In this document: positions 1 to 64,000 of the stretch, in pieces
Layout of the letters: the number at the start of each line of letters is the position of its first letter
Numbering within the stretch: position 1 is the stretch's first letter
Source of the DNA: Rhodospirillales bacterium
GTDB taxonomy: Bacteria > Pseudomonadota > Alphaproteobacteria > Rhodospirillales > UBA2165
Length of the DNA stretch: 64,000 bases
Direction: 5' to 3'
Assembly: GCA_028823885.1 (NCBI GenBank)
Contig: JAPPFK010000055.1
Coordinates: 6,971-70,970 of the forward strand
Made by a program: the position numbers and the translations under genes
The notes under the pieces: generated by a model
What the model was told of the DNA's origin: nothing
Database searches by the model: none
What the model saw: the letters and a program-made list of their open reading frames with translations, nothing else

Positions 1-53
1 AACCCATAGATTTAACCTTCTTGCCTATCCACACATCTAGCCTGGAGGAAAAA

Positions 54-1988
54 ATGGATGCTGACGAGTTCAAAGTCACCGAGGTTCTAAACCAGAGCAG
101 GCGATTCGTCGTCCCACTCTATCAACGTCAGTATCAGTGGCACGATCACAAGAACTACGAAGGCAGAACAAGCGCGTTTTGGCTTGATTTAGCCGCTAAA
201 GCGGCGGAAGTCGTGGAAGGCCAGTCGCGGTTCGATCACTATATGGGCGCGCTTTTGCTTGCGCCGCCAGCTTCGGATTGGTCGTTCGGGGAAACGCCGA
301 TAGTGCAGGTGGTAGATGGCCAACAGCGCCTGACCACGTTTCTGATCCTGCTTGCCGCCATACGTGAAGTGGCGCGCGAACACGACCATTCCGCACTAAT
401 CGAACAGATTGAAAAGTATCTGTTTAACGAACTTGGGCGTGCGGATACTGACCCGCTGGCCCGCTACAAACTGACACCGACGCCGGTAGATCGAGATGTC
501 TTCCTTGATATCCTTGAGCATCCCTATGCGGAAGTTCGCACCAAGCAATCCGAATATTACTGGGGTGCCGTGGTCCCCCAAAATACATCCGCTCGCTCGT
601 TGAGGGCGTACGAATACTTTGTGGCCCAGATCAAGGAGTTCGTGGCGAGCGGTACGAGCGACGACACAGAAATCGATATCGACGAAGAAAGCGACGATGA
701 CGCGGTGGCCGAGGAGCCAAATGATGAGGCGCTCTTGAGGTTAGACGCGCTTCTAGAAGCCCTCGTATTCCACCTCAAGCTGATCGTCATCACCCTCGGG
801 CCAGAAGATGACGCGCAGGTTATCTTCGAAACATTGAACTCAAAATCACAACCACTCCTGGCTATGGATCTGGTCCGTAACAATATTTTTCATCGAGCAG
901 AGACGCAGCACCGTGGCGAGGCCGATGCTCGAGAAAGAGCGGAAGCTCTCTATCATGAGATTTGGAGTCCTTTTGACGAGGGTTGGTGGCGTGCGCCGGC
1001 CCCTAACGCCCGTCCAGCCCGTCCACGGATCGATCATTTCCTGGCCAACGTGCTTACTGCGGAGACTGGTCAACGCATCACGGTACGCGAACTCTACGCA
1101 GAGTATCGCGCGTGGGCGACGCCCAACCGGCAGCCGCGATTTGAGAGGGTCGAAGACGAGCTCGAGGTGCTTCAGCGACATGCGCCGGCCTACGAGACTT
1201 TGGAACATCGCCGAGAGGGAGATGAGGCAATCATGTGGTTGGGCGATAGGTTGCGGCTTTGGCAAAACACGACCGCCTACCCCATTGCGTTTCAAGTTGC
1301 AGCAGAGGACGTGGATTCGGACACCCGCTGGACCATCGTAAAATGGATTGATAGCTACCTTACCCGCAGGAGTCTATGCGACCTCACCCCAAAGAACTTG
1401 AACCAGATATTCCCGAGGCTCGCAGACACTTTGCGCCGGGAGGGTGTATCAGTGGAATCAGTACGCAATTTTTTCGCTGGCATGAAGACGGATACAACCC
1501 GATTCCCAAACAATGCCGCGTTTCGTATAGGCATCCTTGATAATCGCGCGTACGACCGCATTCCATCCCGCATACTCTCTGAGCTCCTGTGGTCACTGGA
1601 GTTGGCAATGCGCACCGATATGACTGAGGCAACACCACGGCCTCCCTCCTTATGGGTCGAGCACGTCTTGCCGTACCATTGGGAGGAGAACTGGCCACTC
1701 AATGGCGCCATAGTTGAGGTCGGAGATATTGAGGTGGAGGGCTACGCTGAACGTGAAAAAGCACTTCAAACCCTGGGAAACCTAACCATTACTACCAGCA
1801 AACTAAATCAGTCACTAGGTAACGCGGCCTTCGAGGACAAAGCACCCAAACTGATAGAGCACTCAAACCTCACTCTCAACCGTCATATTGTTGAGCACGA
1901 ATATTGGGACGAAGCGACCATTCGAGGCCGCGGCGAAGCCCTCGCTGACCTGGCTATCAAAATATGGCCCTCATTAGCTGATGGGTAA
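54..1988 (+). CDS. GmrSD-like DUF262/DUF1524 protein (putative type IV restriction / defence nuclease)
   Basis: N-terminal DUF262 motifs VVPLYQRQYQW and DGQQRLTT. C-terminal DUF1524-like EHVLP...LGNLTITTSKLNQSLGN. ATG at 54 has GGAGG 6 nt upstream (ORF track starts at TTG 21). A sampled 60-nt line is 47% GC, against about 70% in neighbouring genes. Confidence 0.8.
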   Translation: MDADEFKVTEVLNQSRRFVVPLYQRQYQWHDHKNYEGRTSAFWLDLAAKAAEVVEGQSRFDHYMGALLLAPPASDWSFGETPIVQVVDGQQRLTTFLILLAAIREVAREHDHSALIEQIEKYLFNELGRADTDPLARYKLTPTPVDRDVFLDILEHPYAEVRTKQSEYYWGAVVPQNTSARSLRAYEYFVAQIKEFVASGTSDDTEIDIDEESDDDAVAEEPNDEALLRLDALLEALVFHLKLIVITLGPEDDAQVIFETLNSKSQPLLAMDLVRNNIFHRAETQHRGEADARERAEALYHEIWSPFDEGWWRAPAPNARPARPRIDHFLANVLTAETGQRITVRELYAEYRAWATPNRQPRFERVEDELEVLQRHAPAYETLEHRREGDEAIMWLGDRLRLWQNTTAYPIAFQVAAEDVDSDTRWTIVKWIDSYLTRRSLCDLTPKNLNQIFPRLADTLRREGVSVESVRNFFAGMKTDTTRFPNNAAFRIGILDNRAYDRIPSRILSELLWSLELAMRTDMTEATPRPPSLWVEHVLPYHWEENWPLNGAIVEVGDIEVEGYAEREKALQTLGNLTITTSKLNQSLGNAAFEDKAPKLIEHSNLTLNRHIVEHEYWDEATIRGRGEALADLAIKIWPSLADG

Positions 1989-2202
1989 TTCGCCTACGAA
2001 TATTTGCTTACCTTCCCCGTACCGGCCCATGATGGCGGGGAATGTAGAGGTCGGGCGCTCGTGGAAGCGGTCCCAACAATGCCGGCGTGTTCGCGGACGG
2101 CATATGGGATAGGAGATTTGCGGCGGCCCTGGCGCGGGCGATCCCTTCCTGCCCTGGACAAGTACGGCCCGCCGGTTAGACTTTTCGCAAGGGAGGGATC
2201 GA

Positions 2203-2406
2203 ATGCAACCGACGAAATCCTTCGAAGAGCTGTTTCACGAGACCCGCCCGGGCTTTTTCCGGATGATCCGGCGGGATTTCCGCTGTCTCAAATATCTCGG
2301 CATGCTGGTCCTGATGAATCTGACGGTGGGGCGGAAGGTTCAGAAAAAATACCGCGCCTGCAAGGCGTCCGGCGAGCCGTTCTGGCTTGACCAGGGCAAC
2401 GAGTAG
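2203..2406 (+). CDS. small hypothetical protein (67 aa)
   Basis: GGGAGGG Shine-Dalgarno 7 nt upstream, G/C-rich third codon positions, stop 10 nt before the next gene. No family recognised. Confidence 0.45.
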   Translation: MQPTKSFEELFHETRPGFFRMIRRDFRCLKYLGMLVLMNLTVGRKVQKKYRACKASGEPFWLDQGNE

Positions 2407-2416
2407 GGGGCGGGCC

Positions 2417-3412
2417 ATGAAGCTGGACAATCCGCCGCCGCCGGAATACGTCTTCAAGTATCACGAGCCGCCGAAAAGCGGCAATATTACCAATGGCTTG
2501 GGGGAGTCCCAGGTGCGCCGGGCGACCCGGGTTTTCCATTGGCCGTTCGGCAAGCCGCCGCATCACTGGCAGGCGCTCGATCTGCACTTCAATCTGATCG
2601 GCGGGATGGGCGGGCCCTATATGGGTTACGGCATGATCTGGCAGCGGTTGTGGAACCTCTGGCAGATCAGGCGCGCCAACGGACCCGTCGCGCCGAAACG
2701 CCGCGAGGTTGCCGACCCGAAGGCGATGGCCGGCGAAATCAAGGCCTACATTCAAAGGCATTTCACGGAGAGCATCGTCGGGATCACCCGGGTCGTTCCG
2801 ACGGATATCGTCGAGGGCGAGAGCGTCGATTTCGAGTACGTCATTTGCGTCGGCCAGCCCATGGAGCGGGACATCATGCTCCAGGCCCCCAAGCCGGCCG
2901 CCGGCTGGGAGGTGATGCGGGGCTATCGCCGGGTTTCCAGGCAGGCGGTCAAATTGGCGGCCCATATTCGCGGCCTCGGCTGGGAAGCGAAGGCCCACGC
3001 CGATCCCAAGACCGGTTCGCTGCTCCATATCCCCCCGGCGATCCGCGCCGGACTGGGCGAGCTCGGCAAGCACGGGTCGATCATCACCAGGGAATGGGGC
3101 TCCAACGTCCGGCTGGCCGCGGTCACCACGAATTTGCCGCTCGCCGTCGACGATCCGGTGGATATCGGCGTTGACGACCTCTGCGTCGCTTGCCGCCGGT
3201 GCACCCTCGACTGTCCGCCGGGCGCGATCATGGACAGCAAGCAGATGGTCCGGGGGGTGGAGAAGTGGTACGTCGATTTCGACAAGTGCGTGCCCTACTT
3301 CGCCGAGAATTCGGGCTGCGCCATCTGTATCGAGGTGTGTCCGTGGGCGGAACCGGGCCGGGGTCCGAAACTGTCCGAGACGCTGCTCGCCAAACGGCAG
3401 AAGGCCGCTTAA
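2417..3412 (+). CDS. QueG/RdhA-family 4Fe-4S dicluster protein
   Basis: Motifs CVACRRCTLDCPPGAI and C-x9-CAICIEVCPW. AGLGELGKHGSIITREWGS resembles the epoxyqueuosine reductase core. Start taken at MKLDN rather than the ORF-track 2387. Confidence 0.7.
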   Translation: MKLDNPPPPEYVFKYHEPPKSGNITNGLGESQVRRATRVFHWPFGKPPHHWQALDLHFNLIGGMGGPYMGYGMIWQRLWNLWQIRRANGPVAPKRREVADPKAMAGEIKAYIQRHFTESIVGITRVVPTDIVEGESVDFEYVICVGQPMERDIMLQAPKPAAGWEVMRGYRRVSRQAVKLAAHIRGLGWEAKAHADPKTGSLLHIPPAIRAGLGELGKHGSIITREWGSNVRLAAVTTNLPLAVDDPVDIGVDDLCVACRRCTLDCPPGAIMDSKQMVRGVEKWYVDFDKCVPYFAENSGCAICIEVCPWAEPGRGPKLSETLLAKRQKAA

Positions 3413-4854
3413 GGCGCTGAAACTCCGGGTCCGGGCATCGGCGGGCGGATGGCTTCATAGGCCGCGCCGATGGCCAGCAGTTTCCGGTCCTCGCCGGGCA
3501 GGCCGTCGAACCCGATCGCGGCCGGCAGTCCGTTGCCGCACAATCCCATGGCGACCGTAAGCCCGGGGAAGCCGGCCTGGCTCGCCGGCTGAACATTGTG
3601 CCCGGTCGCCGCGAAATGGGTGATTTCACCGCCGCGGAAGGGGTGCATCAGGACTTCCTGCAGCGGGCTTGCCGTGACCATGACCGACGGGAATACCAGG
3701 GCGTCCAGCCGGTTGCCGGCGAACGCGCCGCGATAGGTCTCCTGCAGCGCCGGACGCTGTTGGCCGAGGCAGCGCCCGTATTCCTCGTCCGTGACGGCCT
3801 CCGGCCCGACAAGCGAACCCAGCCGGTCTTTCAGGCCGCTGGCGGCGATCCGCCCGATAATTTCATCGCGGGTAACGGCCGCGCCGCTTTCCTCCAGATA
3901 CCTGGGCAGCGCCCGGACGATCTCGTACATGGAGACGACCTGGCCCATCTCGGCGATTTGCGTCTCGAGTTCGGGGATCGTGATCTCCACGATCTCGGCG
4001 CCGGCATCGGCAAGCCGGTTCAACTCGCGCTCGAAGACGGCGAGCACGCCGGCTTCGGCGCCGTCGCAAAAATAGCCGCGGTCGAGGCCGAGACGGAGCG
4101 ACGGCAGCGAAATTTCGGGGCGGTCCTCCTCGCCGGTAATCACCTCGTCGAGCAGTTGAAGATCGGCGACGGTTCGCGCCATCGGGCCGATGGTGTCCCG
4201 GGTCCATGAGATGGGGACGACGCCGGTCTGGCCGTAGCGGTGAAGCGTCGGCCGAAGCCCCGTGATTCCGCACCATGCGGCGGGATTGCGGACGCTGCCG
4301 CCGGTATCCGAGCCCAGTCCCGCAGGCGCGATGCGGGCGCCGACGGCGGCCGCCGTCCCGGTCGAACTGCCCGCCGGGGATCTATCCATATCGTAGGGAT
4401 TCCGGGCATTTCCGTGGCCGCCGAACACCAGCTCCGAGGTATCCCCGGGCGATTTGGTTATCCCCGGGCTGAACGCCAGCTCGTGCATGTTGGTCTTCGC
4501 CATGACGATGGCGCCGGCGGCGAGCAGCTTTTCGGCGACGGGCGCCGTCCGGTCGGGACGGTGATCGAACAGGGCCGGCGTGGCGGCGGTGGTCGGAAAC
4601 CCGGCGACGTCGATATTGTCCTTGATCACCAGCGGCAATCCATGGAGGCGGCCCCGAACGTCGCCTCGGCTTCTTTCGTCGTCCGAGTTCCGCGCCGCCG
4701 CCAGAAACCGCTCCGCGTCGAACCCAACGAGCGCGTTCAGGGACGAGAGTTCGGCGGCGCGCCTGCAGAGCGCTTCGGCGATCCCGAGCGCGGTCATCCC
4801 GCCGCTCTCCAAGCCTGAGAGAAGCTCCCCGGCGGTAAGGTCCGAAATTGCCAT
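3409..4854 (-). CDS. amidase (amidase-signature family)
   Basis: AS-family motifs GSDTGGSVRNPAAWCG and AGSSTGTAAAV. Start moved to MAISD (AGGAG 6 nt upstream). Its 3' end overlaps the previous gene by 4 nt, convergently. Confidence 0.85.
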   Translation of the reverse strand: MAISDLTAGELLSGLESGGMTALGIAEALCRRAAELSSLNALVGFDAERFLAAARNSDDERSRGDVRGRLHGLPLVIKDNIDVAGFPTTAATPALFDHRPDRTAPVAEKLLAAGAIVMAKTNMHELAFSPGITKSPGDTSELVFGGHGNARNPYDMDRSPAGSSTGTAAAVGARIAPAGLGSDTGGSVRNPAAWCGITGLRPTLHRYGQTGVVPISWTRDTIGPMARTVADLQLLDEVITGEEDRPEISLPSLRLGLDRGYFCDGAEAGVLAVFERELNRLADAGAEIVEITIPELETQIAEMGQVVSMYEIVRALPRYLEESGAAVTRDEIIGRIAASGLKDRLGSLVGPEAVTDEEYGRCLGQQRPALQETYRGAFAGNRLDALVFPSVMVTASPLQEVLMHPFRGGEITHFAATGHNVQPASQAGFPGLTVAMGLCGNGLPAAIGFDGLPGEDRKLLAIGAAYEAIRPPMPGPGVSAP

Positions 4855-4961
4855 GCGAGACTCCTGAATGCCGTTTCTCATCCTATGCGGCCGGGGGCCG
4901 GTGACCCGGGGGCGCCGGTTCGGAGTGATATTGTTTTTGTGCCAGCCGGCTAGGCGGAAAA

Positions 4962-5038
4962 TGGTCGGGGAGAGAGGATTTGAACCTCCGGCCCCTGCCT
5001 CCCGAAGACAGTGCTCTACCAGGCTGAGCTACTCCCCG
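4962..5038 (-). tRNA. tRNA-Pro (anticodon CGG)
   Basis: Reverse complement CGGGGAGTAGCTCAGCCTGGTAGAGCACTGTCTTCGGGAGGCAGGGGCCGGAGGTTCAAATCCTCTCTCCCCGACCA folds as a cloverleaf. It has a 7-bp acceptor stem, a TTCAAAT T-loop, an encoded CCA, and anticodon loop TTCGGGA. Confidence 0.9.
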
Positions 5039-5129
5039 ACGGATTTGGTGGTGGAATTCGGGATAGGTGCGGCAAGGGGAGCGGATTTATAGCGTCGGCC
5101 CGGCACCCCGGCAAGGCTTCTAAATCGCC

Positions 5130-6146
5130 TCAGTAGGCCCGCTCGATGCAGAAATCGATGACGTCGACGAGCGCCTGCTTGTGCGGGCTGTCGTCGAAGA
5201 TGCCCATGGCGTCACGGGCGATCGCCCCGTAGTGGCGGGCGCGCTCGACCGTGTCGTCCAGCGCCCCGTGCTTCTCGAGCAGGCCGATGGCGCGGTCCAG
5301 GTCGCCGCCGCCCTGATCCAGATCCTCCAGGGTCCGGCGCCAGAATACCCGCTCGTCGTCATCGCCTCGGCGGAAGGCAAGAATAATCGGCAGGGTGATT
5401 TTACCCTCGCGGAAATCATCCCCGACGGTCTTGCCCAAATTGGCCTGTTTCGCCGAAAAATCGAGGACATCGTCGATCAGCTGAAAAGCGATCCCCAGAT
5501 TCATGCCGAAGGTCTCGAGCGCGTCCTCCTCGACCTTGGGGCGGTCGGCGACCACGGCCCCGATGCGGCACGCGGCCGAGAACAATTGCGCGGTCTTGGC
5601 GCGGATCACCTCCAAATAGGCCGTCTCTCCGGTGCTGGTGTCATTGGATGTGGTCAACTGCATCACCTCGCCCTCGGCAATCACCTTGGAGGCGTGGGAC
5701 AGCACTTCGAGTATGGTGAGCGAGCCGTCCGCGACCATCAGCTCGAACGCCCGGCTGAAGAGAAAATCCCCGACCAGCACACTGGCCTGGTTTCCCCAGA
5801 CCGCGTTGGCGGAGGCGAGGCCGCGGCGCAACTCGCTTTCGTCCACCACGTCGTCATGCAGGAGCGTGGCCGTATGGATGAACTCGACGCAGGCCGAAAG
5901 CCCCTTGTGGCGATTGCCCTCGTAGCCGCACATGCGCGCCGACGCCAGGGTCAGCATGGGCCGGAGCCGCTTGCCGCCCGCGGCGACGATGTGGCCGGCG
6001 AGTTGAGGTATCAACGCGACCGGACTGTCCATTGCCCGAACGATGAGGTCGTTGACGTCCCGGAGGTCATCGGCGGTCAGCGTCGCCAGTTGTCCGAGAT
6101 CGCCCTTTCGGTCCGCTCTTTCTTCGAGGTTTACAACGACGCCCAC
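5130..6146 (-). CDS. ispB: polyprenyl (octaprenyl-type) diphosphate synthase
   Basis: Two aspartate-rich motifs, LLHDDVVDES and QLIDDVLDF. 338 aa, GTG start. Confidence 0.9.
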   Translation of the reverse strand: MGVVVNLEERADRKGDLGQLATLTADDLRDVNDLIVRAMDSPVALIPQLAGHIVAAGGKRLRPMLTLASARMCGYEGNRHKGLSACVEFIHTATLLHDDVVDESELRRGLASANAVWGNQASVLVGDFLFSRAFELMVADGSLTILEVLSHASKVIAEGEVMQLTTSNDTSTGETAYLEVIRAKTAQLFSAACRIGAVVADRPKVEEDALETFGMNLGIAFQLIDDVLDFSAKQANLGKTVGDDFREGKITLPIILAFRRGDDDERVFWRRTLEDLDQGGGDLDRAIGLLEKHGALDDTVERARHYGAIARDAMGIFDDSPHKQALVDVIDFCIERAY

Positions 6147-6211
6147 TGGACTGCCCTGGTGGTTGATGCTTGACGGGTCGATAGGCTCGGGCGAGCATAT
6201 TTGCGCGACTC

Positions 6212-6233
6212 GGCATGGGTCAAGACCCGTGCC
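6212..6233. promoter_or_regulatory. 22-bp near-perfect palindrome in the ispB / DUF2007 divergent intergenic region
   Basis: GGCATGGGTC-AA-GACCCGTGCC, with 9 of 10 arm positions complementary. Confidence 0.35.
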
Positions 6234-6292
6234 CCATTTGCTTCACAAGGTCATACGGACGTACGTGGCCGCCAGATCGGTAGGACGCAAGC

Positions 6293-6511
6293 ATGGTCGA
6301 ACTGCTCAGAACCAATGACCCGGTTCTTATTTCGTGGCTCCAGGCGCTGCTCGCCGATGAAAACATCGAGACCTTCGTGCTGGACGTCCATGTCAGCGTG
6401 CTCGAGGGAAGCGCAAACGCCATACCGCGCCGATTGATGGTCGAGGACGGAGACCTCGCCCGCGCCAGGCAGCTTATGGAAGAGTCGGATGAATTCCACG
6501 ACCGCGCTTGA
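6293..6511 (+). CDS. DUF2007-like small protein
   Basis: 72 aa. ELLRTNDPVLISWLQALLADENI...LEGS pattern is typical of the DUF2007 putative signal-transducing fold. Confidence 0.6.
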   Translation: MVELLRTNDPVLISWLQALLADENIETFVLDVHVSVLEGSANAIPRRLMVEDGDLARARQLMEESDEFHDRA

Positions 6512-7253
6512 GGGGCTGACCGACGATCGCCTGCTCGGCGGCCGGGTTGCCCTTTATCAACCGGCGGCGGGCTACCGCGCGGCGATCGACCCGGTCCTGC
6601 TCGCGGCCTCCATCCCGGCGCGGGAGGGTCAAACGGTGCTCGAGATCGGCGCGGGCGTCGGCGGCGCGGCGCTCTGTCTGGCCGCCAGAGTCCCCGGCAT
6701 TGTCGTACACGGCCTCGAAATCCAAGCGGATTTGGTTGACGTCGCCGCGCTCAACATAGATCGGAACCACGCGGCGGGCACGGTCATCCGCCAGGCCGAC
6801 ATTCTCGCCCCGCCTGACGACCTGTTGAACGCATATGACCATGTCATGGCAAACCCTCCTCATTTGAAGGCAACTGCGGCTCGGTTGCCGCCAAATGCGG
6901 CCAAAGCGGCCGCAAATGTCGAGGGCCGCGCGGGGCTCCGGGATTGGGTGTCGATGGCCGTATCGAGGGCCGGCCCTGGTGGCACTGTTACGTTTGTCCA
7001 CCGCTTCGACCGATTGGCGGATCTCGACGATGCGTTCTCGCCGCATAGGGGTTCCATCACGGTCTTTCCTCTGTGGCGCAATGCCTCGCGGCGGCAGGCT
7101 CGACGGGTCTTGTACCGCTGGCGGAACGGCGGGCAAGGCAAACGCGCGGTCAGCGAGGGGATGATCCTCCACCGCGACGGTGGAGAATTTACCGCCCGGG
7201 CGGAGGCTGTCCTCAGGGGCGGCAACCTCATCGACATCGAACCCGGCCGGTGA
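6489..7253 (+). CDS. SAM-dependent N6-adenine methyltransferase (TrmN6/YfiC-like)
   Basis: SAM-binding LEIGAGVGGAAL and catalytic NPPH (MANPPHL) motifs. Confidence 0.7.
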   Translation: MNSTTALEGLTDDRLLGGRVALYQPAAGYRAAIDPVLLAASIPAREGQTVLEIGAGVGGAALCLAARVPGIVVHGLEIQADLVDVAALNIDRNHAAGTVIRQADILAPPDDLLNAYDHVMANPPHLKATAARLPPNAAKAAANVEGRAGLRDWVSMAVSRAGPGGTVTFVHRFDRLADLDDAFSPHRGSITVFPLWRNASRRQARRVLYRWRNGGQGKRAVSEGMILHRDGGEFTARAEAVLRGGNLIDIEPGR

Positions 7254-7316
7254 GCCGTCCCCCGCGCCGCGGGCGCCCCGCTGGCGGGACGGCGCATAAC
7301 CGCCTATGTTGAAGCG

Positions 7317-8183
7317 ATGAACCGACGACGCAAATTCAGAATTCCCTATTTCAGCAAGCCCCACCCCGCCGTCGCCGTGGTTCGCCTGGCGGGCGTCATA
7401 GGACGGGGGACGCCGCCGGTCCGGTCGGGATTGTCGGCATCGGGCCTGGTGCAGACGCTGGAGCGCGCCTTCAGCCTCAAGGGCCTGCGGGCCGTGGCGC
7501 TGGCGGTCAACTCGCCCGGCGGGGCGCCGGCGCAATCGGCGCTCATTCAAAAACGCATCCGGGCACTGGCCGAAGCGAAAGACGTGCCGGTGATCGCTTT
7601 CGCCGAAGACGTCGCGGCGAGCGGCGGATACTGGCTGGCGTGCGCCGCCGATGAAATTTACGCCGACGAGTCATCCATCATCGGCTCCATCGGCGTCATC
7701 TCGTCGGGGTTCGGGTTCACCGAACTGCTGGACAAAATCGGCGTCGAGCGCCGGCTGCACACTTCGGGCGACCGCAAGGGCATGCTCGATCCCTTCTCGC
7801 CGGAAAACCCCGACCACGTCGAGCGCCTGGAAAAACTTCAGGGCGAAATTCACGAAAGCTTCAAGCAGATGGTCCGGGAGCGGCGCGCCGGTAAGCTCAA
7901 GGGAGATGAACGGGACCTGTTCTCCGGCGAGTTCTGGACCGGAAAACGGGCGCTCGAATTGGGCCTGGTGGACGGCCTCGGCGAGCTTACCCAGGTGATG
8001 CGGGAGAAATTCGGCGAGAATGTGAAGTTCCGTCCCGTGGGACAGCGGCAAAGCTGGCTGAAGCGGCGATTCGGGCTGAGCCCGGCATGGTCCGGGGGCT
8101 TGCCCGATTGGCACGGCGGATGGGCCGACGACCTCCTGGGAGCGGTCGAGGCCCGGGCGTTATGGGGCCGTTACGGGCTTTAG
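7317..8183 (+). CDS. S49 family peptidase (SppA-like)
   Basis: AVNSPGG and ASGGYWLACAADEIYA motifs of ClpP/crotonase-fold S49 peptidases. Confidence 0.85.
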   Translation: MNRRRKFRIPYFSKPHPAVAVVRLAGVIGRGTPPVRSGLSASGLVQTLERAFSLKGLRAVALAVNSPGGAPAQSALIQKRIRALAEAKDVPVIAFAEDVAASGGYWLACAADEIYADESSIIGSIGVISSGFGFTELLDKIGVERRLHTSGDRKGMLDPFSPENPDHVERLEKLQGEIHESFKQMVRERRAGKLKGDERDLFSGEFWTGKRALELGLVDGLGELTQVMREKFGENVKFRPVGQRQSWLKRRFGLSPAWSGGLPDWHGGWADDLLGAVEARALWGRYGL

Positions 8184-8190
8184 GAGCGGG

Positions 8191-8424
8191 ATGATGTTCG
8201 AGGTGCAAAAACGCGGTATGAGACGGCGGGCGGAAATACGCGCAATTCCAAAAACGGCCGAGCCGTTCTTTTCCGCGCTCCTGGTCGCGGTTTCGCTGCT
8301 GATGTCAGTGATGCTTTTTGGAGCGGGCAGCGTCTTCGGCGGACTGCTGTTCGGCTCCATTCTGATCCCGGTGGCGTTCGTCTTCTGGCCGGACGGCACC
8401 GGCGGCCCCGCAGCTTCCGATTGA
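8191..8424 (+). CDS. hypothetical small membrane protein
   Basis: 77 aa with two hydrophobic helices. Codon bias is compatible with coding. No family recognised. Confidence 0.4.
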   Translation: MMFEVQKRGMRRRAEIRAIPKTAEPFFSALLVAVSLLMSVMLFGAGSVFGGLLFGSILIPVAFVFWPDGTGGPAASD

Positions 8425-8456
8425 CCCGCCGCCCTGCCGGCAACTAGAACTAGTTC

Positions 8457-8696
8457 ATGTTTGGATTCAGTCTTCCCAAGCTCATCCTGCTGGCGGCGAT
8501 CATCGCCGTCATCTGGTGGGGATTCAGCCGGTTCGGCGGGCGCAAGAATCGCTTGTCCCGGGAGGCGGACGACAAACGCCGGACCCGGGCTTCCGGGACC
8601 GCCGACGCCGTCGATATGAACAAATGCGGGGTCTGCGGCGAATACGTGCCGGAAAACGCCGGCAATTGCGGAGAATCGGGGTGTCCGTACACATAG
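8457..8696 (+). CDS. small membrane-anchored Cys-rich protein
   Basis: N-terminal TM helix LILLAAIIAVIWWGF, then a C-terminal CGVCGEYVPENAGNCGESGCPY zinc-ribbon-like motif. Strong GC3 bias. Confidence 0.55.
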   Translation: MFGFSLPKLILLAAIIAVIWWGFSRFGGRKNRLSREADDKRRTRASGTADAVDMNKCGVCGEYVPENAGNCGESGCPYT

Positions 8697-8828
8697 CGGC
8701 CGCCGCGTTGCGGGCCTTGGGTTTGCGGGTTCCGGGGATGGCGATTGCGCCGCCCGGAGGGGTTTCTTGACTCGCCACGGGTCCCCCATTACCACTCCCG
8801 CTCAATCCAGGAATAGCCGGACGTCATC

Positions 8829-9758
<930 letters not shown>

Positions 9759-9763
9759 TCGAG

Positions 9764-11863
9764 ATGCCTGAACTTCTCTTGGAAATCCTGTCCGAGGAAA
9801 TCCCCGCCCGCATGCAGGCCCGGGCCGCCGAGGACTTGAGGCGGCTGGTGACCGGCGGCCTCGAGGAGGCCGGGCTGGCGTTCGATTCCGCCCGGGCATT
9901 CGCGACGCCGCGCCGCCTCGCGCTGGTGGTCGACGGCCTGCCGGCGAAAACCCCGGATATTTCCGAGGAACGCCGGGGACCGCGCGCCGATGCGCCCGAC
10001 CGGGCGGTGGAAGGTTTCCTGCGCGGCAACGGCATCACCAGGGATCAGGCCGAAATCCGCGAGACCGGGAAGGGGTCGTTCTACTTCGCGGTGATCGAGA
10101 AGAAGGGTGCGAAGAGCGTCGACCTGCTGCCGGAAATTCTGGCGGAAGCCATTGATGCGCTTCCCTGGCCGAAGTCCATGCGCTGGGCCGGCCGGTCCGA
10201 ACGCTGGGTCCGGCCCATTCACGGTCTCTTGTGTTTGCTTGACGGCAGGAAGGTGAGCCTTGCGCGAGGCGGGATCGAAAGCGGATCCAAGACCGTTGGC
10301 CACCGTTTCCTGGCGCCCAAGGCGTTTGCGGTGAAGGGTTTCGACGACTACGAGGCCAAGCTCCGGAATGCGAAGGTGATCCTCGATGCCGCCGAGCGCC
10401 GGGAAATTATCCTCGCCGATGCCGTCAAGCTGGCGGACGAGGCCGGTCTCAGGCTGAAGGACGATCCGGGTCTCGCCGACGAGGTGGCCGGACTGGTCGA
10501 GTGGCCGGTCACCTACATGGGCACGATCGACGGCGAATTCATGGACCTGCCGCCCGAGGTGCTCACCACCTCCATGCGGGCCCACCAGAAGTATTTCGCC
10601 CTTGAAACCACGTCCGGGGCCTTGGCGCCCAATTTCATCGTCGTCGCCAATACGGAAACCTCGGACAAGGGCAAGGCGGTGGTCGCCGGCAACGAGCGGG
10701 TGCTCCGCGCCCGGCTGGCCGACGCCAAGTTTTATTGGGATCAGGACCGTCGCGCCTCACTTCAGTCCTACAAACCGTTCTTGGAGAATTTGGTATTCCA
10801 CGCCGACGCAGGAACGGTTGCTGTGAAGATTTTTCGGATGGAGAATTTGGTCGATGTATTACTGAACAGTTTTTCGCCTGAGTTCATCAAAGGAACCTAT
10901 TCCGAGGACTACCGTGAGGCGGTTCGCCTCGCGAAGTGTGATCTTGCGTCCGGGATGGTTAGAGAGTTTCCAGAGTTGCAAGGTCTGATGGGTCGTTACT
11001 ACGCCTTGGAGGATAAGGTAAATCCCTCAGTCGCGACCGCGATCGCTGAGCATTACTCACCGAAGGGGCCTCGGGATAGTTGTCCAACAAAGCCGATAAG
11101 CGTTTTTGTTTCGCTTCTAGACAAGCTCCATGACCTTGGCGCCCTTTACGCCGTCGGTGTACGTGCCACCGGGTCCGGCGATCCATACGGCCTGAGAAGA
11201 ACCGCTCTCGGAATTATCAGGCTCATTTTGGAGAACTCCCTGCGGGTACCACTGCAAAGACTGCTCTACCTGATTGTCCGACAATATAACCCCACGGACA
11301 CGATTGAGGATGATGAGGCGATCGTGGACGAGATTTTGGACTTTATCGCCGACCGGCTAAAGGTTCATCTCCGCGAACAGGGCACCCGTCACGACCTCAT
11401 CTCGGCGGTCTTTGCGCTCGGTGGCGAGGATGATCTGGTGCGCCTCACCAAGCGGGTCTCCGCGCTCGGCAGATTCCTCGAGACCGACGACGGCGCAAGT
11501 CTGCTGACGGTCTATAAGCGGGCCGCCAACATTCTGAGAGCCGAAGAAAAGCGGGACAACACCAAATACAGTGATGAGGGGACTAACCCGCTGACGTCAC
11601 GGGAATCTGCTGAGCAGGATTTAATAGACCGCCTATGGGATGTCGGCCCCAAAATTACAAAGGCAAACGAGAACGAAGAATTTGACGAATCGATGCGTCT
11701 TTTGTCGTCTACACGACCTGACCTGGACAAATTCTTTGATAACGTCACTGTAAACGTCGAGGATTCAGAGCTTCGAGAGACACGACTTCGGATGCTTGAT
11801 TTCATCAGGAAGTCGTTCCATTACATCGCTGATTTTTCTCAAATCGAAGGGGGCGAGCGTTGA
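9764..11863 (+). CDS. glyS: glycine--tRNA ligase beta subunit
   Basis: 699 aa directly after glyQ. GlyS motifs AKCDLASGMVREFPELQGLMGRYYA and DPYGLRRTALGIIRLI. Confidence 0.95.
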   Translation: MPELLLEILSEEIPARMQARAAEDLRRLVTGGLEEAGLAFDSARAFATPRRLALVVDGLPAKTPDISEERRGPRADAPDRAVEGFLRGNGITRDQAEIRETGKGSFYFAVIEKKGAKSVDLLPEILAEAIDALPWPKSMRWAGRSERWVRPIHGLLCLLDGRKVSLARGGIESGSKTVGHRFLAPKAFAVKGFDDYEAKLRNAKVILDAAERREIILADAVKLADEAGLRLKDDPGLADEVAGLVEWPVTYMGTIDGEFMDLPPEVLTTSMRAHQKYFALETTSGALAPNFIVVANTETSDKGKAVVAGNERVLRARLADAKFYWDQDRRASLQSYKPFLENLVFHADAGTVAVKIFRMENLVDVLLNSFSPEFIKGTYSEDYREAVRLAKCDLASGMVREFPELQGLMGRYYALEDKVNPSVATAIAEHYSPKGPRDSCPTKPISVFVSLLDKLHDLGALYAVGVRATGSGDPYGLRRTALGIIRLILENSLRVPLQRLLYLIVRQYNPTDTIEDDEAIVDEILDFIADRLKVHLREQGTRHDLISAVFALGGEDDLVRLTKRVSALGRFLETDDGASLLTVYKRAANILRAEEKRDNTKYSDEGTNPLTSRESAEQDLIDRLWDVGPKITKANENEEFDESMRLLSSTRPDLDKFFDNVTVNVEDSELRETRLRMLDFIRKSFHYIADFSQIEGGER

Positions 11864-14541
11864 CAGCCAAATATGTCTACGCTTTTGGCGGCGGCACTGC
11901 CGAGGGCGGGGCCGAGATGCGCAATCTGTTGGGCGGCAAGGGGGCGAACCTCGCCGAGATGGCCTCGCTGGGCCTGCCGGTGCCGCCCGGATTCACCCTG
12001 ACCACCGAAGTCTGCAACGCCTATACCCGGGCCGGCGGCGACTACCCGGACGGTTTGCGGGCCGAGGTCGAAGCGGCTCTGGCGGCGGTCGAGCGGACCA
12101 TCGGCAAGACGTTCGGCGATCCGGACGATCCGCTGCTGGTTTCCGTCCGCTCCGGCGCCCGGGCCTCCATGCCGGGCATGATGGACACGGTTCTCAATCT
12201 GGGGCTCAACGACGAGACCGTCGGCGGGCTCGCCAAGTCGTCCCGCGACGAGCGGTTTGCCTGGGACAGCTACCGGCGCTTCATCCAGATGTACGGGGAC
12301 GTGGTGCTGGGCGTGGAGCATCATCACTTCGAGGACATCCTGGCCGACCACAAGGACGCCAAGGGCGTCAGCCTCGATACCGATCTCGATGCCGGAGACT
12401 GGAAGAAAGTCGCCTGCGGCTTCGCGGCCAAGGTGGAAGAGGAACTGGGCGCGCCGTTCCCCCAGGACCCCAAGGACCAGCTTTGGGGCGCCATCGGCGC
12501 GGTGTTCGGCAGCTGGATGAACGACCGGGCGATCACCTACCGGCGGCTCCATGATATCCCCGAAGCCTGGGGCACGGCGGTCAATATCCAGTCCATGGTA
12601 TTCGGCAATATGGGCGACACGTCGGCGACCGGCGTCTGTTTCACCCGCAACCCGTCCACCGGCGAGAACACCTTCTACGGCGAATACCTGATCAACGCCC
12701 AGGGCGAGGACGTGGTCGCCGGCATCCGGACGCCGCAGCCCCTGACCGTGGCCGAGCGCGAGACGAACGGCGGCGGTCAGCCCTCCATGGAAGAGACCAT
12801 GCCCGGGCTGTTCGGCGAATTGGATACGGTCCGCCAGAAGCTCGAAGCCCATTACAAGGACATGCAGGACATGGAATTCACGGTCCAGGAGGGCAAGCTG
12901 TGGATGCTTCAGACCCGGACCGGCAAGCGGACCGCCAAGGCCGCCCTGAAGATCGCCATCGATATGGCGGACGCCGGGCTCATTTCCCGCGACGAGGCCA
13001 TCCGCCGCATCGATCCCGGACAGCTTGACCAGCTCCTCCACCCGACGCTGGACCCGGCGGCCATTCGGAATGTGCTGGCGCGCGGACTGCCGGCATCGCC
13101 GGGCGCCGCCTGCGGCAAGGTGGTGTTTTCCGCCGCCGAGGCCGAGGCCCTCGCGGCCCAGGGCGACAAGGTCATCCTGGTGCGGATCGAAACCAGCCCG
13201 GAGGACATCGGCGGCATGCATGCCGCCGAGGGCATTCTCACCACCCGCGGCGGCATGACCTCTCACGCCGCCGTCGTCGCGCGAGGCATGGGCCGTCCGT
13301 GCGTCGCCGGGGCCGGTGAGATACGGGTCGACTACAACGCCAAGACCCTGACCGCCATGGGCCAGACGGTGGGCGAGGGGGAGATGATCACCATCGACGG
13401 CGGACGCGGCGAGGTGATGCTGGGCGAGGTGAAGAGCATCCAGCCGGAACTGACCGGCGACTTCGGCACGCTCATGTCCTGGGTCGACGAGGTCCGCGAG
13501 CTTCGCGTCCGGACCAATGCCGAAACGCCCGAGGATGCCGCGACCGCGCGCAAATTCGGCGCCGAAGGCATCGGCCTTTGCCGCACCGAGCACATGTTCT
13601 TCGATCCGGCGCGGATCGTGAATATGCGGGAGATGATCCTGGCCGCCGACGAGGATGGCCGCCGCGCCGCGCTCGCCAAGCTGCTGCCCTACCAGCGGGA
13701 CGATTTCATCGAGCTGTTCACCATCATGAAAGGCCTGCCGGTCACGGTCCGGCTGCTGGACCCGCCGCTGCACGAGTTCCTGCCCAACACGGACGAGGAG
13801 ATGGCCGAGGTCGCGGACGCGGCCGGCACCGAAATCCGCGAGGTAAAGGCCCGCGCCGCGTCGCTGCACGAGGCCAACCCCATGCTGGGCCTGCGCGGCT
13901 GCCGGCTGGGCATCATGTATCCGGAAATCTACGAGATGCAGTGCCGTGCCATATTCGAGGCGGCTTCCGAGGTTCAGAAATCCACCGGCGAAGCGGTCAC
14001 GCCTGAAGTCATGATCCCGCTGGTCGGCGCCAAGGCGGAACTCGATATCCTCAAGGATGTCGTCGACCGGGTGGCGGCCGAGGTGAAGGAAGCCGGCGGT
14101 GCCGGCGTCGAATACATGACCGGGACCATGATCGAATTGCCGCGCGCCGCCCTGACGGCGGACGCCATCGCCGAAACCGCGGAGTTCTTCTCATTCGGCA
14201 CCAACGACCTGACCCAAACCACCTACGGGCTCAGCCGGGACGATTCCGGGTCGTTCCTCGACACCTACCGCTCGAAGGGCATCTACGAGACCGACCCCTT
14301 TGTCAGCATCGATCCGGCGGGCGTCGGCGAGTTGGTGAGAATCGCCGCCGAAAAAGGGCGCGGCGCCCGGAGCGATATCAAGCTCGGCATCTGCGGCGAA
14401 CATGGCGGCGATCCGGCGTCGGTGGCGTTTTGCCACAAGGTGGGGCTGGAATACGTGTCGTGCTCGCCCTATCGGGTGCCCATCGCCCGGTTGGCGGCGG
14501 CGCAGGCGGCGCTCGGCGTCGAGGCGCTGGTCGACGCGTAG
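11860..14541 (+). CDS. ppdK: pyruvate, phosphate dikinase
   Basis: 893 aa. Phosphohistidine loop GGMTSHAAVVARGMG and PEP-utilising C-terminal GICGEHGGDP. The TTG start overlaps the glyS stop (TTGA). Confidence 0.95.
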   Translation: MTAKYVYAFGGGTAEGGAEMRNLLGGKGANLAEMASLGLPVPPGFTLTTEVCNAYTRAGGDYPDGLRAEVEAALAAVERTIGKTFGDPDDPLLVSVRSGARASMPGMMDTVLNLGLNDETVGGLAKSSRDERFAWDSYRRFIQMYGDVVLGVEHHHFEDILADHKDAKGVSLDTDLDAGDWKKVACGFAAKVEEELGAPFPQDPKDQLWGAIGAVFGSWMNDRAITYRRLHDIPEAWGTAVNIQSMVFGNMGDTSATGVCFTRNPSTGENTFYGEYLINAQGEDVVAGIRTPQPLTVAERETNGGGQPSMEETMPGLFGELDTVRQKLEAHYKDMQDMEFTVQEGKLWMLQTRTGKRTAKAALKIAIDMADAGLISRDEAIRRIDPGQLDQLLHPTLDPAAIRNVLARGLPASPGAACGKVVFSAAEAEALAAQGDKVILVRIETSPEDIGGMHAAEGILTTRGGMTSHAAVVARGMGRPCVAGAGEIRVDYNAKTLTAMGQTVGEGEMITIDGGRGEVMLGEVKSIQPELTGDFGTLMSWVDEVRELRVRTNAETPEDAATARKFGAEGIGLCRTEHMFFDPARIVNMREMILAADEDGRRAALAKLLPYQRDDFIELFTIMKGLPVTVRLLDPPLHEFLPNTDEEMAEVADAAGTEIREVKARAASLHEANPMLGLRGCRLGIMYPEIYEMQCRAIFEAASEVQKSTGEAVTPEVMIPLVGAKAELDILKDVVDRVAAEVKEAGGAGVEYMTGTMIELPRAALTADAIAETAEFFSFGTNDLTQTTYGLSRDDSGSFLDTYRSKGIYETDPFVSIDPAGVGELVRIAAEKGRGARSDIKLGICGEHGGDPASVAFCHKVGLEYVSCSPYRVPIARLAAAQAALGVEALVDA

Positions 14542-14706
14542 TGTCTGTTTTCCCCGAGCGCGCAACGGAGGACCCATCCCATGCCTGACGACGTCAAACC
14601 CGCCGATCACATGGGCCAGGGCGAGAACGGCGAACAGCAGCAAGCCGATTACCAGGAGGGAATGCGAGAGAGGCTCTATTAGCGCCGCCGGCGAGGAGGG
14701 CATTTC

Positions 14707-15720
14707 ATGGCCATCGACGTTCACACCCACTACTTCCCGGAACCGGTCGCCGACATGTTCCGCGGCCGGACCAAGGCGCCGTGGATCGAGCGGATGCCCG
14801 GTGGCGGCGAGCGGCTGCACCTGCCGGTCAACATCCTCGCCTTCACCGAGGATTACGTCGACATGGACGCGCGGCTGGCCTTCATGGACCGGATGGGCGT
14901 GGACGCTCAATTGCTGTCGCTCGCCGGATTGTTCGGCGCCGACAGCCTGCCCGTGGAAGAAGCGCAGCCCATTTGCGAGACCTTCAACAATGAAGCGGCG
15001 GCGCTTCACCGGTCACATCCGGAGCGGTTCGCCTGCCTCGCCGCCCTGCCGTTTGCCGACATGGATGCGGCGCTGGCCGAGTACCGCCGGGGCCGCGAGC
15101 TGGGTCTGGTGGGGGCCGTTCTGCCGATGAACTTCTTCGACAGCCTGGAACAGGCGGAACGGCTGCGTCCGCTGTTCGATCTTGCCGAAGCGCTCGGCGG
15201 CCACTTGTTTCTGCATCCGGGTCCCCGGCCCGACCAGCGCCCGGATCTGAAGGCCGATGCGCCGGCGCCGTTTTCGGATAACGGGGTGTACCGGAGTTCG
15301 CTCGAGGTTCAGAACAAAGTCGGCCAGGCCATGGTGACGTTGCTGATGACCGACTTCCTGGACGGCTACGGGAATTTGACCGTCCATGTCGCCAATCTGG
15401 CCGGCACCCTGCCGGCGGTCGTCGAGCGTCTCGACAATATCGTCATTACCCGCGATCCGGACGCGCCCTTGCCATCTTCGATGATGAAGAAGGTCGCGGT
15501 CGATTGCTCCTCGTTCGGGTCGGAATCCATCGAATTTGCCGCGAAGTTCATCGGCGCGGAGCATATTCTGCTGGGCACCGACTGCCCGATCTTTCGCACC
15601 GACCGGACCATTTCAGGCATCGAAGCGACCCGGCTGAGCGCGCCGGAGAAGCAGGCTATCCTGCATGGCAATGCCGTCCGGCTGCTGAGCGGCGTTTGGC
15701 CGGCGCTGGGTGAAAGCTGA
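14707..15720 (+). CDS. amidohydrolase-2 family protein (ACMSD-like hydrolase/decarboxylase)
   Basis: N-terminal metal motif MAIDVHTHYFP. 337 aa. Confidence 0.8.
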   Translation: MAIDVHTHYFPEPVADMFRGRTKAPWIERMPGGGERLHLPVNILAFTEDYVDMDARLAFMDRMGVDAQLLSLAGLFGADSLPVEEAQPICETFNNEAAALHRSHPERFACLAALPFADMDAALAEYRRGRELGLVGAVLPMNFFDSLEQAERLRPLFDLAEALGGHLFLHPGPRPDQRPDLKADAPAPFSDNGVYRSSLEVQNKVGQAMVTLLMTDFLDGYGNLTVHVANLAGTLPAVVERLDNIVITRDPDAPLPSSMMKKVAVDCSSFGSESIEFAAKFIGAEHILLGTDCPIFRTDRTISGIEATRLSAPEKQAILHGNAVRLLSGVWPALGES

Positions 15721-15723
15721 GAC

Positions 15724-16467
15724 TTGTCCGGGCTTTTCGCGTTCGTCACAACGGTGGATTTTGCCGTGGCGCTCGGCGTCATGCTGCTGGGCGGCATGGT
15801 TCACGGGCTGACCGGCTTCGGCGGCGCTCTCCTTACGATGCCGCTATTGGCCCTGTTGTTCGGTCCGGTGGAGGCCCTGGCGCTTTCGGCGCCCGCCTGG
15901 GTCCTCGGCACGTTGCAGATGCTGCCCCGCGCCTCCCGCGAGGCCGATTGGCCGGCGCTACGGCCAATCCTCATACCGGCGGTGCTGGCGACGCCGCTCG
16001 GCACGCTGCTGCTGTTCGTCATGGAGCCGGATATCGTCCGCCGGACCATCGGCCTGTTCGTCCTGGCCGGGGCGGTGATGCTGGCCACGGGCTGGACCTA
16101 TAGGGGCCCCCGCGGACGGCTGCCCGGGATTGTCGTGGGATCGCTGTGCGGCGGCATCACAGGATTTTCCGGGGTGGGCGGTCCGCCCGTCGTCGTCTAC
16201 GTCATGGCCTTGCCGGACTCTCCGGCAATGCAGCGGGCAAACATCGTCGTCATCGTCGGATTCGTGGGCGTCATGACTTTGCTCGGCGTTACCGTCGGCG
16301 GGGCCTACGACGGGACGGTTGTGCTGACCGCCCTCATTCTTGCCGTCGCCTATGTGGCCGGAACCTGGAGCGGCAGCGCCGGATTTCGGGCGGCATCGGA
16401 CGCATTCTTCCGGCGCGCCGCGCTGACCGTATTGTTCGCGAGCGGTATCGCGGCGATCGTCCTGTAG
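15724..16467 (+). CDS. TauE/SafE family anion exporter
   Basis: 247 aa polytopic membrane protein with Gly-rich GGMVHGLTGFGGALL and GITGFSGVGGPP repeats. Confidence 0.8.
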   Translation: MSGLFAFVTTVDFAVALGVMLLGGMVHGLTGFGGALLTMPLLALLFGPVEALALSAPAWVLGTLQMLPRASREADWPALRPILIPAVLATPLGTLLLFVMEPDIVRRTIGLFVLAGAVMLATGWTYRGPRGRLPGIVVGSLCGGITGFSGVGGPPVVVYVMALPDSPAMQRANIVVIVGFVGVMTLLGVTVGGAYDGTVVLTALILAVAYVAGTWSGSAGFRAASDAFFRRAALTVLFASGIAAIVL

Positions 16468-16477
16468 GTCCGGACCA

Positions 16478-17221
16478 GTGACCGAAACCATCCTCGCCAC
16501 TCTCGATCTCGATCTTGCTGTCGCATTGCTGGTCGCTATCGCCGCCGGCATGGCCCATGGCTTTACCGGGTTCGGCGGGGCGCTGGTCGCGATGCCGCTC
16601 TACACCGTGTTGTTCGGCCCGGTCGAGGCGCTGGCGATCCTGGTCTTCGCCGGGGTTGTCGGCTCGGCACAACTCACACTGCCGGCGATGAGGATCGCCC
16701 GGTGGCCGCACCTGATCCCGATGATGGCCGCGGCAATCATCTTCACGCCGCTCGGCGTGCTTTCGCTGGTGACCATCGATCCGGATCTCATCCGGCGGGC
16801 AATCGGAATCCTCGTCCTGTTGGGCGCCTTGGTCATCGGCTTCGGCTGGACCTACAAGGGGCCGAGAAATACCGCTACCGGCGCCGCCGCGGGCGCGCTG
16901 GCCGGGTACCTCACCGGCGCCACCGGCATGGGCGGGCCGCCGCTGGCCGCCTACATGCTGGCCTTTCCCGATCCGGCAGACGTCCAACGGGCCAACATCG
17001 TCCTGATGACGGCATTGCTGATCACGACCACGCTGATCGGCCTGATCGTCGCCGGCAGCTATCATCCCGAGACCATTGTGCGGACCATATTGCTCACGCC
17101 GGTCTATATGTTCGGCGCCTGGTGGGGCGGGCGGCTTTTCCACAGCCGGTTCCAGACCCTGTTTCGCCGCGTGGCCATCGGGCTGCTGGTCGCCGGCGGA
17201 ATCATCGCATTGGCCGCCTAA
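16478..17221 (+). CDS. TauE/SafE family anion exporter (tandem paralogue)
   Basis: Same length and motif layout as the upstream gene (AGMAHGFTGFGGALV, GATGMGGPP). Confidence 0.8.
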   Translation: MTETILATLDLDLAVALLVAIAAGMAHGFTGFGGALVAMPLYTVLFGPVEALAILVFAGVVGSAQLTLPAMRIARWPHLIPMMAAAIIFTPLGVLSLVTIDPDLIRRAIGILVLLGALVIGFGWTYKGPRNTATGAAAGALAGYLTGATGMGGPPLAAYMLAFPDPADVQRANIVLMTALLITTTLIGLIVAGSYHPETIVRTILLTPVYMFGAWWGGRLFHSRFQTLFRRVAIGLLVAGGIIALAA

Positions 17222-17880
17222 GGGCTACCGCCCTGCCGTCTGACGAAAATCGTCCACTCCCTGTCGTCGTAGCCGTCGAACAGGCGGCTGTCGGGCGACA
17301 GGACCCGCCGGCAGAAAGCGAGGAATATCCGGGGATCGGCGTAATAGAGGGTCCGGTGCTTCTCCGGCGTGTGAATACTCATCATGTTGAAGGCGAGGCC
17401 GGTGTGCGTCCTGGACCAAAGTTGGGTCAGGTTATCGAGCACGAATTCCAGCCATTCCCTGTCCCCGGCGTGCATCTTGATGTTGTAGCTCCCCGAGACG
17501 AAGGAGTAGTCGGCGTCCCGGGTCGCCTCATGGGAAAGGATGAACGAGGCCCGTTTGTCCCGGATACGCGAATTCGCCTGGGCCAGCATCTCCCGGCTGA
17601 TGTCGTAACCGAAGTACCGGCCCCGTTCGAGCTGCGGCAAATCGGCGTACGCCTCGAACATGGCGCCATAGCCGCAGCCGAGATCGTTGATGACCAAACG
17701 ATCCGAACACTCATCGGCGAACAATCCGGCGAATATCCGGAAACGGTGCTGCTGACGTTCGGCGCTCGACCATCCGACGCCTTTGTTCATGGCGCCGTGT
17801 TTCCGAATGGTCCGCCCGAAGCTGCGGGAGACGGGTTCGAGAATATCCGGAAGCGGAGCGCGGCGCCGGCGGCCAAACAT
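17218..17880 (-). CDS. class I SAM-dependent methyltransferase
   Basis: Motif I VINDLGCGYG. 220 aa. The exact start is uncertain. Confidence 0.7.
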   Translation of the reverse strand: MFGRRRRAPLPDILEPVSRSFGRTIRKHGAMNKGVGWSSAERQQHRFRIFAGLFADECSDRLVINDLGCGYGAMFEAYADLPQLERGRYFGYDISREMLAQANSRIRDKRASFILSHEATRDADYSFVSGSYNIKMHAGDREWLEFVLDNLTQLWSRTHTGLAFNMMSIHTPEKHRTLYYADPRIFLAFCRRVLSPDSRLFDGYDDREWTIFVRRQGGSP

Positions 17881-17923
17881 GGGCCGGAGTCTACGCCAGC
17901 CCCGGTCTGCGCCGCAACGAAAC

Positions 17924-18817
17924 CTATTCGGCCTCGGGCAGCGCCACCCAGGGCGCGATATCGGGGATGATCCGCGTCTCGCCCGCCATCAATGGCGCCT
18001 CGCCGCCCACCGCCTCCAGTCTCAGCAGGGCGATGGCGCGGCTGCCTTGGCCCGAGCGCATCTCGCCCGCATCCTTGCCGCCGGCGGTGATCCGGGTTCC
18101 CGGCGAGGGAAGCGGCCCGTCGATCTGGACTGGCAGCAGGCGCTTCTTCACCAGGCCGCGGTACTTGGTCCGCGCGGTGAGCTCCTGCCCCATGAAGCAG
18201 CCCTTGTCCCAATCCACCCCGTGCAACTCTTCGAAGCCGCTCTCCAGGAGAATCGCCTTGTCCACCTCCATATCCCGGCTGCCGTCGGGAAGCCCCAGCG
18301 CCAGCCGATGCGCGTCATAGCTCTCCGCAGCCGCTTCGGCACAGCCCATTGCCTCGAGCGCGGGACCGAGATTTGCGGCCGGCGCAATGCCGCGGAGACC
18401 GGCATCGGCCAGCCTGGGATCCACATAGGCGATCCCCTCGGCGCACGGCCGGGCGGCGCCGGGTTCCGCCTCGAAACCGAGAGAAGCCGCCGTTTCGCCG
18501 CCGAAAACCGCGGCGACGGCGAACGAGCCGGTGACGTCTTCGATGTCCACGGCCGCGCGTAGCCTGTACATGTTCAGCCGGCGCATGAAATCGTCCAGCC
18601 GGTCGGCCTCGCAATCGATCAACAGCCCACCGTCGGCAGCCTGAACAATGAAGAAGTCGAACAGATATTTGCCCTGGGGGGTCAAGAACGCAGCGTAGAT
18701 GCTTCGTTCCGGCGATACCTTCTCGACATCGTTGGAGACCAGGCCTTGAAGGAAATCCCGGGCGTCGGCGCCCGAAACCCGGATCACCCCCCGGTTGGGC
18801 AAAATGGCGTATTTCAT
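17924..18817 (-). CDS. ygfZ: folate-binding protein YgfZ
   Basis: Aminomethyltransferase-like fold with the signature KGCFMGQELTARTKYRG. Confidence 0.85.
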   Translation of the reverse strand: MKYAILPNRGVIRVSGADARDFLQGLVSNDVEKVSPERSIYAAFLTPQGKYLFDFFIVQAADGGLLIDCEADRLDDFMRRLNMYRLRAAVDIEDVTGSFAVAAVFGGETAASLGFEAEPGAARPCAEGIAYVDPRLADAGLRGIAPAANLGPALEAMGCAEAAAESYDAHRLALGLPDGSRDMEVDKAILLESGFEELHGVDWDKGCFMGQELTARTKYRGLVKKRLLPVQIDGPLPSPGTRITAGGKDAGEMRSGQGSRAIALLRLEAVGGEAPLMAGETRIIPDIAPWVALPEAE

Positions 18818-18945
18818 CTGCTCGGTCCTGTCATTCCGTCACACCATATAGGCCCTTGGCCGGGCTCGGCAAGAACGGCAAAAACCCCAAAATATTCAAG
18901 GGTTTCCCGCTTTTCTTGGCGCGGGGCTCCGCGTATAAACCAGCC

Positions 18946-19986
18946 ATGAGGATCACCATGATCGACGACACGATTGCCTTCGATGGCCGAACGCCGTCGG
19001 TTCGCGCCCTCGGCGGCGCCGAGAAGGCCGTCGCGGGCCTGGCTGCCGCGCTTGCCGCCCGCGATCACGCCGTCAGCGTCGTCAATCGGTGCGACAAGGG
19101 AGAGGTTATCGACGGCGTCACCTGGGCTCCCTGGGACGCCCCGCGTCCGCCGGCCGCCGACGTGACCATCGCGCAACGCGACCCGCGCCTGTTCCAGGAA
19201 TTGCCCGAGGCGCCGGCCAACATACTTTGGTATTGGGGTAATCCGGCGCAGCTCAATCAGCCGGAAAATCAGGCGGCGATGGAGCGGTACAAGCCGATCG
19301 TGGCATTCGTGGGCGAAGCCCAGAAACAGTTGTGGCGGTCGTGGCGGGATTTCATCGAGGTGGTCATCCCGCCGGGTCTCTGTCCTGACTACATCCGCGC
19401 CGAAGCGCCCGAGGAGCATCCTGATCCGATCGCCGTCATGACCACTCATCCGGTGCATGGCATGACGGATTTCGTCCGGCTCTGGCGGGAGAGGATTTAC
19501 GCTCAACGGCCGGCGGCCAAGCTCCACATCTACTCGGCATCACTGGCAAAAGCGGCGTCGGGCTCCAAGCCCCTCGACCGGATTGCCGACGTCTTCGAAG
19601 AAGTGCGGGAAGCGGCGGACGATGGGGTCGAGATCAAGGCGCCCGGACCCGATGCGGACATGGCCGCGGCGTATGCCGCCGCGCGGGTGCACCTCTATCC
19701 GGCGATTCCGAGCGAAATGTACGGCTCGACGCTTGCGGAGAGCCAAGCGGCCGGTCTGCCCGCCGTGGTACTCCGGCCGGAAACCGCGTCCCCCGCCGCC
19801 GAAAGGGTGCACAACGGGCGTACCGGATATCTGGTGCCTGATTTGGAGGCGGTCGCAAATATTGCCCTCGAACTGCTATCGGATGATTTTGGCATGTATG
19901 ATGGGCTGCATCGGGACGCCCGGATATTGCAGGCGGCCCGCAAATGGGAGACGGCGGCCATCGAATTCGAAGGATTGTGGTCTTGA
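18946..19986 (+). CDS. glycosyltransferase family 4 (GT-B)
   Basis: N-terminal IAFDGRTPSVRALGGAEKAVAGLAAALAARDHAV and C-terminal E-x7-E-like region SEMYGSTLAESQAAGLPAV. Start taken at MRITMIDD. Confidence 0.75.
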   Translation: MRITMIDDTIAFDGRTPSVRALGGAEKAVAGLAAALAARDHAVSVVNRCDKGEVIDGVTWAPWDAPRPPAADVTIAQRDPRLFQELPEAPANILWYWGNPAQLNQPENQAAMERYKPIVAFVGEAQKQLWRSWRDFIEVVIPPGLCPDYIRAEAPEEHPDPIAVMTTHPVHGMTDFVRLWRERIYAQRPAAKLHIYSASLAKAASGSKPLDRIADVFEEVREAADDGVEIKAPGPDADMAAAYAAARVHLYPAIPSEMYGSTLAESQAAGLPAVVLRPETASPAAERVHNGRTGYLVPDLEAVANIALELLSDDFGMYDGLHRDARILQAARKWETAAIEFEGLWS

Positions 19987-20972
19987 GCAGCGCCCGAACG
20001 GAGCCGGGCGGAACGAGAATCCTGTTTGTCACCGCTTCGGGCATCGGCGACGCCGTCCTGTCGACGGGCGTCCTCGACCATCTCATTCGATCGAACTCCG
20101 GGGCCCGTGTCACCATCGCCTGCGGCCCGGTCGCCGCGCCGTTGTTCAACTATGTACCCGGCCTGGAACGTCTCATCATATTGGAAAAGCGGCCCTTGTC
20201 CTTTCATTGGCTGGACCTTTGGGCAAAATGCGTCGGGCGTTACTGGGACGTTGTCGTTGATTTCCGGGATGCACCGCTGACCTATCTTCTGGGCCGCCGG
20301 CGGCGGCTGAGCGTCACCCGCCACAATCGGCCGGAGCGCCAGGTCGAGCGATATGCCTCGGCCCTCTCATTGGACCGGCCCCCGGCGCCGACCCTGTGGA
20401 TCGATGACCGGATTGCCGGGGAGGCGGCGAACCTGATCCCCGGCGATTCCAAGGTTCTGGCCATCGGACCGACCGCCAACTGGCGGGCGAAGACCTGGCG
20501 CGCCAAGCACTTTGCGGAGTTGACCGACCGGCTGACGGGACCCGGCGGAATCCTGCCGGGCGCCAAGGTGGCGTTGTTCGGCCATGAAAGTGAACGGCCG
20601 ATGGCGCAGGAGTTGATCGACGGCATTCCGCAAAGCCAACTCATCGACCTGATGGGACGGATCGATTTGCTGACGGTCTATGGCTGCCTCCAAAGATGCG
20701 ATTTTTATGTCGGCAACGATTCCGGCCTCATGCATATGGCGGCAGCTTCGGGAACGCCGACCCTCGGCCTGTTTGGTCCGACACGGGAATCGCGGTATGG
20801 GCCTTGGGGGCATCACACCGCGGTGGTTCGAACCATGGTTCCCTTCGAGGAAATATTTCCTCCCGGTTTCGATCATGTGAACAGCGGCAGTCTCATGGAC
20901 TCGCTGACCGTCGAGATGGCGGAGCAAGGTGCGCGGGAGTTGTGGTCACGGGCGGAAGGAATTGCGGCGTGA
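19977..20972 (+). CDS. glycosyltransferase family 9 (heptosyltransferase-like)
   Basis: RILFVTASGIGDAVLSTGVL N-terminus and GNDSGLMHMAAASGTPTLGLFGPT C-terminal motif. Start is ambiguous (GTG 19977 or TTG 19983) and overlaps the upstream stop. Confidence 0.75.
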   Translation: MVLSSARTEPGGTRILFVTASGIGDAVLSTGVLDHLIRSNSGARVTIACGPVAAPLFNYVPGLERLIILEKRPLSFHWLDLWAKCVGRYWDVVVDFRDAPLTYLLGRRRRLSVTRHNRPERQVERYASALSLDRPPAPTLWIDDRIAGEAANLIPGDSKVLAIGPTANWRAKTWRAKHFAELTDRLTGPGGILPGAKVALFGHESERPMAQELIDGIPQSQLIDLMGRIDLLTVYGCLQRCDFYVGNDSGLMHMAAASGTPTLGLFGPTRESRYGPWGHHTAVVRTMVPFEEIFPPGFDHVNSGSLMDSLTVEMAEQGARELWSRAEGIAA

Positions 20973-21754
20973 GCGAGATCAAAATTTCCGCGGCCCTCAA
21001 TGTTCACAACGAAGAGACCAATTTAAAGGAGTGCTTGGAGACGTTGGGCTTTGCCGACGAGATTGTCGTGATCCTCGACAATTGCACCGATGGGTCAAAG
21101 GAGATTGCCCAGGCCTTCAACGCCAAAATGGAGGAAGGAGTGTGGGAGTTCGAAGGGGAACGCCGCAATCGGGCTATCGCCTTGGCGAGCGGGGACTGGA
21201 TCTTCGAAATCGACCCAGATGAACGGGTCCCGGCCGAGCTGGCGGACGAAATTTTCGCCAAAACCGGAGCCGGCGACGCGGACTTTTACCTGATCCCGGT
21301 GGGCAACTATGTGGGGGCACGCCACGTGCGCTACGGGTGGGCCGGAAATTTCGGCAAGGTGGCCTATGTCGGACTGTTTCGCAACGGCGCCAAGAACTGG
21401 CATCGGGGCCGGGTCCATCTCGGGTTCGATATTACCGGTAAAGGAGGCGGAACGCTGAGTGCTCCGATCATCCGTCACCTCGGTTGCAGCATTTCGGATG
21501 TGCTGCGGCGGGTGGACCGTTGCACCACCAGCCGCGCCCGAGAATTGGCGGAGCTCGGAGAGGTCTCGGGTTATGCCGGAACGATCCGAAAATCCCTCGG
21601 CTGGTTCATCCGTTCATACCTCACCAAGCGCGGCTACCGCGAGGGCGCCATCGGGTTGGCGATCGCTATCTGTGTCGGTCTCTGTCCGCTTTTGTCCCAA
21701 TTCAAGGCCAAGTTGGAAGTATCGAGTTCCGCCGCCGGGGGAGGAGGGCAGTGA
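20969..21754 (+). CDS. glycosyltransferase family 2
   Basis: SAALNVHNEETNLKECLETL...VVILDNCTDGS and a DxD-like EIDPDE. The GTG start overlaps the upstream stop (GTGA). Confidence 0.8.
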   Translation: MSEIKISAALNVHNEETNLKECLETLGFADEIVVILDNCTDGSKEIAQAFNAKMEEGVWEFEGERRNRAIALASGDWIFEIDPDERVPAELADEIFAKTGAGDADFYLIPVGNYVGARHVRYGWAGNFGKVAYVGLFRNGAKNWHRGRVHLGFDITGKGGGTLSAPIIRHLGCSISDVLRRVDRCTTSRARELAELGEVSGYAGTIRKSLGWFIRSYLTKRGYREGAIGLAIAICVGLCPLLSQFKAKLEVSSSAAGGGGQ

Positions 21755-22512
21755 GCGAGCCTCCGCGACTCTCCGCGGTGGTCAGCATCCACAACGAGGA
21801 AGACCGCCTAGCTGCCTGTCTGGAGAAACTTGCGTTCGCCGATGAAATCGTCGTACTGCTCGACCGTTGCACGGATCGGAGCCTGGAAATCGCCCGGCAA
21901 TTTTCCGATCGCATCATCGAAGGCGCTTGGCCGGTCGAAGGCGACCGCCGAAATGCCGGCATTGAGGCATGCGCGGGACCCTGGGTGCTTGAGGTCGACG
22001 CCGATGAACACGTGTCGCCCGAATTGGCGGAAGAGATTCGATCAACCGTTCGTCAAACCCGGTCGGATTGGCATGAAATCCCCGTTGACAATTACATCGG
22101 AAATCGCCTGGTGCGCCACGGCTGGGGCGCATCCTACGGAAAAGCCGCCTACCCCGGCCTGTTCAAGCGTGACGTTAAACGCTGGGGACGGCAACGTGTG
22201 CATCCCCGTCTTGAATGGTCGGGCAAGAAGGGCGACATGCTGACCAACCGATTGGCGCATTTCGTCGACCGGGATATTTCGGACATGGTGCGCCGCCTGG
22301 ACAGCTATTCCACGGCGCGTGCCCGGGACCTTCGCGATGCGGGCGACATCGGATCGACCGCCAACAACGTCCGGCGGCTGTTTTCCAGGTTTATCAAATG
22401 CTACATCGGCCGGCGCGGCTACCGGGAGGGCGGCTACGGCTTCCTGATCGCTTTGTTTGCCGGGCTATATCCGTTGCTCTCCCATCTCAAGGCCAAGGCG
22501 GAGCTCGATTGA
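21751..22512 (+). CDS. glycosyltransferase family 2 (tandem paralogue)
   Basis: SAVVSIHNEEDRLAACLEKL...VVLLDRCTDRS and EVDADE. GTGA overlap with the upstream gene. Collinear with the previous GT2. Confidence 0.8.
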   Translation: MSEPPRLSAVVSIHNEEDRLAACLEKLAFADEIVVLLDRCTDRSLEIARQFSDRIIEGAWPVEGDRRNAGIEACAGPWVLEVDADEHVSPELAEEIRSTVRQTRSDWHEIPVDNYIGNRLVRHGWGASYGKAAYPGLFKRDVKRWGRQRVHPRLEWSGKKGDMLTNRLAHFVDRDISDMVRRLDSYSTARARDLRDAGDIGSTANNVRRLFSRFIKCYIGRRGYREGGYGFLIALFAGLYPLLSHLKAKAELD

Positions 22513-23546
22513 TGGCGCGGATCGTGCTCGCCGACGACGGCATCGCGTTTGACGGCAGAAGTCCGGAGGCCGGCCCGTTGGGCGGCGTCGAGTCGGCAGT
22601 GGTCTATCTGGTCCGCGAATTGGCGCGGCGGGGGCATCAGGTCAGCGTTCACAACAAGTGCGAAAACAGGGAGGAAATCGATGGCGTTCTTTGGTCACCC
22701 ATCGGCGACGGGCTGCCGGGAGAGGCCGACCTCTATATCGCCAATCGCGGCGACAAGCTCCTCCCGCTGATGCCCCATGCCCGGCGAACCATATTCTGGA
22801 TCCACAATCCGGCGCGATATCTCCTGAAATTGCGTTACCTCTCCAAACTGTGGCGTCTCAAGCCGGCCATCGTTTTCGTCGGCGACTACCACGCGACCAC
22901 CTACCCCGCCTGGGCACCGGTCGGAGATCGGGTGGTCATTCCCTACGGGGTCGCGCCATTATTCTCCGGGCTTGCCGAGATAGAAGATCCGCCACCCGCG
23001 CGGGCGATATTTACCTCAAATCCGTTACGGTCGCTGAACTGGTTGTTGGATTTGTGGACGGCAAGAATCCGCCCGCAGGTGCCGGACGGCGAACTGCATC
23101 TGTTTACGGGTGCGCTGACCTACGGAGCCATCGGGGCGCGCAAGTCCGATCCCATGGAGCAGGTTCTGGCGCGGGCCCGCGAGCTTGCCGACCATGGCGT
23201 GGTTCTCCGGGAGCCGGTATCGAAGACCGAGCTGTTGTCAGAGCTTAGGTCGTCACGGGTCATGCTGTATCGAGGAGATCTCAACGAGACGTTCTGCCTG
23301 GCCGTGGGTGAAGCGCAGGCGGCCGGGGTGCCGGCGGTGGTTCAGCGTTTCGGATCAATGGTCGAACGGGTGATTGACGGCGAAACCGGATCGGTGACAG
23401 ATAGCGACGATGAATTTGCTTCGGCGGCGATCCGGCTCCTGACCGGGAATGAGACTTGGCGGTCCCAACATCGGGCCGCGCTGGAAAAGCAGTCCCGATG
23501 GACTTGGCCGCATGCCGCGGCCGCGTTTGAAAGGCTGATCCCCTGA
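22512..23546 (+). CDS. glycosyltransferase family 4 (paralogue of 18946-19986)
   Basis: IAFDGRSPEAGPLGGVESAVVYLVRELARRGHQV mirrors the first GT4. ETFCLAVGEAQAAGVPAV. ATGA-type overlap with the upstream stop. Confidence 0.75.
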   Translation: MARIVLADDGIAFDGRSPEAGPLGGVESAVVYLVRELARRGHQVSVHNKCENREEIDGVLWSPIGDGLPGEADLYIANRGDKLLPLMPHARRTIFWIHNPARYLLKLRYLSKLWRLKPAIVFVGDYHATTYPAWAPVGDRVVIPYGVAPLFSGLAEIEDPPPARAIFTSNPLRSLNWLLDLWTARIRPQVPDGELHLFTGALTYGAIGARKSDPMEQVLARARELADHGVVLREPVSKTELLSELRSSRVMLYRGDLNETFCLAVGEAQAAGVPAVVQRFGSMVERVIDGETGSVTDSDDEFASAAIRLLTGNETWRSQHRAALEKQSRWTWPHAAAAFERLIP

Positions 23547-24574
23547 TGAAGGTTCTCCAGTGCATGGCGGGCGCCGAGTTCGGCGGGGCCGAGGCGTTTT
23601 TTACCCGCCTGATCATCGGGCTCGGCCGGGCCGGGCTGGATCAGCGGGTTGTGATTCGGGCCAATGGGGATCGCGCCAGATTGCTCAGGGGCGCCGGTAT
23701 CGAGCCCGATGAGCTCAAATTCGGCGGGCCGTTGGACGTTGGTTCCGGACGCAAGCTCGGCAAGATGATCAAAGAGTACGAGCCCGACGTGGTCATGAGC
23801 TGGATGAACCGGGCCACCGCGGCGGTTCCCAGGCCGGACGGGAAGTTCATCCACGTCGGCCGGCTCGGCGGCTACTACAACCTCAAATACTACCGGAACT
23901 GCGATCATCTGGCCGCCAACACGGAAGACATCGCCGGCTATCTCATCAAGAACGGCTGGGCGCCGGAGCGCGTGCACTACCTGCCGAATTTCGTTTCCGC
24001 CGAGAAAGCGGCGCCCCTTTCCCGAAGCACGTTTTCCACGCCGGAAGGGACGCCGCTCATCCTCGCCTTGGGACGCCTGCACGAGAACAAGGCCTTCGAT
24101 ACGCTGCTCCGGGCGGTGGCGCGGGTGCCAGACGCCTATCTCTGGCTGGCCGGTGAAGGTCCGCTCCGGGGCGAGCTCGAGGAGTTGGCCGAACAACTCG
24201 GCATCGAGCCCCGGGTCCGCTTTCTCGGTTGGCGCGACGACACCGAGGCGCTGTTCGCGTCGGCGGACATATTCGTTTGTCCGTCCCGCCGCGAACCGCT
24301 CGGCAACGTGGTGATCGAGGCCTGGGCGCAGGGGGTCCCGGTGGTCGCCGCCGACAGCCCGGGCCCCGGTACTCTTGTTCGACACGGCGTATCCGGGTTG
24401 CTGAGCCCGATCGACGACGTACAGGCCCTGGCGCGGTCGATCAAGCGGCTGGCCGACGATCCGGGTGCACGCGAGGAACTTTCCCGTGGCGGCCGGGACG
24501 CCTATGAGGCCGAGTTCACCGAGTCCATCGTGGTCAGGAAGTACCTCGACTTCTTCGAAAAGGTCACTGCCTGA
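23546..24574 (+). CDS. glycosyltransferase family 4
   Basis: MKVLQCMAGAEFGGAEAFF N-terminus and REPLGNVVIEAWAQGVPVVA C-terminal motif. The start overlaps the upstream stop. Confidence 0.8.
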   Translation: MKVLQCMAGAEFGGAEAFFTRLIIGLGRAGLDQRVVIRANGDRARLLRGAGIEPDELKFGGPLDVGSGRKLGKMIKEYEPDVVMSWMNRATAAVPRPDGKFIHVGRLGGYYNLKYYRNCDHLAANTEDIAGYLIKNGWAPERVHYLPNFVSAEKAAPLSRSTFSTPEGTPLILALGRLHENKAFDTLLRAVARVPDAYLWLAGEGPLRGELEELAEQLGIEPRVRFLGWRDDTEALFASADIFVCPSRREPLGNVVIEAWAQGVPVVAADSPGPGTLVRHGVSGLLSPIDDVQALARSIKRLADDPGAREELSRGGRDAYEAEFTESIVVRKYLDFFEKVTA

Positions 24575-26346
24575 TGTGCGGCATCGCCGGGGTCGCCATG
24601 GCCGATGGCAGTGCGCCGGACGGCGCGCTGGTCGGCCGGATGATCAAGGCGATCGCCCATCGCGGGCCCGACGGCGAAGGCGCCCATGCGGGCGGCAGTG
24701 TGGCGATGGCCCACAACAGGCTGGCCATCATCGATCTCGAGACCGGCAATCAACCGATCCGCGGCCCGCGCGGCATCGTCCTCGCCGCCAATGCCGAGAT
24801 CTACAATTACATCGAACTCAGGCGGGAATTGGGCGAGTCCATGTTCAACACGCGGTCGGACTGCGAGCCGCCGGTGCATCTCTATGCGGGCGAGGGGACG
24901 GGGTTCGGCCGGGCGCTCCGCGGCATGTATGCCATCGCAATCGCCGACGAGGCGGCGGGCCGGGTGGTGCTGTCCCGTGATCCGTTCGGGATCAAGCCGC
25001 TCTATACCGCGGCCATCGAGGGCGGGACGGCGTTTGCGTCGGAACCGGCGGCGCTTGTCGCCGCCGGGCTTGTCGCCCCCCGCCTCAACGCGACCGCACG
25101 GGATGAGATGCTCCAGCTCCAATATTCGACCGGCCGGCGGACCATATTCGAGGGCGTGGACCGGGTGCTGCCCGGAGAGACCTTGACCATCGAGGCGGGC
25201 GGTATCGTCGACCGGCTCGACAAGGCGGCGCTGCCGGACGGCGCACCGGCGGACTGGGATGAAGAAGAGGCCGTCCGGCGATTCGACGCGGCATTCATGA
25301 ACAGCGTCGAGGTCCACCAGCGCGCCGACGTGCCGTATGGCATGTTTCTGTCGGGCGGCATCGATTCATCGGCGGTGCTCGCCGCCATGCGGGATTTGAA
25401 CGACCGGCCGGTCCAGGCCTTCACCGCCGGTTTTTCCGGGACCCGGGCCGCGGATGAGCGGGAGCACGCGGAAGCCGTCGCCCGCGCGGCCGGAGCGGAC
25501 TTCCACGCCATCGACGTGGATGCGGCGGATTTCTGGCGAGACTTGCCGGCGATCGCCGCGGCGCTCGACGACCCGGCGGCGGACTACGCCGCCATTCCGA
25601 CCTACAAGCTGGGCCGGCTGGTTCATGACCGCGGCCTGAAGGTCGTTCTCTCGGGCGAGGGGGGGGATGAACTGTTCGCCGGATACGGCCGCTACCGCCG
25701 CCTGCTGCGGCCCCGGTTCCTGGGCGGCGGCGCCATGCGCCGCAAGGGCGCCTTCGAGGGGCTGGGGGTCCTCCGGGATGACGGCGACGGCTGGCGGGCC
25801 GGTCTCGACCGGGCCCTGGCCCGGGAGGCCACCGCCGGCCGCACGCGGCTTCAAGCGGCTCAGGCAATGGATTGCGCGGACTGGCTGCCCAACGACCTGT
25901 TGATCAAGCTGGACCGGTGTCTGATGGCGCACGGCGTCGAAGGCCGGACCCCGTTTCTCGACCGGCGGGTCGCCGATGTGGCCATGCGGCTTCCCGACAA
26001 TCTCAAGGTACGGGGGCGCACCGGCAAATACGTTCTCCGGCGCTGGCTGGAACGGAAGCTGCCCGAAGCCCGGCCGTTCGCCCGCAAGAAGGGCTTCACC
26101 GTGCCGGTCGGGGAGTGGATCGCGGCGCGGTCCGGCGAGCTATCCCGACTGGTGGCCCGGCAGCCCTGCATCGAGGAGGTGTGCCATCCGGCCGCGGTGG
26201 AGGCCTTGTTCCGCACCCTCGATCCCAACCGCCCGCGGGCCGCGCAAGCCGCCTGGCGGCTGCTTTTCTATGCGCTGTGGCACCGGCGTCACATGGAGGG
26301 CCGGGCACCGGACGGGGATGTGTTCGAGGTCTTGTCGGCGAACTAG
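24574..26346 (+). CDS. asnB: asparagine synthase (glutamine-hydrolysing) family amidotransferase
   Basis: Ntn-glutaminase start MCGIAG and PP-loop LSGGIDSS. The start overlaps the upstream stop, making it the last gene of the cluster. Confidence 0.85.
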   Translation: MCGIAGVAMADGSAPDGALVGRMIKAIAHRGPDGEGAHAGGSVAMAHNRLAIIDLETGNQPIRGPRGIVLAANAEIYNYIELRRELGESMFNTRSDCEPPVHLYAGEGTGFGRALRGMYAIAIADEAAGRVVLSRDPFGIKPLYTAAIEGGTAFASEPAALVAAGLVAPRLNATARDEMLQLQYSTGRRTIFEGVDRVLPGETLTIEAGGIVDRLDKAALPDGAPADWDEEEAVRRFDAAFMNSVEVHQRADVPYGMFLSGGIDSSAVLAAMRDLNDRPVQAFTAGFSGTRAADEREHAEAVARAAGADFHAIDVDAADFWRDLPAIAAALDDPAADYAAIPTYKLGRLVHDRGLKVVLSGEGGDELFAGYGRYRRLLRPRFLGGGAMRRKGAFEGLGVLRDDGDGWRAGLDRALAREATAGRTRLQAAQAMDCADWLPNDLLIKLDRCLMAHGVEGRTPFLDRRVADVAMRLPDNLKVRGRTGKYVLRRWLERKLPEARPFARKKGFTVPVGEWIAARSGELSRLVARQPCIEEVCHPAAVEALFRTLDPNRPRAAQAAWRLLFYALWHRRHMEGRAPDGDVFEVLSAN

Positions 26347-26393
26347 GCGCGAGGCAAAACCCCGTCAAAGGGCGGGGCAACGCCTAGAAGCGC

Positions 26394-27602
26394 CTAGAAT
26401 CGATAATCCGACACATCGAGGCCGAGGGCCTCGCGGCCCCAGGCCGTGAGATAGATATCCCAGTTGTTCTGGTGGTGGGCGCCCGCGGCCTTCACGTCGC
26501 GCAGCTTGCGCTGGATGTCGTTGTCGTTATAGAGCCCGTTGCCGCCCCAGGCGTAGAACAGCCGGTCGACCGCCTTCTGGCAGAGGACGCAGACGTAGGC
26601 CATGTCCCGCTTGTTGCGGAGCCGCTCCTCGTCGGTGAGGGGACGATCCCGCAATATCTCCTCGGTCTCCCGGAGGTTGCGCAGCATCAGGCTTTCCGCG
26701 GCCCGCGCATCCGCCGCGCTTTCGGCGATCCTCAGGTGGATGGACTGGAAGTCGGCGACCTTTTCGCCGCCCCGGTTGATCCGCGTCTCCATGGCGTCGA
26801 TGAACTGCTCGACGGCGCCCAGCGCAAGTCCGACCGATACCGAGACCAGGGAGTAGGGCGCAACCGAGATGCGGGGCAGCCGGAAGACGGGGTGGTCGTA
26901 CATTTCGGCTCCCGGCGTGGTGCCGTCGAGCCCGTCCCTGGACGGGAAGGTGCGGTGTTCGGGCACGAAGGCGTCCTCGAACTCGACGAAGCAGGAGCCG
27001 GTGCCGCGCAGCGCGAAGGTATCCCAGTTGTCGATGATCCGTCCTTTGTCGCGCTCGATCAGGATATGGAGCATGCCGGACCCGTCGGCGAGGACGGCGT
27101 TGTTGGCGAGCCAGCCCGCATGTTTGCACCCTGACGAGAAGGTCGCCCAGCCGTTCAGCAGATAACCGCCGTCGGCGGGGGTGAGGGCGCACTTTCTGGC
27201 GATGCTTTCCTCGGTGCCCGTATTGCCGCCGGAACAGATGAACTGGTCCGGGCCGGAGGCCCACAATTCGTTCTGCGCCCGTTCCGGAAATCCGGCACAG
27301 GTGTTGGCGTGCTCGGCGTAGACCGCATAGACCCAGGCGGTGGAAGCGCATCCCTTGGCGAGCTCCGCGCATACCTGGACCAGCACGTCCCATCCGTATT
27401 CGTAACCGCCGTACTTCCTGGGCATGCAGACCCGGATCAGCCCGTGGCGGCGGAAGTCGCCAAGGGTTTCCTCGGGGATGGCGGCGGCCTCTTCGCAGGC
27501 CGGCGCGCGGGCCAGCAGATCGGGCACCATGGACCGCGCCCGGGAGATCAGCTCCGCCGGGCTCGGGATATCGATGTTGGTGTCGGCGGCGACGCCCTCC
27601 AT
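26394..27602 (-). CDS. acyl-CoA dehydrogenase-fold flavoprotein (two-component monooxygenase-like)
   Basis: ACAD-like length and layout. RHGLIRVCMPRKYGGYEY N-domain motif. Start taken at MEGVAAD. Confidence 0.7.
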   Translation of the reverse strand: MEGVAADTNIDIPSPAELISRARSMVPDLLARAPACEEAAAIPEETLGDFRRHGLIRVCMPRKYGGYEYGWDVLVQVCAELAKGCASTAWVYAVYAEHANTCAGFPERAQNELWASGPDQFICSGGNTGTEESIARKCALTPADGGYLLNGWATFSSGCKHAGWLANNAVLADGSGMLHILIERDKGRIIDNWDTFALRGTGSCFVEFEDAFVPEHRTFPSRDGLDGTTPGAEMYDHPVFRLPRISVAPYSLVSVSVGLALGAVEQFIDAMETRINRGGEKVADFQSIHLRIAESAADARAAESLMLRNLRETEEILRDRPLTDEERLRNKRDMAYVCVLCQKAVDRLFYAWGGNGLYNDNDIQRKLRDVKAAGAHHQNNWDIYLTAWGREALGLDVSDYRF

Positions 27603-27769
27603 GACGCTCTCTCTCCTGTTGGAACCGGCATCGGCCGGCACAGGCCAGCATAGGTGTGGCGTATTTGCCGGTAAAGGGCCGCCCCGAAACACATCGGGCA
27701 TGGCGGCGGGGCCGTCGGCATCGCCGAAAACCGGCGACGCGCCGGGCGGTTTTGCGTATTGTCCGGGCC

Positions 27770-28198
27770 ATGGAACTCGATTTCGACTGGTTCAACCTGC
27801 ACGTCGGCGCCTTGGTGGGGACGGCGCTGGTATTCGGCGGCATGTCGTTCTTCGCCTTCGTCTTTACGCCCATGGTCTTCAAGTTCGTCGAGCGCGAGGA
27901 CGCGGCGCACTTCCTGCGCCAGGTGTTTCCGGTCTATCACCGGGTGATCGCGAGCCTCAGCTGTGTCCCCGCCATTTTGCTGATCCCCGGCGGCCGGTCC
28001 TACACGCCGGAGGTGACGGCGCTGTTGGCGGTGGCGCTGCTCAACCTCGTCTCGGCGCGGTTCATCGTGCCGGCGGCCGACGCGGCCCGCGAGGCCGGCG
28101 ATCAGAAAAAGTTCGCCGCCATCCACCGGTTGAGCGTGATCCTGCACACGGGCGAACTGGTCGCTATGCTCGTCGTACTCATTAGACTGGCCCAGTAG
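27770..28198 (+). CDS. DUF4149-like integral membrane protein
   Basis: 142 aa with four predicted TM helices. Start at MELDFDWF. Confidence 0.5.
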   Translation: MELDFDWFNLHVGALVGTALVFGGMSFFAFVFTPMVFKFVEREDAAHFLRQVFPVYHRVIASLSCVPAILLIPGGRSYTPEVTALLAVALLNLVSARFIVPAADAAREAGDQKKFAAIHRLSVILHTGELVAMLVVLIRLAQ

Positions 28199-28227
28199 CG
28201 GGGCAAGTAGAGCCCATCACGCGCGCA

Positions 28228-28236
28228 TGATATAAT
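28228..28236 (+). promoter_or_regulatory. extended -10 promoter element TGaTATAAT
   Basis: Perfect TGnTATAAT about 50 nt upstream of the ATG at 28287, at the GC-content drop. Confidence 0.4.
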
Positions 28237-28286
28237 TTCGGCTACACGGAAAACGGGCGGAACAGGTATGCGCCCAAGGGTAGTGG

Positions 28287-29171
28287 ATGCGACGTTTATT
28301 TAGATCAAGCCGGCTGCTGTGGGCGGTGTTGGTGTTGTTTGGGCTGACGTTTGGCTGGACGCTCGACAGCAACGTCGCAGGTGAACTGGTTTGGTCTCGA
28401 ATTGATGCGGCCGCGCGAAATGACACAACAAGGAGGTGGGAAGAATTTCAGAAGGCCGTCCCGCATTTCGATTTGGAACAGGCGCTATTCGCCTACCAGC
28501 ACTACCGACGAGATCCGGATCGCTACCGACTGGCCCTAAAACTGTATGTCATCCGCCATCCCGAGGCCCGGGTGAAGGCCAACCGTGAGTATGTCGAATG
28601 GCAGGATTGGCCCAAATTCTTTCGCGACGACTTCGACAAGGAGATCAATTGGCTAAAGCGTGTCTCAGCCATGCCGCCGGACGACATCTTCGAGTTGTCG
28701 CGACGGTTAAAGGGGAGGGTGGCAGACGATGCGAGCGACGAAGTCCGCAGCCTCAATGGTTCGATTTCCCATGCGTTGGCGATATACGCCGAAAACGCGG
28801 GTTCGGGCGCGGCGATGTATTTTCATGCGAAGGCGAATTTGGTCTCAGCGGTCGAATCTGCGCGTATCTTCGGATGCAACCCAGGGGCACCGGAACTCGT
28901 TATGTGGAAGGCCGCTGACCTGGAGTACGGTCCCGCTATCATCGATCTCATTTCGATGTATCTGATTGGTCGCTGCGTCGCGGAGGATTTTACGCGCGCC
29001 TATTACTGGGTGCTGAGGGGACGTCGGGCCGGGATAGACGTGAGCGGCCCTGCCGCCCGGGTGGAAGCCGGGGTGTCACCGGGCCAGCGTTCATTGGCGG
29101 AGAATTGGCTGGCCCGTGCCGAGGTACCCTCGGTCCATGACTACAAGAATTTAAACCGAACGACGCGGTAG
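28287..29171 (+). CDS. secreted hypothetical protein with a Sel1-like C-terminal repeat
   Basis: Signal-peptide-like MRRLFRSSRLLWAVLVLFGLTFG. C-terminal ISMYLIGRCVAEDFTRAYYWVLRGRRAG resembles a Sel1/TPR-like repeat. A sampled 60-nt line is 52% GC. Confidence 0.55.
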   Translation: MRRLFRSSRLLWAVLVLFGLTFGWTLDSNVAGELVWSRIDAAARNDTTRRWEEFQKAVPHFDLEQALFAYQHYRRDPDRYRLALKLYVIRHPEARVKANREYVEWQDWPKFFRDDFDKEINWLKRVSAMPPDDIFELSRRLKGRVADDASDEVRSLNGSISHALAIYAENAGSGAAMYFHAKANLVSAVESARIFGCNPGAPELVMWKAADLEYGPAIIDLISMYLIGRCVAEDFTRAYYWVLRGRRAGIDVSGPAARVEAGVSPGQRSLAENWLARAEVPSVHDYKNLNRTTR

Positions 29172-29175
29172 GAAT

Positions 29176-29862
29176 TCAGCATCGATAGCCGTGACTTTTG
29201 CGGCAGTTGCAGAAGTCGTTCCAGGATTTCTCGGCCTGACGCCTGTCCGTTGCAAGCTTCCTGTTGATTTCTTCCAGTTCGGATTGCGCCTGAGACAGTT
29301 CCGCTTCCAGTCTTTGAATTACCTGTCGTTTCTTGGAATTTTCCAACGCCTGTTTCGCCGCAATGGCGGCATCTAACGCCATTAGAGCTGCTCGCGTCGC
29401 TGGTGTTAGCTTTACCAGGTCACGCATCACGGTGACGGCCGCAGGAAGTTTATCTTCTTTCAGGTTGGCAATGGCTTCCATACGTCGCTTCACGTCGTCT
29501 GATTTTTTCAGCGAAGCCTCATCCAACGGTTGGACCACTTCTATATCCGCTCGATGGTCCCACCAAAGGTCTCGGCACGGATCGTCGGCGGAGCTAGGCG
29601 GAGGCTCTTTCGGCTTCTCGTCTTCGGGCAGGTTAGCGGGCGGCGGCGGTTTGGGCTTGTCGTCTTTCGGCGGGTCTTTGGGCGTTTCCCCCTCACCTTC
29701 CTTGGCGGCGATCCGCTGGGCGTAGGGCGCCAATGCCCGCATGGTCTCGCCGTCCGGGTTGGCGTAGCCGTCGACTTTCAGGTTGTTCGCGTTCTGAAAA
29801 CTCTCCAGCGAGGCGGCGAGGGAATAATCTCCCCAGCCCGCCGGACATGGTCCCGGTCTCAT
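29176..29862 (-). CDS. hypothetical protein: PG-binding-like fragment, Pro/Lys-rich linker, coiled coil, Cys-rich tail
   Basis: SLESFQNANNLKVDGYANPDGETMRAL resembles the last half of a PG_binding_1 domain. It is followed by PKDPPKDDKPKPPPPANLPEDEKPKEPPP, heptad-like ELSQAQSELEEINRKL, and then NDFCNCRKSHGYRC. Confidence 0.55.
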   Translation of the reverse strand: MRPGPCPAGWGDYSLAASLESFQNANNLKVDGYANPDGETMRALAPYAQRIAAKEGEGETPKDPPKDDKPKPPPPANLPEDEKPKEPPPSSADDPCRDLWWDHRADIEVVQPLDEASLKKSDDVKRRMEAIANLKEDKLPAAVTVMRDLVKLTPATRAALMALDAAIAAKQALENSKKRQVIQRLEAELSQAQSELEEINRKLATDRRQAEKSWNDFCNCRKSHGYRC

Positions 29863-29909
29863 GGAAACAATTGGAAGCCAGGACCCAAACCGCCTTAGGG
29901 GAGAACGCC

Positions 29910-30107
29910 ATGGTTTGGGGCGAAGACTACAGCGTCGGCGACACGCGGTTCGACGACGGCCACAAGATCATCATGGAGCTGATCGGCGTATGCCGCGACA
30001 CCGACAAGCGCGACGAGATGGAGACCCGGCTCCGCGAGCTCCATGAACGGCACAGTGGCGGAGATACAGGGGTTGCCGCCGACATGATCGTATTCCTGAA
30101 CGATTGA
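29910..30107 (+). CDS. hemerythrin-like N-terminal fragment (65 aa, possibly truncated)
   Basis: MVWGEDYSVGDTRFDDGHKIIMELI matches the bacteriohemerythrin start W-x-D-x-YSVG-x3-D-x2-H-x2-L. It is only about half the normal length. GGGGAG SD upstream. Confidence 0.35.
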   Translation: MVWGEDYSVGDTRFDDGHKIIMELIGVCRDTDKRDEMETRLRELHERHSGGDTGVAADMIVFLND

Positions 30108-30224
30108 CGGCGTTGGCACGGTCTCGAGAATGATTCGGAATATGCCCGCCGCGCCGGGGAACCGGGCGTCATGCAGCGGTGCGGATTTTGTCGGGGTGCC
30201 GTCCGGTACCGGACCGCGGGCGGC

Positions 30225-30258
30225 AAAAAGGCCGGCCCTTTGGGGGCCGGCCGTTTTA
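30225..30258. terminator. bidirectional rho-independent terminator
   Basis: AAAAA-GGCCGGCCC-TTTG-GGGGCCGGCC-GTTTTA. On the minus strand the stem is followed by CTTTTTG, directly after the small gene ending at 30300. Confidence 0.6.
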
Positions 30259-30299
30259 GTGCGAACTCGGAGCCTCAAGAGCTCGGGCGGTTTGCCTCG

Positions 30300-30470
30300 T
30301 TAGATGGCGATCGCCGCCTGGCGCCACGCCGAGGTACCCTTGCAGTCAGGACATACCCGCTCACCAATATGGTGCGACGTGAAATCCTTCGAACACATCA
30401 AGCACTTGCGCTTCTTGATGTTCTGGTTGTCAGCCTGAGGCTTTTTGTTCATCTCGCTGCGAGACGACAT
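30300..30470 (-). CDS. small zinc-ribbon protein (56 aa)
   Basis: MSSRSEMNKKPQADNQNIKKRKCLMCSKDFTSHHIGERVCPDCK has a CxxC...CxxC pattern. Perfect AGGAGG SD 6 nt upstream. A terminator follows. Confidence 0.6.
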   Translation of the reverse strand: MSSRSEMNKKPQADNQNIKKRKCLMCSKDFTSHHIGERVCPDCKGTSAWRQAAIAI

Positions 30471-30836
30471 GGTATCCTCCTGGGTGCTCTTTCCAGTCCG
30501 CAAAGTCACTCGTACCCGGCCCGATGACCGGGGCCACACGCAACCGCGCAGATTGGATTGTCTGTCCGAAGGGCGCGCCAATTGGGAATCCAGGAACGCG
30601 CCCGTTACAGGGGACAAGTATATAACGACACCCCGGCGAAATAGCTATGCATTTTTTGCATGACTGATATGCGGGACGTCAACGAACAATCATCTCAATC
30701 CTAAATGGTTCACAAATCATCAACCGCAAGGGCCCGTTCACCGGTCATTGCCCCGATATTCCGGGATTTATCCACAAGCGGACCACCCAACAACCGGCCG
30801 CCGCGAATTTTGCGCCGCCGCCCGTTTTTCGCGCGA

Positions 30837-31658
30837 CTACTCCCCCGGCTGCGGGCTTGCCTCTTGTGCCGCGGCGGTTTTTGCGGCCGCCGGCGCGCCC
30901 GGCATAGGGGCTTCGGAGACGTCGTCGGGCTGGTTTTTGAACTTCCCGTGCTTCTTGTAATAGGCGTCGGTCTTCACATGCTTGGAGACCACGAACGGCG
31001 CGCCCTTGACGAAGTCATAGAGGGCGACGATGCCGCCGGTCCACATGGTGCGGATCATGTGCATCTTGGCGCGCGACGCGCGAAGCTCGAACAGGTCCGC
31101 GTTTTCGTGGGTGTGATAGGTCTCCCGGTCGTTCAGCACCTCGCGCACCTTCTCGGGCGTCGCCCAGTTGCAGCGGTAGTGAATGGTGCCGTCGGGCCGG
31201 ATCACGTAGAGCACGTTGGGCATGGCGCCGTAGCCGCGGTGGAAATCACCGGCCAGGTTGTCGACCAAAACCCGGCGGTGCTCGCCGTAGCGGGGCGTCA
31301 CCAGCTTGGCCGCCGCCATCTTCTCGTCCATGGTTTCATGGGGGCCCAGGCGCTCGCCGGGATGGGCCTCGCGGACATAGATCAGCAGGAAAGTGACATC
31401 CGGGTACTCGCCGGTGATGTCCTTCATGGTCGGGATATTCTTGGTGTACATGGAGCAGGTGGACGACCCGGTCTCCAGCACCACCCACCTTCCCTCGAAA
31501 TCGGAAAGTCTGACCTCGTTGCCGGTCTCGAGTTCGGTGAAGGTGTGATCGACGAACCGCTCACCGGCCCGCGGGCCGATGAACATGTCGAAATTGTAGT
31601 CGTTGGGCTTAAACCGCTTGTTGTTGTAGACGGGGCCTTTTGGTTGCTCGCTCATCAC
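30837..31658 (-). CDS. thioredoxin-fold protein, iodothyronine-deiodinase-like / peroxiredoxin-like
   Basis: VVLETGSSTCSMY active-site-like segment and IYVREAHPGE motif, as in T4-deiodinase-like proteins, with Cys in place of Sec. Lys/Pro/Ala-rich C-terminal tail. Confidence 0.65.
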   Translation of the reverse strand: MMSEQPKGPVYNNKRFKPNDYNFDMFIGPRAGERFVDHTFTELETGNEVRLSDFEGRWVVLETGSSTCSMYTKNIPTMKDITGEYPDVTFLLIYVREAHPGERLGPHETMDEKMAAAKLVTPRYGEHRRVLVDNLAGDFHRGYGAMPNVLYVIRPDGTIHYRCNWATPEKVREVLNDRETYHTHENADLFELRASRAKMHMIRTMWTGGIVALYDFVKGAPFVVSKHVKTDAYYKKHGKFKNQPDDVSEAPMPGAPAAAKTAAAQEASPQPGE

Positions 31659-31829
31659 ACATCCTCGTTCAAATTCCCTGTGTCGGTCGCCGAGAGGGCC
31701 TCAAACGCCCTTTCACGCCGCCAAGGGCAGGGAATCTAGCCCCAAAGCCGAAACCGTTCAACAGAACCAAAAGGTGCGTGGCTCGCATATTGGTATGAGC
31801 GTTCCGCGCTCGGGGGGGGTGTGAGCGGC

Positions 31830-32756
31830 TTACGCGGCGTCCGCCGTGCGGAGGCTCCGGGCAATATCGTCGGCGATGGTCTCGATGCGCCGGCGAATCC
31901 AGATATGGGCCGGATCGTTGTTGCTGCGCTCGTGCCATACCAGATAAAGGGAAATGCCGTCGCTCCTGAAGGGCAGCGGCGCCATGGCCAGATCCCGCAA
32001 CGGGCCGATGTGCATGGAAGACATTTCGGTGGCGATCAGGTCGGTCCCCTTCACGAACGAGGGAATGGCGTTGAAGTTCGAGACGGTGAGGGTCGGCTCG
32101 GGCAGTTCGGGAATATCGGCCCCGCGCAACGCCACACTGCTCCCCAGACCGCCGGCGAAGCGCACGGTTATATGGTTCGAGTTGAGATACTCGACGGACG
32201 TTTTCGGCGCCTCCCGCACACTCGCATCGTAAAAGCACATCATTGCGCCGCTGATCAGCCGGCGTTGGAAAATATCCGGCGCGTCCGGCGGGAGGGGCGT
32301 CAGAACCAGTTGGCACCGGGCGTCCCGGAGCATGGAAATACTGGGCACCCCCGACGGCATGAACTCGAGCCGGAGCCGGATTCCGTCTTCTTGAGCCTCG
32401 CGCCACAGCCGGGGAAAGATCAACTCCCGCTGGAGGTCGTTGGCCGCGACCACGAATTCCATCTCTTCGGTGCGCGGATCGAAGGGCCGCTGGTCGGTGA
32501 GACTGGAAAGGCCGTCGAGTACGCGAAGCACCGGTTCCTTCAGCGAAATCGCCGTTTCGGTCGGCGTCAGGCCCTGGCCCGAGCGGACGAAAAGCGGGTC
32601 TCTCAACACGGTGCGCAGCTTTGCGAGTGAATGGCTGACGGCCGATTGGGTCACGTTCAGCCGGACGGCCGCCTTGGAGACCGAGGATTCCTCGAGAATG
32701 ACGAGGAATGTCCTCAGAATTTTGCCATCGACCTCATCTATATGAGAAATTTTCAT
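31830..32756 (-). CDS. LysR family transcriptional regulator
   Basis: N-terminal wHTH LRTFLVILEESSVSKAAVRLNVTQSAVSHSLAKLR. Divergent from the TRAP operon. Confidence 0.9.
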   Translation of the reverse strand: MKISHIDEVDGKILRTFLVILEESSVSKAAVRLNVTQSAVSHSLAKLRTVLRDPLFVRSGQGLTPTETAISLKEPVLRVLDGLSSLTDQRPFDPRTEEMEFVVAANDLQRELIFPRLWREAQEDGIRLRLEFMPSGVPSISMLRDARCQLVLTPLPPDAPDIFQRRLISGAMMCFYDASVREAPKTSVEYLNSNHITVRFAGGLGSSVALRGADIPELPEPTLTVSNFNAIPSFVKGTDLIATEMSSMHIGPLRDLAMAPLPFRSDGISLYLVWHERSNNDPAHIWIRRRIETIADDIARSLRTADAA

Positions 32757-32853
32757 ATGGTTTATAAATTAACATGAATAGATTTAATGTCCAGGAACCA
32801 ATAGATTCCCCGGTCTCAACTTCCAGAGAAGTTTGTAGTCCGAGGAGGCTTCA

Positions 32854-33864
32854 ATGAAGCGATCACTAATTCTTGCAGGCATGGCGTTGGCCGTGTCGAC
32901 GCCGTTCGCCGCGGAGGTAAAGGCCGAAGAGCTGACCGTCGCGACCTTCATGCCGCCCCAGCATCACATCAACCGCAACCTGTTCGGCTGGTTCGGAAAG
33001 GAAATCAAGGCACGCTCCGGCGGTTCCCTGACCATGAAACTGTTTCCGGCTGGCCAGCTCGGCGCCGGACCCGTCCAGCAGTACAAGCGCGTGGTCGAGG
33101 GCGTCGCCGACATCGTCTTCGGGGTCAGCGCCTACACCGCCGCCGTGTTTCCGCGCACTATGCTGATCATCCCGCCCGGCAAGTCGAAGAATGCCAAGGA
33201 GTCGACGACCCGGATGTGGAACGTCTTCGACAAGTACATGGCCGGCGAATACAAGGCGGTCAAAAGTCTTGGCGTATTCACCGTCGCCGGCAGCCTGTGG
33301 GCGTCGACCAGGGACATGAGCACCATGGACGGGCTCAAGGGCGCCAAGCTGGTGCCGTACGCCGCCATGACCACGCCGATCATGAAGGCAATGGGGGCGG
33401 TGCCCGTACAGATGCCGGTGACCCAGATGTACACCGGTCTCTCCACCGGGACCATCGACGGCACCTACGCGTCCTACAACAACATCACGCCGCCGTGGAA
33501 CTTCTGGGACGTTTCCAAATATGTGGTCGACAATATTCCGGTGCAGTTCGCCGCGACCTTCGTCGCCATGAACAAGGAGCGCTACGCCGGCCTGTCGCCG
33601 GCCCACCGGAAGATCATCGACGAGCTTTCCGGCAAGACGCTCTCCATGGAGGGCGCGGCCACATTCGACGGGGCCGACAATCGCTCCGAGAAGATGATGC
33701 GGTCGTCGGACAAGATGAAGAAGGTGAAGTGGGTCAAGGTGTCCGATGCCGAGCGCGCCAAGATGGATGCGGCGGTCAAGAAGGGCCTCGAGAGCATCTT
33801 CGCCGACTATGAAAAGCGCGGCATCAAGAACGCCCGGGAAATCTACAACGCCTTGAACCAATAG
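32854..33864 (+). CDS. dctP: TRAP transporter substrate-binding protein (DctP family)
   Basis: Signal peptide MKRSLILAGMALAVSTPFAAEVKA. 336 aa. Followed by DctQ and DctM genes. Confidence 0.85.
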   Translation: MKRSLILAGMALAVSTPFAAEVKAEELTVATFMPPQHHINRNLFGWFGKEIKARSGGSLTMKLFPAGQLGAGPVQQYKRVVEGVADIVFGVSAYTAAVFPRTMLIIPPGKSKNAKESTTRMWNVFDKYMAGEYKAVKSLGVFTVAGSLWASTRDMSTMDGLKGAKLVPYAAMTTPIMKAMGAVPVQMPVTQMYTGLSTGTIDGTYASYNNITPPWNFWDVSKYVVDNIPVQFAATFVAMNKERYAGLSPAHRKIIDELSGKTLSMEGAATFDGADNRSEKMMRSSDKMKKVKWVKVSDAERAKMDAAVKKGLESIFADYEKRGIKNAREIYNALNQ

Positions 33865-33923
33865 CGTTGCGATGGGGCCGGGGTCTCCCAATACCCGGCT
33901 CCATCTTTTTCCGGGCATCGACT

Positions 33924-34460
33924 ATGATCGACCGACAGAAACCGCTGCCGTGGCTGGACAGGCTGGACACGATCATCGTCCGTTTCACGGTGATCGCCGG
34001 CGGCCTCGGTCTCGCCTTCATGGTCCTGCTGACGTTCTTCAACGTCATCATCATGCGGAAGATGCTCAACAACCCGATCACCGGGGCCGAGGATCTGCTG
34101 ATCCTCAATCTCGTCCTGATCGTCGCCATCGCCATCCCCTTCGGCGGCCGGGTCGGGGCGCACATCGAAATCGAGATTTTCGAATCCCGGATGTCGCCCG
34201 GATTCGCCCGCTGGTCGCTCTTCATGCTCAAGATCGTCGGGATCGTGTTGGTCGCGCTGCTGTCGTGGCGGTTGTTCGAGTCCGGCGTTTCGGCGAGCAC
34301 GTTCGGCGAGGCGACCCAGCAGCTGCTGATCTCCTACGAGCCCTACTACTACGTCATGAGCGTGCTGGTCGGGTTCTACGGGCTCATCCTGGTGACCGAC
34401 GCCGTTCAGCTGGTGGTCCGCGGCGCCATCAGCGAGATCGGCGGAATCCAGGACGAATAG
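33924..34460 (+). CDS. dctQ: TRAP transporter small permease (DctQ family)
   Basis: About 178 aa with four TM helices, located between dctP and dctM. Start taken at MIDRQKP. Confidence 0.8.
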   Translation: MIDRQKPLPWLDRLDTIIVRFTVIAGGLGLAFMVLLTFFNVIIMRKMLNNPITGAEDLLILNLVLIVAIAIPFGGRVGAHIEIEIFESRMSPGFARWSLFMLKIVGIVLVALLSWRLFESGVSASTFGEATQQLLISYEPYYYVMSVLVGFYGLILVTDAVQLVVRGAISEIGGIQDE

Positions 34461-35822
34461 ATGATCAGCATGTCGCTCATCGGCGTCGTCGGGCTGCTGG
34501 TGCTGTTCGCCCTGCTGGCGCTCAGGTTTCCGGTAGCGCTGTCGATGATTTTCGTCGGCACCGTCGGCACCATCGCCGCCACCGCCAACCGGTTCCTCGG
34601 CCTCGGCATGTCGCCCGAGCAGGCGTGGGAACGGGGCTGGAAGACCGCCATGTCGAACCTGTCCGGCGAAGCGTTCGAGGCGGCGTCCAATTTCAACCTG
34701 CTGGTCATCCCCATGTTCATCCTGATGGGCAATTTGGCCGGCGCGTCGGGCATGTCCCGGGATCTGTTTACGGCGGCCTACCGATGGATCGGCCACTACA
34801 AGGGCGGGCTCGCTTCGGCGACGATCACCGCGTGCGCCGGGTTTGCGGCGCTGTCCGGCTCGTCGCTCGCCTCCGCCGTCACCATGGGCCGGGTGGCGCT
34901 GCCCGAGATGAAACGCTTCAAATACGCGCCCGAGCTCTCGACCGGCGCGGTGGCGGCCGGCGGCACCCTCGGATTTCTGATTCCGCCGTCCGGCGGCATG
35001 ATCATCTATGCGGTCCTGACCGACCAATCCATCGGCCGCCTGTTCATGGCCGGCGTGGTCCCCGGCATCATTCTGACCCTGCTGTTCGTCGGCACCATCT
35101 GGCTTTTGGTGCGGATGAAGCCCGAGCGGGGACCGGCCGGAGAGCGGGCGAGCGCCCCGGAGCGGCGGGAGTCCTTGATCTCCGCGGTGCCGATTGTCGT
35201 GGTGGTCGGTATCACCATCGGCGGCATGTACACCGGTTTCTTCACGCCGGTGGAGGCGTCCGCCGTCGGCGCATTTCTGACGTTTATCGTCGGCGCGGCG
35301 CGCCGGTCGCTCAAGTGGTCCATGGCCCGCGAGATCATTCTTCAAACCATGAAGGCGACGGCGACCGTGTTCCTGATCATCATCGGCGCCTTCATCTTCA
35401 TCCCGTTCATGTCGCTCACCGGTCTCGCCGCCGACATGGTCACCTTCCTCACCTCGCTGCCCATCGGCGAGTTGGGCATCCTGATCGTGGTCATCCTGAT
35501 CTATATGTTCCTGGGCACGTTCCTCGAGAGCATCGCCATGCTGGTGCTGACCATACCGGTGGTGGTGGCGCTCGCGACCCAACTCGGTTGGGACCTCATA
35601 TGGTTCGGCATCATCGTCGTGATCGTTCTCGAGATGGGGATGATTTCGCCGCCGGTCGGCATCAACGTGTTCGTGGTCAAATCCATCGCCCCGGATGTTC
35701 CCATGCGGACCATCTTCAGGGGGATTTGGCCGTTCTGGTTTGCGATGGCGGTGATGATCGCGCTACTTGTCGCGTTTCCGCCCATCGCCATGTACCTGCC
35801 CGAAACCATGCTCGGGCAATAG
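34461..35822 (+). CDS. dctM: TRAP transporter large permease (DctM family)
   Basis: 453 aa polytopic protein. GGLASATITACAGFAALSGSSLASAVTMG and ISPPVGINVFV motifs. Confidence 0.9.
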   Translation: MISMSLIGVVGLLVLFALLALRFPVALSMIFVGTVGTIAATANRFLGLGMSPEQAWERGWKTAMSNLSGEAFEAASNFNLLVIPMFILMGNLAGASGMSRDLFTAAYRWIGHYKGGLASATITACAGFAALSGSSLASAVTMGRVALPEMKRFKYAPELSTGAVAAGGTLGFLIPPSGGMIIYAVLTDQSIGRLFMAGVVPGIILTLLFVGTIWLLVRMKPERGPAGERASAPERRESLISAVPIVVVVGITIGGMYTGFFTPVEASAVGAFLTFIVGAARRSLKWSMAREIILQTMKATATVFLIIIGAFIFIPFMSLTGLAADMVTFLTSLPIGELGILIVVILIYMFLGTFLESIAMLVLTIPVVVALATQLGWDLIWFGIIVVIVLEMGMISPPVGINVFVVKSIAPDVPMRTIFRGIWPFWFAMAVMIALLVAFPPIAMYLPETMLGQ

Positions 35823-35837
35823 CGGGAGGCAATTGCA

Positions 35838-36602
35838 ATGGTTGTGATCACACCGAAGGATAAATCCGTCGCCGCGCTGACCGGCATTCACCTCTACCAC
35901 GGAGACATTTCCAATTGCTCCATGCGGGTCCGGATGACCCTGGAAGAGAAGGGGCTGGATTGGGAAAGCCACCACATCGACCTGAAAAAGAAAGAGAATC
36001 TCGACGAGGGCTACTTCGCCATCAATCCCAACGGCCTGGTGCCGACGATGATCCACGAGGGCGTGGTTCATATCGAATCCAACGAGATCATCGCCTATCT
36101 GGACGAGACCTATCCCGAGCCGCCCCTCAGGCCGGCGGCCCATGCCGAGGCCATCGATACCTGGCTCGCGCGGGCGGCCGACCTCCATGTCAAGGCGGTC
36201 AAGCCCTATGTCTACGCGACGAAGATGGCGCCCAAGCTGCACAAGACGGCCGAGGAGCAGGAACTCTACGACTCGCTCCAGACCAACGAAGAGCTGATCG
36301 AGTTCCATGCCAAGCACGCGGGCGCCTCGCAGTTTTCGGCGGAAGACGTCAGGACCGCCGTCGAGCTGCTGGACGCGGCGTTCTCCGATGCCGAAGAGGT
36401 CCTGAATACGTACGATTGGCTGTCCGGAGAAAAATTCGGCTTGGCTGATATCTCCTGGTTGCCCATACATTTTGTCCTGGTGGGCTGCGGCTATGACTTC
36501 GACCGGTTCCCCAAGGTGATGGGGTGGGTCGAGGCGGCCCGGCAGCGGCGGAGCTATCAAAAGGGCATTCTCGAGTGGTGCCAGGATTTCGCAGACGTTT
36601 AA
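35838..36602 (+). CDS. glutathione S-transferase family protein
   Basis: Thioredoxin-like N-domain LYHGDISNCSMRVRMTLEEKGL...NPNGLVPTM...ESNEII, followed by a helical C-domain. Confidence 0.75.
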   Translation: MVVITPKDKSVAALTGIHLYHGDISNCSMRVRMTLEEKGLDWESHHIDLKKKENLDEGYFAINPNGLVPTMIHEGVVHIESNEIIAYLDETYPEPPLRPAAHAEAIDTWLARAADLHVKAVKPYVYATKMAPKLHKTAEEQELYDSLQTNEELIEFHAKHAGASQFSAEDVRTAVELLDAAFSDAEEVLNTYDWLSGEKFGLADISWLPIHFVLVGCGYDFDRFPKVMGWVEAARQRRSYQKGILEWCQDFADV

Positions 36603-36629
36603 ACGAACAGAGTTCAAGGAGACACTGAA

Positions 36630-37385
36630 ATGAGCAGACTGAAAGACAAGGTGGCCATCGTCACCGGCGCCGCCCAGGGGATCGGCGAGACCTACGCCAA
36701 GGCCATGGCCGCCGAAGGCGCCAAGGTGGTGGTCTCGGATATCGCGGATCCGAGCCGGGTGGCGGACGAAATCAACGCCGGCGGCGGGACGGCGATCGCC
36801 GTTTCCGCCGACGTCACCAGCGACGACAGCATCGCCGACATGGTGGCCGAGACCGACAAGCAATTCGGCCCCGTCGAGATCCTGGTCAATAACGCGGCGC
36901 TGTTCGCCGAGCTTCGCCTGACGCCGATCATGGAGATGTCCAACGAGGAGTGGGACCGGGTGATGACGGTCAACGCCCGCGGCTCGTTCCAATGCATCAA
37001 GGGCGTCGTCCCGTCGATGCTCACCAACGGGCGCGGCAAGATCATCAATATCTCGTCCGGCACCTTCTATTACGGCGGCCCCGGTTTCGCCAACTACGTG
37101 AGCTCCAAGGGCGCGATCCTCGGCCTGACACGGTCGGCGGCGCGGGAATTCGGCGACAAGAACATTTTCGTCAATTGCATCGTTCCCGGATTCACCGAGA
37201 GCGAGGGCGTCGCCAACCACCCGCAGCTTCACGTCGCCCGCGCACCCACCCTCGCGTCCCGCATCATCAAGCGCGACATGATGCCCGAGGACCTGGTCGG
37301 CACGCTGATATTCCTGGCCTCCGAGGACAGCGATTTCCTCTCCGGCCAGAGCATCAATGTGGATGGCGGCAGATACTGCCAGTAG
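36630..37385 (+). CDS. SDR family oxidoreductase
   Basis: TGAAQGIG cofactor motif, NNAA, and catalytic Y-x3-K (YVSSK). Confidence 0.9.
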   Translation: MSRLKDKVAIVTGAAQGIGETYAKAMAAEGAKVVVSDIADPSRVADEINAGGGTAIAVSADVTSDDSIADMVAETDKQFGPVEILVNNAALFAELRLTPIMEMSNEEWDRVMTVNARGSFQCIKGVVPSMLTNGRGKIINISSGTFYYGGPGFANYVSSKGAILGLTRSAAREFGDKNIFVNCIVPGFTESEGVANHPQLHVARAPTLASRIIKRDMMPEDLVGTLIFLASEDSDFLSGQSINVDGGRYCQ

Positions 37386-37426
37386 CGCCGTCGCGGACAC
37401 TTTCCGTTTCGCGGACAGTGAGCGGG

Positions 37427-37445
37427 TTGTCCGTCATCTGGACTG
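37427..37445. promoter_or_regulatory. TTGTCC-N7-GGAC palindrome upstream of ligAB (candidate IclR-type operator)
   Basis: TTGTCCGTCATCTGGACTG. It is nested in GGGTTGTC-N13-GACAACCC and preceded by two CGCGGACA direct repeats (37392, 37410). Same core as the boxes at 55169, 55231 and 56108. Confidence 0.4.
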
Positions 37446-37545
37446 ACAACCCGGCTGGGCGTGATACTGTGCGCCGGCAATGGTCGACTGACGAGACGCG
37501 CCGGGTGTCATAAGGCGCAATTAAGGCAGAACCCAGGGCAGAACC

Positions 37546-37908
37546 ATGTTTGAAAAAGACTACGACGATATTCCGGGCACCTACGTCTATGACGGGCGGA
37601 TGGCCATGAAAGGCTACGTGCTCAACAAGATGTTCATGTCGTTCATCGACCCGGCGAACCGGGAGCGCTTCGAGGCCGACGAGTGGGCGTACATGAAGGA
37701 GTACGGCCTTTCGGACGAGCAGTGCCGGGCGGTCATGGACCGGGATCTGCTGCGCATCCTCCAACTCGGCGGCAATGTCTATTACGTCTGGAAAATCGCC
37801 GCCATCGCCAAATGGAACATGCGGATGGTGTGCGCCAATCAGGCGGGCATGGAGTACGAGGATTTCCTCGAAAACCGTCTCGGCCTGGAACCGGCGGGAG
37901 ACGGATAA
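37546..37908 (+). CDS. ligA: protocatechuate 4,5-dioxygenase-type alpha subunit (LigA family)
   Basis: 120 aa. KGYVLNKMFMSFIDPANRERFEADEWAYM...LGGNVYYVWKIAAI matches the LigA domain. Confidence 0.8.
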   Translation: MFEKDYDDIPGTYVYDGRMAMKGYVLNKMFMSFIDPANRERFEADEWAYMKEYGLSDEQCRAVMDRDLLRILQLGGNVYYVWKIAAIAKWNMRMVCANQAGMEYEDFLENRLGLEPAGDG

Positions 37909-38747
37909 TGGCGCAAATGATCGGCGGCGTCGGTGTGTCGCACATTCCGGCCCTGGTGCCATACCAGGATCAGGGCCGGGAAAACGAGGGCGAGTATGCG
38001 CCGTTTTTCGAAGGTGCCCAGCCGGTCCGCGACTGGGTCCGGGAGAACCGGCCGGATACGGCGATCGTCATCTACAACGATCACGGCTTGAGCTTCTTCC
38101 TGGACGCCATGCCGACCTTCGCGCTCGGCGCGGCGCCCGGTTACGTGTGCGGGGACGAAGGCTGGGGCGCCCGGCCGCTGCCCCCGGTGCCGGGTCACCA
38201 GGATCTGTCCTGGCATATCATCGATACGCTGATCGAGGATGAGTTCGATCCCGCTATCTGCCAGGAGCTGGAACTCGACCACGGCGCATCCATGCCCATC
38301 CGCCTGTTGTGGAAGCCGGAGCCCGACTGGGACATCAAGATCGTGCCGGTGGCGGTCAACGTCATCCAGCATCCGATCCCCAAGGCCAAGCGCTGCCACG
38401 ATCTCGGCAAGGCCATCCGCCGCGCCGTTGACAGCTTTCCCGGCGACGAGAAGGTGATGATGCTGGGCACCGGCGGCCTGTCCCACCAACTCAGCGGCGA
38501 GCGCGCCGGGTTCAACAATCCGGAATTCGACCAATCCTTCATGGATCGCCTCGCCAACGATCCCGAGGCCCTGACCCGGCTCAGCTCCGGGGACATCATG
38601 CGCGAAGCGGGCGCCGAGGGCGTCGAGGTGGTCATGTGGCTGACCATGCGCGGCGCCCTGGACGAAAACGTGAACGAGCTCTATCGGAACTACTATTCCC
38701 CGGTGTCGGTGACCGCCTCCGGTCTCCAACTGCTCGTCAACGCCTGA
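37908..38747 (+). CDS. ligB: class III extradiol dioxygenase beta subunit (LigB family)
   Basis: MAQMIGGVGVSHIPAL...VIYNDHGLSFFLD...GTGGLSHQL. TAATG overlap with ligA. Confidence 0.85.
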   Translation: MAQMIGGVGVSHIPALVPYQDQGRENEGEYAPFFEGAQPVRDWVRENRPDTAIVIYNDHGLSFFLDAMPTFALGAAPGYVCGDEGWGARPLPPVPGHQDLSWHIIDTLIEDEFDPAICQELELDHGASMPIRLLWKPEPDWDIKIVPVAVNVIQHPIPKAKRCHDLGKAIRRAVDSFPGDEKVMMLGTGGLSHQLSGERAGFNNPEFDQSFMDRLANDPEALTRLSSGDIMREAGAEGVEVVMWLTMRGALDENVNELYRNYYSPVSVTASGLQLLVNA

Positions 38748-38767
38748 ACCGACCGGACATCAGACCC

Positions 38768-40459
38768 ATGAACGAGATCAAGCCTTCCGTCCATCCGGAC
38801 CTGAAAGCTCACCAGGACGGCATGAAGCCCCGGATCTACAAGCTGCGGGACCATATCTACTGCGCTTTCGGCTTCACGGTGGTGAACTGCACCCTGATCG
38901 AGGGTGAGGATTCCTGCATCCTCGTCGACACGATGACCGGCATGGACAATGCCGCGGTGGTCGCCGAGGAGTTCAAGAAGATCACCGACAAGCCGATCAA
39001 GACGGTGATCTACACCCACTTCCATGCCGACCATGTGAGCGGGACGCGCGCCTTTCTCACCGACGAGGAAATCTCGTCCGGCGAGGTGAAGATCATCGGC
39101 CAGGAAGAGCTCGCCGATCACGTAATGCGCGACGTCGGGCTGGTCGGACCGATCATCGGCCGGCGCGCCATGTATCAGTTCGGCATGCGGTTGCCGGTGA
39201 GCGAGGAAGGCACCGTCGGCGCCGGGCTGGGTCCGCCCCAGCGGCCCGGGCCCCGCAGTTTCGTCCCGCCCAACACCACCTTCGAAAGCGTCTACAAGGA
39301 CGAGGTCGGCGGCATCAGGTTCGAGGTCCACCTCAATCCCTCGGAAACCGAGGACCAATGCTGCGTCTGGCTGCCGGATGAAAAGGTGCTGTTGTCGGCC
39401 GACGCCATCTACGAGTCGTTTCCCAACGTCTACGCGCTCCGCGGCACCCGGTTCCGCAACCCCATGGTCTGGGCCCAGGGGATTGATCACCTGCGGGAGT
39501 TCGGGGCCGAGCTGCTGATCCCGCATCACGGCCGGCCGGTCGAAGGCGCGGAGGAGATCGACGCCTTGATGACCGAATACCGGGACGCCATTCAGTTCGT
39601 CCACGATCAGACGCTCCGCTATATGAACAAGGGCTACCGGCCGGACGAGATCAAGGAAGTCGTCGAGATGCCGGACCGGCTCAAGGATCATCCCTGGCTC
39701 GGCGAGTATTACGGCTCGTACAAGCATTCGATCCCGGCGATCTATGCCGGCTATCTCGGCTGGTATCAGGGCGATCCGGTGGCCCTGAGTCCAACGCCGT
39801 GGCGGGAAAAGGCGAAGCGCTACGTGGTGATGATGGGCGGCCGGAGCACGGTTCTCGCCAAGGCGACGGAAGCCATCGACAACGGCGACGATCAGTGGGG
39901 GGCGGAGCTCCTGACGTGGCTGATCCAGGCCGACGTCGACGACCGGGAGGCGCGCAACCTGAAAGCCCGGGCATTGCGCGCCTGGGGTTACCGGCAGAAG
40001 AACGCCACCTGGCGGAACTGGGGCCTGACCAGCGCCCTGGAGCTCGAGGGCGAACTCGATTTGGCGGGCGGCGGCATGGTGCTGGGATCACCCGATCAGG
40101 TCCGCGGGTTCCCGCTCGCCGCCATCCTCCAGGTCATGACCGTGCGGCTGAAGGCCGAAGAGGCCTGGGACACCAATCTGCGCGTGGCGTTCGAGACCAC
40201 CGACACCAACGAGGCCTGCGCGTTGGAGATCAGGCGCGGTGTCTGCCAGTTCTTCCGCGACCCGCCCGCCGAACGGGACGCGGCGATGAAGTTCTCTCGC
40301 GAGTTCCTGCTCAAGTGGGTGTTCGGGCAGACCACCCTCGACGAGGCGATCGCCGCCGGCGACGTGACCATCGACGGCGAGGCGGCGACGGTGACCGAAT
40401 TCATTTCCAAGTTCGAGGCATTCAACGAGGCGGCCGACATTTCGGTCGCGGCGCGCTAG
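38768..40459 (+). CDS. MBL-fold alkyl/aryl-sulfatase (SdsA1/YjcS-like)
   Basis: THFHADHVSG metallo-beta-lactamase motif, 563 aa, with the C-terminal dimerisation and SCP2-like region typical of type III sulfatases. Confidence 0.75.
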   Translation: MNEIKPSVHPDLKAHQDGMKPRIYKLRDHIYCAFGFTVVNCTLIEGEDSCILVDTMTGMDNAAVVAEEFKKITDKPIKTVIYTHFHADHVSGTRAFLTDEEISSGEVKIIGQEELADHVMRDVGLVGPIIGRRAMYQFGMRLPVSEEGTVGAGLGPPQRPGPRSFVPPNTTFESVYKDEVGGIRFEVHLNPSETEDQCCVWLPDEKVLLSADAIYESFPNVYALRGTRFRNPMVWAQGIDHLREFGAELLIPHHGRPVEGAEEIDALMTEYRDAIQFVHDQTLRYMNKGYRPDEIKEVVEMPDRLKDHPWLGEYYGSYKHSIPAIYAGYLGWYQGDPVALSPTPWREKAKRYVVMMGGRSTVLAKATEAIDNGDDQWGAELLTWLIQADVDDREARNLKARALRAWGYRQKNATWRNWGLTSALELEGELDLAGGGMVLGSPDQVRGFPLAAILQVMTVRLKAEEAWDTNLRVAFETTDTNEACALEIRRGVCQFFRDPPAERDAAMKFSREFLLKWVFGQTTLDEAIAAGDVTIDGEAATVTEFISKFEAFNEAADISVAAR

Positions 40460-40476
40460 AGGATCAGGAGGAAGAC

Positions 40477-41274
40477 ATGGCTGAACCCGCTCAGGCGGCA
40501 AACCCGAGGCCGAAGAAAAAGCGCCCGCCCCCCAAGCGCGCCGAGGTCATCAAGGTCGAGCGGATCGTCCCGCGGCTCACGCGGGTAACCTTCGGCGGCG
40601 GGGACATGGCGGCCTTCTCGATGCCCAAACCGGGTGCGCATATCAAACTTCTGTTTCCGGAGCCGGGCGTCACCTGGTCGCCGGCCGACACGGATGCCCC
40701 CCGGCCGCCGAGCCGTACCTATACGCCCCGGCGGTTCGATGCCGATACTCACGAATTGGACGTGGAGGTGGTTCACCACGGCGAGGGGCTCGCGGCCAAC
40801 TGGGTGCGGACCGCCAAGCCGGGAGACGAGTTGTTCATCGGCGGCCCGGGCGGGGGGCTGGATATCCCGGACGGCACGACCCACGCCGTGTTGCTGGCCG
40901 ACGAAACGGCCATGCCGGCAGCCGGGATGATCCTCGAGGCGCTGCCGGAGGACTGCGAGGCGGTCGTCTTCTGTGAAGTGGCGGATGCGGACGACGAACG
41001 GCCGCTAAGCGCGGTCCGGGGGGTTTCGCCCACGTGGCTGCATCGCGCGGAAACCGGCGCGGTCCAGGGAAGCCTCCTGGAGCATGCCGCAAAGACCCTG
41101 GGCGACATGCCGGAGACGACGCTCTGGTGGATTGCCTGCGAGGCGGGCGCCATGCGCCGGGTCCGCAGGCACCTGATGGACGGCCGGGGCGTCGAGAAGG
41201 CGTGGATGAACACCCGGGGATATTGGCGGCTGGGAGAGACCAACTACCCCGATCACGATTACGGTGAAGATTAG
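40477..41274 (+). CDS. siderophore-interacting-protein-like FAD-binding reductase (FAD_binding_9 family)
   Basis: RTYTPRRFD (RxYT FAD motif), GLAANWVRTAKPGDELFIGGPGG and LLADETAMPAAG. Confidence 0.7.
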   Translation: MAEPAQAANPRPKKKRPPPKRAEVIKVERIVPRLTRVTFGGGDMAAFSMPKPGAHIKLLFPEPGVTWSPADTDAPRPPSRTYTPRRFDADTHELDVEVVHHGEGLAANWVRTAKPGDELFIGGPGGGLDIPDGTTHAVLLADETAMPAAGMILEALPEDCEAVVFCEVADADDERPLSAVRGVSPTWLHRAETGAVQGSLLEHAAKTLGDMPETTLWWIACEAGAMRRVRRHLMDGRGVEKAWMNTRGYWRLGETNYPDHDYGED

Positions 41275-41471
41275 CGGAAGCGTGACCGTCCGTCATGCGG
41301 GCGGTTGGGCGGGAGAAAATTGCGGCCGGCCGCCGAACTCGGCCATAAACCAACGAGAGCGGGTCAATCCGCCGGGCAAACGGACTGACAGGGACATGCG
41401 GGAGACGGGCGATCGGTAACGGGTCCCCTTCGTACGACTACATCATCGTCGGCGCCGGATCGGCGGGCTGT

Positions 41472-43049
41472 GTGCTGGCCAACCGGTTGAGCGCCGACGG
41501 GGCCAGTATATTGCTGCTGGAAGCCGGCAAGACGGATCGAAACTGGCTGATCCATGTGCCCCTCGGCGTCGGCAAAATCTGGCAGTCCCCGGCCTACAAC
41601 TGGAAGTACAACTCGGAGCCCGAGCCGGGGCTCGACAACCGCTCGGTGTGGCACCCGCGAGGCCGGGTGGTGGGCGGATCGTCGTCGATCAACATGATGG
41701 CCTATGTCCGGGGCCATCGCGCGGACTACGACCGCTGGCGGCAGAAGGGGCTCGAAGGCTGGTCCTTTGCCGACGTGCTGCCCTACTTCAAGCGCATGGA
41801 ATCCTATGACGGCGGGGCCGACGACTACCGGGGCGATTCCGGGCCGCTGCGCTGCATCGAGCATTGGGGGCAGGATCCCCTGTTCGATGCCTTCGTCGAA
41901 GCGGGCAAGGAGGCCGGATTCGGCTACACCGAGGATTTCAACGGCGCCGAGCAGGAAGGCGTCTGCCGGATGCAGTTTTCCATCGGCGACGGCAAGCGTT
42001 TTTCGTCCGCGACCGCCTATCTGCGCCCGGCGCTCAAGCGGGGCAATATCACGGTCAAGACCGGCGCCCAGGCCGCCCGAGTGGTGTTCGACGGCAACAG
42101 GGCGGCGGGCATCGACTACAAGGACGGAAGCGGCGAGGCCCGGGCCCATGCCGAGCGGGACGTGATCCTCTGCGGCGGCGCGTACAACTCTCCCCATTTG
42201 CTGATGCTGTCCGGCATCGGGCCCGCCGGCCATCTCCGGGAGATGGGCATAGAGGTGCGGGCGGACCGCGGGAATGTCGGCGAGAACCTGCAGGATCATA
42301 CGTCGGTCGGCGTCGACTATGCCTATGCCAAGCCGTCCCCCTATTATAAGTCGCTGCGCCTCGATCGGCTTGCCGTCAACATGATCCGCGCCTACGTTTT
42401 CCGCGAGGGACCTGCCACGCTGCCGCCGGGCGCCGGCACGGCTTTCCTGAAAAGCCGTCCCGAGGCCGACATTCCCGACGTCCAGATGTTCTTTCGTCCG
42501 GTGAACATGTTCGCCAAGGAATGGTTCCCGGTGATCATGCCGTCGCCGCCGGAGGGCTTTTCGCTTCGGACCTGCCATCTGCGGCCGGAAAGCCGGGGCT
42601 GGGTCAGGCTGCGCTCCGGCGATCCCTTTGATCACGCGCGGGTCTTCAATGATTTTCTGTCGACGGAAACCGACCGCCGGGCGCTCCGGGACAGCATCCG
42701 GATGATGCGCGAGATCGCCCATCAACCGGCCCTCGACGGCTATCGGGGCAAGGAGTTGGCGCCCGGCGAGGATGTTACGAGCCAGGACGGCATCGACGCC
42801 TTTATCCGCCAGACCATGATGACCGTGTTCCATCCCATCGGCACATGCCGCATGGGGTCCGACGACGCTTCTGTGGTCGATCTGGAATTCCGCGTCCGCG
42901 GGGTCGAGGGCTTACGAGTGGTCGATGCCTCGGTGATGCCCGATCTGGTGGGCGGCAATATCAATATTCCCGTGATGATGGTTGCCGAGAAAGCGTCCGA
43001 TGTGATTTTAGGAAAACCGCCTTTGCCCGCGGCGGAATTACAGGTGTGA
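41472..43049 (+). CDS. GMC family oxidoreductase (choline dehydrogenase-like); 5' end unresolved
   Basis: GMC signatures GGSSSINMMAY and HPIGTCRMG. The FAD motif YDYIIVGAGSAGC is encoded in frame upstream at 41433-41471, but no ATG, GTG or TTG precedes it. Confidence 0.85.
   Translation: MLANRLSADGASILLLEAGKTDRNWLIHVPLGVGKIWQSPAYNWKYNSEPEPGLDNRSVWHPRGRVVGGSSSINMMAYVRGHRADYDRWRQKGLEGWSFADVLPYFKRMESYDGGADDYRGDSGPLRCIEHWGQDPLFDAFVEAGKEAGFGYTEDFNGAEQEGVCRMQFSIGDGKRFSSATAYLRPALKRGNITVKTGAQAARVVFDGNRAAGIDYKDGSGEARAHAERDVILCGGAYNSPHLLMLSGIGPAGHLREMGIEVRADRGNVGENLQDHTSVGVDYAYAKPSPYYKSLRLDRLAVNMIRAYVFREGPATLPPGAGTAFLKSRPEADIPDVQMFFRPVNMFAKEWFPVIMPSPPEGFSLRTCHLRPESRGWVRLRSGDPFDHARVFNDFLSTETDRRALRDSIRMMREIAHQPALDGYRGKELAPGEDVTSQDGIDAFIRQTMMTVFHPIGTCRMGSDDASVVDLEFRVRGVEGLRVVDASVMPDLVGGNINIPVMMVAEKASDVILGKPPLPAAELQV
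42971..43035 (+). repeat. direct repeat copy A (3' end of the GMC gene)
   Basis: 55 of 65 nt identical by hand alignment to 46281-46345, at an offset of 3310 bp. Confidence 0.7.
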
Positions 43050-43216
43050 AAATGGGCGAACCGAGACCGCATTTTGCCGAAACTGGCTGCCCGGGGTGGG
43101 TGCAGGCCTATGAAAGTCAGCCGGCTTGTGGTCTCTTGCATGTAGACTTGGATAGACGGGTGCGCTGGCGCAGGCCGGCGGACCACAGGAATCATCTCTA
43201 ACAGGAGTTTTTAGAC

Positions 43217-44251
43217 ATGAAGAAAGTATTGGCAGTAACCGCACTCGCTGTGGGTGCCTCGGCCATGTTCGGGGCCACACAGGCGCAAGCAGCGGAACGT
43301 TGGACCTGTAACGTCTTTACCGGTCCCAAGCACTACGTGAACAAGGGCCTGAAGCCCTGGGGCAAGGAAGTCGGTAAAGTCACCAATGGCGAGGTCAAGA
43401 TCAACTTCCTGCCGGCCAACGCCGCTCCGCCGCCGAAGCAGTTGAACGGCATCGTCGCGGGCACATTCGACTGCGCGTTCATCTTCCATGCGTTTACGGC
43501 GAAGCAGGCCGCCGGTCCCGCCTTCGGCATCCTGCCGTTCCTGAACTCCGGCGGCGCCGAGTTGGGCGGCGCGGCCTATTGGCGGTCGTGGAAGGGAAAC
43601 TTCGAAGACAAGAAGGAATTCGACAAGCTGGGCATCAAGATCCTCAGCATGTTCCAATTCTCCCCTGTCCATTTCTTCACCGCGACGGACACGCCGATCA
43701 ACTCCATCGCCGACATGAAGAGCCAGAAAATGTGGGCGCTTGCGGGCACATCTTCCAAGACCATGAAGGTTGCCGGCGTGAGCCACGTCTCGGGCCCGGC
43801 GGCGCGTCTCGGTGAGTTTACCCAGACCAAGGTCGTTCAAGGCCTCGCCGGCATCACCCGCGGCGGCATCGTCAACTTCGCCGGCGAGCAGTTCGCGAAA
43901 CACGGGACGTTTACGGCCAACTCGATCATGATGCCGTCCTTTGCCTGGATGGTGTCGAAAAAGAAGTGGGAATCGCTGAACGGCGGCCAGAAAAAGGCGA
44001 TCGCGGCTATCTCCGGCGAAAAACTGGCCCGCAGCATCGGCCGTGCCTCCGACGCATTCGAGGAGGTTGCCAAAGTGAGGCTCGCCAAGGTCGGCATGAA
44101 GGAGCACAAGGCGACCGCGGCTTTTGAAGCGGAACTGGAGAAAGCCGGCAAGCCGCAATATGACGCGTGGTTCAAGCGTGTCAAAGCCCTGGGTGTCGAT
44201 GGCCCCAAGGTGATCGAACAGTACCAGAGCATCGTCCGGGCCGGCTCCTAA
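43217..44251 (+). CDS. dctP: TRAP transporter substrate-binding protein (DctP family)
   Basis: Signal peptide MKKVLAVTALAVGASAMFGATQAQA. 344 aa. AGGAG SD. Followed by DctQ and DctM genes. Confidence 0.8.
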   Translation: MKKVLAVTALAVGASAMFGATQAQAAERWTCNVFTGPKHYVNKGLKPWGKEVGKVTNGEVKINFLPANAAPPPKQLNGIVAGTFDCAFIFHAFTAKQAAGPAFGILPFLNSGGAELGGAAYWRSWKGNFEDKKEFDKLGIKILSMFQFSPVHFFTATDTPINSIADMKSQKMWALAGTSSKTMKVAGVSHVSGPAARLGEFTQTKVVQGLAGITRGGIVNFAGEQFAKHGTFTANSIMMPSFAWMVSKKKWESLNGGQKKAIAAISGEKLARSIGRASDAFEEVAKVRLAKVGMKEHKATAAFEAELEKAGKPQYDAWFKRVKALGVDGPKVIEQYQSIVRAGS

Positions 44252-44298
44252 ACGGCACGGGAAAGCGGGCGAATTAGATCCGCACGAAATCTGCTGAC

Positions 44299-44333
44299 GG
44301 CGGCGCCGGAAAACCGGGTTTTTCGGCGCCGCC
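44299..44333 (+). terminator. intercistronic GC-rich hairpin between dctP and dctQ (attenuator/stabiliser)
   Basis: GGCGGCGCCG-gaaaaccgggttttt-CGGCGCCGCC, a 10-bp perfect stem. Confidence 0.45.
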
Positions 44334-44386
44334 CTTAGCATCGGGGCGGGGGCAATCAACGGACCTGTGAGAGGCGGGTAATCCAC

Positions 44387-44926
44387 ATGATCGGGCTGAC
44401 TGATTTTCTGCACAAAATCATCAAGGTGCTCGCGGCGGTAGCGCTTCTGGTGATGATGGTTCTCACGTTCAGTGACGTGAACCTCCGCTATTGGCTCGGC
44501 GAACCCATCCTCGGCAGCAACGAGATGACCGAATTTCTGCTGGGGACCATCGTCTTCTCGGGTCTGGTCATCGTTTCCGGTGAGCGCTCGCACATCATGG
44601 TGACCCTGTTCGAGCCGTTCCTGATGAAGAAGATTCCCTACATCTACAGACTGCTTGGCCTGTTCACGAACATTGCCGGCATTATTGCGGTCACGCTGCT
44701 GATCGCGAACTACACCCAATTCATGCACAGCCAGGGAAACGAGACCGAAATCCGCGAATGGGAGTGGTGGTGGCTGGGCACGCTCCTGACCGCTCTGGCC
44801 GTGATCGCCATTCTCATGGCGGTCCGGTCCATACGGAGGCCGCTCAAGCAGATGGGCGCCGAGGACTTCGGCGCCGTCGACACCGGGGACGGCGCCCAAC
44901 GGCCCGAACAGGGAGGCCAGGCGTAG
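44387..44926 (+). CDS. dctQ: TRAP transporter small permease (DctQ family)
   Basis: 179 aa with four TM helices, located between dctP and dctM. Confidence 0.75.
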   Translation: MIGLTDFLHKIIKVLAAVALLVMMVLTFSDVNLRYWLGEPILGSNEMTEFLLGTIVFSGLVIVSGERSHIMVTLFEPFLMKKIPYIYRLLGLFTNIAGIIAVTLLIANYTQFMHSQGNETEIREWEWWWLGTLLTALAVIAILMAVRSIRRPLKQMGAEDFGAVDTGDGAQRPEQGGQA

Positions 44927-44928
44927 TC

Positions 44929-46257
44929 ATGGCAGTCTCACTTCTTGCATTCGTCGTCCTCCTGGGCCTGAGCTTCGTCGGCATCCCGCTGGCCTATGCG
45001 ACCCTCGCGGTCGGCTTCTTCGGTTTCTGGTACGTCCGGGGCGATTTCTTCGGCGCGGTCATTCTTTCGGGCCAGGAGATATTCGATTTTTCGACCTTGT
45101 TCGGTCTGTCGGTGGTGCCGCTGTTTATCATGATGGGAACCCTCATCCAGCGAGCCAACATTTCGGATGAACTCTTCGAGGCCGGCTATGCCTGGGTCGG
45201 AAAGTACAAGGGCGGACTCGCCATGGCGACCGTCCTGTCCTGCGCCGGCTTCTCGGCCGTTTCCGGCAGTTCGCTGGCGACGGCCGCCACTATGGCGCGG
45301 GTCGCCATGCCGCCCATGCGGAAGTACAAGTACAAGGACTCCCTGGCGTCCGGGACGCTGGCCGCCGGCGGAACGCTCGGGATCATGATCCCGCCCAGCG
45401 TGCCGATGATCATCTACGGCATCGTCACGGAAACCAATATCGGGCTGATGTTCATCGCCGGCGTGATACCGGGCATCCTGCTGACGCTTTCCTACATGGG
45501 GGCGGTGTACGGCAGCGTGCTGGTCAAGCCCGAACTCGGGCCGCCCGGGGACCCGGTCGGTTGGGCCGAACGGCGCCGGACCCTCTACAAGACCTGGCCG
45601 ATCTTCGTCCTGTTCCTGCTCGTGCTGGGCGGCATCTATCTCGGCGTGTTTACGCCGACCGAGGCGGGCGCCGTCGGTTGCGTCGGCGCGTTCATGTTTG
45701 CCTTGTCGCGCGGCCGGATGCGGACCATTCGGGAGATAATCGACGTGGCGGCCGATGCGAGCATCGTAACGGCGCGGATTTTCATTATCGGCGGCGCGGC
45801 ATTGATTTTCGGCCAATTCCTGAATTTCGCAGGCCTTTCCGGGGCCTTGGTCGACTTCACCGACGCGCTCAACCTGGGCCCGTTCACCCTGCCGCTGATG
45901 ATCTGCGTGATTTGCGTCATTTTGGGCATGATCTTCGAGAGCATCGGCATTCTGCTGCTGATCGTTCCGGTGTTCCTGCCGTCCCTCGAGGCGGTCGCCG
46001 GCGCATCCGGCATCCCGCCGGAGTTCTACCTGGTCTGGTTCGGGATCATCGTGATCATCGTCGTCGAGCTGGGCCTGATCACGCCGCCGATCGGAATCAA
46101 CGTGTTCACGGTAAAATCGGTGATTCCGGACATAGACCTGACAAAGATCTTTATCGGCGTCGTACCGTTCGTGATTGCCGATCTCGTTGTCCTGGCGCTG
46201 ATATTCCTGCTTCCGGGCCTGGCGATCTTCCTGCCATCGGTGATGCCGTCGTTTTAA
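44929..46257 (+). CDS. dctM: TRAP transporter large permease (DctM family)
   Basis: Start at MAVSLLAFVV. GGLAMATVLSCAGFSAVSGSSLATAATMA and ITPPIGINVFT parallel the first DctM. Confidence 0.9.
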   Translation: MAVSLLAFVVLLGLSFVGIPLAYATLAVGFFGFWYVRGDFFGAVILSGQEIFDFSTLFGLSVVPLFIMMGTLIQRANISDELFEAGYAWVGKYKGGLAMATVLSCAGFSAVSGSSLATAATMARVAMPPMRKYKYKDSLASGTLAAGGTLGIMIPPSVPMIIYGIVTETNIGLMFIAGVIPGILLTLSYMGAVYGSVLVKPELGPPGDPVGWAERRRTLYKTWPIFVLFLLVLGGIYLGVFTPTEAGAVGCVGAFMFALSRGRMRTIREIIDVAADASIVTARIFIIGGAALIFGQFLNFAGLSGALVDFTDALNLGPFTLPLMICVICVILGMIFESIGILLLIVPVFLPSLEAVAGASGIPPEFYLVWFGIIVIIVVELGLITPPIGINVFTVKSVIPDIDLTKIFIGVVPFVIADLVVLALIFLLPGLAIFLPSVMPSF

Positions 46258-46261
46258 CTTC

Positions 46262-46345
46262 CAGGCCGCATCGGCGTGCCGGTGATGATGGTTGCCGGAA
46301 ATGCGTCTGATGCTATTCTCGGAAATCCGCCTTTGCCCGCGGCGG
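46262..46345 (+). pseudogene. remnant of a GMC oxidoreductase 3' end (direct repeat copy B)
   Basis: Translates as GRIGVPVMMVAGNASDAILGNPPLPAA, against GGNINIPVMMVAEKASDVILGKPPLPAA at the end of the intact GMC gene. It begins right after the dctM stop, has no upstream coding part, and has lost the stop codon. Confidence 0.65.
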
Positions 46346-46370
46346 TAAAAAAAAAGGGAGGCAGGGCGTT

Positions 46371-48275
46371 ATGGGAATGGACAGCATCGTCCGTTGGAGC
46401 CGGGTGGTCGCCGACTTGTTGGCGTTGGGGCTGGCGGGGTTCGCCATTTACGTTGCCGGTTTCGGCGTGTTCGACGAGGTTTGGGTGCGCGCCGGGACGA
46501 CGGGCCTGCCCATCCTGATCTCCATTCTTTATTTCTCGTCCGAAAGCCTGGATGTGAAGCGCGACGATGTCCGCGTCGGTTCGGTGGTGCTCAACGCAGT
46601 CTTCTTTGCCGGGTTCTTCCTGATCTACTACCTGTGGATCACGTTGATGACCGAGCAGATGGACTTCTTCGTCGAGTTCACGACCTTCGACTATGCGGTG
46701 GGGTTCATGGGCGTCGGCCTCATTTTCTATCTGACGCTCCGGCATTTCGGCGTGCCCCTCTTTCTGGTCTGCCTCCTGTCGCTGCTGATCCTGTTTTTCG
46801 GCAATTTGATTCCGGGTACGCTGAATATCCCCGAGGTCAAATGGTTCCTGATTTCAGAGAAGCTCTGGTACTCCACCGACGGCGTTTTCGGCCGCCCGGT
46901 GGCGGTGGTCGGGCAGATCGTCTTGGTGTTTATCCTGTTCGGCGCCATCCTGGAAGCCAGCGGCGCCGGGGCGACATTGCTGAAATTCGCCTTTGCCGTC
47001 ACCGGTCGGCTGCGCGGCGGCCCGGCTCATGCCGCCATCGTCGGCAGCGCCAGCTTCGGGACCATGAACGGAGCCGCCGTCGCAAACGTGGTGACCACGG
47101 GCGTTTTCACCATCCCGATGATCAAGCGCACCGGGTTCCAGCCGAAGTTCGCCGGCGCCGTCGAGGCCACCGCCTCATCCGGCGGCCAGATCATGCCGCC
47201 GGTGATGGGCGCCGTCGCCTTCCTGATGGCGGACATCACCGGCATCCCCTACCTCGACATCATCGTTGCCGCGGCCATCCCGGCGCTGATGTACTACTTC
47301 AGCCTGTTTACCGTCGTGTGGCTGGAGGCCCGCAAAATGGGGCTGGAGCCGACCCCCAAGTCCGAACGCGTCAGCCTGACCGGCACCGACTGGATCCGCT
47401 CGATTTCCTTCTTCGTGCCGCTGGGCGTCATTGTCGCTGTGCTGCTGACCGGCCGCACGGCGCAAAATGCCGGATTCTACGGGCTGATCACCGCGTTTGT
47501 TCTGTCCCTGGTGCTGTATCCGGAATTTCGGTCCATCCGAGTGATTCTGCAGGCGCTGATGCGGGGCGGAAGGACATGCGCCACCATCATGATCGTGGTT
47601 GCGGCCATCGGCTTCGTCGTCGGCATGGTCAATATGTCGGGCCTCGGCATCAAGTTTGCCGCCGCCATCCTGACCATCTCCGGGGACAGTCTGTTCCTGT
47701 CGCTGGTCGTCGTGGCCATCGGCTGCCTGCTCTTGGGCATGGGCGTGCCGGTCGGCGCGGCCTACCTGATCATCGTGCTGATCATCGGTCCGGCCATCGG
47801 CAAGCTCGGTCTCTCGCTGCTGCTGACACACCTGTTCGTCATTTATTACGCGGTGCTGTCCGCCATTACACCGCCGGTTGCGGTGGCCGCGTTCGCGGCG
47901 GCGCCTATCGCCGGCTCCAAGCCCATCGAGACCGGCGTGGTCGCGGTGCGCCTCGCCATCGCCGGCTTCCTGATTCCTTTCATCTTCGTCTACCACCCCA
48001 GTGTCGTGTTGCTGGAGGAAGGCTTCAGCTACGTCGGCTTGGCCTGGGGGGTGGGTGCATTTATTTTCTCCACTGCGGCAATTGCGACATCGCTTGGCGG
48101 ATTTTCGCGGGCCGATATCGGCATTGTCCAGCGGACGGTCAGATTAATCGCGGGGGTCACCGTTTTGGTCCCCGTTCCTATGGTCGCGGCGACAAGTGCC
48201 GCGGTTATACTCGGGGCGTTCGTAGTGGAACGCATGATGGGCGCAATGCCGGTTGAGCAGCGCGCCGATAACTAA
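46371..48275 (+). CDS. TAXI-type TRAP transporter fused permease (DctQ-DctM fusion)
   Basis: 634 aa polytopic protein. GGQIMPPVMGAVAFLMA motif. Followed by a TAXI-family binding protein. Confidence 0.85.
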   Translation: MGMDSIVRWSRVVADLLALGLAGFAIYVAGFGVFDEVWVRAGTTGLPILISILYFSSESLDVKRDDVRVGSVVLNAVFFAGFFLIYYLWITLMTEQMDFFVEFTTFDYAVGFMGVGLIFYLTLRHFGVPLFLVCLLSLLILFFGNLIPGTLNIPEVKWFLISEKLWYSTDGVFGRPVAVVGQIVLVFILFGAILEASGAGATLLKFAFAVTGRLRGGPAHAAIVGSASFGTMNGAAVANVVTTGVFTIPMIKRTGFQPKFAGAVEATASSGGQIMPPVMGAVAFLMADITGIPYLDIIVAAAIPALMYYFSLFTVVWLEARKMGLEPTPKSERVSLTGTDWIRSISFFVPLGVIVAVLLTGRTAQNAGFYGLITAFVLSLVLYPEFRSIRVILQALMRGGRTCATIMIVVAAIGFVVGMVNMSGLGIKFAAAILTISGDSLFLSLVVVAIGCLLLGMGVPVGAAYLIIVLIIGPAIGKLGLSLLLTHLFVIYYAVLSAITPPVAVAAFAAAPIAGSKPIETGVVAVRLAIAGFLIPFIFVYHPSVVLLEEGFSYVGLAWGVGAFIFSTAAIATSLGGFSRADIGIVQRTVRLIAGVTVLVPVPMVAATSAAVILGAFVVERMMGAMPVEQRADN

Positions 48276-48297
48276 ACAAAACGGAGGTAAACGACCA

Positions 48298-49305
48298 ATG
48301 ATGAAACGTCTGGGACTATTTGCTGTTGCGGGTCTGCTTGCGGTGTCCATGGCCACCGCGGCGCAGGCCCAGAAGAAGCAGCTCAAGATGTCGACCATCG
48401 CGCCGGGTTCATCCATGTACCTGGTGATGACGACATTCGCCAACATCGTGAACCAAAACGTCAAAACGGTCGAAGTCACCGTCGACGCGACCGGCACGGC
48501 GACCAAGCACATGGTCGACGTGGCCCGGGAGTCCATCGACATGTCGATGACCGCGCCGTCGGTCTACGGCTGGATGAAGAACGGTTCGCGGATCTACAAG
48601 AAGCTGAAGGGCGTCAAGGAACTCGCCAAGAACCTGAATATGGTCTTCTGGTTCCCGCTCGGCGGCTATCACTATGTGACCTATGCCGATTCCGGCATCA
48701 AGACTTTGGCTGACTTGAAGGGCAAGAAGGCGTTCATCGGCCCGCCCTCCGGCGGTCAGCTGGTCAACGGACTGGCGTTCATTGCGGCCGCGACCGGCCT
48801 GTCGCCCAAGAAGGGCGACTTCAAGAGCGTCAATCTGAACTTCTCCTCGGCCTTCCAGGCCTTCCAGGACCGTCAGCTCGACGTCTACACCATCGGCTGC
48901 CTGGACCCGTGCGCCCAGCTTCAGCAGATCTCGGCCACCTCCAAGATCCGCATCCTCGGCCTTCCGAAGGAGAGCGATCTGATGGGCAACGACAGGCTGA
49001 AGAAGTTCTTCGGCGCTCCCGGCCGGCTTCCCGGCTCGATCAGCAAGGACGCCTATGGCTCCCAGCAGGTCAATGAGCACGACGTGTGGATCAACGACGC
49101 GATTCTCGGCGTCACCGTCCGCTCGACCCTTGACGCGCAGACCGTCTACAACATGGTCAAGGCGTTCTGGACGAACGTCGAGGATATCCGGAAGAGCGCG
49201 CCGTACATGAAGCAGGTCAACCTCAAGTACGCCGCCCGTCAGGAAAACATGGATTTCCATCCGGGTGCGCTGAAATTCTACAAGGAGGCCGGCGTCATCA
49301 AGTAG
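48298..49305 (+). CDS. TAXI family TRAP transporter solute-binding protein
   Basis: Signal peptide MMKRLGLFAVAGLLAVSMATAAQA. GGAGG SD. NMT1/TAXI-like layout. Confidence 0.8.
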   Translation: MMKRLGLFAVAGLLAVSMATAAQAQKKQLKMSTIAPGSSMYLVMTTFANIVNQNVKTVEVTVDATGTATKHMVDVARESIDMSMTAPSVYGWMKNGSRIYKKLKGVKELAKNLNMVFWFPLGGYHYVTYADSGIKTLADLKGKKAFIGPPSGGQLVNGLAFIAAATGLSPKKGDFKSVNLNFSSAFQAFQDRQLDVYTIGCLDPCAQLQQISATSKIRILGLPKESDLMGNDRLKKFFGAPGRLPGSISKDAYGSQQVNEHDVWINDAILGVTVRSTLDAQTVYNMVKAFWTNVEDIRKSAPYMKQVNLKYAARQENMDFHPGALKFYKEAGVIK

Positions 49306-49314
49306 CCGGCCGAC

Positions 49315-49358
49315 CGAGACCAATTGGAGGCGGTCTTCGGGCCGCCTCTTTTTGGTCT
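49315..49358. terminator. bidirectional rho-independent terminator
   Basis: Outer arms AGACCAA/TTGGTCT and inner GAGGCGG-tcttcggg-CCGCCTC, followed by TTTTT. It lies between convergent genes. Confidence 0.65.
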
Positions 49359-49361
49359 GGC

Positions 49362-49787
49362 CTAATCCGCCGCGACCACGCGGGCCGCCATCTTTTCCTT
49401 GAGATCGTCCGGGATTTCTACGGCCTTCCGCGCCTTGGTGTCGAAGAACACCTCGACCGAGGTCTGGGTGGCGCAGTGGGTCATGGTATCGGCTTCGTAG
49501 AGCCGGAGCTCGTGATGGAAACTCTTGGTGCCCACCCGCGTATAGCCGCCGCGGATGACGAACAGCTTCCCCTGCACCAGTTCGTGGTGGAAATCGATGG
49601 ATACGTTAACGACCACGGTGCCGAGGCCCCGGTCCTGAATATCCTCGAAGGCGATGCCGGCCAGATTGAGGATGTGCCAGCCCGCATCATCGAAGAATTG
49701 CGCGTAGTAACGGACGTTCATGTGTCCGTAGTGATCGCAATAGCGGGGGAGCGCGATCCCCCGCGTCAAATCAACCCAGTCGGCCAT
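49362..49787 (-). CDS. hotdog-fold acyl-CoA thioesterase (4HBT/YbgC-like)
   Basis: 141 aa. PRYCDHYGHMNVRYYAQFFDDAGW is typical of the 4HBT family. Start at MADWVD. Confidence 0.75.
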   Translation of the reverse strand: MADWVDLTRGIALPRYCDHYGHMNVRYYAQFFDDAGWHILNLAGIAFEDIQDRGLGTVVVNVSIDFHHELVQGKLFVIRGGYTRVGTKSFHHELRLYEADTMTHCATQTSVEVFFDTKARKAVEIPDDLKEKMAARVVAAD

Positions 49788-49930
49788 GGATACTTCTCCC
49801 CGGTCTGACGGCCTCACGATAGCGTGCCGGAAATTCGGACACCAAGGGGAAATGTCTGGCCAGCCGGGACGGGAGGCATAGAGTCCGAGCCAAGAACGAG
49901 AATGTTTGGGGACGTTCGGGCCGCCAATTC

Positions 49931-50848
49931 ATGAACTGGATCGAGAATTTTTCGCCGCGCCCTGCGCTGGCGTATGCCCTGTTGACGCTCGCGGCCTTCA
50001 TTTGGGCGGTCAACACGGTCATCAGCCGCGCCTTCTACGAGACCATTCCGCCGTTCGGGATGAATTTCTGGCGTGTCCTGGTCGCGGTCCTGGTGCTCCT
50101 GCCCATCGCCCTCCCGGAACTTCGGCGCTCTTGGCCTGTCATGCGGCGGCACTTCAAGATGTTGATTTTTCTCGGATTTCTCATGACCGGCGCCCAGGCC
50201 ATGCTGATCGTCGCGGTGAATTTCACCACCGCCATCAATGCGACCGTCGTCAACGCGACCCAACCGGCGATCACCGCCATCATGGCGGCGATTCTCGTCG
50301 GCACCCGGATTGGAGGATTGCAGGGCGCCGGAATCGTCGCGGCATTGGCCGGCATCGCGGTGATGGTCGTCCGGGCCGATCTGTCCGTTTTGCAGGCGCT
50401 TGCCTTCAATCCGGGAGATTTCATCGCGCTGATCGCGGTGGTTGGCTGGGCGTCCTATGCCATCTATTTCCCGCGCCTTCCCCATGAGCTTGGCCTGTCG
50501 GCGATGCTGTTCCTCATATTGACCAGCGGGCTTGTCGTCATGCTGCCGACCTTTCTGTTGGAGACCGCGTTCCATCGAACAACGCCGGCATCGACGGAGA
50601 CCGTCGGCGTTTCGGTGGTGCTGGGCCTGTGCAGCGTGGTGTCGATCTACGTCTGGAACGCGGGCTTGAGAGTGGTGGGCGCCATTCATGCGACCATGTT
50701 CATCAACTTGATCCCGATCTTCGGCGCGGCGGTCGCCATCACGTTCCTCGGCGAGCAGTTGTTCCTGTTCCACGTCATCGGCGCGGCGTTGGTCTGCCTC
50801 GGCATTTCGACCGTTGTCCTGACCGGACGGCGGAAGGAGGAGAGCTAG
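49931..50848 (+). CDS. DMT superfamily (EamA) transporter
   Basis: 305 aa, ten TM helices, duplicated EamA halves. Confidence 0.8.
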   Translation: MNWIENFSPRPALAYALLTLAAFIWAVNTVISRAFYETIPPFGMNFWRVLVAVLVLLPIALPELRRSWPVMRRHFKMLIFLGFLMTGAQAMLIVAVNFTTAINATVVNATQPAITAIMAAILVGTRIGGLQGAGIVAALAGIAVMVVRADLSVLQALAFNPGDFIALIAVVGWASYAIYFPRLPHELGLSAMLFLILTSGLVVMLPTFLLETAFHRTTPASTETVGVSVVLGLCSVVSIYVWNAGLRVVGAIHATMFINLIPIFGAAVAITFLGEQLFLFHVIGAALVCLGISTVVLTGRRKEES

Positions 50849-51781
50849 GTGCGACTGGCATTCGTGCGCACCATCGAGGAATACGCGCCTTCCACCCGAG
50901 CCGCCTATCTGATGCTGGCCGTCACGGTTTTTCTGTGGGCCATCGGGATTATTTTCGCCCGTGGCATGCGCGTCGATCTGCCGGGCGTCGGCCTGACCTT
51001 CTGGCGTTGGACCATTGCCGCCCTGATCGTGCTGCCCTTTGCCTGGCGGGACCTGACCGACCGCTGGCCGCTGATCCGGTCCAGGAAAGGATTGTTTCTG
51101 TCGCTGGCCTTTCTGCAGATGTTCGGGAGCGTCATGCTGTTTACCGGGGTCAACTTCACCACCGCCATCAGCGGCACCCTGGTCAATTCCAGCCAGCCCG
51201 CAATGACCGCCCTCGTTGCGCTTCTCATTCTTCGCCACCGGCTGTCCTGGGTCCAATCCATCGGGCTCGCCGCCGCCCTGTTCGGGGTCCTGATCAGCGT
51301 CTCGAAAGCGGACCTGACGGTGCTCACGGCGTTCCAGTTCAATATCGGCGATATCATGATGATCGCCGGGACGGTGGCTTACGCCGCCTATCCGGTGGCG
51401 CTGCACCGGCTGCCGCGGGGGTTCAGCCTGCTGACCCTGCTGTTCATCATTTCGGCGTCCGGATCGGTGATGCTCCTGCCGTTCTATATCTGGGAGACGA
51501 TTTATGTCCGGCCGATCGTCCTTACCCCGGCGAACGGGCTGGTCATCCTGTTCATGGCGCTGATTATTTCGGTCGTCTCCATCTTTCTCTGGAACGCCGG
51601 CATCCGGGCGGTGGGACCCAATCGTGCGGCCATCTTCGTCAATCTATTGCCGATTTACGGCGCCGCGCTGGCGATCCCGTTTCTCGGCGAAACCCTCGAG
51701 ATCTTTCACGTCGTTGCGGCGGCGCTGGTGATCTCCGGAATATTGATGGTGATCCGGGGACACAGGAAGGCCGGCGAATAG
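50849..51781 (+). CDS. DMT superfamily (EamA) transporter (tandem paralogue)
   Basis: The GTG start abuts the upstream stop. Collinear motifs, for example FTTAISGTLVNSSQPAMTAL against FTTAINATVVNATQPAITAI. Confidence 0.8.
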   Translation: MRLAFVRTIEEYAPSTRAAYLMLAVTVFLWAIGIIFARGMRVDLPGVGLTFWRWTIAALIVLPFAWRDLTDRWPLIRSRKGLFLSLAFLQMFGSVMLFTGVNFTTAISGTLVNSSQPAMTALVALLILRHRLSWVQSIGLAAALFGVLISVSKADLTVLTAFQFNIGDIMMIAGTVAYAAYPVALHRLPRGFSLLTLLFIISASGSVMLLPFYIWETIYVRPIVLTPANGLVILFMALIISVVSIFLWNAGIRAVGPNRAAIFVNLLPIYGAALAIPFLGETLEIFHVVAAALVISGILMVIRGHRKAGE

Positions 51782-51881
51782 GCCAGTGAATAGGCCGCCG
51801 ATCCGCGGCGCTGGCGCATGGCGGATTGCTTCGCTAAAACTCTTTCAACAATAAGACCTTACGCCCGCCCGGGGAGAAGCC

Positions 51882-52586
51882 GTGTCCGACATGGGTCAGG
51901 CATTCGTCTTGGCGCTGCAACTGATTGCAGCCCTGGATGCCGAGCTGCTTGAAATTATCGCGCGATCCTTCGCCGTGAGCCTGGCCGCGGTGGCCATCGC
52001 CGCGGCTATCGGCCTGCCGGCGGGCGCAGCGCTTGCGGTTTACCGGTTTCCCGGCCGCCGGGCCGTGATCGTCCTGGTCAACGCGCTGATGGGCCTGCCG
52101 CCGGTCTTCGTCGGGCTGCTGATCTATCTGTTTCTGTCGCGCGCCGGACCCCTCGGGTTTCTGGGGCTTCTGTTTACCCCGACGGCGATGATCATCGCCC
52201 AGGCGGTATTGGTGACGCCGATCATCGTCGCCATTTGCCACCGGTTGACCCGGGACCTCTATGAGGAGTACCGGGACCAGCTGTGTTCCTTCGGCGCCCG
52301 GCCCCACGACGCGGTGCGGACCATTTTGTGGGATGCGCGGGTGAGCCTGGTGACGGCGGTGATGGCGGGCTTCGGACGCGCCACCGCCGAGGTGGGCGCG
52401 GTACTGATCGTCGGCGGCAACATCGCGGGACTGACCCGGGTGATGACCACCACCATCGCGCTCGAAACGTCGAAGGGCAATCTGGCCCTGGCCCTGGCCC
52501 TGGGGCTGATCCTGGTCCTGACCGCCATCGGCGTGAACGCGGTCGCCATGTCGCTCGGCGGGGTCTCCGCCTATCGGCGGGGGTAG
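51882..52586 (+). CDS. tupB: ABC transporter permease, tungstate (TupB)-like
   Basis: 234 aa with five or six TM helices. The EAA-like loop, plus an adjacent ATPase and a TupA-like binding protein. Confidence 0.7.
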   Translation: MSDMGQAFVLALQLIAALDAELLEIIARSFAVSLAAVAIAAAIGLPAGAALAVYRFPGRRAVIVLVNALMGLPPVFVGLLIYLFLSRAGPLGFLGLLFTPTAMIIAQAVLVTPIIVAICHRLTRDLYEEYRDQLCSFGARPHDAVRTILWDARVSLVTAVMAGFGRATAEVGAVLIVGGNIAGLTRVMTTTIALETSKGNLALALALGLILVLTAIGVNAVAMSLGGVSAYRRG

Positions 52587-52595
52587 GCGCGGCGC

Positions 52596-53306
52596 ATGTC
52601 CATCCTCCCCTTGAGCCTCGACGAGGTTTCCTTCCGCGCCGGTGACCGGGCGCTGTTGGACGGCATCTCGCTCACCATCGAAAGCGGGCCCAAGACCGTC
52701 ATTCTCGGCGCCAACGGCGCCGGCAAGAGCCTGCTGCTCCGGATCTGCCATGGACTGCTCGGACCCAGCGGCGGCAAGGTCCGCTGGGCGGAGGGAACGA
52801 CCCGCCAGTACGAACGTCAGGCCATGGTGTTTCAGAAACCGGTGATGCTGCGCCGCAGCGTCGCGGCCAACGTCGCCTACGGGCTCAGGCTGAGGAAGAT
52901 CGAGGCCGGGGAACGGGCCCGGCGGGTGGCGGATGCGCTTCGGCGCACCGGACTGACCGACTTCGCCGACCAGCCCGCCCGCCTGCTCTCCGGCGGTGAA
53001 CAGCAACGCCTGGCCCTCGCCCGGACCTGGGCGCTGGAGCCCGAGATTCTGTTCCTCGACGAGCCCACCGCCAATCTGGACCCCGGCGCGACCCGGGCGG
53101 TCGAGGAGATCGTCTCCGGCTTTCACGACAGCGGCGCGAAGATCGTCATGACCACCCATGATATCGGTCAGGCGCGCCGCCTCGCCGACGAGGTGATCTT
53201 CCTCCACCGCGGGCGGGTGGCCGAACGGGCCGGCGCCGACAGGTTCTTCGCCCAGCCGTCCACCGAAGAGGCGGCGGCCTACTTGAGAGGAGATCTGTTG
53301 TGGTGA
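52596..53306 (+). CDS. tupC: ABC transporter ATP-binding protein (TupC-like)
   Basis: Walker A GANGAGKS, signature LSGGEQQR, Walker B ILFLDEP. Confidence 0.85.
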   Translation: MSILPLSLDEVSFRAGDRALLDGISLTIESGPKTVILGANGAGKSLLLRICHGLLGPSGGKVRWAEGTTRQYERQAMVFQKPVMLRRSVAANVAYGLRLRKIEAGERARRVADALRRTGLTDFADQPARLLSGGEQQRLALARTWALEPEILFLDEPTANLDPGATRAVEEIVSGFHDSGAKIVMTTHDIGQARRLADEVIFLHRGRVAERAGADRFFAQPSTEEAAAYLRGDLLW

Positions 53307-54175
53307 GGCGGCTGTCCGTTCCGGTCGTGGCGCCTGTCTGGGCGCCTGTCTGGGCGCTCGTCTGGGCGCTCGTCTGGGCCGGGGCGCCGGTCCAGGCGCC
53401 GGCTCACGCGCAAGACCGGTTCATCACCCTGGCGTCCACCACGTCGACCGACAATTCGGGCCTGTTCGCGGAAATCCTGCCCAGGTTTCAGGCCCAAAGC
53501 GGGATCGCCGTCCGGGTGGTCGCGGTCGGGACCGGCCAGGCCATCCGGCTTGCGGAACGGGGCGACGCCGACGTCCTGCTGGTTCACCACAAGCCGTCGG
53601 AGGAGAAGTTCGTCGCCGACGGTTTCGGCCTGGAGCGTCATGACGTGATGTACAACGACTTCGTGGTCGTGGGACCCGCGGCCGATCCGGCCGGGATCAA
53701 GGGTATGGTCCGGGCGAGGGAGGCGTTTGCGAAAATTGCCCGGGGCCGGCACCTGTTCGTCTCGCGGGGCGATAATTCGGGTACCCACAGGGCCGAGCAG
53801 TCCATCTGGCGGGCCAGCGGCTCGGACCCCGCGGCGGGACGGGGGAAATGGTTTCGCGAGGCCGGGGCGGGCATGGGCGCGGCGCTCAATACGGCGTCCG
53901 GCATGAACGCCTATATCCTGACCGACCGCGGGACGTGGACCAGCTTCTCCAACAAGGGATCGTTCGCGGTTCTGGTCGAGGGAGACCCGGCGCTGTTCAA
54001 TCAGTACGGCGTCATCGTCGTCAGCCCGGAGCGCCATCCGCACGTCAAGGCGGATGCGGCAAATCTGTTCGTCGCCTGGCTGACCGGGGCCGCCGGGCAG
54101 GCGGCGATCGCCGCGTTCCGCAAACGGGGCCGGCAACTGTTCACGCCCAACGCCAAACCCTCAACCGGCAACTAA
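53300..54175 (+). CDS. tupA: periplasmic tungstate/oxyanion-binding protein (TupA-like)
   Basis: LASTTSTDNSGL and VGTGQAIRLAERGDADVLLVH motifs of the TupA/PBP-2 type. Confidence 0.7.
   Translation: MVRRLSVPVVAPVWAPVWALVWALVWAGAPVQAPAHAQDRFITLASTTSTDNSGLFAEILPRFQAQSGIAVRVVAVGTGQAIRLAERGDADVLLVHHKPSEEKFVADGFGLERHDVMYNDFVVVGPAADPAGIKGMVRAREAFAKIARGRHLFVSRGDNSGTHRAEQSIWRASGSDPAAGRGKWFREAGAGMGAALNTASGMNAYILTDRGTWTSFSNKGSFAVLVEGDPALFNQYGVIVVSPERHPHVKADAANLFVAWLTGAAGQAAIAAFRKRGRQLFTPNAKPSTGN
53330..53377 (+). repeat. 12-bp tandem repeat, 4 units, inside the tupA signal-peptide coding region
   Basis: GCGCCTGTCTGG x2 then GCGCTCGTCTGG x2. It encodes APVWAPVWALVWALVW. Confidence 0.85.
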
Positions 54176-54766
54176 CGCCCGGGTCACCTCGGCAAGGGCG
54201 GTTCCCTGAATGCGCGCCGCGGCGAGTTCGGGGGCGGATGGCCGCTCGCCCGGCCCGTTGCCGATGCTCGCCGCGCCGAAGGATCCGGCGCCGGTGACGT
54301 CGCCCGCGCCGGATGCGGATAGGGCGCGGATGCCCAGCGGCACGATGGTCAGCCCGTGGGCGGCAAAGGTGCTCCACAGGGAGAGGATCGCGGTCTCGCT
54401 GCCGGCCCCCGATCCGCCGGCGACGAAGGCGGTCGCCGTCTTGCCGGTGATGTCTCCCCACTGCTTGCCCGTGTGGTCCCAGAAGTAGGCCATGGCCGAG
54501 CTCAGCCGGCCGAAATAGATCGGGCAGCCGACGGCGAACCCGTCGAAGTTCTCCAGATCGCCGGGGGACGCCGTCGGCAGATCGAGCAGCCCGGGGGGGC
54601 GCTCCTGAACCTGTCCGCCGAAGATGCTGTCGCCGTCATCGATGTCGGGCACCCGCCTGAGTTCGGCCCGGCAGCCGTCCACCGCCTCGATGCCCTCGGC
54701 GACCGCCCGGGCCAGCCGGAAGGCGCCGCCGGAAACGCTGTGAAACAGGACGAGAATGTCGGCCAT
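54161..54766 (-). CDS. WrbA-type flavodoxin-like NAD(P)H:quinone oxidoreductase
   Basis: MADILVLFHSVSGGAFRLARAVAEGIEAVDG parallels the WrbA N-terminus. Start at MADIL. The 3' end overlaps tupA convergently. Confidence 0.75.
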   Translation of the reverse strand: MADILVLFHSVSGGAFRLARAVAEGIEAVDGCRAELRRVPDIDDGDSIFGGQVQERPPGLLDLPTASPGDLENFDGFAVGCPIYFGRLSSAMAYFWDHTGKQWGDITGKTATAFVAGGSGAGSETAILSLWSTFAAHGLTIVPLGIRALSASGAGDVTGAGSFGAASIGNGPGERPSAPELAAARIQGTALAEVTRALVAG

Positions 54767-54845
54767 CGGGGCTCCTTTCTTGCATTCCGGCGCGAACGCC
54801 ATAGTTTTGTCATCTATTCAAACCCCGAGGCGGGAGACAAGCGTC

Positions 54846-55166
54846 ATGCTCATCGAAATGCGGATTTATACGTGCCACGCGGGGCGGGCAGCCGAGTTCG
54901 CCGAGCTCTACCGCCGGGTGGGCCTGGCCGTGCAGCTGCCCGTCGGCGGCCGGCTCAAGGGGTTTTACCGCACCGACGTGGGAGATCCGAACCGGGTGAT
55001 CCTGATCTGGGAGTACGAAAGCTACGAGGACCGCGCCGGGCGGCGGGTGAAATTGGCCGAGAACCGGGACTGGCTGGCCTTTCTCAAGCAGGCTGCGCCG
55101 ATGGTCGCCTCGGAAGAGAACATGATCCTGTCCGCCGTGCCGACACCGGAGGTGAAACCGGCCTAG
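54846..55166 (+). CDS. NIPSNAP family protein
   Basis: 106 aa. MLIEMRIYTCHAGRAAEF...VILIWEYESYEDR is a typical NIPSNAP/dimeric alpha-beta barrel pattern. Confidence 0.65.
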   Translation: MLIEMRIYTCHAGRAAEFAELYRRVGLAVQLPVGGRLKGFYRTDVGDPNRVILIWEYESYEDRAGRRVKLAENRDWLAFLKQAAPMVASEENMILSAVPTPEVKPA

Positions 55167-55168
55167 TA

Positions 55169-55188
55169 TTGTCCGAATAACGGACGAA
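55169..55188. promoter_or_regulatory. TTGTCC-N7-GGAC palindrome, box 1
   Basis: TTGTCCGAATAACGGACGAA, about 80-95 nt upstream of the first IclR gene. Confidence 0.45.
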
Positions 55189-55230
55189 ATAGGGCTAATT
55201 CCATATATTCGGACCGCGTTCTCCCCTATT

Positions 55231-55249
55231 TTGTCCACATTAAGGACAC
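55231..55249. promoter_or_regulatory. TTGTCC-N7-GGAC palindrome, box 2
   Basis: TTGTCCACATTAAGGACAC, 16-34 nt upstream of the ATG at 55265. Confidence 0.45.
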
Positions 55250-55264
55250 CCTGGGGAGGCACGC

Positions 55265-56080
55265 ATGAACCAGCTCGCACCGGAGGAATCCCGCAACGGC
55301 GTCAAGTCCATCCGCCGTCTGCTGGTGATCCTCAAGACCCTCAATCAGCACAATGGATCCAAGGTGCTGGAGCTCAGCCGGCAGACCGGCATTTCGCGCC
55401 AATCCATCTACCGGATGCTGGCGACCCTGGAGGAGTTCGGCTACGTGCGCCGCCAGGAAACCGACGACCGGTACTATCTGACCCATCTGGTTCGGGAACT
55501 GGCGGACGGATATTTCGAGGAAGGGTGGGTGACGGAAATCGCCGCGCCGGTTCTGGAGGATCTCCTGGCCGAGGTGGTCTGGCCGACGGATCTCGCCACT
55601 TTTCTCAACGACGCCATGTATCTCAGGGAAACCACGCGCCGCAACAGCCCGTTCACCATCGACCGGGTGACCGTCGGCCAGCGCCTGCCGATGCTGATCT
55701 CCGCCATGGGCCGGGCCTATTTGAGCTACTGTCCGGCGTTGGAGCGGGAACACATCCTGGACGCGCTTCGGAAATCGGACGACGAGTACGACCGGCTTAT
55801 TCACCGCAAGGGCTATGTCGATGCGGTCATCGAAACCACCCGCGAGCGCGGCTACGCGGTGCGTTATTCCAAATATGTGGCGGAAATCAAGACCTCCACC
55901 ATCGCGGTGCCGGTGATGAGCGGTGAACGGGTGATGGCGGCTGTCGGCATCACCTTCATCGCGTCCGCGGCGACCGCCGAGGAGATCGCGGCGCGGCATT
56001 TGGACGCCTTGTTGCGTGCCGCCCGCGAAATCGAAGTCCGCAGCCAGGAGCTTCAGCAACAGGCGCAGCCCGCCAAATAG
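55265..56080 (+). CDS. IclR family transcriptional regulator
   Basis: N-terminal wHTH VLELSRQTGISRQSIYRMLATLEEFGYVRR, then a C-terminal IclR effector domain. Confidence 0.85.
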   Translation: MNQLAPEESRNGVKSIRRLLVILKTLNQHNGSKVLELSRQTGISRQSIYRMLATLEEFGYVRRQETDDRYYLTHLVRELADGYFEEGWVTEIAAPVLEDLLAEVVWPTDLATFLNDAMYLRETTRRNSPFTIDRVTVGQRLPMLISAMGRAYLSYCPALEREHILDALRKSDDEYDRLIHRKGYVDAVIETTRERGYAVRYSKYVAEIKTSTIAVPVMSGERVMAAVGITFIASAATAEEIAARHLDALLRAAREIEVRSQELQQQAQPAK

Positions 56081-56107
56081 GCTTTTCAAACCGTTCTCCC
56101 TTGTATA

Positions 56108-56126
56108 TTGTCCGTTCAACGGACAA
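56108..56126. promoter_or_regulatory. TTGTCC-N7-GGAC palindrome, box 3 (near-perfect)
   Basis: TTGTCCGTTCAACGGACAA, 28-46 nt upstream of the ATG at 56154. Confidence 0.5.
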
Positions 56127-56153
56127 ACCGATGCAAAGACGTCCGGGGGAGTT

Positions 56154-56999
56154 ATGGCTGAAAAACCGAGTGAGAAGCGCGCAAGCGGCATGCGCAGCGC
56201 CGAGAGGCTGCTGATCGTTTTGCGCGCGCTGAATCTGCGGAACGGCGCGACGGTGCTGGAACTCAACCGGGACACCGGCATTTCCCGCCAGGCCATCTAC
56301 CGCATCCTCGATACCCTGCGGAATTTCGGCTACGTGCGCCGGCAGGAAGCGACCGACCGCTTCCACCTGACCCACATGGTCCGGCGGCTGAGTTCGGGAT
56401 TCAAGGACGAGGAATGGATCGCCGACATCGCCGTCCCCATTCTCGGACGTTTGGTGCAGGAAGTGGTCTGGCCGACCGAACTGTCCACCTTCTCCGACAA
56501 CGCCATGTATATCCGGGAATCCACCCGCGGCCGCTCTCCCTTCACCATAGACCGGGTCGCGGTCGGCCAGCGGCTGCCCATGCTGCAATCGGCGTCGGGC
56601 CGGGCATATTTGAGCTACTGCCCGGACCCGGAGCGGGAAGCGATCATCGAGAACCTCAAGAGTTCCGACGACGATTTCGACCAGGTGGCCCACAAACCGG
56701 ATTACATCGAGCGCATCCTCGCCGCGACCCGGAGCCGCGGCTGGGCGGTCGGCGACGATTCCTTCCGGCTGCATCCCAAGACCGAAACCCTGGCGGTGCC
56801 GGTTCTGGTGAACGGCTATGCCCGGGCGAGCCTGCCGCTCACCTACATCGCCTCCGCCGCGACCGCCGAGCAGATTGCCGAGCGGCACATGAGCCAACTG
56901 CAGGCGGCGGCCAAGGAGATCGCCGACCGGATGGAGGAGATGCAGGCCCGTACCGACGACGATGACGACGACCTCATTCCCATCCGCGAGGCCAGCTAG
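56154..56999 (+). CDS. IclR family transcriptional regulator (tandem paralogue)
   Basis: VLELNRDTGISRQAIYRILDTLRNFGYVRR. Collinear with the upstream IclR (for example VVWPTELSTFSDNAMYIRESTR against VVWPTDLATFLNDAMYLRETTR). Acidic D-rich tail. Confidence 0.85.
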   Translation: MAEKPSEKRASGMRSAERLLIVLRALNLRNGATVLELNRDTGISRQAIYRILDTLRNFGYVRRQEATDRFHLTHMVRRLSSGFKDEEWIADIAVPILGRLVQEVVWPTELSTFSDNAMYIRESTRGRSPFTIDRVAVGQRLPMLQSASGRAYLSYCPDPEREAIIENLKSSDDDFDQVAHKPDYIERILAATRSRGWAVGDDSFRLHPKTETLAVPVLVNGYARASLPLTYIASAATAEQIAERHMSQLQAAAKEIADRMEEMQARTDDDDDDLIPIREAS

Positions 57000-57066
57000 G
57001 CCCCGGTTCCCGCCAGGGTTACGCCCTGCGATGACTCCCCCGTAAGAAGAGGTTTTGGAGGCGGAC

Positions 57067-57879
57067 ATGCTGGAGCTTTATCACCATGGATCATCGGCCT
57101 GCGCCACCAAGGCGCGTCTGACCCTGGACGAGAAGGGCGTGCCCTGGGAGAGCCGGTATATCGACATTCTGAAGAGCGAGCAGTTCACCGCCGAATACGC
57201 CAGGCTCAATCCCAAGTGCGTGGTGCCGACCCTGGTCCATGACGGCCATGTGGTCCGCGAAAGCACGGTGATCTGCGAATACGTCGACGAGGTGTTCGAC
57301 GGCCCGTCGCTCGTGCCGGATGATCCGCTGATGCGGGCCGAGATGCGCTTGTGGACCAAGATGGTCGATGAGGATCTTCATCCGGCGACCCAGGTGGTGA
57401 CGTTCGCCGCGTCCCACCGGGTGGGGGCGCTGAAGAAAACCAAGGAGGAGTTCGATTTCTACATCAACTCCATTCCCGATCCGGTCCGCCGGGCGCGCAA
57501 GCGGAGCGCCATCGTCGACGGCTGGAAATCCCCGGAAGCCACCAACGCGCTCCTGACCTTCAACAAGGCGATCAAATGGATGGAGGACAGCCTCGGCAAG
57601 TGGACGTGGCTCGCCGGCGACGGCTATTCCCTCGCCGATATCGCCATGACCATCTATCTCAACCGGCTGCACATCCTCTCCATGTCGCCCATGTGGGAGG
57701 GCAAATTTCCGAAGGTGTCGGCATTCTGGGAGACGGTATCGGCGCGGCCCAGCTTTCAGCCCGCCATCTACGACTGGCTGCCCGGCGAGCTCGAAAACGA
57801 GATGCGCGCCAACGGCGCCCAGTCCTGGCCCGAAGCCGAGGCGCTGCTGGCCGAGCTTGAGAGGGAGAAGGCCGCCTGA
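57067..57879 (+). CDS. glutathione S-transferase family protein
   Basis: LELYHHGSSACATKARLTLDEKG...VPTLVHDGHVVRESTVICEYVDEVF and WLAGDGYSLADI. GGAGG SD before the ATG at 57067. Confidence 0.8.
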   Translation: MLELYHHGSSACATKARLTLDEKGVPWESRYIDILKSEQFTAEYARLNPKCVVPTLVHDGHVVRESTVICEYVDEVFDGPSLVPDDPLMRAEMRLWTKMVDEDLHPATQVVTFAASHRVGALKKTKEEFDFYINSIPDPVRRARKRSAIVDGWKSPEATNALLTFNKAIKWMEDSLGKWTWLAGDGYSLADIAMTIYLNRLHILSMSPMWEGKFPKVSAFWETVSARPSFQPAIYDWLPGELENEMRANGAQSWPEAEALLAELEREKAA

Positions 57880-57932
57880 ACCGGCGGGACGCGTTCTAAA
57901 TTATCGTCGTTCCCCGCCCCACCGGACCGGCG

Positions 57933-58592
57933 TCAAGCCGGGTCCCTGGCCGGCGCGACGCCGATCATGCTGTCCCGGGTCACCAGTTCCCGGAGCCGTT
58001 CTTCCGGCCAATCCTCCGTGCCGGCGGGCCGTTTCGGCAGCACCAGATAGCGCATATCGGCGTTTGAATCGTGGACCCGCAGCGCCACGTCGCCGGGCAG
58101 CTCGGTGCCGAACTCCTTCAGGACCGCCCGGGGTTCGTTGACGGCGCGCGAGCGGTAGGACTTGGATTTGTACCAGTCCGGCGGCAGCCCGAGGATGGTC
58201 CTGGGATAGCAGGAACACAGCGTACAGACGATGACGTTGTGAACGCTGCCGGTGTTTTCGACCACCACCAGCTCCGCCCCCGCCATCGGGATATCCAGCT
58301 CCGCCGCGGCGGCCGTCCCGTTGCTGAGCAGGCGTTCCTTGTAGGCCGGGTCGGTCCACGCCCTGGCGATGATCTCGGCGCCTTTCTCGGTGCCCCGGGA
58401 ATCGAAAAATTCCACGTATTCCCGAACCTCGGTAGCGGTCACAAGGCCTTTCTCGATGCTCAGCTCCTTGAGCGCATCGGCGAGCAGTTCGAAATGTCCG
58501 GTCTCGTTCCGGTCGTGGACCGAGTCGTCGGCATAGGTAAGGACCGGACCGCCGCCGTGGTCATGTCCATGATCATGGGTGTCGCCGGTCAT
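57933..58592 (-). CDS. nitrile hydratase family alpha (metal-binding) subunit, cobalt-type motif
   Basis: VVCTLCSCYPRTILGLPPDWYKSKSYRSR and RYLVLPKRPAGT. His-rich N-terminus MTGDTHDHGHDHGGG. The start overlaps the upstream stop. Confidence 0.9.
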   Translation of the reverse strand: MTGDTHDHGHDHGGGPVLTYADDSVHDRNETGHFELLADALKELSIEKGLVTATEVREYVEFFDSRGTEKGAEIIARAWTDPAYKERLLSNGTAAAAELDIPMAGAELVVVENTGSVHNVIVCTLCSCYPRTILGLPPDWYKSKSYRSRAVNEPRAVLKEFGTELPGDVALRVHDSNADMRYLVLPKRPAGTEDWPEERLRELVTRDSMIGVAPARDPA

Positions 58593-58906
58593 CACGCGTC
58601 TCCTTCCACCGGGCTCAGCCAGTGCTCTTGAATTTCAAGATCGATGGTGTCTTCCGGGTGGCCGTCATAGCCGTTCCAGACATCGGCCTGCTTGAACCGC
58701 ACCCGGTAGAGGTGCCGCTCGGGCAGCCCGTCGAACCCGTAGGCCAGTTCCTCCGGATTCCTGAACGAGCCGCAATAGCGCTCGATGACGCCGGCTTTGC
58801 CCCGGATATATTGGGGAATGCGCCGGTGCCCGGGCGGCCAGGTCAGCGCCACGCGCACCGCATCGCCGGCGGCGTAGCCGGGCGGGCCCAGGGCCGCCCC
58901 GGTCAT
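58592..58906 (-). CDS. nitrile hydratase family beta subunit, C-terminal half as a separate ORF
   Basis: 104 aa. IPQYIRGKAGVIERYCGSFRNPEELAYG...YRVRF matches the NHase beta C-domain. GGGAGG SD 7 nt upstream. ATGA overlap with the preceding ORF. Confidence 0.8.
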   Translation of the reverse strand: MTGAALGPPGYAAGDAVRVALTWPPGHRRIPQYIRGKAGVIERYCGSFRNPEELAYGFDGLPERHLYRVRFKQADVWNGYDGHPEDTIDLEIQEHWLSPVEGDA

Positions 58907-59217
58907 TCCGCCGCCTCCCGGGCCGCGCGCAGTTCCGCCATCCTGGCGTCCACCTCGTCCCGGGTGACGAGCCGCTTCTCGACCATCAGGTCGGTGAGCG
59001 CGACGGTCCAGCGTTCGTAGTAGCCGCCGTCGTAGATGTCCGGGGGCAGGTCCTCGATGCAGCGGCGGAGCTCGTCGGTGGTGAGTTCGCCCTTCAGGCG
59101 CATGACGGTGAAGACGGCGCTGACCATCTTGTGCCAGGGGAGGAGTTCGTGCTCCTCGAGATCGATCGGGCCGCCCGGCAGGCCGCCCAGATCGTGCTGT
59201 CCCCGTTCCAATGGCAT
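58903..59217 (-). CDS. nitrile hydratase family beta subunit, N-terminal half as a separate ORF
   Basis: 104 aa. MPLERGQHDLGGLPGGPIDLEEHELLPWHK...YYERW matches the NHase beta N-domain. GGAGGAA SD. Confidence 0.8.
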   Translation of the reverse strand: MPLERGQHDLGGLPGGPIDLEEHELLPWHKMVSAVFTVMRLKGELTTDELRRCIEDLPPDIYDGGYYERWTVALTDLMVEKRLVTRDEVDARMAELRAAREAAE

Positions 59218-59329
59218 TGGGTTCCTCCAAGGCGCTTCCGATTGTCGGACAAAGTGTCGCGCCGCGTTTGAGGGCCGTCAACCCGGCTGTCATACTTCAC
59301 CCCATTAGGATTCATCCAGGGAGGACACC

Positions 59330-59620
59330 ATGGCCAGGGGCTATTGGATTTCGCGCTACACCCACCCGGGCGGGGACGCTCAGGCGAGCTACCAGGAAAT
59401 CGCCCAATCGGTGGTGCCGGCCTTTGGCGGCAGACCCGTCATCCGCAACGGCCGGCACGAGACGCCGGAGGGCGACGAAACCGGCGCGACGGTGGTGATC
59501 GAGTTCGAGAGCTATGAAAAGGCCGTCGAGTGCTACCGCTCCGACGAATACCAGAAGGCGGTGCCGTTCATGGACGGCGCGCGGCGGAATCTGATCATCA
59601 TCGAGGGTGTCGACGAATAA
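59330..59620 (+). CDS. DUF1330 domain protein
   Basis: 96 aa. MARGYWISRYT...VVIEFESYEKAVECYRSDEYQKA is the typical DUF1330 pattern. Confidence 0.7.
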   Translation: MARGYWISRYTHPGGDAQASYQEIAQSVVPAFGGRPVIRNGRHETPEGDETGATVVIEFESYEKAVECYRSDEYQKAVPFMDGARRNLIIIEGVDE

Positions 59621-59622
59621 GG

Positions 59623-60465
59623 ATGGCCGGCCTCGACGCTCAATGGGCCCGGCCGGACCTGATCGCGGCCATCGACGCGGCGACCCGCGCGGCCGGTCTC
59701 GACCCGGACGACCTGGACGCCGACGGCCTGGCGGCGGTCGAACATCTGCATTCGGGCGGTATCGCCACGACCCGGGATCAGGCGGCCCAGGTCAACGGCG
59801 TCTCGGAGATCACGCCCGAAACCCATGTCCTGGACGCCGGCTGCGGGGTCGGCGGCCCGGCCCGCTGGCTGGCGCGGAAATTCGGCTGCCGGGTGACGGG
59901 CATCGACATCACGCCCGATTTCGTCGAGGCCGCCCGGGAGCTGACCCGCCGCCGGGGAATGGAAAATCTGGTGGAAATCTCCGTCGGCGACGCCACCGAC
60001 CTGCAATTCGAGGATCGGACGTTCGATCTCCTGTGGTGCCAGAACGTCACCATGAATATCGAGGACAAGGGCACGCTGCTCGGCGGTTTCCACCGGGTGC
60101 TCAAGCCGGGCGGCCGGTTCACCTTCGCCGAGTTCAGCTACGGCCCCGGGGCCGGCGAGGCCCGCGACATTCATTTCCCGGTCAACTGGGCCAGGACGCC
60201 GGACGTCAACTTCCTGAACTCGGAGAAAGGCCTGCGCCGCAACCTCGCGGGAAACGGCTTCGACGTCGAGGTGATGGAGAACTATTCCGGGACCATTCTC
60301 CGCCGGGTGCGCGAGGCGACGGAGAAAGCCGGCGGCAAGCCGCCGAGCCCCTTGGGCATCCAGGTGGTTCTGGGCGACGATGTGCCCGAGCGCAGCGCCA
60401 ACACCCAGCGAAATCTCGCCGAGGAGCGGCTGATCTACTGGATGGCCACGGCCAGGAAGGTTTAG
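59623..60465 (+). CDS. class I SAM-dependent methyltransferase
   Basis: Motif I VLDAGCGVGGPARWLA and post-I VTGIDI. Start at MAGLDAQW. Confidence 0.8.
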   Translation: MAGLDAQWARPDLIAAIDAATRAAGLDPDDLDADGLAAVEHLHSGGIATTRDQAAQVNGVSEITPETHVLDAGCGVGGPARWLARKFGCRVTGIDITPDFVEAARELTRRRGMENLVEISVGDATDLQFEDRTFDLLWCQNVTMNIEDKGTLLGGFHRVLKPGGRFTFAEFSYGPGAGEARDIHFPVNWARTPDVNFLNSEKGLRRNLAGNGFDVEVMENYSGTILRRVREATEKAGGKPPSPLGIQVVLGDDVPERSANTQRNLAEERLIYWMATARKV

Positions 60466-60617
60466 CGTTGGCCGGACACCGGCCTATCCGCGCCGTGGAA
60501 GATCTGATGCGGAAGCGGGACTTGATCAACCCATTCGGGCTATACTTGAATACATCCGATGGGTTTCGGCAGTGAGATAGGGCGTGCCGTTCGAGGCCGC
60601 CGCAGGAGAGGTTGGAA

Positions 60618-61676
60618 ATGTCTGAACTAGCGATGGAGCCCCTGGTCCCGAACGCCTGGTTTGTCGCCGCCTGGGCCCACGAGCTTGATGATGGTCCGAT
60701 CGCCCGCAAAATCATGGGCGAGAATCTGGTGATGTTCCGGGGCGCCGACGGCAAGGCGGCGGCGCTGGAGGACCGGTGTTGCCATAGGGGTGTCAAACTG
60801 TCCCTCGGGAAGACCGTCGAGAAGGGCCTCCAATGCGGCTATCACGGCATGGTCTTCGATGGCAGCGGCGCCTGTGTCGACAATCCCGGCGAACGGCTGA
60901 ACCCGAACCACCGCGTCCGCGCATTTCCGGCGGTCGAGCGCCAGACGATGATCTGGGTCTGGACCGGTGATCCCGGGCAGGCGGATGAAAGCCTGATCGT
61001 CGATTTTCCTTATCCCGACAAGACCGGCGAATGGAATTTCCTCTATGGCCGCTACGAGATAGCCGCCAACTACATGTTCATGATCGACAACCTGATGGAT
61101 CTGACCCACCTCGGCTATGTGCATCTCTCGACCATCGGCGGACACCCCGACGAGCAGAATATTGCCGAGCTGGACACGGTCCGCACCGAGCGGGGCGCCA
61201 GGTATGTCCGCTGGATGATGAACTCCACGCCGCCGCCCGCCTTCGTGAAAGCCGGCGGTTTCGATGGGCCCGTGGACCGCTGGGGCGAGTTCGAATACAT
61301 CGCGCCGGGAACCGTGTTGCAATGGGCCGGTGCGCACGACGCGGGAACCGGCGGTCGGGAAGACCGCAATAAGCCGGGCGGATTGGTATTCCGGCTGCTT
61401 CATCAGGCAACCCCGGCGGACGATGACAGCTATCACTACTTTTTTGCCTCCGCGGTACGCGGCGAGCCGGTGGACGGACCGGCGAACGTCGCGTTTCACG
61501 ACGCCAACCGGGAAGCCTTCCTGGAGGACAAGCTGTTCATCGAGGCGCAGCAGGAGGCGGTCGCCCAGGCGCCCGAGCGCAAGCTGATCCTGCGCGAACA
61601 TGACAAGGCGGTGGCCTACAGCCGCCAGGCCATTCATCGATTGCAGAGCGCGGACGTCGCCGAGGTGGCGGAGTAA
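60618..61676 (+). CDS. Rieske [2Fe-2S] oxygenase, VanA/phthalate-family alpha subunit-like
   Basis: Rieske motif CCHRG...CGYHG, with a mononuclear-iron region NLMDLTHLGYVH. AGGAGAGG SD. Confidence 0.85.
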   Translation: MSELAMEPLVPNAWFVAAWAHELDDGPIARKIMGENLVMFRGADGKAAALEDRCCHRGVKLSLGKTVEKGLQCGYHGMVFDGSGACVDNPGERLNPNHRVRAFPAVERQTMIWVWTGDPGQADESLIVDFPYPDKTGEWNFLYGRYEIAANYMFMIDNLMDLTHLGYVHLSTIGGHPDEQNIAELDTVRTERGARYVRWMMNSTPPPAFVKAGGFDGPVDRWGEFEYIAPGTVLQWAGAHDAGTGGREDRNKPGGLVFRLLHQATPADDDSYHYFFASAVRGEPVDGPANVAFHDANREAFLEDKLFIEAQQEAVAQAPERKLILREHDKAVAYSRQAIHRLQSADVAEVAE

Positions 61677-61736
61677 TCGTCAACGTGCCGGTCCCCGCGA
61701 TCGGGAAGGTCCAATTGCCGGCTTTCGCGGGCAGGC

Positions 61737-62723
61737 CTAGAGAAACCTCTCCAGCTTGAACAGCTTGGCCGCGTTGGTCCGCCCCACCTTCCGCCGCTCT
61801 TCATCGGACAGTACGGGCGTGCCGTCGAACCACTCGGCGCCGGCATTCATCACCTCCATCGGGTAGTCGATGGCGAACATCAGGCGGTCAACGCCCATTT
61901 CGGAGACCGTGCACCGCAGCGCAGGATCGCTGAAGTTTCCGCTCGTGGTCACATGAACGTTGTTTCTGAGATAGTGGCTCATGGGGTGTTTGGCCGGAAA
62001 GCCGTGCGGCACCCGCGCGATCCGGTTGTCGAGCCGCCACATGTCGAAGGGAATCCGCTCCCCCAGATGCCCCAGAACCACCTGCAGGCCGGGAAACTCG
62101 TCGAACAGGCAGGAGCCGATGAGGCGCAGCATGTGGAGCGAAGTTTCGACCGCGAACCCCCAGCCCGAACTGTAGAGCCAGGGATGACCGTCATAGGGCT
62201 GGGCGCGTTCGCGGACGATGGTGCGGGGGTGCAGATAGAACGGCACGTCCAGCTCGGCGACAACGCCCCAGAACGGCCGGTATTCGGGAATGTCGTAGTA
62301 GATGACCGAGTCCGAAACATCCCGCTGGGTAAATCCGTTCACCAGCGCACCGGGGAATCCCAAATCCTTGACGCTGCGGGCGAGTTCTTCCGCCGCCGCT
62401 TCCGGATCCTGCATGGGCAGGGTCGCGAATCCGCCGAAACGGTCGGGCCGCCTGGCAACCTCCTCGGCGAGAAAATCGTTGTACCTGCGGGCGTCCTCGG
62501 CGGCCTCCTTTGGATCGAGGACGCCCTGCACGGCCGGCGCATTGAGGGACAGGATGGCGTACTCGACGCCGAATTCGTCCATGTCTCTCAAGCGGTCGTC
62601 GTGGAAATCCATCAACCGCCGCGAGGTTTCGATCCACGATTCCGCGTGCTGCAGACGCCGCTCGATGTCCGCGTCGGGCGCTTGGTAGGCGAAGTGCTCT
62701 TCGAGCGCGATTTTACCCTGCAT
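61737..62723 (-). CDS. amidohydrolase-2 family non-oxidative decarboxylase (LigW / gamma-resorcylate decarboxylase-like)
   Basis: MQGKIALEEHFA start and overall ACMSD-family layout. 328 aa. Confidence 0.8.
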   Translation of the reverse strand: MQGKIALEEHFAYQAPDADIERRLQHAESWIETSRRLMDFHDDRLRDMDEFGVEYAILSLNAPAVQGVLDPKEAAEDARRYNDFLAEEVARRPDRFGGFATLPMQDPEAAAEELARSVKDLGFPGALVNGFTQRDVSDSVIYYDIPEYRPFWGVVAELDVPFYLHPRTIVRERAQPYDGHPWLYSSGWGFAVETSLHMLRLIGSCLFDEFPGLQVVLGHLGERIPFDMWRLDNRIARVPHGFPAKHPMSHYLRNNVHVTTSGNFSDPALRCTVSEMGVDRLMFAIDYPMEVMNAGAEWFDGTPVLSDEERRKVGRTNAAKLFKLERFL

Positions 62724-62796
62724 CCTGAAGTCCTCCCGGGTTCCGATTGCAGGGGCAGCTTAAGGGATGCCGGGGGATTGGCAATCCGGGATCGGT

Positions 62797-63558
62797 CTAG
62801 TCGTAGATCGCGCGGTCGTCTTCCATGCTCGCGGGCATGCCTTCCGGGACGAACAGCGCATCGGCGCGCCGGCCGATCTCCAGCACCCTGAGCGCCTCGA
62901 TACTCTCTTCGAGTTCCCGGTCCGAGGGCGGCACCAGGACCATCCGGTCCAGAACCGACCGCCGGTAGATATAGACCGGGATGTGGGCGCAGATTTCTCC
63001 GGCGTTCAGGCGGGCGGCGTCGCGGGAGAAGTCCCGGATCGTCCCCACCTTGGCTTCCGGCATCACATGGACCATGCGGTCCTCGTTCCACCGAACCGAA
63101 ATTTTCGGCGCCTGTTCGTCGGCCTCGGCGGGGAGCGGGGCGGCCAGCGTCGCCATCCCGACATCGTTGGAGGCCAGCGGGTACATGAGCGCCCTCAGAT
63201 ATTTTGCGTCGATATCCGCATAGTGCTCCGGCATGTGGATGATCAGGTCGTGATTGCAGAAACGGTCGAACCTGGTGATCGTGCGGGCGATGCGCGCAAG
63301 ACCGGAGGGCGGCTTGTAGTTGTGCGTCGGCGGAATCTCCGTTGGATCGGAGGTCACGCTGTAGCCGCCGGCGTCCCGGACGGCATCGGCCAGGGACGCA
63401 TCATGGCAGTCGACGATCGTGTTGCCGACGTCGGCTTCCTCGGCGCGCCGCCAGGCGGTGATGATCGAGGGAGCAGAGTCCTCACAGCTGCTCCCCCGAC
63501 CATCGGGAGTGACGCGGTCGAGCCGCGACGAGACGACGATGAGCGGATTGCGCTCCAT
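62797..63558 (-). CDS. divergent CTP_transf_3 (KdsB/NeuA-like) cytidylyltransferase homologue
   Basis: VGMATLAAP and ELEESIEALRVLEIG align with E. coli KdsB VGMATLAVP and LEHIEMLEQLRVLWYG. The N-terminal PARxxSxRxPGKP and QGDEP motifs are altered. Start taken at MERNPL (63558). Confidence 0.55.
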   Translation of the reverse strand: MERNPLIVVSSRLDRVTPDGRGSSCEDSAPSIITAWRRAEEADVGNTIVDCHDASLADAVRDAGGYSVTSDPTEIPPTHNYKPPSGLARIARTITRFDRFCNHDLIIHMPEHYADIDAKYLRALMYPLASNDVGMATLAAPLPAEADEQAPKISVRWNEDRMVHVMPEAKVGTIRDFSRDAARLNAGEICAHIPVYIYRRSVLDRMVLVPPSDRELEESIEALRVLEIGRRADALFVPEGMPASMEDDRAIYD

Positions 63559-63581
63559 CGGCTTGGGACCGAGTTCGTCGC

Positions 63582-64000
63582 CTACTTGTGGGTCGGGTAA
63601 CCCAACAAGGACGGGTGGTGGAAGTCGCCGGGACGGTAGTCGCCGACCGCTTCCTCCATATGTTCCATCTTGGTGAAAATCACCGGTCCGTCTTTGGACA
63701 CCAGGACGTTCTCCTCCAACCGGCAGGTTTGAGGCAGCCCCGGATGTCCGGCGAAAGTCTCGATGGCGAAGTACATGTTTTCCTTGATCTCCGCCGGATA
63801 TTTGAGCGAGTAGGCGCGGCTCATCCACATGCCCTCGTACAGCGTGATGCCGATGGAGTGGGCGAACTGCTGCAGCGTCACCGTCCCGTAGGTGTCGTCG
63901 TCATATTCCGGGAACTTGGAGACCACATCCGCGGACGTCATGCCCGGGCGCAGATTTTCCATTCCGGCATAAAGGGAATCGTAGGTTTCCCGGTAGAGAT
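63582..64000 (-). CDS. M24 family metallopeptidase/creatinase-like protein (C-terminal part; runs off the window)
   Basis: FAHSIGITLYEGMW...YFAIETFAGHPG...CRLEENVLV is the pita-bread fold C-terminus. The ORF is open at the window edge. Confidence 0.7.
   Translation of the reverse strand, partial: LYRETYDSLYAGMENLRPGMTSADVVSKFPEYDDDTYGTVTLQQFAHSIGITLYEGMWMSRAYSLKYPAEIKENMYFAIETFAGHPGLPQTCRLEENVLVSKDGPVIFTKMEHMEEAVGDYRPGDFHHPSLLGYPTHK

What the first reader, a model, noticed from the sequence alone, without database searches (positions are those of the whole stretch)
28199..30700. Low-GC islet of orphan and fragmentary genes embedded in a high-GC core region
Composition drops sharply (one sampled 60-nt line is 52% GC, against about 70% in flanking genes). 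The drop starts right after a perfect extended -10 element (TGaTATAAT at 28228). The islet encodes a signal-peptide protein with a Sel1-like repeat, and a convergent protein made of a partial peptidoglycan-binding motif, a Pro/Lys-rich linker, a coiled coil and a Cys-rich tail. It also encodes a half-length hemerythrin-like ORF and a 56-aa zinc-ribbon protein with its own strong SD and terminator. There is no integrase, no tRNA and no flanking repeats. None of the four products maps to a described system, so this could be a decayed acquired island or an unrecognised envelope-associated module.
Basis: partly seen in the sequence, partly recalled or inferred. Interest (0 to 1): 0.55.

Follow-up and report, generated by a model that had tools for sequence, protein, structure and literature searches.

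The report
Eroding accessory islet between core genes
A small lower-GC patch in a marine Rhodospirillales genome is a lineage-specific insert that deletions are eroding; it carries one intact secreted Sel1-repeat gene, the beheaded remains of its conserved partner gene and a dead hemerythrin gene. This is ordinary genome flux, except that the two-gene pair recurs in distant bacteria and is uncharacterised.

Summary
The GC dip is real but modest: 58.2% against a 63.4% window mean, with GC3 of 0.64-0.67 against 0.80-0.89 for typical genes. The four ORFs exist but are not one module.

- **Zn-ribbon gene.** The 56-aa gene is a core gene. It is 100% conserved within the genus, and in an outgroup it sits 85 bp from the DUF4149 gene.
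- **Islet.** The islet lies between those two convergent core genes. Ancestrally it held a Sel1-repeat secreted protein, a convergent partner (PG_binding_1, Pro-rich linker, Cys-bounded helical domain) and a bacteriohemerythrin.
- **Damage in this genome.** A 418-bp microhomology deletion removed the partner's promoter, start codon and first 75 codons. The hemerythrin has an internal deletion and a stop codon.
- **Sister species.** They show at least four other deletion states, including "empty" sites that still carry remnants.
- **The pair elsewhere.** The Sel1 gene and its partner recur as a tightly convergent pair in 6 of 7 distant lineages examined. Their abutting 3' ends are hypervariable within the genus.

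No function could be assigned; a periplasmic adaptor plus a cell-wall-tethered partner is my inference. Interest is modest.

The parts
27752..28198 (+). Core left flank: DUF4149 membrane protein gene. Not part of the islet.
   Evidence: Pfam DUF4149 E 6e-12. Called as 148 aa in L001. 91-95% amino-acid identity in sister species. Lies next to the Zn-ribbon gene in outgroup L008/L020.
28228..28236 (+). Extended -10 element TGATATAAT, the likely promoter of the Sel1-like gene.
   Evidence: Read in the sequence. GCGCGCATGATATAAT is conserved in L005, L006, L007 and L016, with one change in L002, and is found with both divergent alleles. The consensus scan did not call it because there is no good -35.
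28287..29171 (+). Intact 294-aa secreted Sel1-repeat-family protein. N-terminal MRRLFRS plus a hydrophobic signal, a family-specific N-terminal half, and Sel1 repeats in the C-terminal third (about 28899-29027).
   Evidence: Only 3 close homologues in 5.8e9 proteins. An exhaustive profile search finds 341 representatives, including about 20 full-length-like proteins of 250-300 aa. 10 of 24 family members hit Pfam Sel1. The family profile hits Sel1 crystal structures at 3.7e-31. dN/dS is 0.25-0.31. The AF2 model is all-alpha, pLDDT 43, confident only at residues 225-280.
29176..29862 (-). 5'-truncated remnant (228-aa ORF) of the partner gene. It keeps the C-terminal half of PG_binding_1, the Pro/Lys-rich linker, Cys96, the helical domain and the C-terminal Cys cluster. 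It has lost its native promoter, Shine-Dalgarno sequence, start codon and 75 codons.
   Evidence: PG_binding_1 scores 19.4 bits, below the cut-off of 23, and covers only profile positions 24-52 of 57. The five orthologues are 295-306 aa and carry a precomputed PF01471 hit; rescanned, P0005 scores 28.4 bits, above the cut-off. The alignment shows the N-terminal 75 residues are missing. The DNA alignment shows the deletion. There is no Shine-Dalgarno sequence before the fortuitous ATG at 29862.
29837..29846 (.). Junction of a 418-bp deletion relative to L006 and L007, between imperfect short repeats CC(T/G)(G/A)CGGGC.
   Evidence: Window 32799-29836 matches L006 316-3300, and window 29844-27600 matches L006 3719-6000. 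Base-level alignment.
29910..30150 (+). Bacteriohemerythrin pseudogene. The 65-aa ORF ends at a TGA (30105-30107) that replaces Trp, and about 30 internal codons are missing.
   Evidence: As it stands the ORF scores only E 1.5e-3. With the TGA read as W, two stretches match NF033749 at profile positions 2-49 and 79-126 of 129, E 2.1e-7. The copies in L006 and L007 are frameshifted. No donor copy exists in the window.
30230..30252 (.). Bidirectional GC hairpin terminator between the Zn-ribbon gene and the former hemerythrin gene.
   Evidence: 9-10 pairs with T runs on both strands. Conserved in all sister species.
30300..30470 (-). Core right flank: 56-aa CxxC-x14-CxxC Zn-ribbon protein. Not part of the islet.
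   Evidence: 100% amino-acid identity across the genus and dN/dS 0.02-0.04 against the outgroup. 42 clusters and 162 genome loci in Rhodospirillales, Magnetovibrio and Thalassospiraceae MAGs. Lies next to DUF4149 without any islet in L008/L020. Hits phrog_13335 at E 4.6e-8, function unknown.

Best explanation
Window 28199 to about 30190 is a lineage-specific accessory islet. It sits between two convergent core genes, the DUF4149 gene and the 56-aa Zn-ribbon gene, in a genus of uncultured marine Rhodospirillales.

**Shown**
- The most complete state (L006, L007) is DUF4149 -> Sel1-like gene -> <- partner gene, an AT-rich divergent promoter region, hemerythrin -> <- Zn-ribbon gene.
- In this genome a 418-bp deletion between short imperfect repeats removed the partner gene's promoter, ribosome-binding site, start codon and first 75 codons. 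Those codons include the N-terminal half of its PG_binding_1 domain. The deletion fused the rest of the gene to sequence upstream of the hemerythrin relic, where a chance ATG creates the 228-aa ORF.
- The hemerythrin gene had already lost about 30 internal codons, and here it also carries a TGA in place of Trp.
- Sister species carry other deletions of the same islet. One lacks the relic, the promoter and 12 codons. Two retain only the last ~25 codons of the partner gene. Three are 'empty' sites that keep islet remnants.
- The Sel1-like gene is intact, is under purifying selection and keeps a conserved extended -10 promoter.
- The Sel1-like gene and a partner with the same architecture (Pro-rich linker, Cys, 122-145-residue helical domain, Cys, short tail, with or without PG_binding_1) lie tail to tail, -7 to +23 bp apart, in 6 of 7 distant lineages examined.
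- Within the genus the abutting 3' ends of the two genes are far more diverged than their 5' ends and the flanks, and the alleles do not follow flank relatedness.

**Inferred**
- The two proteins work together outside the cytoplasm.
- The Sel1-repeat protein, exported by its signal peptide, acts as a periplasmic adaptor that binds the partner's helical domain.
- The partner is tethered to peptidoglycan through PG_binding_1 and is held away from the wall by the TonB-like Pro/Lys spacer.
- The two conserved Cys residues close the partner's helical domain with a disulfide.
- In this genome the pair is broken. Only the Sel1 half is likely to be made normally.
For: **Composition.**

**Islet absent from the outgroup, with the core genes 85 bp apart.**

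**Deletion history and remnants.**
- window 29212-30185 is absent in L002.
- alignment of the window against L003 shows the segment that differs.
- the 418-bp deletion and its junction.
- L019 was deleted at an ATCATG microhomology and retains the hemerythrin 3' end. L015 and L017 retain GCGGGCATTGACGG. L016 and L002 retain the partner's last ~25 codons.

**Partner family.** There are only 6 clusters; five are full length with PF01471 and the window copy is the only truncated one.

**Hemerythrin relic.**

**Selection and divergence.**
- dS of the flanking genes is 0.07-0.28.
- dS of the Sel1 gene is 0.36-0.58 against the window-type alleles (L002, L003, L006) and about 2 against the L007-type allele, which is 28% identical at the amino-acid level.
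- dS of the partner gene is about 1.1.
- dN/dS is 0.2-0.3.

**Promoter conservation.**

**Sel1 identity.**

**Conserved pairing.**
- L097: partner E 6e-22 against the family profile, PG_binding_1 38.5 bits.
- L105: linked to the L097 partner by phmmer at about 1e-8.
- L094/L106, L098/L099/L101 and L102: same architecture and Cys spacing.

**Partner structure.** The C-terminal 146 residues are predicted as a confident helical bundle, pLDDT 77-95.
Against: - The partner has no recognisable Sec or Tat signal peptide and no transmembrane segment in any lineage. An extracytoplasmic location rests only on PG_binding_1 and the Cys pair.
- Four of the distant partners share architecture and position but have no statistically significant sequence similarity to the window family.
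- No structural or family match gives a function.
- The Sel1 protein model has low confidence.
- Gain in the genus ancestor is inferred by parsimony from a single outgroup lineage.
- The truncated ORF retains the conserved core of the partner, and one lineage's partner (L098) has no PG_binding_1 domain. Residual function cannot be excluded if the ORF is transcribed.
- The elevated dS could reflect locally higher mutation rather than allele exchange.
Confidence: 0.72

Rival explanations
1. All four ORFs (Sel1-like, PG-binding/coiled-coil, hemerythrin-like, Zn-ribbon) form one unrecognised envelope module.
For: They are adjacent and all lack family assignments passing cut-offs. They stay together in the closest relatives L006 and L007.
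Against: - The Zn-ribbon gene occurs without the other three in the outgroup and in more than 70 other loci.
- Within the genus it is retained at 100% identity where the others are deleted.
- The hemerythrin is a pseudogene in every genome seen.
- Distant copies of the Sel1/partner pair have neither a Zn-ribbon nor a hemerythrin gene beside them.
Confidence: 0.03
2. The pair is phage-derived cargo: a prophage moron or the remnant of a lysis or virion-associated cassette. That would explain its foreign composition, AT-rich promoter, patchy distribution and loss.
For: - On an IMG/VR contig the P0054-type pair sits about 230 bp from a scaffold-like gene and a major head protein gene (phrog_9953, 2.7e-100).
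- The PG_binding_1 domains resemble endolysin wall-binding modules (phrog_1493 at 3e-5 for the L097 partner).
- The native partner promoter region in L006 and L007 is about 100 bp of nearly pure A+T in a 63% GC genome.
Against: - There are no phage genes, integrase or att-like repeats in or near the islet in the window or in its relatives.
- The partner family has no hit in IMG/VR, and neither protein hits plasmids.
- BFVD fold search finds nothing.
- The single viral-contig case lies at the phage/host boundary and may be host DNA.
Confidence: 0.12
3. The pair is a polymorphic antagonism system, an effector plus a secreted Sel1-type immunity protein. Matched C-terminal domains would be swapped as a cassette.
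For: - The hypervariable block is centred on the two abutting 3' ends: 57-64% identity against 92-93% in the 5' parts.
- Alleles are incongruent with the flanks.
- The locus is repeatedly lost.
- From memory, Sel1-like repeat proteins serve as immunity proteins for some type VI secretion effectors.
Against: - The partner has no recognisable toxin or enzyme domain, and neither protein hits PADLOC meaningfully.
- No secretion-system genes lie nearby.
- dN/dS of 0.2-0.3 indicates purifying rather than diversifying selection on average.
- The gene kept when the pair breaks is the Sel1 gene. That fits orphan immunity, but it fits many other models equally well.
Confidence: 0.08
4. There is no foreign origin. 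The lower GC only reflects weakly expressed, weakly selected native genes and intergenic DNA, and the outgroup simply lost them.
For: - The dip is modest at 5 percentage points.
- Part of the flagged low-GC stretch is ordinary core intergenic DNA (30471-30836).
- Other native-looking genes in the window have similar GC3, for example 22215-23546 at 0.67.
Against: - The outgroup spacer is 85 bp with its own terminator and no remnants, whereas every 'empty' site within the genus has remnants.
- The pair occurs in unrelated genomic contexts elsewhere.
- Both islet genes are GC3 outliers.
Confidence: 0.05

Closest known systems
MotX/MotY of the Vibrio sodium-driven flagellar motor (T-ring)
   Same: A periplasmic Sel1-repeat protein works with a peptidoglycan-binding partner. 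The family profile of the 294-aa protein matches MotX chains at E 1.5e-4.
   Different: From memory, MotY binds the wall through an OmpA-like domain, not PG_binding_1. It has no Pro-rich spacer and no Cys-bounded helical domain. No flagellar genes are near the islet, and the tight convergent pairing seen here is not a MotX/MotY feature that I know of.
PodJ polar organising protein of Caulobacter (from memory, not tested here)
   Same: It combines coiled coil, TPR/Sel1-like repeats and a C-terminal PG_binding_1 domain in an alphaproteobacterial envelope protein.
   Different: PodJ is one large membrane-spanning polypeptide. Here the elements are split over two small convergent genes, the partner has no transmembrane segment, and no sequence match to PodJ was sought or seen.
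Solved bacterial Sel1-repeat proteins (PDB 8sxq, 6ok3, 6onw; E. coli C5321/EsiB 4bwr)
   Same: The C-terminal half of the family contains 2-3 Sel1 repeats, with profile E-values down to 3.7e-31.
   Different: The N-terminal ~110 profile positions are family-specific with no match. The window protein itself does not reach Pfam Sel1 even at E 0.1.
Strain-variable accessory loci ('hot spots') between conserved genes, decaying by deletion
   Same: Fixed position between two core genes, deviant composition, presence/absence and allele polymorphism among close species, and microhomology deletions with remnants.
   Different: There is no integrase, tRNA, direct repeats or mobility genes, so it is not a classical integrative genomic island.
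Bacteriohemerythrin (NCBIfam NF033749 / TIGR02481)
   Same: The N-terminal W..SVG...D..HK motif and the C-terminal FL.DW..H motif are in the right order. E 2.1e-7 after reading through the stop.
   Different: Profile positions ~50-78 are missing, there is a premature stop, and scores are below the curated cut-offs. It is a pseudogene.
TonB/TolA-type Pro-rich periplasmic spacers (from memory)
   Same: The Lys/Glu/Pro-rich segment (TPKDPPKDDKPKPPPPANLPEDEKPKEPPP) lies between two domains.
   Different: There is no N-terminal membrane anchor and no TonB C-terminal domain. This is a resemblance only.

Membership tests
Sel1 repeat proteins (Pfam PF08238) | At least one Sel1 repeat matching the profile above the gathering score | tested here: inconclusive
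   The window protein alone has no Pfam hit at E <= 0.1. At family level, 10 of 24 aligned relatives hit PF08238 (best 1.6e-8). The family profile hits solved Sel1 proteins at 3.7e-31 over profile positions ~113-257. Membership is supported through the family, not by the single sequence.
Sel1 repeat proteins (Pfam PF08238) | All-alpha repeat fold | tested here: inconclusive
   The AF2 model is all-helical, but mean pLDDT is 43. Only residues ~225-280 reach 65-83.
PG_binding_1 domain proteins (Pfam PF01471) | Complete ~57-residue domain above the gathering score of 23 bits | tested here: not met
   The window 228-aa ORF scores 19.4 bits and covers only profile positions 24-52. The full-length orthologue P0005 scores 28.4 bits and the L097 partner 38.5 bits. 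The window copy is a truncated derivative of a true member.
Bacteriohemerythrin (NF033749 / TIGR02481) | Full four-helix domain of ~126-129 positions above the curated cut-off (84 / 51.75 bits) | tested here: not met
   18.5 bits as it stands. 31.1 bits with the stop read through, in two stretches covering profile positions 2-49 and 79-126. The middle section is absent. It is a relic.
Classical integrative genomic island | Integrase or recombinase, tRNA or other att target, flanking direct repeats | tested here: not met
   No integrase-like product among the ORFs scanned. The only tRNA is at 4962-5038. No flanking repeats beyond chance 14-19-mers.
Classical integrative genomic island | Deviant composition and presence/absence polymorphism at a fixed site | tested here: met
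   GC and GC3 are outliers. The islet is absent in the outgroup and variably deleted in sister species.
Known anti-phage defence systems (PADLOC) | Match to a defence-system protein model | tested here: not met
   No hits for the Sel1 protein, the partner or the Zn-ribbon protein. One weak coiled-coil-type hit, LmuB at 5.9e-4, to the L098 partner only.
Conserved two-gene unit (Sel1-family gene + Cys-bounded helical partner), proposed here | Tail-to-tail adjacency in unrelated genomic contexts | tested here: met
   6 of 7 lineages, with gaps of -7 to +23 bp: the window genus, L097, L094/L106, L098/99/101, L102 and L105. L100 lacks it.
Conserved two-gene unit (Sel1-family gene + Cys-bounded helical partner), proposed here | Partners are homologous, not merely similar in architecture | tested here: inconclusive
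   Window family to L097 partner, E ~1e-22. L097 partner to L105 partner, E ~1e-8. The L094, L098 and L102 partners show no significant similarity and share only the architecture and the 122-145-residue Cys spacing.
Conserved two-gene unit (Sel1-family gene + Cys-bounded helical partner), proposed here | Physical interaction of the two proteins | not testable with these tools
   No complex prediction or experiment was available. The co-located hypervariable 3' ends are only suggestive.

The most novel reading that the evidence does not exclude
The Sel1-family protein and its Cys-bounded helical partner are a previously unrecognised, horizontally mobile two-protein envelope system. Their interacting C-terminal domains co-evolve and are exchanged between species as one cassette spanning the two abutting 3' ends. 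Examples of what it could be are a polymorphic effector/immunity pair, or a surface module under phage or host pressure in symbiotic Rhodospirillales. The window would then hold an orphaned Sel1 half left after its partner was inactivated.
Probability: 0.2. Interest if true: 0.55.

Novelty: new member of a known kind. Interest (0 to 1): 0.3.

Why it matters
As a locus it is a clean, base-resolved example of an accessory insert being dismantled by small microhomology deletions in uncultured bacteria. It also warns that two annotated 'genes' here are relics: the 228-aa 'peptidoglycan-binding domain-containing protein' and the hemerythrin-like ORF.

The only part with wider reach is the recurring pair of a Sel1-family gene and its convergent partner. 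It is an uncharacterised conserved two-gene unit with a hypervariable junction. If the two proteins do interact, it would add a small envelope module to the catalogue of Sel1-repeat adaptors, and the natural alleles would give ready-made specificity variants to test.

Tried and rejected
- **Exact-sequence look-up of the 228-aa product.** Nothing on record.
- **Donor copy of the hemerythrin patch in the window.** None found by blastn or tblastn. My early reading that a foreign 197-bp patch had replaced part of the partner gene was wrong. L006 and L007 showed that it is native sequence brought next to the gene by a deletion.
- **AF2 of the 294-aa protein with a 3-sequence alignment.** pLDDT was 43, too poor for fold search.
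- **Foldseek of the partner model against PDB and BFVD.** Only generic coiled-coil hits, with best E of 0.37 and 0.12.
- **Profile of the partner family against PDB sequences.** Nothing.
- **Hemerythrin ORF against PDB by phmmer.** Only chance hits.
- **Rfam on 27500-33000 at E <= 1.** Nothing.
- **PADLOC and PHROGs for both islet proteins.** Nothing meaningful.
- **tblastn against plasmids.** No match for the partner or the Sel1 family.
- **Partner family against IMG/VR.** No relative found.
- **The search for related loci with broad alignments.** The metagenome scan with a narrower alignment gave only 4 loci.
- **Literature search for the sample accession.** Nothing found. The likely sponge origin of these MAGs is therefore unverified.


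Full report

The window averages 63.4% GC. The flagged stretch 28199-30700 is 58.2%, which puts it in the lowest ~1% of 2.5-kb windows. Individual 300-bp windows fall to 53-56% at 28150-29650 and again at 30400-30850. The contrast with 'about 70%' holds only for the left flank: the asparagine synthase gene is 70% and the acyl-CoA-dehydrogenase-like gene 66%. Genes to the right are 61-63%.

At codon level the deviation is clearer. Most genes in the window have GC3 of 0.80-0.89. The 294-aa gene has 0.67 and the 228-aa ORF 0.64. The window has other low-GC genes, at 21-1988 and 9764-11863, so this islet is not unique.

TGATATAAT is at 28228-28236. No integrase-like product appeared among the ORFs scanned. 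The only tRNA is at 4962-5038, and repeats around the region are chance-sized. The Zn-ribbon gene has an AGGAGG Shine-Dalgarno sequence and a strong hairpin terminator at 30230-30252.

**2. Which organism, and who shares the locus?**

The 294-aa product is identical to a protein annotated in a Rhodospirillales MAG. Word-indexed search of 5.8 billion proteins gave only three clusters for it and six for the partner gene.

The contigs that carry them (L002, L003, L005, L006, L007) share the window's gene order: asparagine synthase, acyl-CoA-dehydrogenase-like, DUF4149, the Sel1-like gene, the partner, the Zn-ribbon gene, a deiodinase-like gene, LysR and a TRAP transporter. Flanking genes differ by dS of only 0.07-0.28, so these are closely related species.

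A scan of one genome per GTDB species with the Zn-ribbon protein returned 162 relatives. All of the 80 loci returned come from MAGs or single-cell genomes labelled Rhodospirillales or allied marine Alphaproteobacteria (a few only as 'Proteobacteria bacterium'), and six carry a 100% identical protein.

**3. The Zn-ribbon gene is core, not islet.**

It is 100% identical in protein across the genus. Against an outgroup (L008 = L020, a 2.5-Mb contig) dN/dS is 0.02-0.04. In that outgroup it is convergent with the DUF4149 gene, only 85 bp away, and nothing resembling the islet lies between them. In the other ~70 loci it occurs without any of the other three genes.

The second GC dip, at 30400-30850, is this small gene plus its 366-bp upstream region. 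That region is 86-94% identical across the genus and contains a palindrome conserved even in the outgroup.

**4. Reconstructing the islet.**

A base-level alignment of the segment between the Zn-ribbon stop and the partner gene, together with comparison of the 'empty' sites, gives a consistent history.

L006 and L007 have the most complete state, in this order:
- the Zn-ribbon gene and its terminator;
- a hemerythrin-like sequence on the opposite strand;
- about 100 bp of almost pure A+T;
- a Shine-Dalgarno sequence and start codon;
- a partner gene of about 300 aa beginning MPKNQYDP.

The other states are as follows:

| Genome | State |
|---|---|
| Window | Lacks L006 3301-3718 (418 bp). The junction lies in imperfect repeats CC(T/G)(G/A)CGGGC at window ~29837-29846. 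|
| L003, L005 | Lack the hemerythrin relic, the promoter and 12 codons. |
| L002, L016 | Keep only the last ~25 codons of the partner. |
| L019 (complete chromosome) | Lost everything between two ATCATG copies but retains the 3' end of the hemerythrin. |
| L015, L017 | 'Empty', but keep a piece from upstream of the partner promoter. |

The window's deletion removed the A+T-rich promoter region, the ribosome-binding site, the start codon and 75 codons. The 228-aa ORF starts at a chance ATG with no Shine-Dalgarno sequence before it. This explains the 'partial' PG-binding motif: 19.4 bits, covering only profile positions 24-52 of 57. Full-length orthologues pass the Pfam cut-off.

So the islet was present in the genus ancestor and has been hit by at least five separate deletions. 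Because the outgroup shows no remnant and the islet genes are GC3 outliers, acquisition in the genus lineage is the most economical reading. That rests on one outgroup lineage.

**5. The hemerythrin ORF is a pseudogene.**

As it stands it scores only E 1.5e-3 against NCBIfam hemerythrin models and nothing against PDB.

Three-frame translation shows that the copies in L006 and L007 are frameshifted. In L007 the sequence after the break reads ...AFLNDWRRRHI. If the window's TGA at 30105-30107 is read as Trp, two stretches match the bacteriohemerythrin profile, at positions 2-49 and 79-126 of 129, with E 2.1e-7.

The gene therefore lost about 30 internal codons before these species diverged, and here it also carries a nonsense mutation.

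**6. The 294-aa protein.**

It has an N-terminal MRRLFRS motif followed by a hydrophobic stretch. That is a signal peptide, possibly of twin-arginine type; this is read from the sequence and was not tested.

Pfam gives nothing for the single sequence. An exhaustive profile search of 1.84 billion representatives found 341 proteins at E <= 1e-3. These include many multi-repeat Sel1 proteins matching residues ~205-247, and about 20 proteins of 250-300 aa that match over most of the length and also start with a signal peptide. Ten of 24 aligned members hit Pfam Sel1. The family profile hits solved Sel1-repeat proteins at 3.7e-31, and MotX at 1.5e-4. The N-terminal half is family-specific.

The gene is under purifying selection, with dN/dS of 0.25-0.31. 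Its extended -10 promoter and leader are conserved with both allele types. The AF2 model was too poor to use.

**7. A conserved gene pair.**

I looked up the neighbourhoods of distant family members, which are 21-28% identical to the window protein. In each of the following, a convergent gene ends within a few bases of the Sel1-family gene:
- **L097.** A 329-aa protein with PG_binding_1 (38.5 bits), a Pro-rich linker, a Cys, a coiled coil and a C-terminal Cys. E 6e-22 against the window family's profile.
- **L105.** A partner related to the L097 partner at about 1e-8.
- **L094/L106, L098/L099/L101 and L102.** Partners with the same architecture but no significant sequence similarity.

The two conserved Cys residues are 122-145 residues apart in every measurable case. 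L100 has an insertion-sequence-like gene there instead. That makes 6 of 7 lineages.

The flanking genes differ in every case, so the pair travels as a unit.

The partner's C-terminal 146 residues fold with confidence (pLDDT 77-95) into long helices. Nothing in PDB or BFVD resembles them beyond generic coiled coils.

No partner has a signal peptide or a membrane segment.

**8. Hypervariability.**

Within the genus the flanks are 92-100% identical. The window against L006 falls to 57-64% across 28800-29400. That stretch is the Sel1-repeat end of one gene and the helical end of the other. Identity returns to 92-93% in the 5' parts of both genes.

L007 and L016 carry a Sel1 allele only 28% identical to the window's, although L007's flanks are the closest of all to the window: ACAD dS 0.07, Zn-ribbon gene dS 0.03. 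Synonymous divergence in the islet is 0.36-1.2, and about 2 for the L007-type allele. This is several-fold higher than in the flanks, while dN/dS stays at 0.2-0.3.

This pattern fits exchange of old, divergent alleles by recombination better than simple fast evolution. A formal recombination test was not run.

**9. What it most likely does.**

Shown: the structure, history, conservation and pairing described above.

Inferred:
- The two proteins act together in the envelope.
- The exported Sel1-repeat protein serves as an adaptor for the partner's helical domain.
- The partner is tied to the wall by PG_binding_1, is spaced from it by a TonB-like Pro/Lys segment, and is stapled by a disulfide between its two conserved Cys residues.

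The closest working analogy is MotX/MotY, a Sel1 protein plus a wall-binding protein, but the domains and context differ. The missing export signal in the partner is the main weakness of this model.

Three alternatives are kept as rivals: prophage cargo (one IMG/VR contig has the pair beside a major head gene), a polymorphic effector/immunity pair, and purely native low-expression genes.

In this particular genome the pair is broken. Only the Sel1 gene retains everything needed for expression.

**10. Verdict.**

The islet is a decaying accessory insert, which is ordinary. Two of the four 'orphan' ORFs are relics, and one is a core gene that does not belong to the islet.

The one result of wider interest is the recurrent, uncharacterised pair of a Sel1-family gene and its partner, with its hypervariable junction. 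I found no description of it in the family libraries searched (Pfam, NCBIfam, PHROGs, PADLOC). No literature search was aimed at the pair itself.

Noticed in passing
window 30471-30836 (palindrome 30647-30661; -10-like TATATA about 30618-30625, minus strand): The 366-bp region upstream of the Zn-ribbon gene holds the palindrome ATGCAAAAAATGCAT (minus-strand reading). It is conserved in the outgroup L008/L020 and in more distant loci (L025, L027, L040), and a -10-like box follows it. It looks like a conserved operator plus promoter with a leader of about 140 nt. There is no Rfam match.
   Followed up: partly
window 30300-30470 (-): The 56-aa CxxC-x14-CxxC protein is an extremely conserved small protein of marine Rhodospirillales: invariant RKCLMC...F.S...GERVC..CK.T..WR, and dN/dS 0.02-0.04. 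Its function is unknown. It matches phrog_13335 at E 4.6e-8, and some genomes carry two copies, for example L090.
   Followed up: partly
window 30837-37385: The block deiodinase-like, LysR, TRAP transporter (DctPQM), GST and short-chain dehydrogenase lies between the Zn-ribbon gene and LigAB in this genus. It is absent in the outgroup, where LigA is next to the Zn-ribbon gene. This is a second lineage-specific insertion beside the same core gene.
   Followed up: no
window 30837-31658 (-); L007 143-962: A bacterial iodothyronine-deiodinase-like thioredoxin-fold protein (PF00837 E 5.5e-12; NF038285 1.1e-15, below cut-off). In L007 the gene is split into 106-aa and 160-aa ORFs, apparently by a frameshift.
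   Followed up: no
L106 1711-4762 (IMG/VR UViG_3300015615_000950): A distant copy of the Sel1-family/partner pair lies about 230 bp from a scaffold-like gene and a phage major head protein gene (phrog_9953, 2.7e-100). The partner there shares an 'RL(E/S)TIE(R/A)VYD' motif with the scaffold-like protein.
   Followed up: partly
L098 3-746 and 1664-2383: In one metagenome lineage the Sel1-family gene is duplicated on either side of the partner gene. The second copy is frame-disrupted near its 3' end.
   Followed up: no
window 21-1988 and 9764-11863: Two other long ORFs with clearly low GC (54% and 59%) and low GC3 (0.59 and 0.71). They are at least as deviant as the flagged islet.
   Followed up: no
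L006 ~3330-3430, L007 ~1990-2090 (absent from the window): The native promoter region of the partner gene is about 100 bp of almost pure A+T (…TATACTATAATTTATAAATTTATAAAATTAGATATATAAAAATATTATTTAATTATAG…) in 63% GC genomes. It sits between the divergent partner and hemerythrin genes. The window's deletion removed it.
   Followed up: no

Follow-up and report, generated by a model that had tools for sequence, protein, structure and literature searches.

A Rhodospirillales gene block as a possible lineage-specific, rearranged version of a marine cluster for sulfated aromatics

Gene layout and boundaries of the locus

We analysed a 64,000-nt stretch of DNA from a Rhodospirillales bacterium (the window), in which the gene for a LysR-type transcriptional regulator (31830-32756, minus strand; Pfam HTH_1 and LysR_substrate) lay divergent to the genes for DctPQM, GST, SDR, LigA, LigB, MBL, SIP and GMC, all on the plus strand and in that order. 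The Pfam matches for the cluster genes were far over threshold, and the gene set and order of the original prediction were recovered in full. The LysR orthologues in two related loci (L081 and L088) were 72-76% identical and had the identical divergent placement. Sequence comparison of five loci revealed that the sole conserved part of the 97-nt divergent intergenic region (32757-32853) was the AT-rich ~35 nt adjoining lysR, which may be an operator or promoter. An ATTAA-N11-TTAAT dyad at 32768-32788 was found as an exact copy in the window only, and a promoter consensus scan of the intergenic region found no sigma-70-like promoter. In view of these results, LysR control of the set, which had been stated outright, is retained here as a presumption. 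The gene adjoining lysR (30837-31658, minus strand) encodes a thioredoxin-fold protein (T4_deiodinase or AhpC-TSA-like; Pfam PF00837, 5.5e-12) whose NCBIfam deiodinase_rel score was under the cut-off. This gene stayed with the cluster in the window lineage, L013 and L091 only, and its membership of the cluster is uncertain.

The spacing was 15 nt between DctM and GST and 27 nt between GST and SDR, and ligA overlapped ligB by 4 nt (ATGA). The ligB/MBL and MBL/SIP gaps were 20 nt and 17 nt on the same strand, which implies co-transcription. The 160-nt gap before ligA (37386-37545) marked the junction of a conserved core and a variable accessory block; the slot after SDR was occupied in relatives by GST2, an OsmC fusion or another LigAB lineage. 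The gaps reported earlier before ligA and between ligB and MBL were thus reproduced, while that before GMC came to ~137 nt rather than ~150 nt, given an ATC start. The functional unit did not end at 43049 as proposed, since a second DctPQM system and a TAXI-type TRAP transporter continued on the same strand. No ligC/I/J/K-type downstream genes were found in the cluster or nearby, and the window itself lacked genes for S1 sulfatases, OsmC and aldehyde dehydrogenase. A VanA-like O-demethylase gene was located in the window at 60612-61676.

Predicted proteins of the cluster

The first TRAP system consists of the DctP-type solute-binding protein DctP1 (32854-33864, plus strand; Pfam DctP, 2e-29), the small membrane subunit DctQ1 (33867-34460, plus strand; Pfam DctQ) and the large membrane subunit DctM1 (34461-35822, plus strand; Pfam DctM, 9e-96), which was 87-88% identical to its L081 and L088 orthologues. 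The true DctQ1 start is probably later, at ~33945, where the alignment with the L088 orthologue begins. The nearest solved structures to DctP1 were DctP-type TRAP binding proteins (5IM2, 7NR2 and others), and several members of the 5IM2 and 7NR2 group are presumably aromatic-acid binders. In the alignment, DctP1 had Val (LKGAKLVPY, against LKGxKxR in relatives) in place of the canonical carboxylate-clamp Arg, a residue found in 96.8% of TRAP binding proteins (PMC5812351); its ligand is therefore probably no simple carboxylate. The second TRAP system (43217-46257, plus strand; Pfam) comprises DctP2 (43217-44251), DctQ2 (44387-44926) and DctM2 (ending at 46257), and is apparently an insertion. 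DctM2 was 43% identical to DctM1, and the Arg-clamp position of DctP2 was Trp. The TAXI-type TRAP transporter (46371-49305, plus strand; Pfam DctM and NMT1_3) consists of a fused QM protein (46371-48275) and a binding protein (48253-49305). Elsewhere, TAXI genes were conserved partners of the MBL family found in the window; in L001, a TAXI-QM (82% identical) adjoined an MBL (71% identical).

GST1 (35838-36602, plus strand; Pfam GST_N and GST_C), the marker of the widespread cluster described below, is a glutathione transferase of 254 aa that carries an SNCS motif. The best full-length solved-structure match of its profile was LigF 4XT0 (E = 4e-19, 25% identity), so that GST1 is a distant LigF relative. 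More than 1,200 homologues were obtained at E <= 1e-50, every one named just 'GST family', and many marine loci had the GST1 gene placed between dctP and dctQ. A LigF-like GST2 homologue lay 14 kb downstream (57055-57879, plus strand), whereas in relatives it was inside the cluster. This protein was 50% and 47% identical to the GST2 of L088 and L081, respectively, and shared 36% identity with the beta-etherase LigF across 236 aa (E = 3e-41); against solved structures, LigF was the top match of the GST2 profile (E = 3.6e-39), with the second-best at 3e-25. No LigE-type or LigG-type GST was seen. The classical SDR (251 aa; 36630-37385, plus strand; Pfam 2e-57, adh_short 8.5e-54) was 80-83% identical to its L081, L088 and L131 orthologues and reached none of the NCBIfam equivalog cut-offs. 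It was FabG-like, and special similarity to LigD-type dehydrogenases was not found. The suggested likeness to ether-cleavage chemistry had some basis in GST2.

The LigA-type small (alpha) subunit of a class III extradiol dioxygenase (37546-37908, plus strand; Pfam LigA, 1e-30) was under all NCBIfam PCA 4,5-dioxygenase alpha equivalog cut-offs (119 vs 161 bits). The LigB-type catalytic (beta) subunit (37905-38747, plus strand; Pfam LigB, 2e-61) scored 381 bits for the NCBIfam 'class III extradiol dioxygenase family' (cut-off 290). Its best solved-structure matches were LigB 1B4U (E = 1e-87) and DesB 3WKU (E = 1.6e-81), with the His12, His61, His195 and Glu242 positions identical. Only five protein clusters were at least 68% identical to this LigB.

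The next gene (38768-40459, plus strand) encodes a three-domain MBL of the alkylsulfatase (SulfAtlas S3, class III) family in an 'FPN' loop variant (Pfam Lactamase_B, Alkyl_sulf_dimr and Alkyl_sulf_C). The protein matched SdsAP, YjcS, Pisa1 and SdsA1 over full length (E from 5e-90 to 2e-75). It retained the metal ligands (HxHxDH, Glu193, Asp212 and His254), and its loop, ADAIYESFPNVYALRGTRFR, retained the sulfate-binding Asn220, Arg225 and Arg230. Pro was observed at the position of Pisa1 His317, the sole His of that Pisa1 loop; F-P-N was present in 59/59 MBL homologues examined (32-99% identity), against [L/M]-H-N in 5/5 solved S3 sulfatases. Since a His317 equivalent is missing, the MBL might lack sulfatase activity or catalyse a different reaction. 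The SulfAtlas S3 signature explicitly permits [HP] at this position (PMC5066984), and the conserved loop tyrosine Y215 could be a substitute proton donor for His. The alignment started at query residue ~20, against ~85-116 of the secreted enzymes, and the cytoplasmic MBL therefore has no signal peptide. The marine MBL members of ~430 aa did not have the SCP2-like C-terminal domain, the part responsible for recruiting alkyl chains. Class III MBL sulfatases perform C-O cleavage via attack on an sp3 carbon, and aryl sulfates are reportedly not hydrolysed (PMC5870055; PMC3920027); the MBL adjoining LigAB is an atypical family member, for which phenolic sulfate hydrolysis is unlikely. Its close homologues (68-77% identity) were found amid aromatic-catabolic genes (VanA-like and ring-hydroxylating Rieske oxygenases, GSTs), with an S1 sulfatase (L085) or a TauD-family gene (L001) as further neighbours, and also in many unrelated contexts (L002-L005, L080).

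The SIP-family flavoprotein (40477-41274, plus strand; Pfam FAD_binding_9 and SIP, 3.5e-32 and 2.1e-27) is a ferredoxin-reductase-like oxidoreductase with an RTYT motif. The GMC flavoprotein oxidoreductase of the choline-dehydrogenase subfamily (41412-43049, plus strand; Pfam GMC_oxred_N and GMC_oxred_C) exceeded the NCBIfam NF002550 cut-off (644 vs 605 bits) and was under the betA equivalog cut-off. Its first canonical start, GTG 41472, was downstream of the FAD-binding GxGxxG motif, and the same reading frame encodes this motif further upstream. Translation probably begins at a conserved non-canonical ATC (41412) with the Shine-Dalgarno sequence GGGAGA, a start from which the gap of ~137 nt follows (range ~137-197 by start). 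GMC alcohol oxidases are known to follow sulfatases, as in BetC/BetA (choline sulfate) and SdsA1/LaoA (SDS). A degenerate copy of the GMC 3' end, detected by tblastn (GMC residues 455-541) and DNA alignment (~85% identical over the aligned core), formed an insertion scar at 46268-46346 (plus strand). A mosaic origin was indicated by this duplication, by the insertion of the second TRAP system and by the 160 nt that separate SDR from ligA.

Conservation and gene partners in related loci

The entire block was present gene for gene in a Rhodospirillales MAG (L013; 92-99% amino-acid identity) and in L091 (84-98%), and sub-blocks were kept in L081 and L088 (60-88% identity to the window). The order in L081 was LysR/DctPQM-GST1-Aldedh-SDR-GST2-OsmC-MBL, with MBL and without LigAB, and that in L088 was LysR/DctPQM-Aldedh-GST1-SDR-GST2-LigAB, with LigAB and without MBL. 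What the window relatives had in common was a core of LysR, TRAP, GST1 and SDR rather than the sulfatase and LigAB; the emphasis placed earlier on the sulfatase-LigAB pair was not borne out, since that adjacency was restricted to the window's lineage.

Many of the related loci came from marine metagenome assemblies, including TARA scaffolds. We counted gene partners in 30 marine loci, each of at least 15 kb and with a GST1 homologue. Because these loci lack phylogenetic independence, the counts make the support look stronger than it is. SDR was present in 27/30, FPN-type MBL and LigF-like GST2 each in 23/30, cytoplasmic formylglycine (S1) sulfatases and Aldedh each in 22/30, OsmC and TAXI each in 20/30, and LigAB in just 3/30. 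S1 sulfatases accompanied MBL in 21 of the 23 MBL-bearing loci, and SIP homologues adjoined the FPN-type MBL in 9 of these 23. The GMC gene was with the cluster in the window lineage only. Divergent LigAB lineages (45-62% identity between them) adjoined GST1 clusters in differing arrangements (window type, L088, L131, L134, L138 and L167), a pattern that favours a genuine link with a catecholic aromatic, in agreement with the predicted connection to extradiol cleavage. We found no description of the cluster in the literature.

Possible pathway and alternative explanations

From the gene content, conservation, co-localisation statistics and active-site residues observed, we tentatively favour a reading in which a catabolic cluster for a sulfate-esterified aromatic is widespread among marine Alphaproteobacteria and the block is a rearranged form of it, specific to one lineage. 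Such clusters would centre on a TRAP/TAXI importer, GST1, SDR and FPN-type MBL; in relatives, the usual extras are a second GST resembling LigF, an aldehyde dehydrogenase, a protein with two OsmC domains and formylglycine sulfatases of the cytoplasmic type. We infer both the substrate, a side-chain-sulfated aromatic, and every catalytic assignment. The TRAP or TAXI systems would import the compound, and the SDR would oxidise a side-chain alcohol to the carbonyl. One or more LigF-like GSTs would next use glutathione to expel aryloxide or sulfate as the leaving group on the neighbouring carbon, following beta-etherase logic. The cytoplasmic MBL would attack at carbon and so cleave off a sulfate ester of the alkyl or benzylic rather than the phenolic type, the GMC flavoprotein would oxidise the released primary alcohol, and LigAB would open the ring of the resulting catechol, protocatechuate-like or gallate-like compound. 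The low LigAB count in the long loci, the confinement of GMC to the window lineage and the absence of ligC/I/J/K nearby count against this pathway.

The role of the MBL admits two other readings. As an aryl sulfatase, it would strip the phenolic sulfate off a sulfated catechol, protocatechuate or flavonoid after import, with the free catechol passing directly to LigAB; the 20-nt same-strand gap to ligB, the retained Asn/Arg/Arg, the strong sulfate theme in related loci and the recurrence of LigAB nearby agree with this. It is nevertheless very unlikely, because class III enzymes are reported unable to act on aryl sulfates (PMC5870055; PMC3920027), Pro replaces the His317 equivalent and the MBL-LigAB adjacency occurs in one lineage only. 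Moreover, phenolic sulfates would fall to the formylglycine (aryl-type, S-O cleaving) sulfatases that accompany the MBL. The sulfated-compound theme of the original prediction thus gained support from the S1 sulfatase and MBL counts, but its phenolic desulfating role for the MBL did not. Alternatively, the FPN-type MBL may be no sulfatase and may perform chemistry tied to the GSTs or SIP. It could, for example, hydrolyse or otherwise remove a glutathione conjugate, or use electrons from SIP at the di-metal centre to break a C-O or C-S bond in a redox-dependent reaction. The invariant F-P-N, the company of GST1 and GST2 (23/30 loci) and often SIP, the partial redundancy of a further sulfatase beside S1 enzymes and the missing SCP2-like domain of the marine proteins point this way. 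We consider it somewhat unlikely, since the sulfate-binding residues and the whole loop pattern are kept, the S3 signature allows Pro, Y215 could stand in as proton donor and SIP adjacency occurs in less than half of the MBL-bearing loci.

The remaining alternatives concern the block as a whole. It would be an unlikely outcome for the modules (TRAP-GST-SDR, LigAB, MBL-SIP, GMC and more transporters) to share no pathway and form a chance mosaic on one strand of a catabolic island. The gaps before ligA and GMC, the duplicated GMC 3' end, the inserted TRAP system, the differing accessory content of relatives and the unrelated contexts of close MBL homologues suit such a mosaic. However, the MBL family was with the GST1 core in 23 of the 30 long loci, divergent LigAB lineages joined that core several times in differing arrangements, and the ligB-MBL-SIP spacing implies co-transcription. 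Enzymes of the Sphingobium SYK-6 route belong to the SDR, GST, GMC (HpvZ) and aldehyde dehydrogenase families. This family match, the clearly LigF-like GST2 and the VanA-like O-demethylase would suit a beta-aryl-ether (lignin-dimer-type) pathway without sulfate, with the SDR LigD-like, GST1 and GST2 as beta-etherase and lyase, GMC HpvZ-like, LigAB cleaving protocatechuate and the MBL a bystander. Such a pathway is quite improbable, given that S1 sulfatases and S3-like MBLs were core GST1 partners in marine loci, that LigE-type and LigG-type GSTs were not seen and that the SDR was FabG-like. In addition, many related loci were marine, where lignin dimers would not be expected to be common.

Returning to catabolism of a side-chain-sulfated aromatic, the window, which lacks S1 sulfatase, OsmC and aldehyde dehydrogenase genes, may thus process a compound other than that of the marine clusters. 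Collectively, the block belongs with a marine bacterial cluster that is widespread and apparently undescribed, of which it is a rare form with ring-cleavage genes.

Organization of the cluster and its surroundings

The cluster genes were called by ORF listing, translation and Pfam/NCBIfam scans, and the gene list and order of the original prediction were borne out. A minus-strand lysR gene (31830-32756) is divergent to dctP (32854-33864), dctQ (33867-34460), dctM (34461-35822), a glutathione transferase gene designated GST1 (35838-36602), an SDR gene (36630-37385), ligA (37546-37908), ligB (37905-38747), the gene of a three-domain protein of alkylsulfatase type (MBL, 38768-40459), the gene of an SIP flavoprotein (40477-41274) and a GMC oxidoreductase gene ending at 43049. 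As had been described, the intergenic gaps are short (15, 27, 20 and 17 nt, with a 4-nt overlap of ligA and ligB), the exceptions being 160 nt between the SDR gene and ligA and a wider interval upstream of the GMC gene. The end of the cluster had been placed at 43049; the unit in fact runs on through another DctPQM set (43217-46257) into a TAXI-type TRAP system (46371-49305). A degenerate copy of the GMC 3' end of about 80 nt (46268-46346, about 85% identical over the aligned core) lies directly after the second dctM and before the TAXI-QM gene. This scar indicates an insertion of the second DctPQM set at a point between the GMC and TAXI genes. Genes for GlyQS, pyruvate phosphate dikinase and LPS lie near the cluster, and the window is chromosomal.

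In the GMC ORF, the first canonical start codon, GTG 41472, is downstream of the FAD-binding GAGSAG (GxGxxG) motif. The motif is encoded in frame upstream of this codon, and the frame has no ATG, GTG or TTG ahead of it (positions 41396-41475). A GGGAGA box stands before an in-frame ATC at 41412, and L013, a Rhodospirillales MAG contig, keeps both; an out-of-frame ATG upstream of the gene is not conserved. Since no canonical codon precedes the FAD motif and the ATC and GGGAGA are conserved, ATC 41412 is the probable start of the gene, a rare AUC initiation codon common to L013. The alternative of a 5'-truncated pseudogene was rejected because the in-frame sequence encoding the FAD motif is maintained and differs in L013 by a synonymous change. 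The predicted protein falls in the choline-dehydrogenase subfamily and scores below the betA equivalog cut-off (571 versus 732 bits).

A sigma-70 promoter scan of 31.6-43.4 kb returned no site, and the terminator-like hairpins of the same region were at background (10 found versus 7.7 expected). The perfect LysR-type dyad ATTAA-N11-TTAAT (32768-32788) was dropped as a candidate operator, because it is not kept even in 95%-identical relatives. Rfam and tRNA scans returned nothing in the cluster; over the whole window they detected a single RNA gene, tRNA-Pro(CGG) on the minus strand (4962-5038).

The gene adjoining lysR (30837-31658, minus strand) encodes an iodothyronine-deiodinase/AhpC-like thioredoxin-fold protein and is kept only in the window lineage, that is, in L013 and the metagenome contig L091; its presence might hint at reductive dehalogenation or redox chemistry. 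The segment at 28200-30800 (about 2.6 kb) is lower in G+C, with 0.587 in the 28-30 kb bin versus about 0.60-0.69 in most others, and its ORFs gave no Pfam match and no coding-like GC3 signal; the Rfam and tRNA scans were negative there too. At 14707-17221, about 20 kb before the cluster, an Amidohydro_2 gene precedes a tandem pair of genes of the TauE/SafE (sulfite-exporter) family, which could export sulfite or another anion. A second aromatic-looking neighbourhood (55265-62723) holds two IclR regulators, a LigF-like GST (GST2, 57055-57879), a methyltransferase, a nitrile hydratase alpha subunit (57933-58595, minus strand), a VanA-like Rieske O-demethylase (60612-61676) and an Amidohydro_2 gene (61737-62723, minus strand).

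A recurring gene set in marine Alphaproteobacteria

The same block was found in L013 at 92-99% and in L091 at 84-98% amino-acid identity. Two more distant loci, L081 and L088, share genes that are 60-88% identical to those of the window. In L081, a lysR gene is divergent to DctPQM-GST1-Aldedh-SDR-GST2-(double OsmC)-MBL without LigAB, and in L088 to DctPQM-Aldedh-GST1-SDR-GST2-LigA-LigB without MBL, SIP and GMC. From these gene contents, the conserved core consists of LysR, TRAP, GST1 and SDR, with MBL and LigAB as alternative or additional accessories. The GST2 homologue of the window stands 14 kb from the cluster.

The GST1 profile, run against metagenomes, retrieved 80 loci at 50-63% identity, plus L091. 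The proteins of the window, L081, L088 and a further contig, L123, were then mapped onto the GST1 loci, and partners were counted on those 30 loci that span 15 kb or more; these contigs are related and not independent, so the counts express recurrence and not statistical significance. The SDR was present in 27 of the 30 loci, MBL of the type described below (FPN type) and GST2 in 23 each, an S1 (formylglycine) sulfatase and an aldehyde dehydrogenase in 22 each, a double-OsmC protein and a TAXI-TRAP system in 20 each, and a GntR regulator in 18. DctM and SIP occurred in 10 loci each, LigAB in three, and GMC in a single locus, that of the window lineage. The MBL and S1 sulfatases were found together in 21 loci. 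L123 encodes two S1 sulfatases with CxPxR motifs and no signal peptide, a small MBL protein, SIP and an FPN-type MBL of about 430 residues without the SCP2-like domain, together with DctP-GST1-DctQ-DctM, OsmC, SDR, GST2, Aldedh and GntR. More than 1,200 GST1 homologues were retrieved at E <= 1e-50, all named just "GST family protein", from sources including Rhodobacteraceae, Planktotalea, Albidovulum, Defluviicoccus and Rhodospirillales. The window genes are thus members of a set that is common among marine Alphaproteobacteria.

Each cluster protein belongs to a known superfamily. The combination had been said to fit no nameable pathway, and our literature search likewise found no published description of the GST1/sulfatase gene set or of a pathway with this combination.

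The close homologues of MBL (68-77% identity) occur in varied contexts, with TRAP/TAXI genes, GSTs, SDRs, VanA-like and ring-hydroxylating Rieske oxygenases and Meth_synt_2 as partners, an S1 sulfatase in one case and a TauD-family gene in another. None of these contexts contains LigAB, and the proposed sulfatase-LigAB pairing is confined to the window lineage. The matches listed in a genome-collection scan were mostly unrelated MBL proteins below 30% identity, which were left out. In marine loci, an FPN-type MBL repeatedly adjoins an SIP gene, as in the window (L096, L111, L117-L119, L122, L123, L128, L130, L138 and L160). On L084, a related 212-kb contig, a paralogous FPN-type MBL (53% identical) is paired with Meth_synt_2 at 10001-12891, about 9 kb upstream of glyQ; the pairing also occurs in L002. 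The paralogue expected from L084 upstream of glyQ is absent from the window.

The alkylsulfatase-like protein and the extradiol dioxygenase

MBL is a full-length homologue of the solved enzymes SdsAP, YjcS, Pisa1 and SdsA1 (E from 5e-90 to 2e-75). Like the class III (SulfAtlas S3) alkylsulfatases, it combines an MBL domain with a dimerisation domain (PF14863, E = 2.7e-44) and an SCP2-like C-terminal domain (PF14864, E = 1.1e-21); the marine relatives of about 430 residues lack PF14864. HFHADH (84-89), Glu193, Asp212 and His254 are invariant in the alignment and in 59 homologues, and position 212 is Asp as in Pisa1. MBL therefore retains HxHxDH as well as the carboxylate and His metal ligands, whose identity in S3 enzymes was taken from the SdsAP paper (PMC5426288).

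The sulfate-binding loop of MBL, ADAIYESFPNVYALRGTRFR, fits all positions but the third (Ala) of the S3 signature [AGSIT]-[EDNA]-[NDLVTECISM]-x4-[LMFQIWVY]-[HP]-[NDQA]-...-[RCT]-G-x3-R (PMC5066984). Asn220, Arg225 and Arg230 correspond to Asn318, Arg323 and Arg328 of Pisa1, and Pro219 occupies the position of Pisa1 His317, so that the loop histidine is missing. The signature permits His or Pro at this position, and His is found in 84% of S3 sequences (PMC5066984). According to a review (PMC3920027), the leaving sulfate is protonated in Pisa1 by a histidine. The Pisa1 chain numbering gives His317, Asn318, Thr321, Arg323 and Arg328, with His317 as the sole histidine in the loop. We take His317 to be the proton donor. 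All five solved S3 enzymes (SdsA1, Pisa1, SdsAP, YjcS and 7TL5) carry His here within [L/M]-H-N, and all 59 collected MBL homologues (32-99% identity) carry F-P-N. This difference suggests that the FPN type is a distinct S3-like clade with no characterised member.

MBL also lacks about 65-95 N-terminal residues of the secreted S3 enzymes, signal peptide included, suggesting that it should act in the cytoplasm on an imported substrate. It thus differs from the S3 enzymes in predicted location, in the loop proline and in its separate clade, and the clade is tied to GST, SIP and TRAP genes and not, as S3 alkylsulfatases are, to detergent-degradation genes. MBL may be called S3-like by its fold, its domains and a sulfate loop that departs from the signature at one position, and its sulfatase function is putative in view of the missing loop histidine.

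The closest solved structures to the window LigB were Sphingobium LigB (E = 1e-87) and the gallate dioxygenase DesB (E = 1.6e-81). Pfam matches were 1e-30 for LigA and 2e-61 for LigB, and the subunits are encoded by two adjacent, overlapping genes, as in Sphingobium SYK-6. In an alignment to 1B4U chain B, the presumed Fe(II) ligands of LigB (His12, His61 and Glu242) and its presumed catalytic His195 are identical in the window LigB, and the position that we take to be Asn270 is Val. The protein is about equally far from LigB, DesB and thousands of other family members (about 50-56% identity), and only five protein clusters in a large database reach at least 68% identity to it. LigA scored below all protocatechuate 4,5-dioxygenase cut-offs (119 versus 161 bits for NF009918 and 93 versus 109 for TIGR02792), and LigB passed the family-level model NF009901 only. 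No genes of the ligC, ligI, ligU, ligJ or ligK type were found in the cluster, and the only two Amidohydro_2 genes of the window (14707-15720 and 61737-62723) are both far from it. MBL as a substitute for the PDC lactonase was rejected, because its homology to S3 enzymes spans the full length and its sulfate loop is largely intact. LigAB belongs to the class III extradiol dioxygenase family but is not identifiable as a protocatechuate 4,5-dioxygenase.

The LigB genes beside GST1 clusters form divergent groups. Those of the window lineage and L088 are 80-98% identical. The LigB of contig L131 is 51% identical to that of the window and follows an SDR 82% identical to the window SDR, and those of contigs L134, L138 and L167 are 56-62% identical among themselves and 45-49% to the window protein, with a different gene order in each. 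LigAB has therefore joined the GST1 cluster several times. This repeated, differently arranged co-localisation is the best evidence for a catechol-type ring product.

Candidate pathway and alternative explanations

The first TRAP system is of DctP type, with P, Q and M encoded together (Pfam DctP, DctQ and DctM). A carboxylate-clamp arginine (SiaP Arg147) is present in 96.8% of TRAP binding proteins (PMC5812351). At this position, DctP1 (32854-33864) and its L088 and L081 orthologues carry Val and DctP2 (43217-44251) carries Trp; the arginine is present in the DctPs of contigs L078 and L001 and in solved relatives. These substitutions suggest that the ligand is probably not an ordinary carboxylate. 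Several of the TRAP binding proteins closest to DctP1 may be aromatic-acid binders; a literature search for their ligands by PDB code brought up nothing relevant.

The cluster resembles three known systems in part. Like the beta-aryl-ether system of Sphingobium SYK-6 (LigD/LigF/LigE/LigG and HpvZ), it has an SDR, LigF-like GSTs and a GMC enzyme, and relatives add an aldehyde dehydrogenase. The GST2 profile matched LigF over its full length (E = 3.6e-39; next solved structure, 3e-25), and the window GST2 is 36% identical to LigF with matching length, an identity that leaves the substrate unfixed. GST1, also LigF/zeta-like, is more distant and shares only 25% identity with LigF (E = 4e-19). No other GST gene was found in the window, neither of the two being of LigE or LigG type; the best solved-structure matches of the SDR were FabG-like reductases, with no LigD, LigL or LigO structure at E <= 1e-40. 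The suggested likeness of GST and SDR to ether-cleavage chemistry has some basis in GST2 but not in the FabG-like SDR. Moreover, TRAP importers and sulfatases are linked to the cluster genes and not to the lignin system.

The choline-O-sulfate locus (BetR, BetC, BetA and BetB) likewise combines a LysR regulator, a sulfatase and a GMC enzyme, with an aldehyde dehydrogenase as in relatives of the cluster, and follows the same logic of desulfation and then alcohol oxidation. However, BetC is an S1 sulfatase and not an MBL protein, and choline-sulfate breakdown involves neither GSTs nor LigAB. Pisa1 and SdsA1 showed no activity on choline sulfate (PMC5870055). SIP contains FAD_binding_9 and SIP domains (Pfam 2.1e-27 and 3.5e-32), and its RTYT fits the RxYT FAD motif, suggesting a ferredoxin-reductase-like flavoprotein; no siderophore genes were found near it. 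The glutathione-dependent isoprene and styrene modules IsoGHIJ-AldH and StyGHIJ comprise two GSTs, an SDR dehydrogenase and an aldehyde dehydrogenase. This set is common to them and the cluster, which, unlike them, lacks a monooxygenase and a CoA-transferase and has TRAP import and sulfatases.

Gene content, conservation and residue patterns were observed directly, and from them we derive both the substrate and every catalytic step of the reading that we tentatively favour, while regarding it as possible rather than probable: catabolism of a sulfate-esterified aromatic compound. The substrate would be imported via the TRAP or TAXI systems. The SDR would activate a side chain for glutathione-dependent displacement by the LigF-like GSTs, and MBL would take off an alkyl or benzylic sulfate. 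Phenolic sulfates would be left to the S1 sulfatases of relatives, which the window lacks. The freed alcohol would be oxidised by the GMC enzyme, and LigAB would open the ring.

This sulfate-ester reading competes with four others. A non-sulfatase function of the FPN-type MBL accords with the proline in place of the loop histidine and is less easily matched with the retained Asn, Arg and Arg of the sulfate loop; we consider it unlikely, yet worth keeping in mind. That the block is a functionless mosaic would fit the accessory genes, which vary among relatives, but seems quite unlikely, given the repeated association of MBL and LigAB with the GST1 core. The original prediction had MBL desulfate a phenolic or lignin-derived compound ahead of 4,5-type cleavage by LigAB. 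Class III sulfatases attack at carbon, break the C-O bond with inversion and are reported inactive on aryl sulfates (PMC5870055), which argues against phenolic desulfation by MBL and makes this model very unlikely. The link that it drew between a sulfatase theme and extradiol cleavage is retained, through LigAB of divergent lineages beside GST1 clusters; MBL as the phenolic sulfatase is not. A sulfate-free beta-aryl-ether pathway would use the LigF-like GST2 and appears equally improbable, as the likeness to LigDFEG is only partial.

A bolder joint reading, rather unlikely in its entirety, would make the FPN-type MBL a new enzyme class, cytoplasmic, with Pro for the loop His and often SIP-paired. 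It would work with two LigF-like GSTs in an undescribed, widespread marine pathway for sulfated aromatic dissolved organic matter, whose sulfate substituents, ether substituents or both would be stripped ahead of ring cleavage; the LigAB variant would be the clue to an aromatic substrate.

Organosulfates and sulfated aromatics make up a large, poorly understood share of marine dissolved organic sulfur and carbon. We know of no case in which formylglycine sulfatases, an atypical MBL "sulfatase" and LigF-like GSTs work together. The main value of the analysis is the exposure of a common, unstudied marine sulfatase/GST cluster rather than of a sulfatase-LigAB pair. The LigAB-bearing variants hint at an aromatic substrate and narrow the search to catechol-yielding compounds. 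Once found, the substrate would give function to many "GST family" and "MBL fold" annotations, and would test whether MBL sulfatase homologues without the loop histidine remain sulfatases.

Follow-up and report, generated by a model that had tools for sequence, protein, structure and literature searches.

The window analysed here, a stretch of 64,000 nucleotides from a Rhodospirillales bacterium, contains an intact GMC oxidoreductase gene (GMC1) followed in the same orientation by a complete DctPQM TRAP cassette, a short second copy of the GMC 3' end and a TAXI-TRAP module with a fused permease and a solute-binding protein (SBP) (Table 1). The start of GMC1 has been placed by gene callers at GTG 41472 (525 aa), with the FAD-binding motif YDYIIVGAGSAG located in frame 5' of this codon at 41433; the true start is likely ATC 41412. 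Among relatives of the same genus, GMC1 is conserved with 94-97% amino acid identity, and a search of 5.8 billion proteins recovered nothing between 94% and 64% identity. The dctM gene is equally intact and possesses its native C-terminus; homologues with 82-88% identity in unrelated contexts, which adjoin a convergent cyclase and an alpha/beta hydrolase and not GMC or TAXI genes, end in ...LPS[VI]MP[SN]F. P0241, from a Rhodospirillales MAG, matches the TAXI permease with 100% identity, and the Shine-Dalgarno/ATG region of the permease gene is conserved in 8 genomes. The GC3 content of the locus is uniform (0.81-0.88) and a compositional break is absent. As the only strong intrinsic-terminator-like hairpin from GMC1 to the end of the SBP gene is situated downstream of the latter, dctPQM, the remnant, the TAXI permease and the SBP gene may constitute one transcript.

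Table 1. Features of the locus, in positions of the window.
Feature	Position	Strand	Basis or remark
Intact GMC oxidoreductase gene (GMC1)	41412..43049	+	Pfam GMC_oxred_N, GMC_oxred_C
11-nt exact TCGGTGATGCC (SVMP)	42930..42940	+	second occurrence 46237-46247, dctM 3' end, same frame
Repeat copy 1, coding 3' end of GMC1 (PVMMVAEKASDVILGKPPLPAA)	42969..43035	+	
GMC1-dctP intergenic spacer	43050..43216	+	
Complete TRAP cassette: DctP 43217-44251, DctQ 44387-44926, DctM 44929-46257	43217..46257	+	Pfam
Junction spacer, dctM stop to remnant	46258..46275	+	alignment of 8 genomes
GMC 3' remnant (repeat copy 2; core 46279-46345)	46276..46350	+	
Shine-Dalgarno GGGAGG 46356-46361 and ATG 46371-46373 of the TAXI fused permease	46356..46373	+	sequence
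TAXI-TRAP fused permease 46371-48275 and TAXI solute-binding protein 48298-49305	46371..49305	+	Pfam DctM, NMT1_3
Intrinsic-terminator-like hairpin	49326..49349	+	10-pair stem, then T-run

A repeat search aligned the two copies over 67 nt at a spacing of 3310 with 57/67 identical positions (85%), which corresponds to the 55/65 identity over 42971-43035 and 46281-46345 that had been recognized in the initial annotation. Upon comparison of the segment 42900-43100 with the whole window by blastn, copy 2 was the sole second place (E 7.6e-17, 77 bits), with the next-best match covering 24 nt (E 0.01), while the best scores in 200 dinucleotide-preserving shuffles of the region 40-52 kb had a mean of 23.5 and a maximum of 34.6 bits. 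A chance similarity, for which the GC-rich composition and nothing more can be adduced, was thus tested and rejected, and has a practically negligible probability as also the reading frame, the C-terminal motif of the family and the stop position are all kept in relatives. Dispersed REP-like repeats occur in many intergenic copies that are usually palindromic; with only two copies in the 64 kb, one of them coding, this class was rejected as well. The initial annotation had correctly translated copy 2 as GRIGVPVMMVAGNASDAILGNPPLPAAV, a frame found here to be that of dctM, and its statement that the repeats enclose exactly dctP-dctQ-dctM is borne out by the Pfam assignments. Copy 2 had, however, been thought to follow the dctM stop codon (46255-46257) directly, whereas secure homology starts at ~46276-46279, 19-22 nt further downstream. 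The junction spacer in between is rich in indels and ranges from 5 to ~21 nt among relatives; it includes the 'GRIG' stretch (46264-46275), for which a GMC origin is not demonstrable. On the side of copy 1, homology probably extends through the ancestral stop position at ~43042-43044, with the GMC1 end in L002, L084, L089 and L099 reading GAA [AT]T[TA] TAG in alignment with GAA ATA TAA of the remnant; homology of the GMC1-dctP spacer to the region 3' of the remnant is not detectable. The short SVMP identity lies outside the remnant and is native to both genes, as the DctM family ends in ...LPSVMPSF and the GMC family has DASVMPDL.

Copy 2 is interpreted as what is left, at the 3' end, of a GMC oxidoreductase gene that is now dead, with the last 24 codons and the former stop codon preserved, and this interpretation is well supported; the initial annotation had correctly recognized a GMC 3' end devoid of a gene body at the joint of the DctPQM and TAXI genes. 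The GMC_oxred_C homology is in frame, PVMMVA..ASDAILGNPPLPAA fits the C-termini of the family, which end in ...PLP.AE[IV]*, and of 120 GMC C-termini compared, GMC1 of the genus itself matches it best; conversely, no closer relative of the GMC1 3' end than the remnant is known. The rest of the gene is absent, the sequence 5' of the remnant being native DctM. In six of the eight related genomes (L002, L084, L089, L096, L098, L099), ...PLPAAE[I/V] is kept together with a TAA that aligns with the stop codon of the intact GMC gene and is followed 17 nt downstream by the ATG of the TAXI permease. The earlier observation that copy 2 has no stop codon thus holds for the window, where it has been mutated to GTAAAA, and for L001, but not elsewhere. 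As a native GMC ending with its TAA immediately precedes the TAXI genes, a GMC copy must formerly have adjoined them upstream; that this lost gene was co-oriented and located directly 5' of the TAXI permease, with the Shine-Dalgarno sequence between its stop codon and the ATG, is well supported. GMC1 and the remnant display ~10 differences in the 24 codons, two of them synonymous and located in one Leu codon, and with DAILGN the remnant resembles the family consensus more than GMC1 does with DVILGK. These synonymous differences and consensus-like residues hint that the two GMC copies may once have evolved separately.

At present, the remnant seems to evolve without coding constraint at roughly the neutral rate. 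Its fraction of variable columns is 0.37, compared to 0.28 at 4-fold-degenerate sites and 0.075 (5/67) in copy 1 among the 8 genomes; the GMC1-dctP spacer equals the neutral rate with 0.27, and copy 1 is under purifying selection. Indels occur in the 5' part of the remnant and the conserved E-K has been lost. A present role as no more than a 5' leader or spacer that separates dctM from the TAXI permease is well supported. On the other hand, retention of the remnant, not its origin, could be addressed by a function as a regulatory site or RNA element, or as a relay open reading frame of ~25 codons that, with an ATG/GTG start and the TAA in front of the TAXI ATG, would couple translation of TAXI to dctM. 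In line with such a function, start codon and stop codon are kept in 6/8 genomes, dctM and TAXI are not separated by a terminator, the 3'-terminal 47 nt of the remnant are somewhat less variable (0.17 of the columns, P = 0.06) and a 22-nt core, TCCGCCTTTGCCCGCGGCGGAA, is invariant in 8 genomes versus 28% of the 4-fold sites varying. The significance of this core (P ~0.016) is, however, post hoc and marginal, the remnant as a whole varies at the neutral rate or above it, the stop codon has been lost in the window and in L001, in the latter together with the first start codon, the short open reading frame is not preceded by a Shine-Dalgarno sequence and no promoter-like site is present. A functional remnant is consequently considered very unlikely. 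A known structured RNA such as a riboswitch or leader in the dctM-TAXI spacer was rejected, with zero matches of Rfam covariance models to 42800-46600 at E <= 1.

Nine genomes of this Rhodospirillales genus were sampled, and the order GMC-dctPQM-remnant-TAXI is common to all of them. An intact second GMC gene, the presence of which at the locus in relatives had been named in the initial annotation as a refuting observation, was found neither in these nine genomes nor in any database searched. Equally, GMC-dctPQM without TAXI and GMC-TAXI without dctPQM, the potential parental forms, are absent from all collections searched. Close homologues of DctPQM (83-88%) and TAXI (79-83%) exist elsewhere without GMC and without each other. 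In the outgroup L093, with a GMC protein 63% identical, the backbone is collinear (LigAB-GMC-[other genes]-4HBT(-)-EamA-EamA-ABC) and other genes are found 3' of GMC, which indicates that the slot downstream of GMC is variable.

The locus is a mosaic with sharp identity breaks in dctP, permease and SBP, and a polymorphic rearrangement can be observed at its SBP genes; in L089 the break in the permease begins just past its ATG. L084, L098 and L099 carry SBPa only, and the window and L089 carry SBPb only, while in L001, L002 and L096 the order is permease-SBPa-[permease 3' remnant]-SBPb. L089 has a divergent permease that is intact, and with its 3' end the permease remnant of L002 shares 93% identity, compared to only ~72% with the adjoining a-type permease, so that at least this remnant has been derived from the other haplotype. 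The remnant of L096 is 76% identical to L089 and 82-84% to a-type alleles, without a b-type match; the clean parental match for the SBP event thus rests mainly on L002. Both parental types of this event, the L084 type and the L089 type, have been sampled. For the GMC event, the SBP genes provide an analogy, not a proof.

By this analogy, the remnant is considered to have a reasonably probable origin in a recombination, illegitimate or unequal, by which two diverged versions of the locus would have been joined and both cassettes stacked behind one GMC gene. The chromosomal slot delimited by GMC and the convergent thioesterase gene is variable, and two versions of the locus would have existed, one with dctPQM behind GMC, the other with the TAXI permease and SBP behind a GMC allele that was ~85% identical in its 3' end. 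Recombination might have joined the two versions homologously in the shared backbone and illegitimately at the opposite side, where a position just past the dctM stop codon would have been connected to the other GMC allele at a point 24 codons short of its end. A single intact GMC gene would thereby have come to precede both cassettes, with the displaced 3' end of the other allele carried along with the TAXI genes. The process would represent the displacement of a 3' end (C-terminus) that unequal crossing-over or homology-facilitated illegitimate recombination brings about, and would be older than the radiation of the sampled genus. A displacement scar can be recognized in the intact GMC1 and in the co-oriented remnant, 85% identical to it, with its former stop 17 nt before the TAXI ATG; sampled single-module parents, on the other hand, are lacking for the GMC event. 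We infer this sequence of events on the model of the polymorphic SBP genes, since the parental forms are unsampled.

Alternatively, the ancestor might have possessed the order GMC1-dctPQM-GMC2-TAXI, with one deletion extending from just past the dctM stop to 24 codons before the stop of GMC2. Such a deletion would lead to the same final structure, the remnant has a native C-terminus and stop codon and adjoins the ribosome-binding site of TAXI, and synonymous changes and consensus-like residues are as expected of two once-functional genes. However, besides the absence of an intact GMC2 from the nine genomes of the genus and the gap in the protein search, this explanation presupposes an earlier, itself unexplained event by which two GMC copies came to lie 3 kb apart, and the permease remnant of L002 is more simply understood as recombination of haplotypes, although it would also be compatible with deletion. 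The deletion of a second paralogue, one of two possibilities in the initial annotation, hence is possible but unsupported, and is regarded as rather unlikely. The other possibility, insertion of the cassette with duplication of the junction, is without direct support. A mobile or circular dctPQM cassette would have entered an ancestral GMC-TAXI operon, either with a long target-site duplication or by a Campbell-type single crossover of a circle carrying a GMC 3' fragment, with subsequent divergence of the copies; direct repeats bracketing exactly one dctPQM unit would agree with this, and DctPQM homologues in unrelated contexts indicate that the cassette has moved during evolution. Insertion of a transposon or IS element is characterized by an exact duplication of 2-14 bp, terminal inverted repeats and a transposase. 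Target duplications of transposons are far shorter than the ~75 nt observed here, which are in addition only 85% identical; transposon or IS insertion with target-site duplication was rejected. A repeat search found no inverted repeats flanking the cassette (43050-46275), GC3 is uniform, and Pfam scans of 20 neighbouring open reading frames, all catabolic or transport genes, detected no mobility domain; transposition is considered unlikely, with mobility genes having been sought by these scans only. The circle would require a donor with GMC and dctPQM already adjacent. A consensus-like DAILGN is unexpected in a decaying copy of GMC1, a weak argument as GMC1 itself could have changed. Overall, insertion of a mobile cassette is judged improbable.

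In effector loci of the Rhs, CDI and T6SS systems, orphaned 3' ends reportedly originate from C-terminal displacement, as Jackson and colleagues are said to have described in 2009. For the same loci, Kirchberger et al. (2017, PMC5361080) attribute them to homology-facilitated illegitimate recombination. As in these systems, a conserved upstream gene with intact 3' end is followed downstream by a displaced, promoterless and co-oriented 3' fragment and then the older module, mobility genes are absent from the scanned open reading frames, one homologous and one illegitimate joint could serve as an explanation, and a second, polymorphic example exists at the locus with the permease remnant before SBPb. 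In contrast to the toxin-immunity pairs and arrays of those systems, the modules are DctPQM and TAXI-TRAP uptake cassettes behind a catabolic oxidoreductase, a single end has been displaced, the GMC event is fixed in the genus with its parents unsampled, and a selective logic akin to the retention of immunity is not evident. Homology-facilitated illegitimate recombination is linked to natural transformation in work referred to by Kirchberger et al. (de Vries and Wackernagel 2002; Meier and Wackernagel 2003; Prudhomme et al. 2002, all cited in PMC5361080; see also PMC3240628). The one-sided homologous anchor in the shared backbone, the illegitimate joint opposite and the addition of non-homologous genes would resemble this process, the mechanism in the present case being deduced, however, from the end product alone. 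Direct repeats around a discrete gene cassette are reminiscent of a transposon target-site duplication or an integron cassette, but the length and divergence of the repeat and the absence of inverted repeats, an attC-like site, a compositional break and, in the scanned open reading frames, a transposase or integrase domain are not.

As a trace of genome rearrangement, the remnant is real but ordinary. Like other bacterial gene remnants it is short (~75 nt), bodiless and promoterless and evolves at a neutral rate with indels at one edge; unlike those, it persists across at least nine species-level genomes and is still positioned exactly before the ribosome-binding site of the gene that it formerly preceded, and it is this position in front of the TAXI genes that lets the former gene order be read off.

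The 3' end of the intact GMC oxidoreductase gene (GMC1) recurs between dctM and the gene of the TAXI-type permease. In a repeat search, 42969-43035 and 46279-46345 align over 67 nt with 85% identity (57/67) at a spacing of 3310, in good agreement with the 55 of 65 matches reported in the initial annotation, and in blastn the GMC 3' region has a single second place in the whole window (E 7.6e-17, 77 bits). The similarity is above chance, with 200 dinucleotide-preserving shuffles reaching a top score of at most 34.6 bits.

Genes and regions of the locus (window coordinates unless a locus is named; features of the window assigned by Pfam where indicated)
Feature	Position	Strand	Basis
GMC oxidoreductase gene	41472-43049 (as called)	+	Pfam
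dctP	43217-44251	+	Pfam
dctQ	44387-44926	+	Pfam
dctM	44929-46257	+	Pfam
dctM-TAXI spacer	113 nt	+	
TAXI-type fused TRAP permease	46371-48275	+	Pfam
NMT1_3/TAXI binding protein	48298-49305	+	Pfam
4HBT thioesterase	3' of TAXI genes	convergent	Pfam
Stacked SBP region, L001	11883-14265		
Stacked SBP region, L002	11777-14266		
Stacked SBP region, L096	11929-14224		
Window region for comparison with stacked SBPs	48173-49305		

The second copy, which as initially noted has no stop codon in the window, translates in frame as (V)PVMMVAGNASDAILGNPPLPAA; the C-terminus of the GMC family reads ...GGNINAPV[ML]M[VI]AEKA[SA]D[AI]ILG[NK]PPLP.AE[IV]*. Among 120 GMC homologue C-termini, its top match is the intact GMC of the same genus, and the two copies are thus sister sequences; the nearest full-length relative of GMC1 beyond the genus is only 64% identical. 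In six same-genus loci (L002, L084, L089, L096, L098 and L099) this remnant ends with ...GCG GCG GAA [AG]TA TAA, equivalent to AAE[I/V] plus stop, and after the TAA follows A[AC]GGGAG[GA]CAGGGC.T.ATG, a Shine-Dalgarno sequence with the start of the TAXI permease. Equally, the intact GMC of several relatives ends with GAA [AT]T[TA] TAG at the position aligned with the remnant's stop. The remnant therefore corresponds to the final 24 codons of a GMC gene together with its original stop, and this lost gene ended 17 nt ahead of the TAXI permease start codon. Preservation of a former operon junction consisting of stop, Shine-Dalgarno sequence and start is unusual for a gene remnant, which can be seen as a small molecular fossil of TAXI-TRAP genes once located directly behind a GMC oxidoreductase gene. 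In annotations, the spacer should be labelled a pseudogene fragment, not an ORF.

Secure GMC homology begins at ~46276. The preceding 18 nt from the dctM stop have no recognisable source and differ in length among relatives, with a span of 5 to ~21 nt; similarity to the convergent cyclase gene, found 3' of dctM in relatives, was absent. An exact 11-mer TCGGTGATGCC, encoding SVMP, occurs in the same frame in GMC (42930-42940) and dctM (46237-46247) at an offset of 3307. An extension of the remnant into a chimeric dctM is excluded by DctM homologues (82-88%) from unrelated contexts, which equally end with ...LPSVMPSF, and SVMP is also native in the GMC family (DASVMPDL); this leaves dctM intact, and the 11-mer, native to both genes and outside the remnant, is either coincidental or possibly a microhomology. 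Homology does not continue past the GMC stop either, with just 8-14 scattered matches between 43050-43216 and 46351-46500 and blastn alignments stopping at 43040/46350.

All of the distinct genus genomes (9/9; window, L001, L002, L084, L089, L096/L097, L098, L099; backbone ~91-97% identical) possess the order LigAB-alkylsulfatase-like-SIP-GMC-dctPQM-remnant-TAXI, and the window's TAXI permease is identical to P0241, a protein from a Rhodospirillales MAG; about 28 TAXI variants lie at 95-99% identity. Beyond the genus, the TAXI relatives at 79-83% (L003, L088, L090) are found in other contexts without GMC and without remnant, close DctPQM relatives (83-88%) reside beside a convergent cyclase and a hydrolase without GMC or TAXI, and other genes follow the GMC relatives at 63-64% (L093, L095). 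The outgroup L093 (GMC 63%) has a collinear backbone, LigAB-GMC-...-4HBT(-)-EamA-EamA-ABC-PBP, in which an NmrA-like gene replaces both transporters, so the backbone is conserved and the slot from GMC to the thioesterase variable. When JGI metagenomes were scanned for exact matches to the conserved core, the only returns were LXNI01000176, which was known already, and one chance match. A further variable point of the locus is situated between the 4HBT thioesterase and EamA genes (window ~49818-49830), where L084 (13163-14044) and L099 (13681-14562) possess a HAD-family hydrolase gene. Neither the window nor L089 or L098 has this gene, and in L096 its place is taken by an 81-aa NHase_alpha-like fragment. 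In L088 (7162-10893), the TAXI permease homologue (83%), with no binding-protein gene after it, stands divergently beside an alkylsulfatase-like gene with 75% nucleotide identity to window 38761-40468, which hints at a functional link of the TAXI system with the alkylsulfatase-like enzyme.

A parallel scar is found at the gene of the TAXI solute-binding protein, of which two alleles, SBPa and SBPb, are ~72% identical at the nucleotide level. SBPa occurs alone in L084, L098 and L099 and SBPb alone in the window and L089; L001, L002 and L096 display the stacked form permease-SBPa-terminator-[permease 3' remnant]-SBPb with a permease remnant of 100-250 nt between the binding-protein genes. The L002 permease remnant is 93% identical to the 3' end of the divergent intact permease of L089 and only ~72% to its adjacent a-type permease. 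At least the stacked form of L002 therefore came about when an a-type and a b-type haplotype were joined within the permease gene, at a point without homology. The L096 remnant is off-pattern (76% to L089, 82-84% to a-type alleles), and the clean parental match thus rests mainly on L002. By eye, a ~30-nt fragment resembling the 3' end of the 4HBT gene also appears between the SBPs of L002. The lone SBP gene of the window changes over from a-context to b-type in its conserved first 100 nt.

Mosaicism extends to neighbouring genes. Up to the remnant, L089 and its near-identical sister L084 share 97-100% identity, which falls to 63-70% from a few codons into the TAXI permease, just after the ATG, which places a recombination breakpoint directly beside the remnant; its permease (L089 9001-10905; window 46385-48150) is a mosaic of diverged segments with 81% amino acid identity to the window. 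Two alleles of dctP (window 43350-44250) can equally be distinguished, with window and L001 93-99% identical and L002, L084 and L089 at 75-90% versus the window, in a backbone 93-98% identical, a sign that part of the binding-protein gene was replaced by recombination. Taken together with the polymorphic SBP stacking, the GMC remnant shows that diverged haplotypes of uncultured Rhodospirillales swap and stack nutrient-uptake cassettes within a catabolic cluster.

Two mechanisms had been proposed in the initial annotation for the repeats bracketing the second dctPQM cassette, insertion of the cassette between GMC and the TAXI operon, and deletion of a second GMC paralogue; each is only partly right, and stacking of haplotypes fits better. 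A transposon-type insertion is countered by a duplication that is ~75 nt long and diverged, by a uniform GC3 of 0.81-0.88 throughout, with no discontinuity in the composition and codon comparison proposed in the initial annotation, and by the window's DctM copies being just 43% identical. As the DctP copies are likewise only 24% identical, the second cassette is not a recent duplicate of the first. Inverted repeats flanking the cassette were not detected by repeat search, nor mobility domains in Pfam scans of 20 neighbouring ORFs. Outside the genus itself, no TAXI locus among 80 from GTDB genomes had GMC directly upstream. An intact second GMC was found in none of the nine genus genomes (0/9), and among 5.8 billion proteins searched no hit fell into the range from 94% down to 64% identity with the intact GMC. 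The two copies differ, among other things, by two synonymous changes within one Leu codon, and DAILGN of the remnant is nearer to the family consensus than DVILGK of GMC1, which weakly suggests two GMC copies evolving apart as genes until one was truncated. The strongest clue to the mechanism is the polymorphic SBP scar. By analogy, the GMC remnant is best read as a 3' end displaced from a diverged GMC allele that was linked to the TAXI genes. A similar stacking event would have placed this allele end behind GMC-dctPQM, pre-dating the radiation of the genus; its parents and their gene order are inferred, either of them may have been resident, and a complete second GMC may have existed for a time. 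The remnant probably records a two-transporter arrangement that arose through recombination rather than through a mobile element.

The Lys/Asn codon of the ...ILG[K/N]PP motif (43014-43016 in GMC, 46324-46326 in the remnant) is AAA in the intact GMC of the window, L002, L089, L096 and L098 whereas L001, L084 and L099 have AAT there, as do most remnants. This pattern is independent of relatedness and might stem from short-patch gene conversion by the remnant or from recombination between genomes.

As a measure of selection, the fraction of variable columns across eight genomes was determined, which is 28% at 4-fold-degenerate sites of GMC, dctQ and dctM, 37% over the whole dctM-TAXI spacer, 60% plus indels in the 5' part of the spacer, 17% in its 3' 47 nt (P = 0.06) and 7.5% in the homologous 67 nt of the intact GMC. 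Rfam found no match in the spacer, and promoter and terminator scans gave nothing above chance, the sole strong terminator of the region being at 49326-49349, 3' of the SBP gene. With column variability near neutral and the Rfam and promoter scans negative, the behaviour of the remnant is that of a fragment in neutral decay, and constraint near the TAXI start is weak at most. The remnant probably lies inside a dctPQM-TAXI-SBP co-transcript. Co-option as a TAXI leader, in either of two forms, is considered very improbable. As a relay, the ~25-codon relic ORF would pass ribosomes from dctM to the TAXI permease; its start and TAA are kept in 6/8 genomes and it ends 17 nt before the TAXI ATG. As a regulatory site, the 22-nt core TCCGCCTTTGCCCGCGGCGGAA, invariant in eight genomes (P ~0.016, post hoc), would act in control. 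Either form would couple two TRAP-type transporters, unrelated to each other, in their expression.

Gene remnants at recombination joints are a kind of feature known already. In Rhs and T6SS loci, C-terminal displacement with orphan 3' ends has been ascribed to homology-facilitated illegitimate recombination (PMC5361080); the displaced GMC 3' end corresponds to this orphan pattern, and uptake cassettes are swapped and stacked here much like toxin and immunity modules there. What is unusual is that the polymorphic SBP scar of this locus serves as a living model of how such remnants form. The locus provides a modest illustration of operon growth and opens no new biological question.

The calls of the intact GMC gene deserve a remark. 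Gene callers start it at GTG 41472, dropping the FAD-binding motif; in this region (41380-41475) no ATG, GTG or TTG precedes that in-frame motif, YDYIIVGAGSAG (41433-). An in-frame ATC at 41412, 7 codons before YDY and after GGGAGA in five aligned genomes, suggests, from the alignment, a non-canonical start of GMC1. In L098 (5114-6691), GMC is called as two ORFs (330 aa, 187 aa), representing either a frameshift/nonsense pseudogene or an assembly error.
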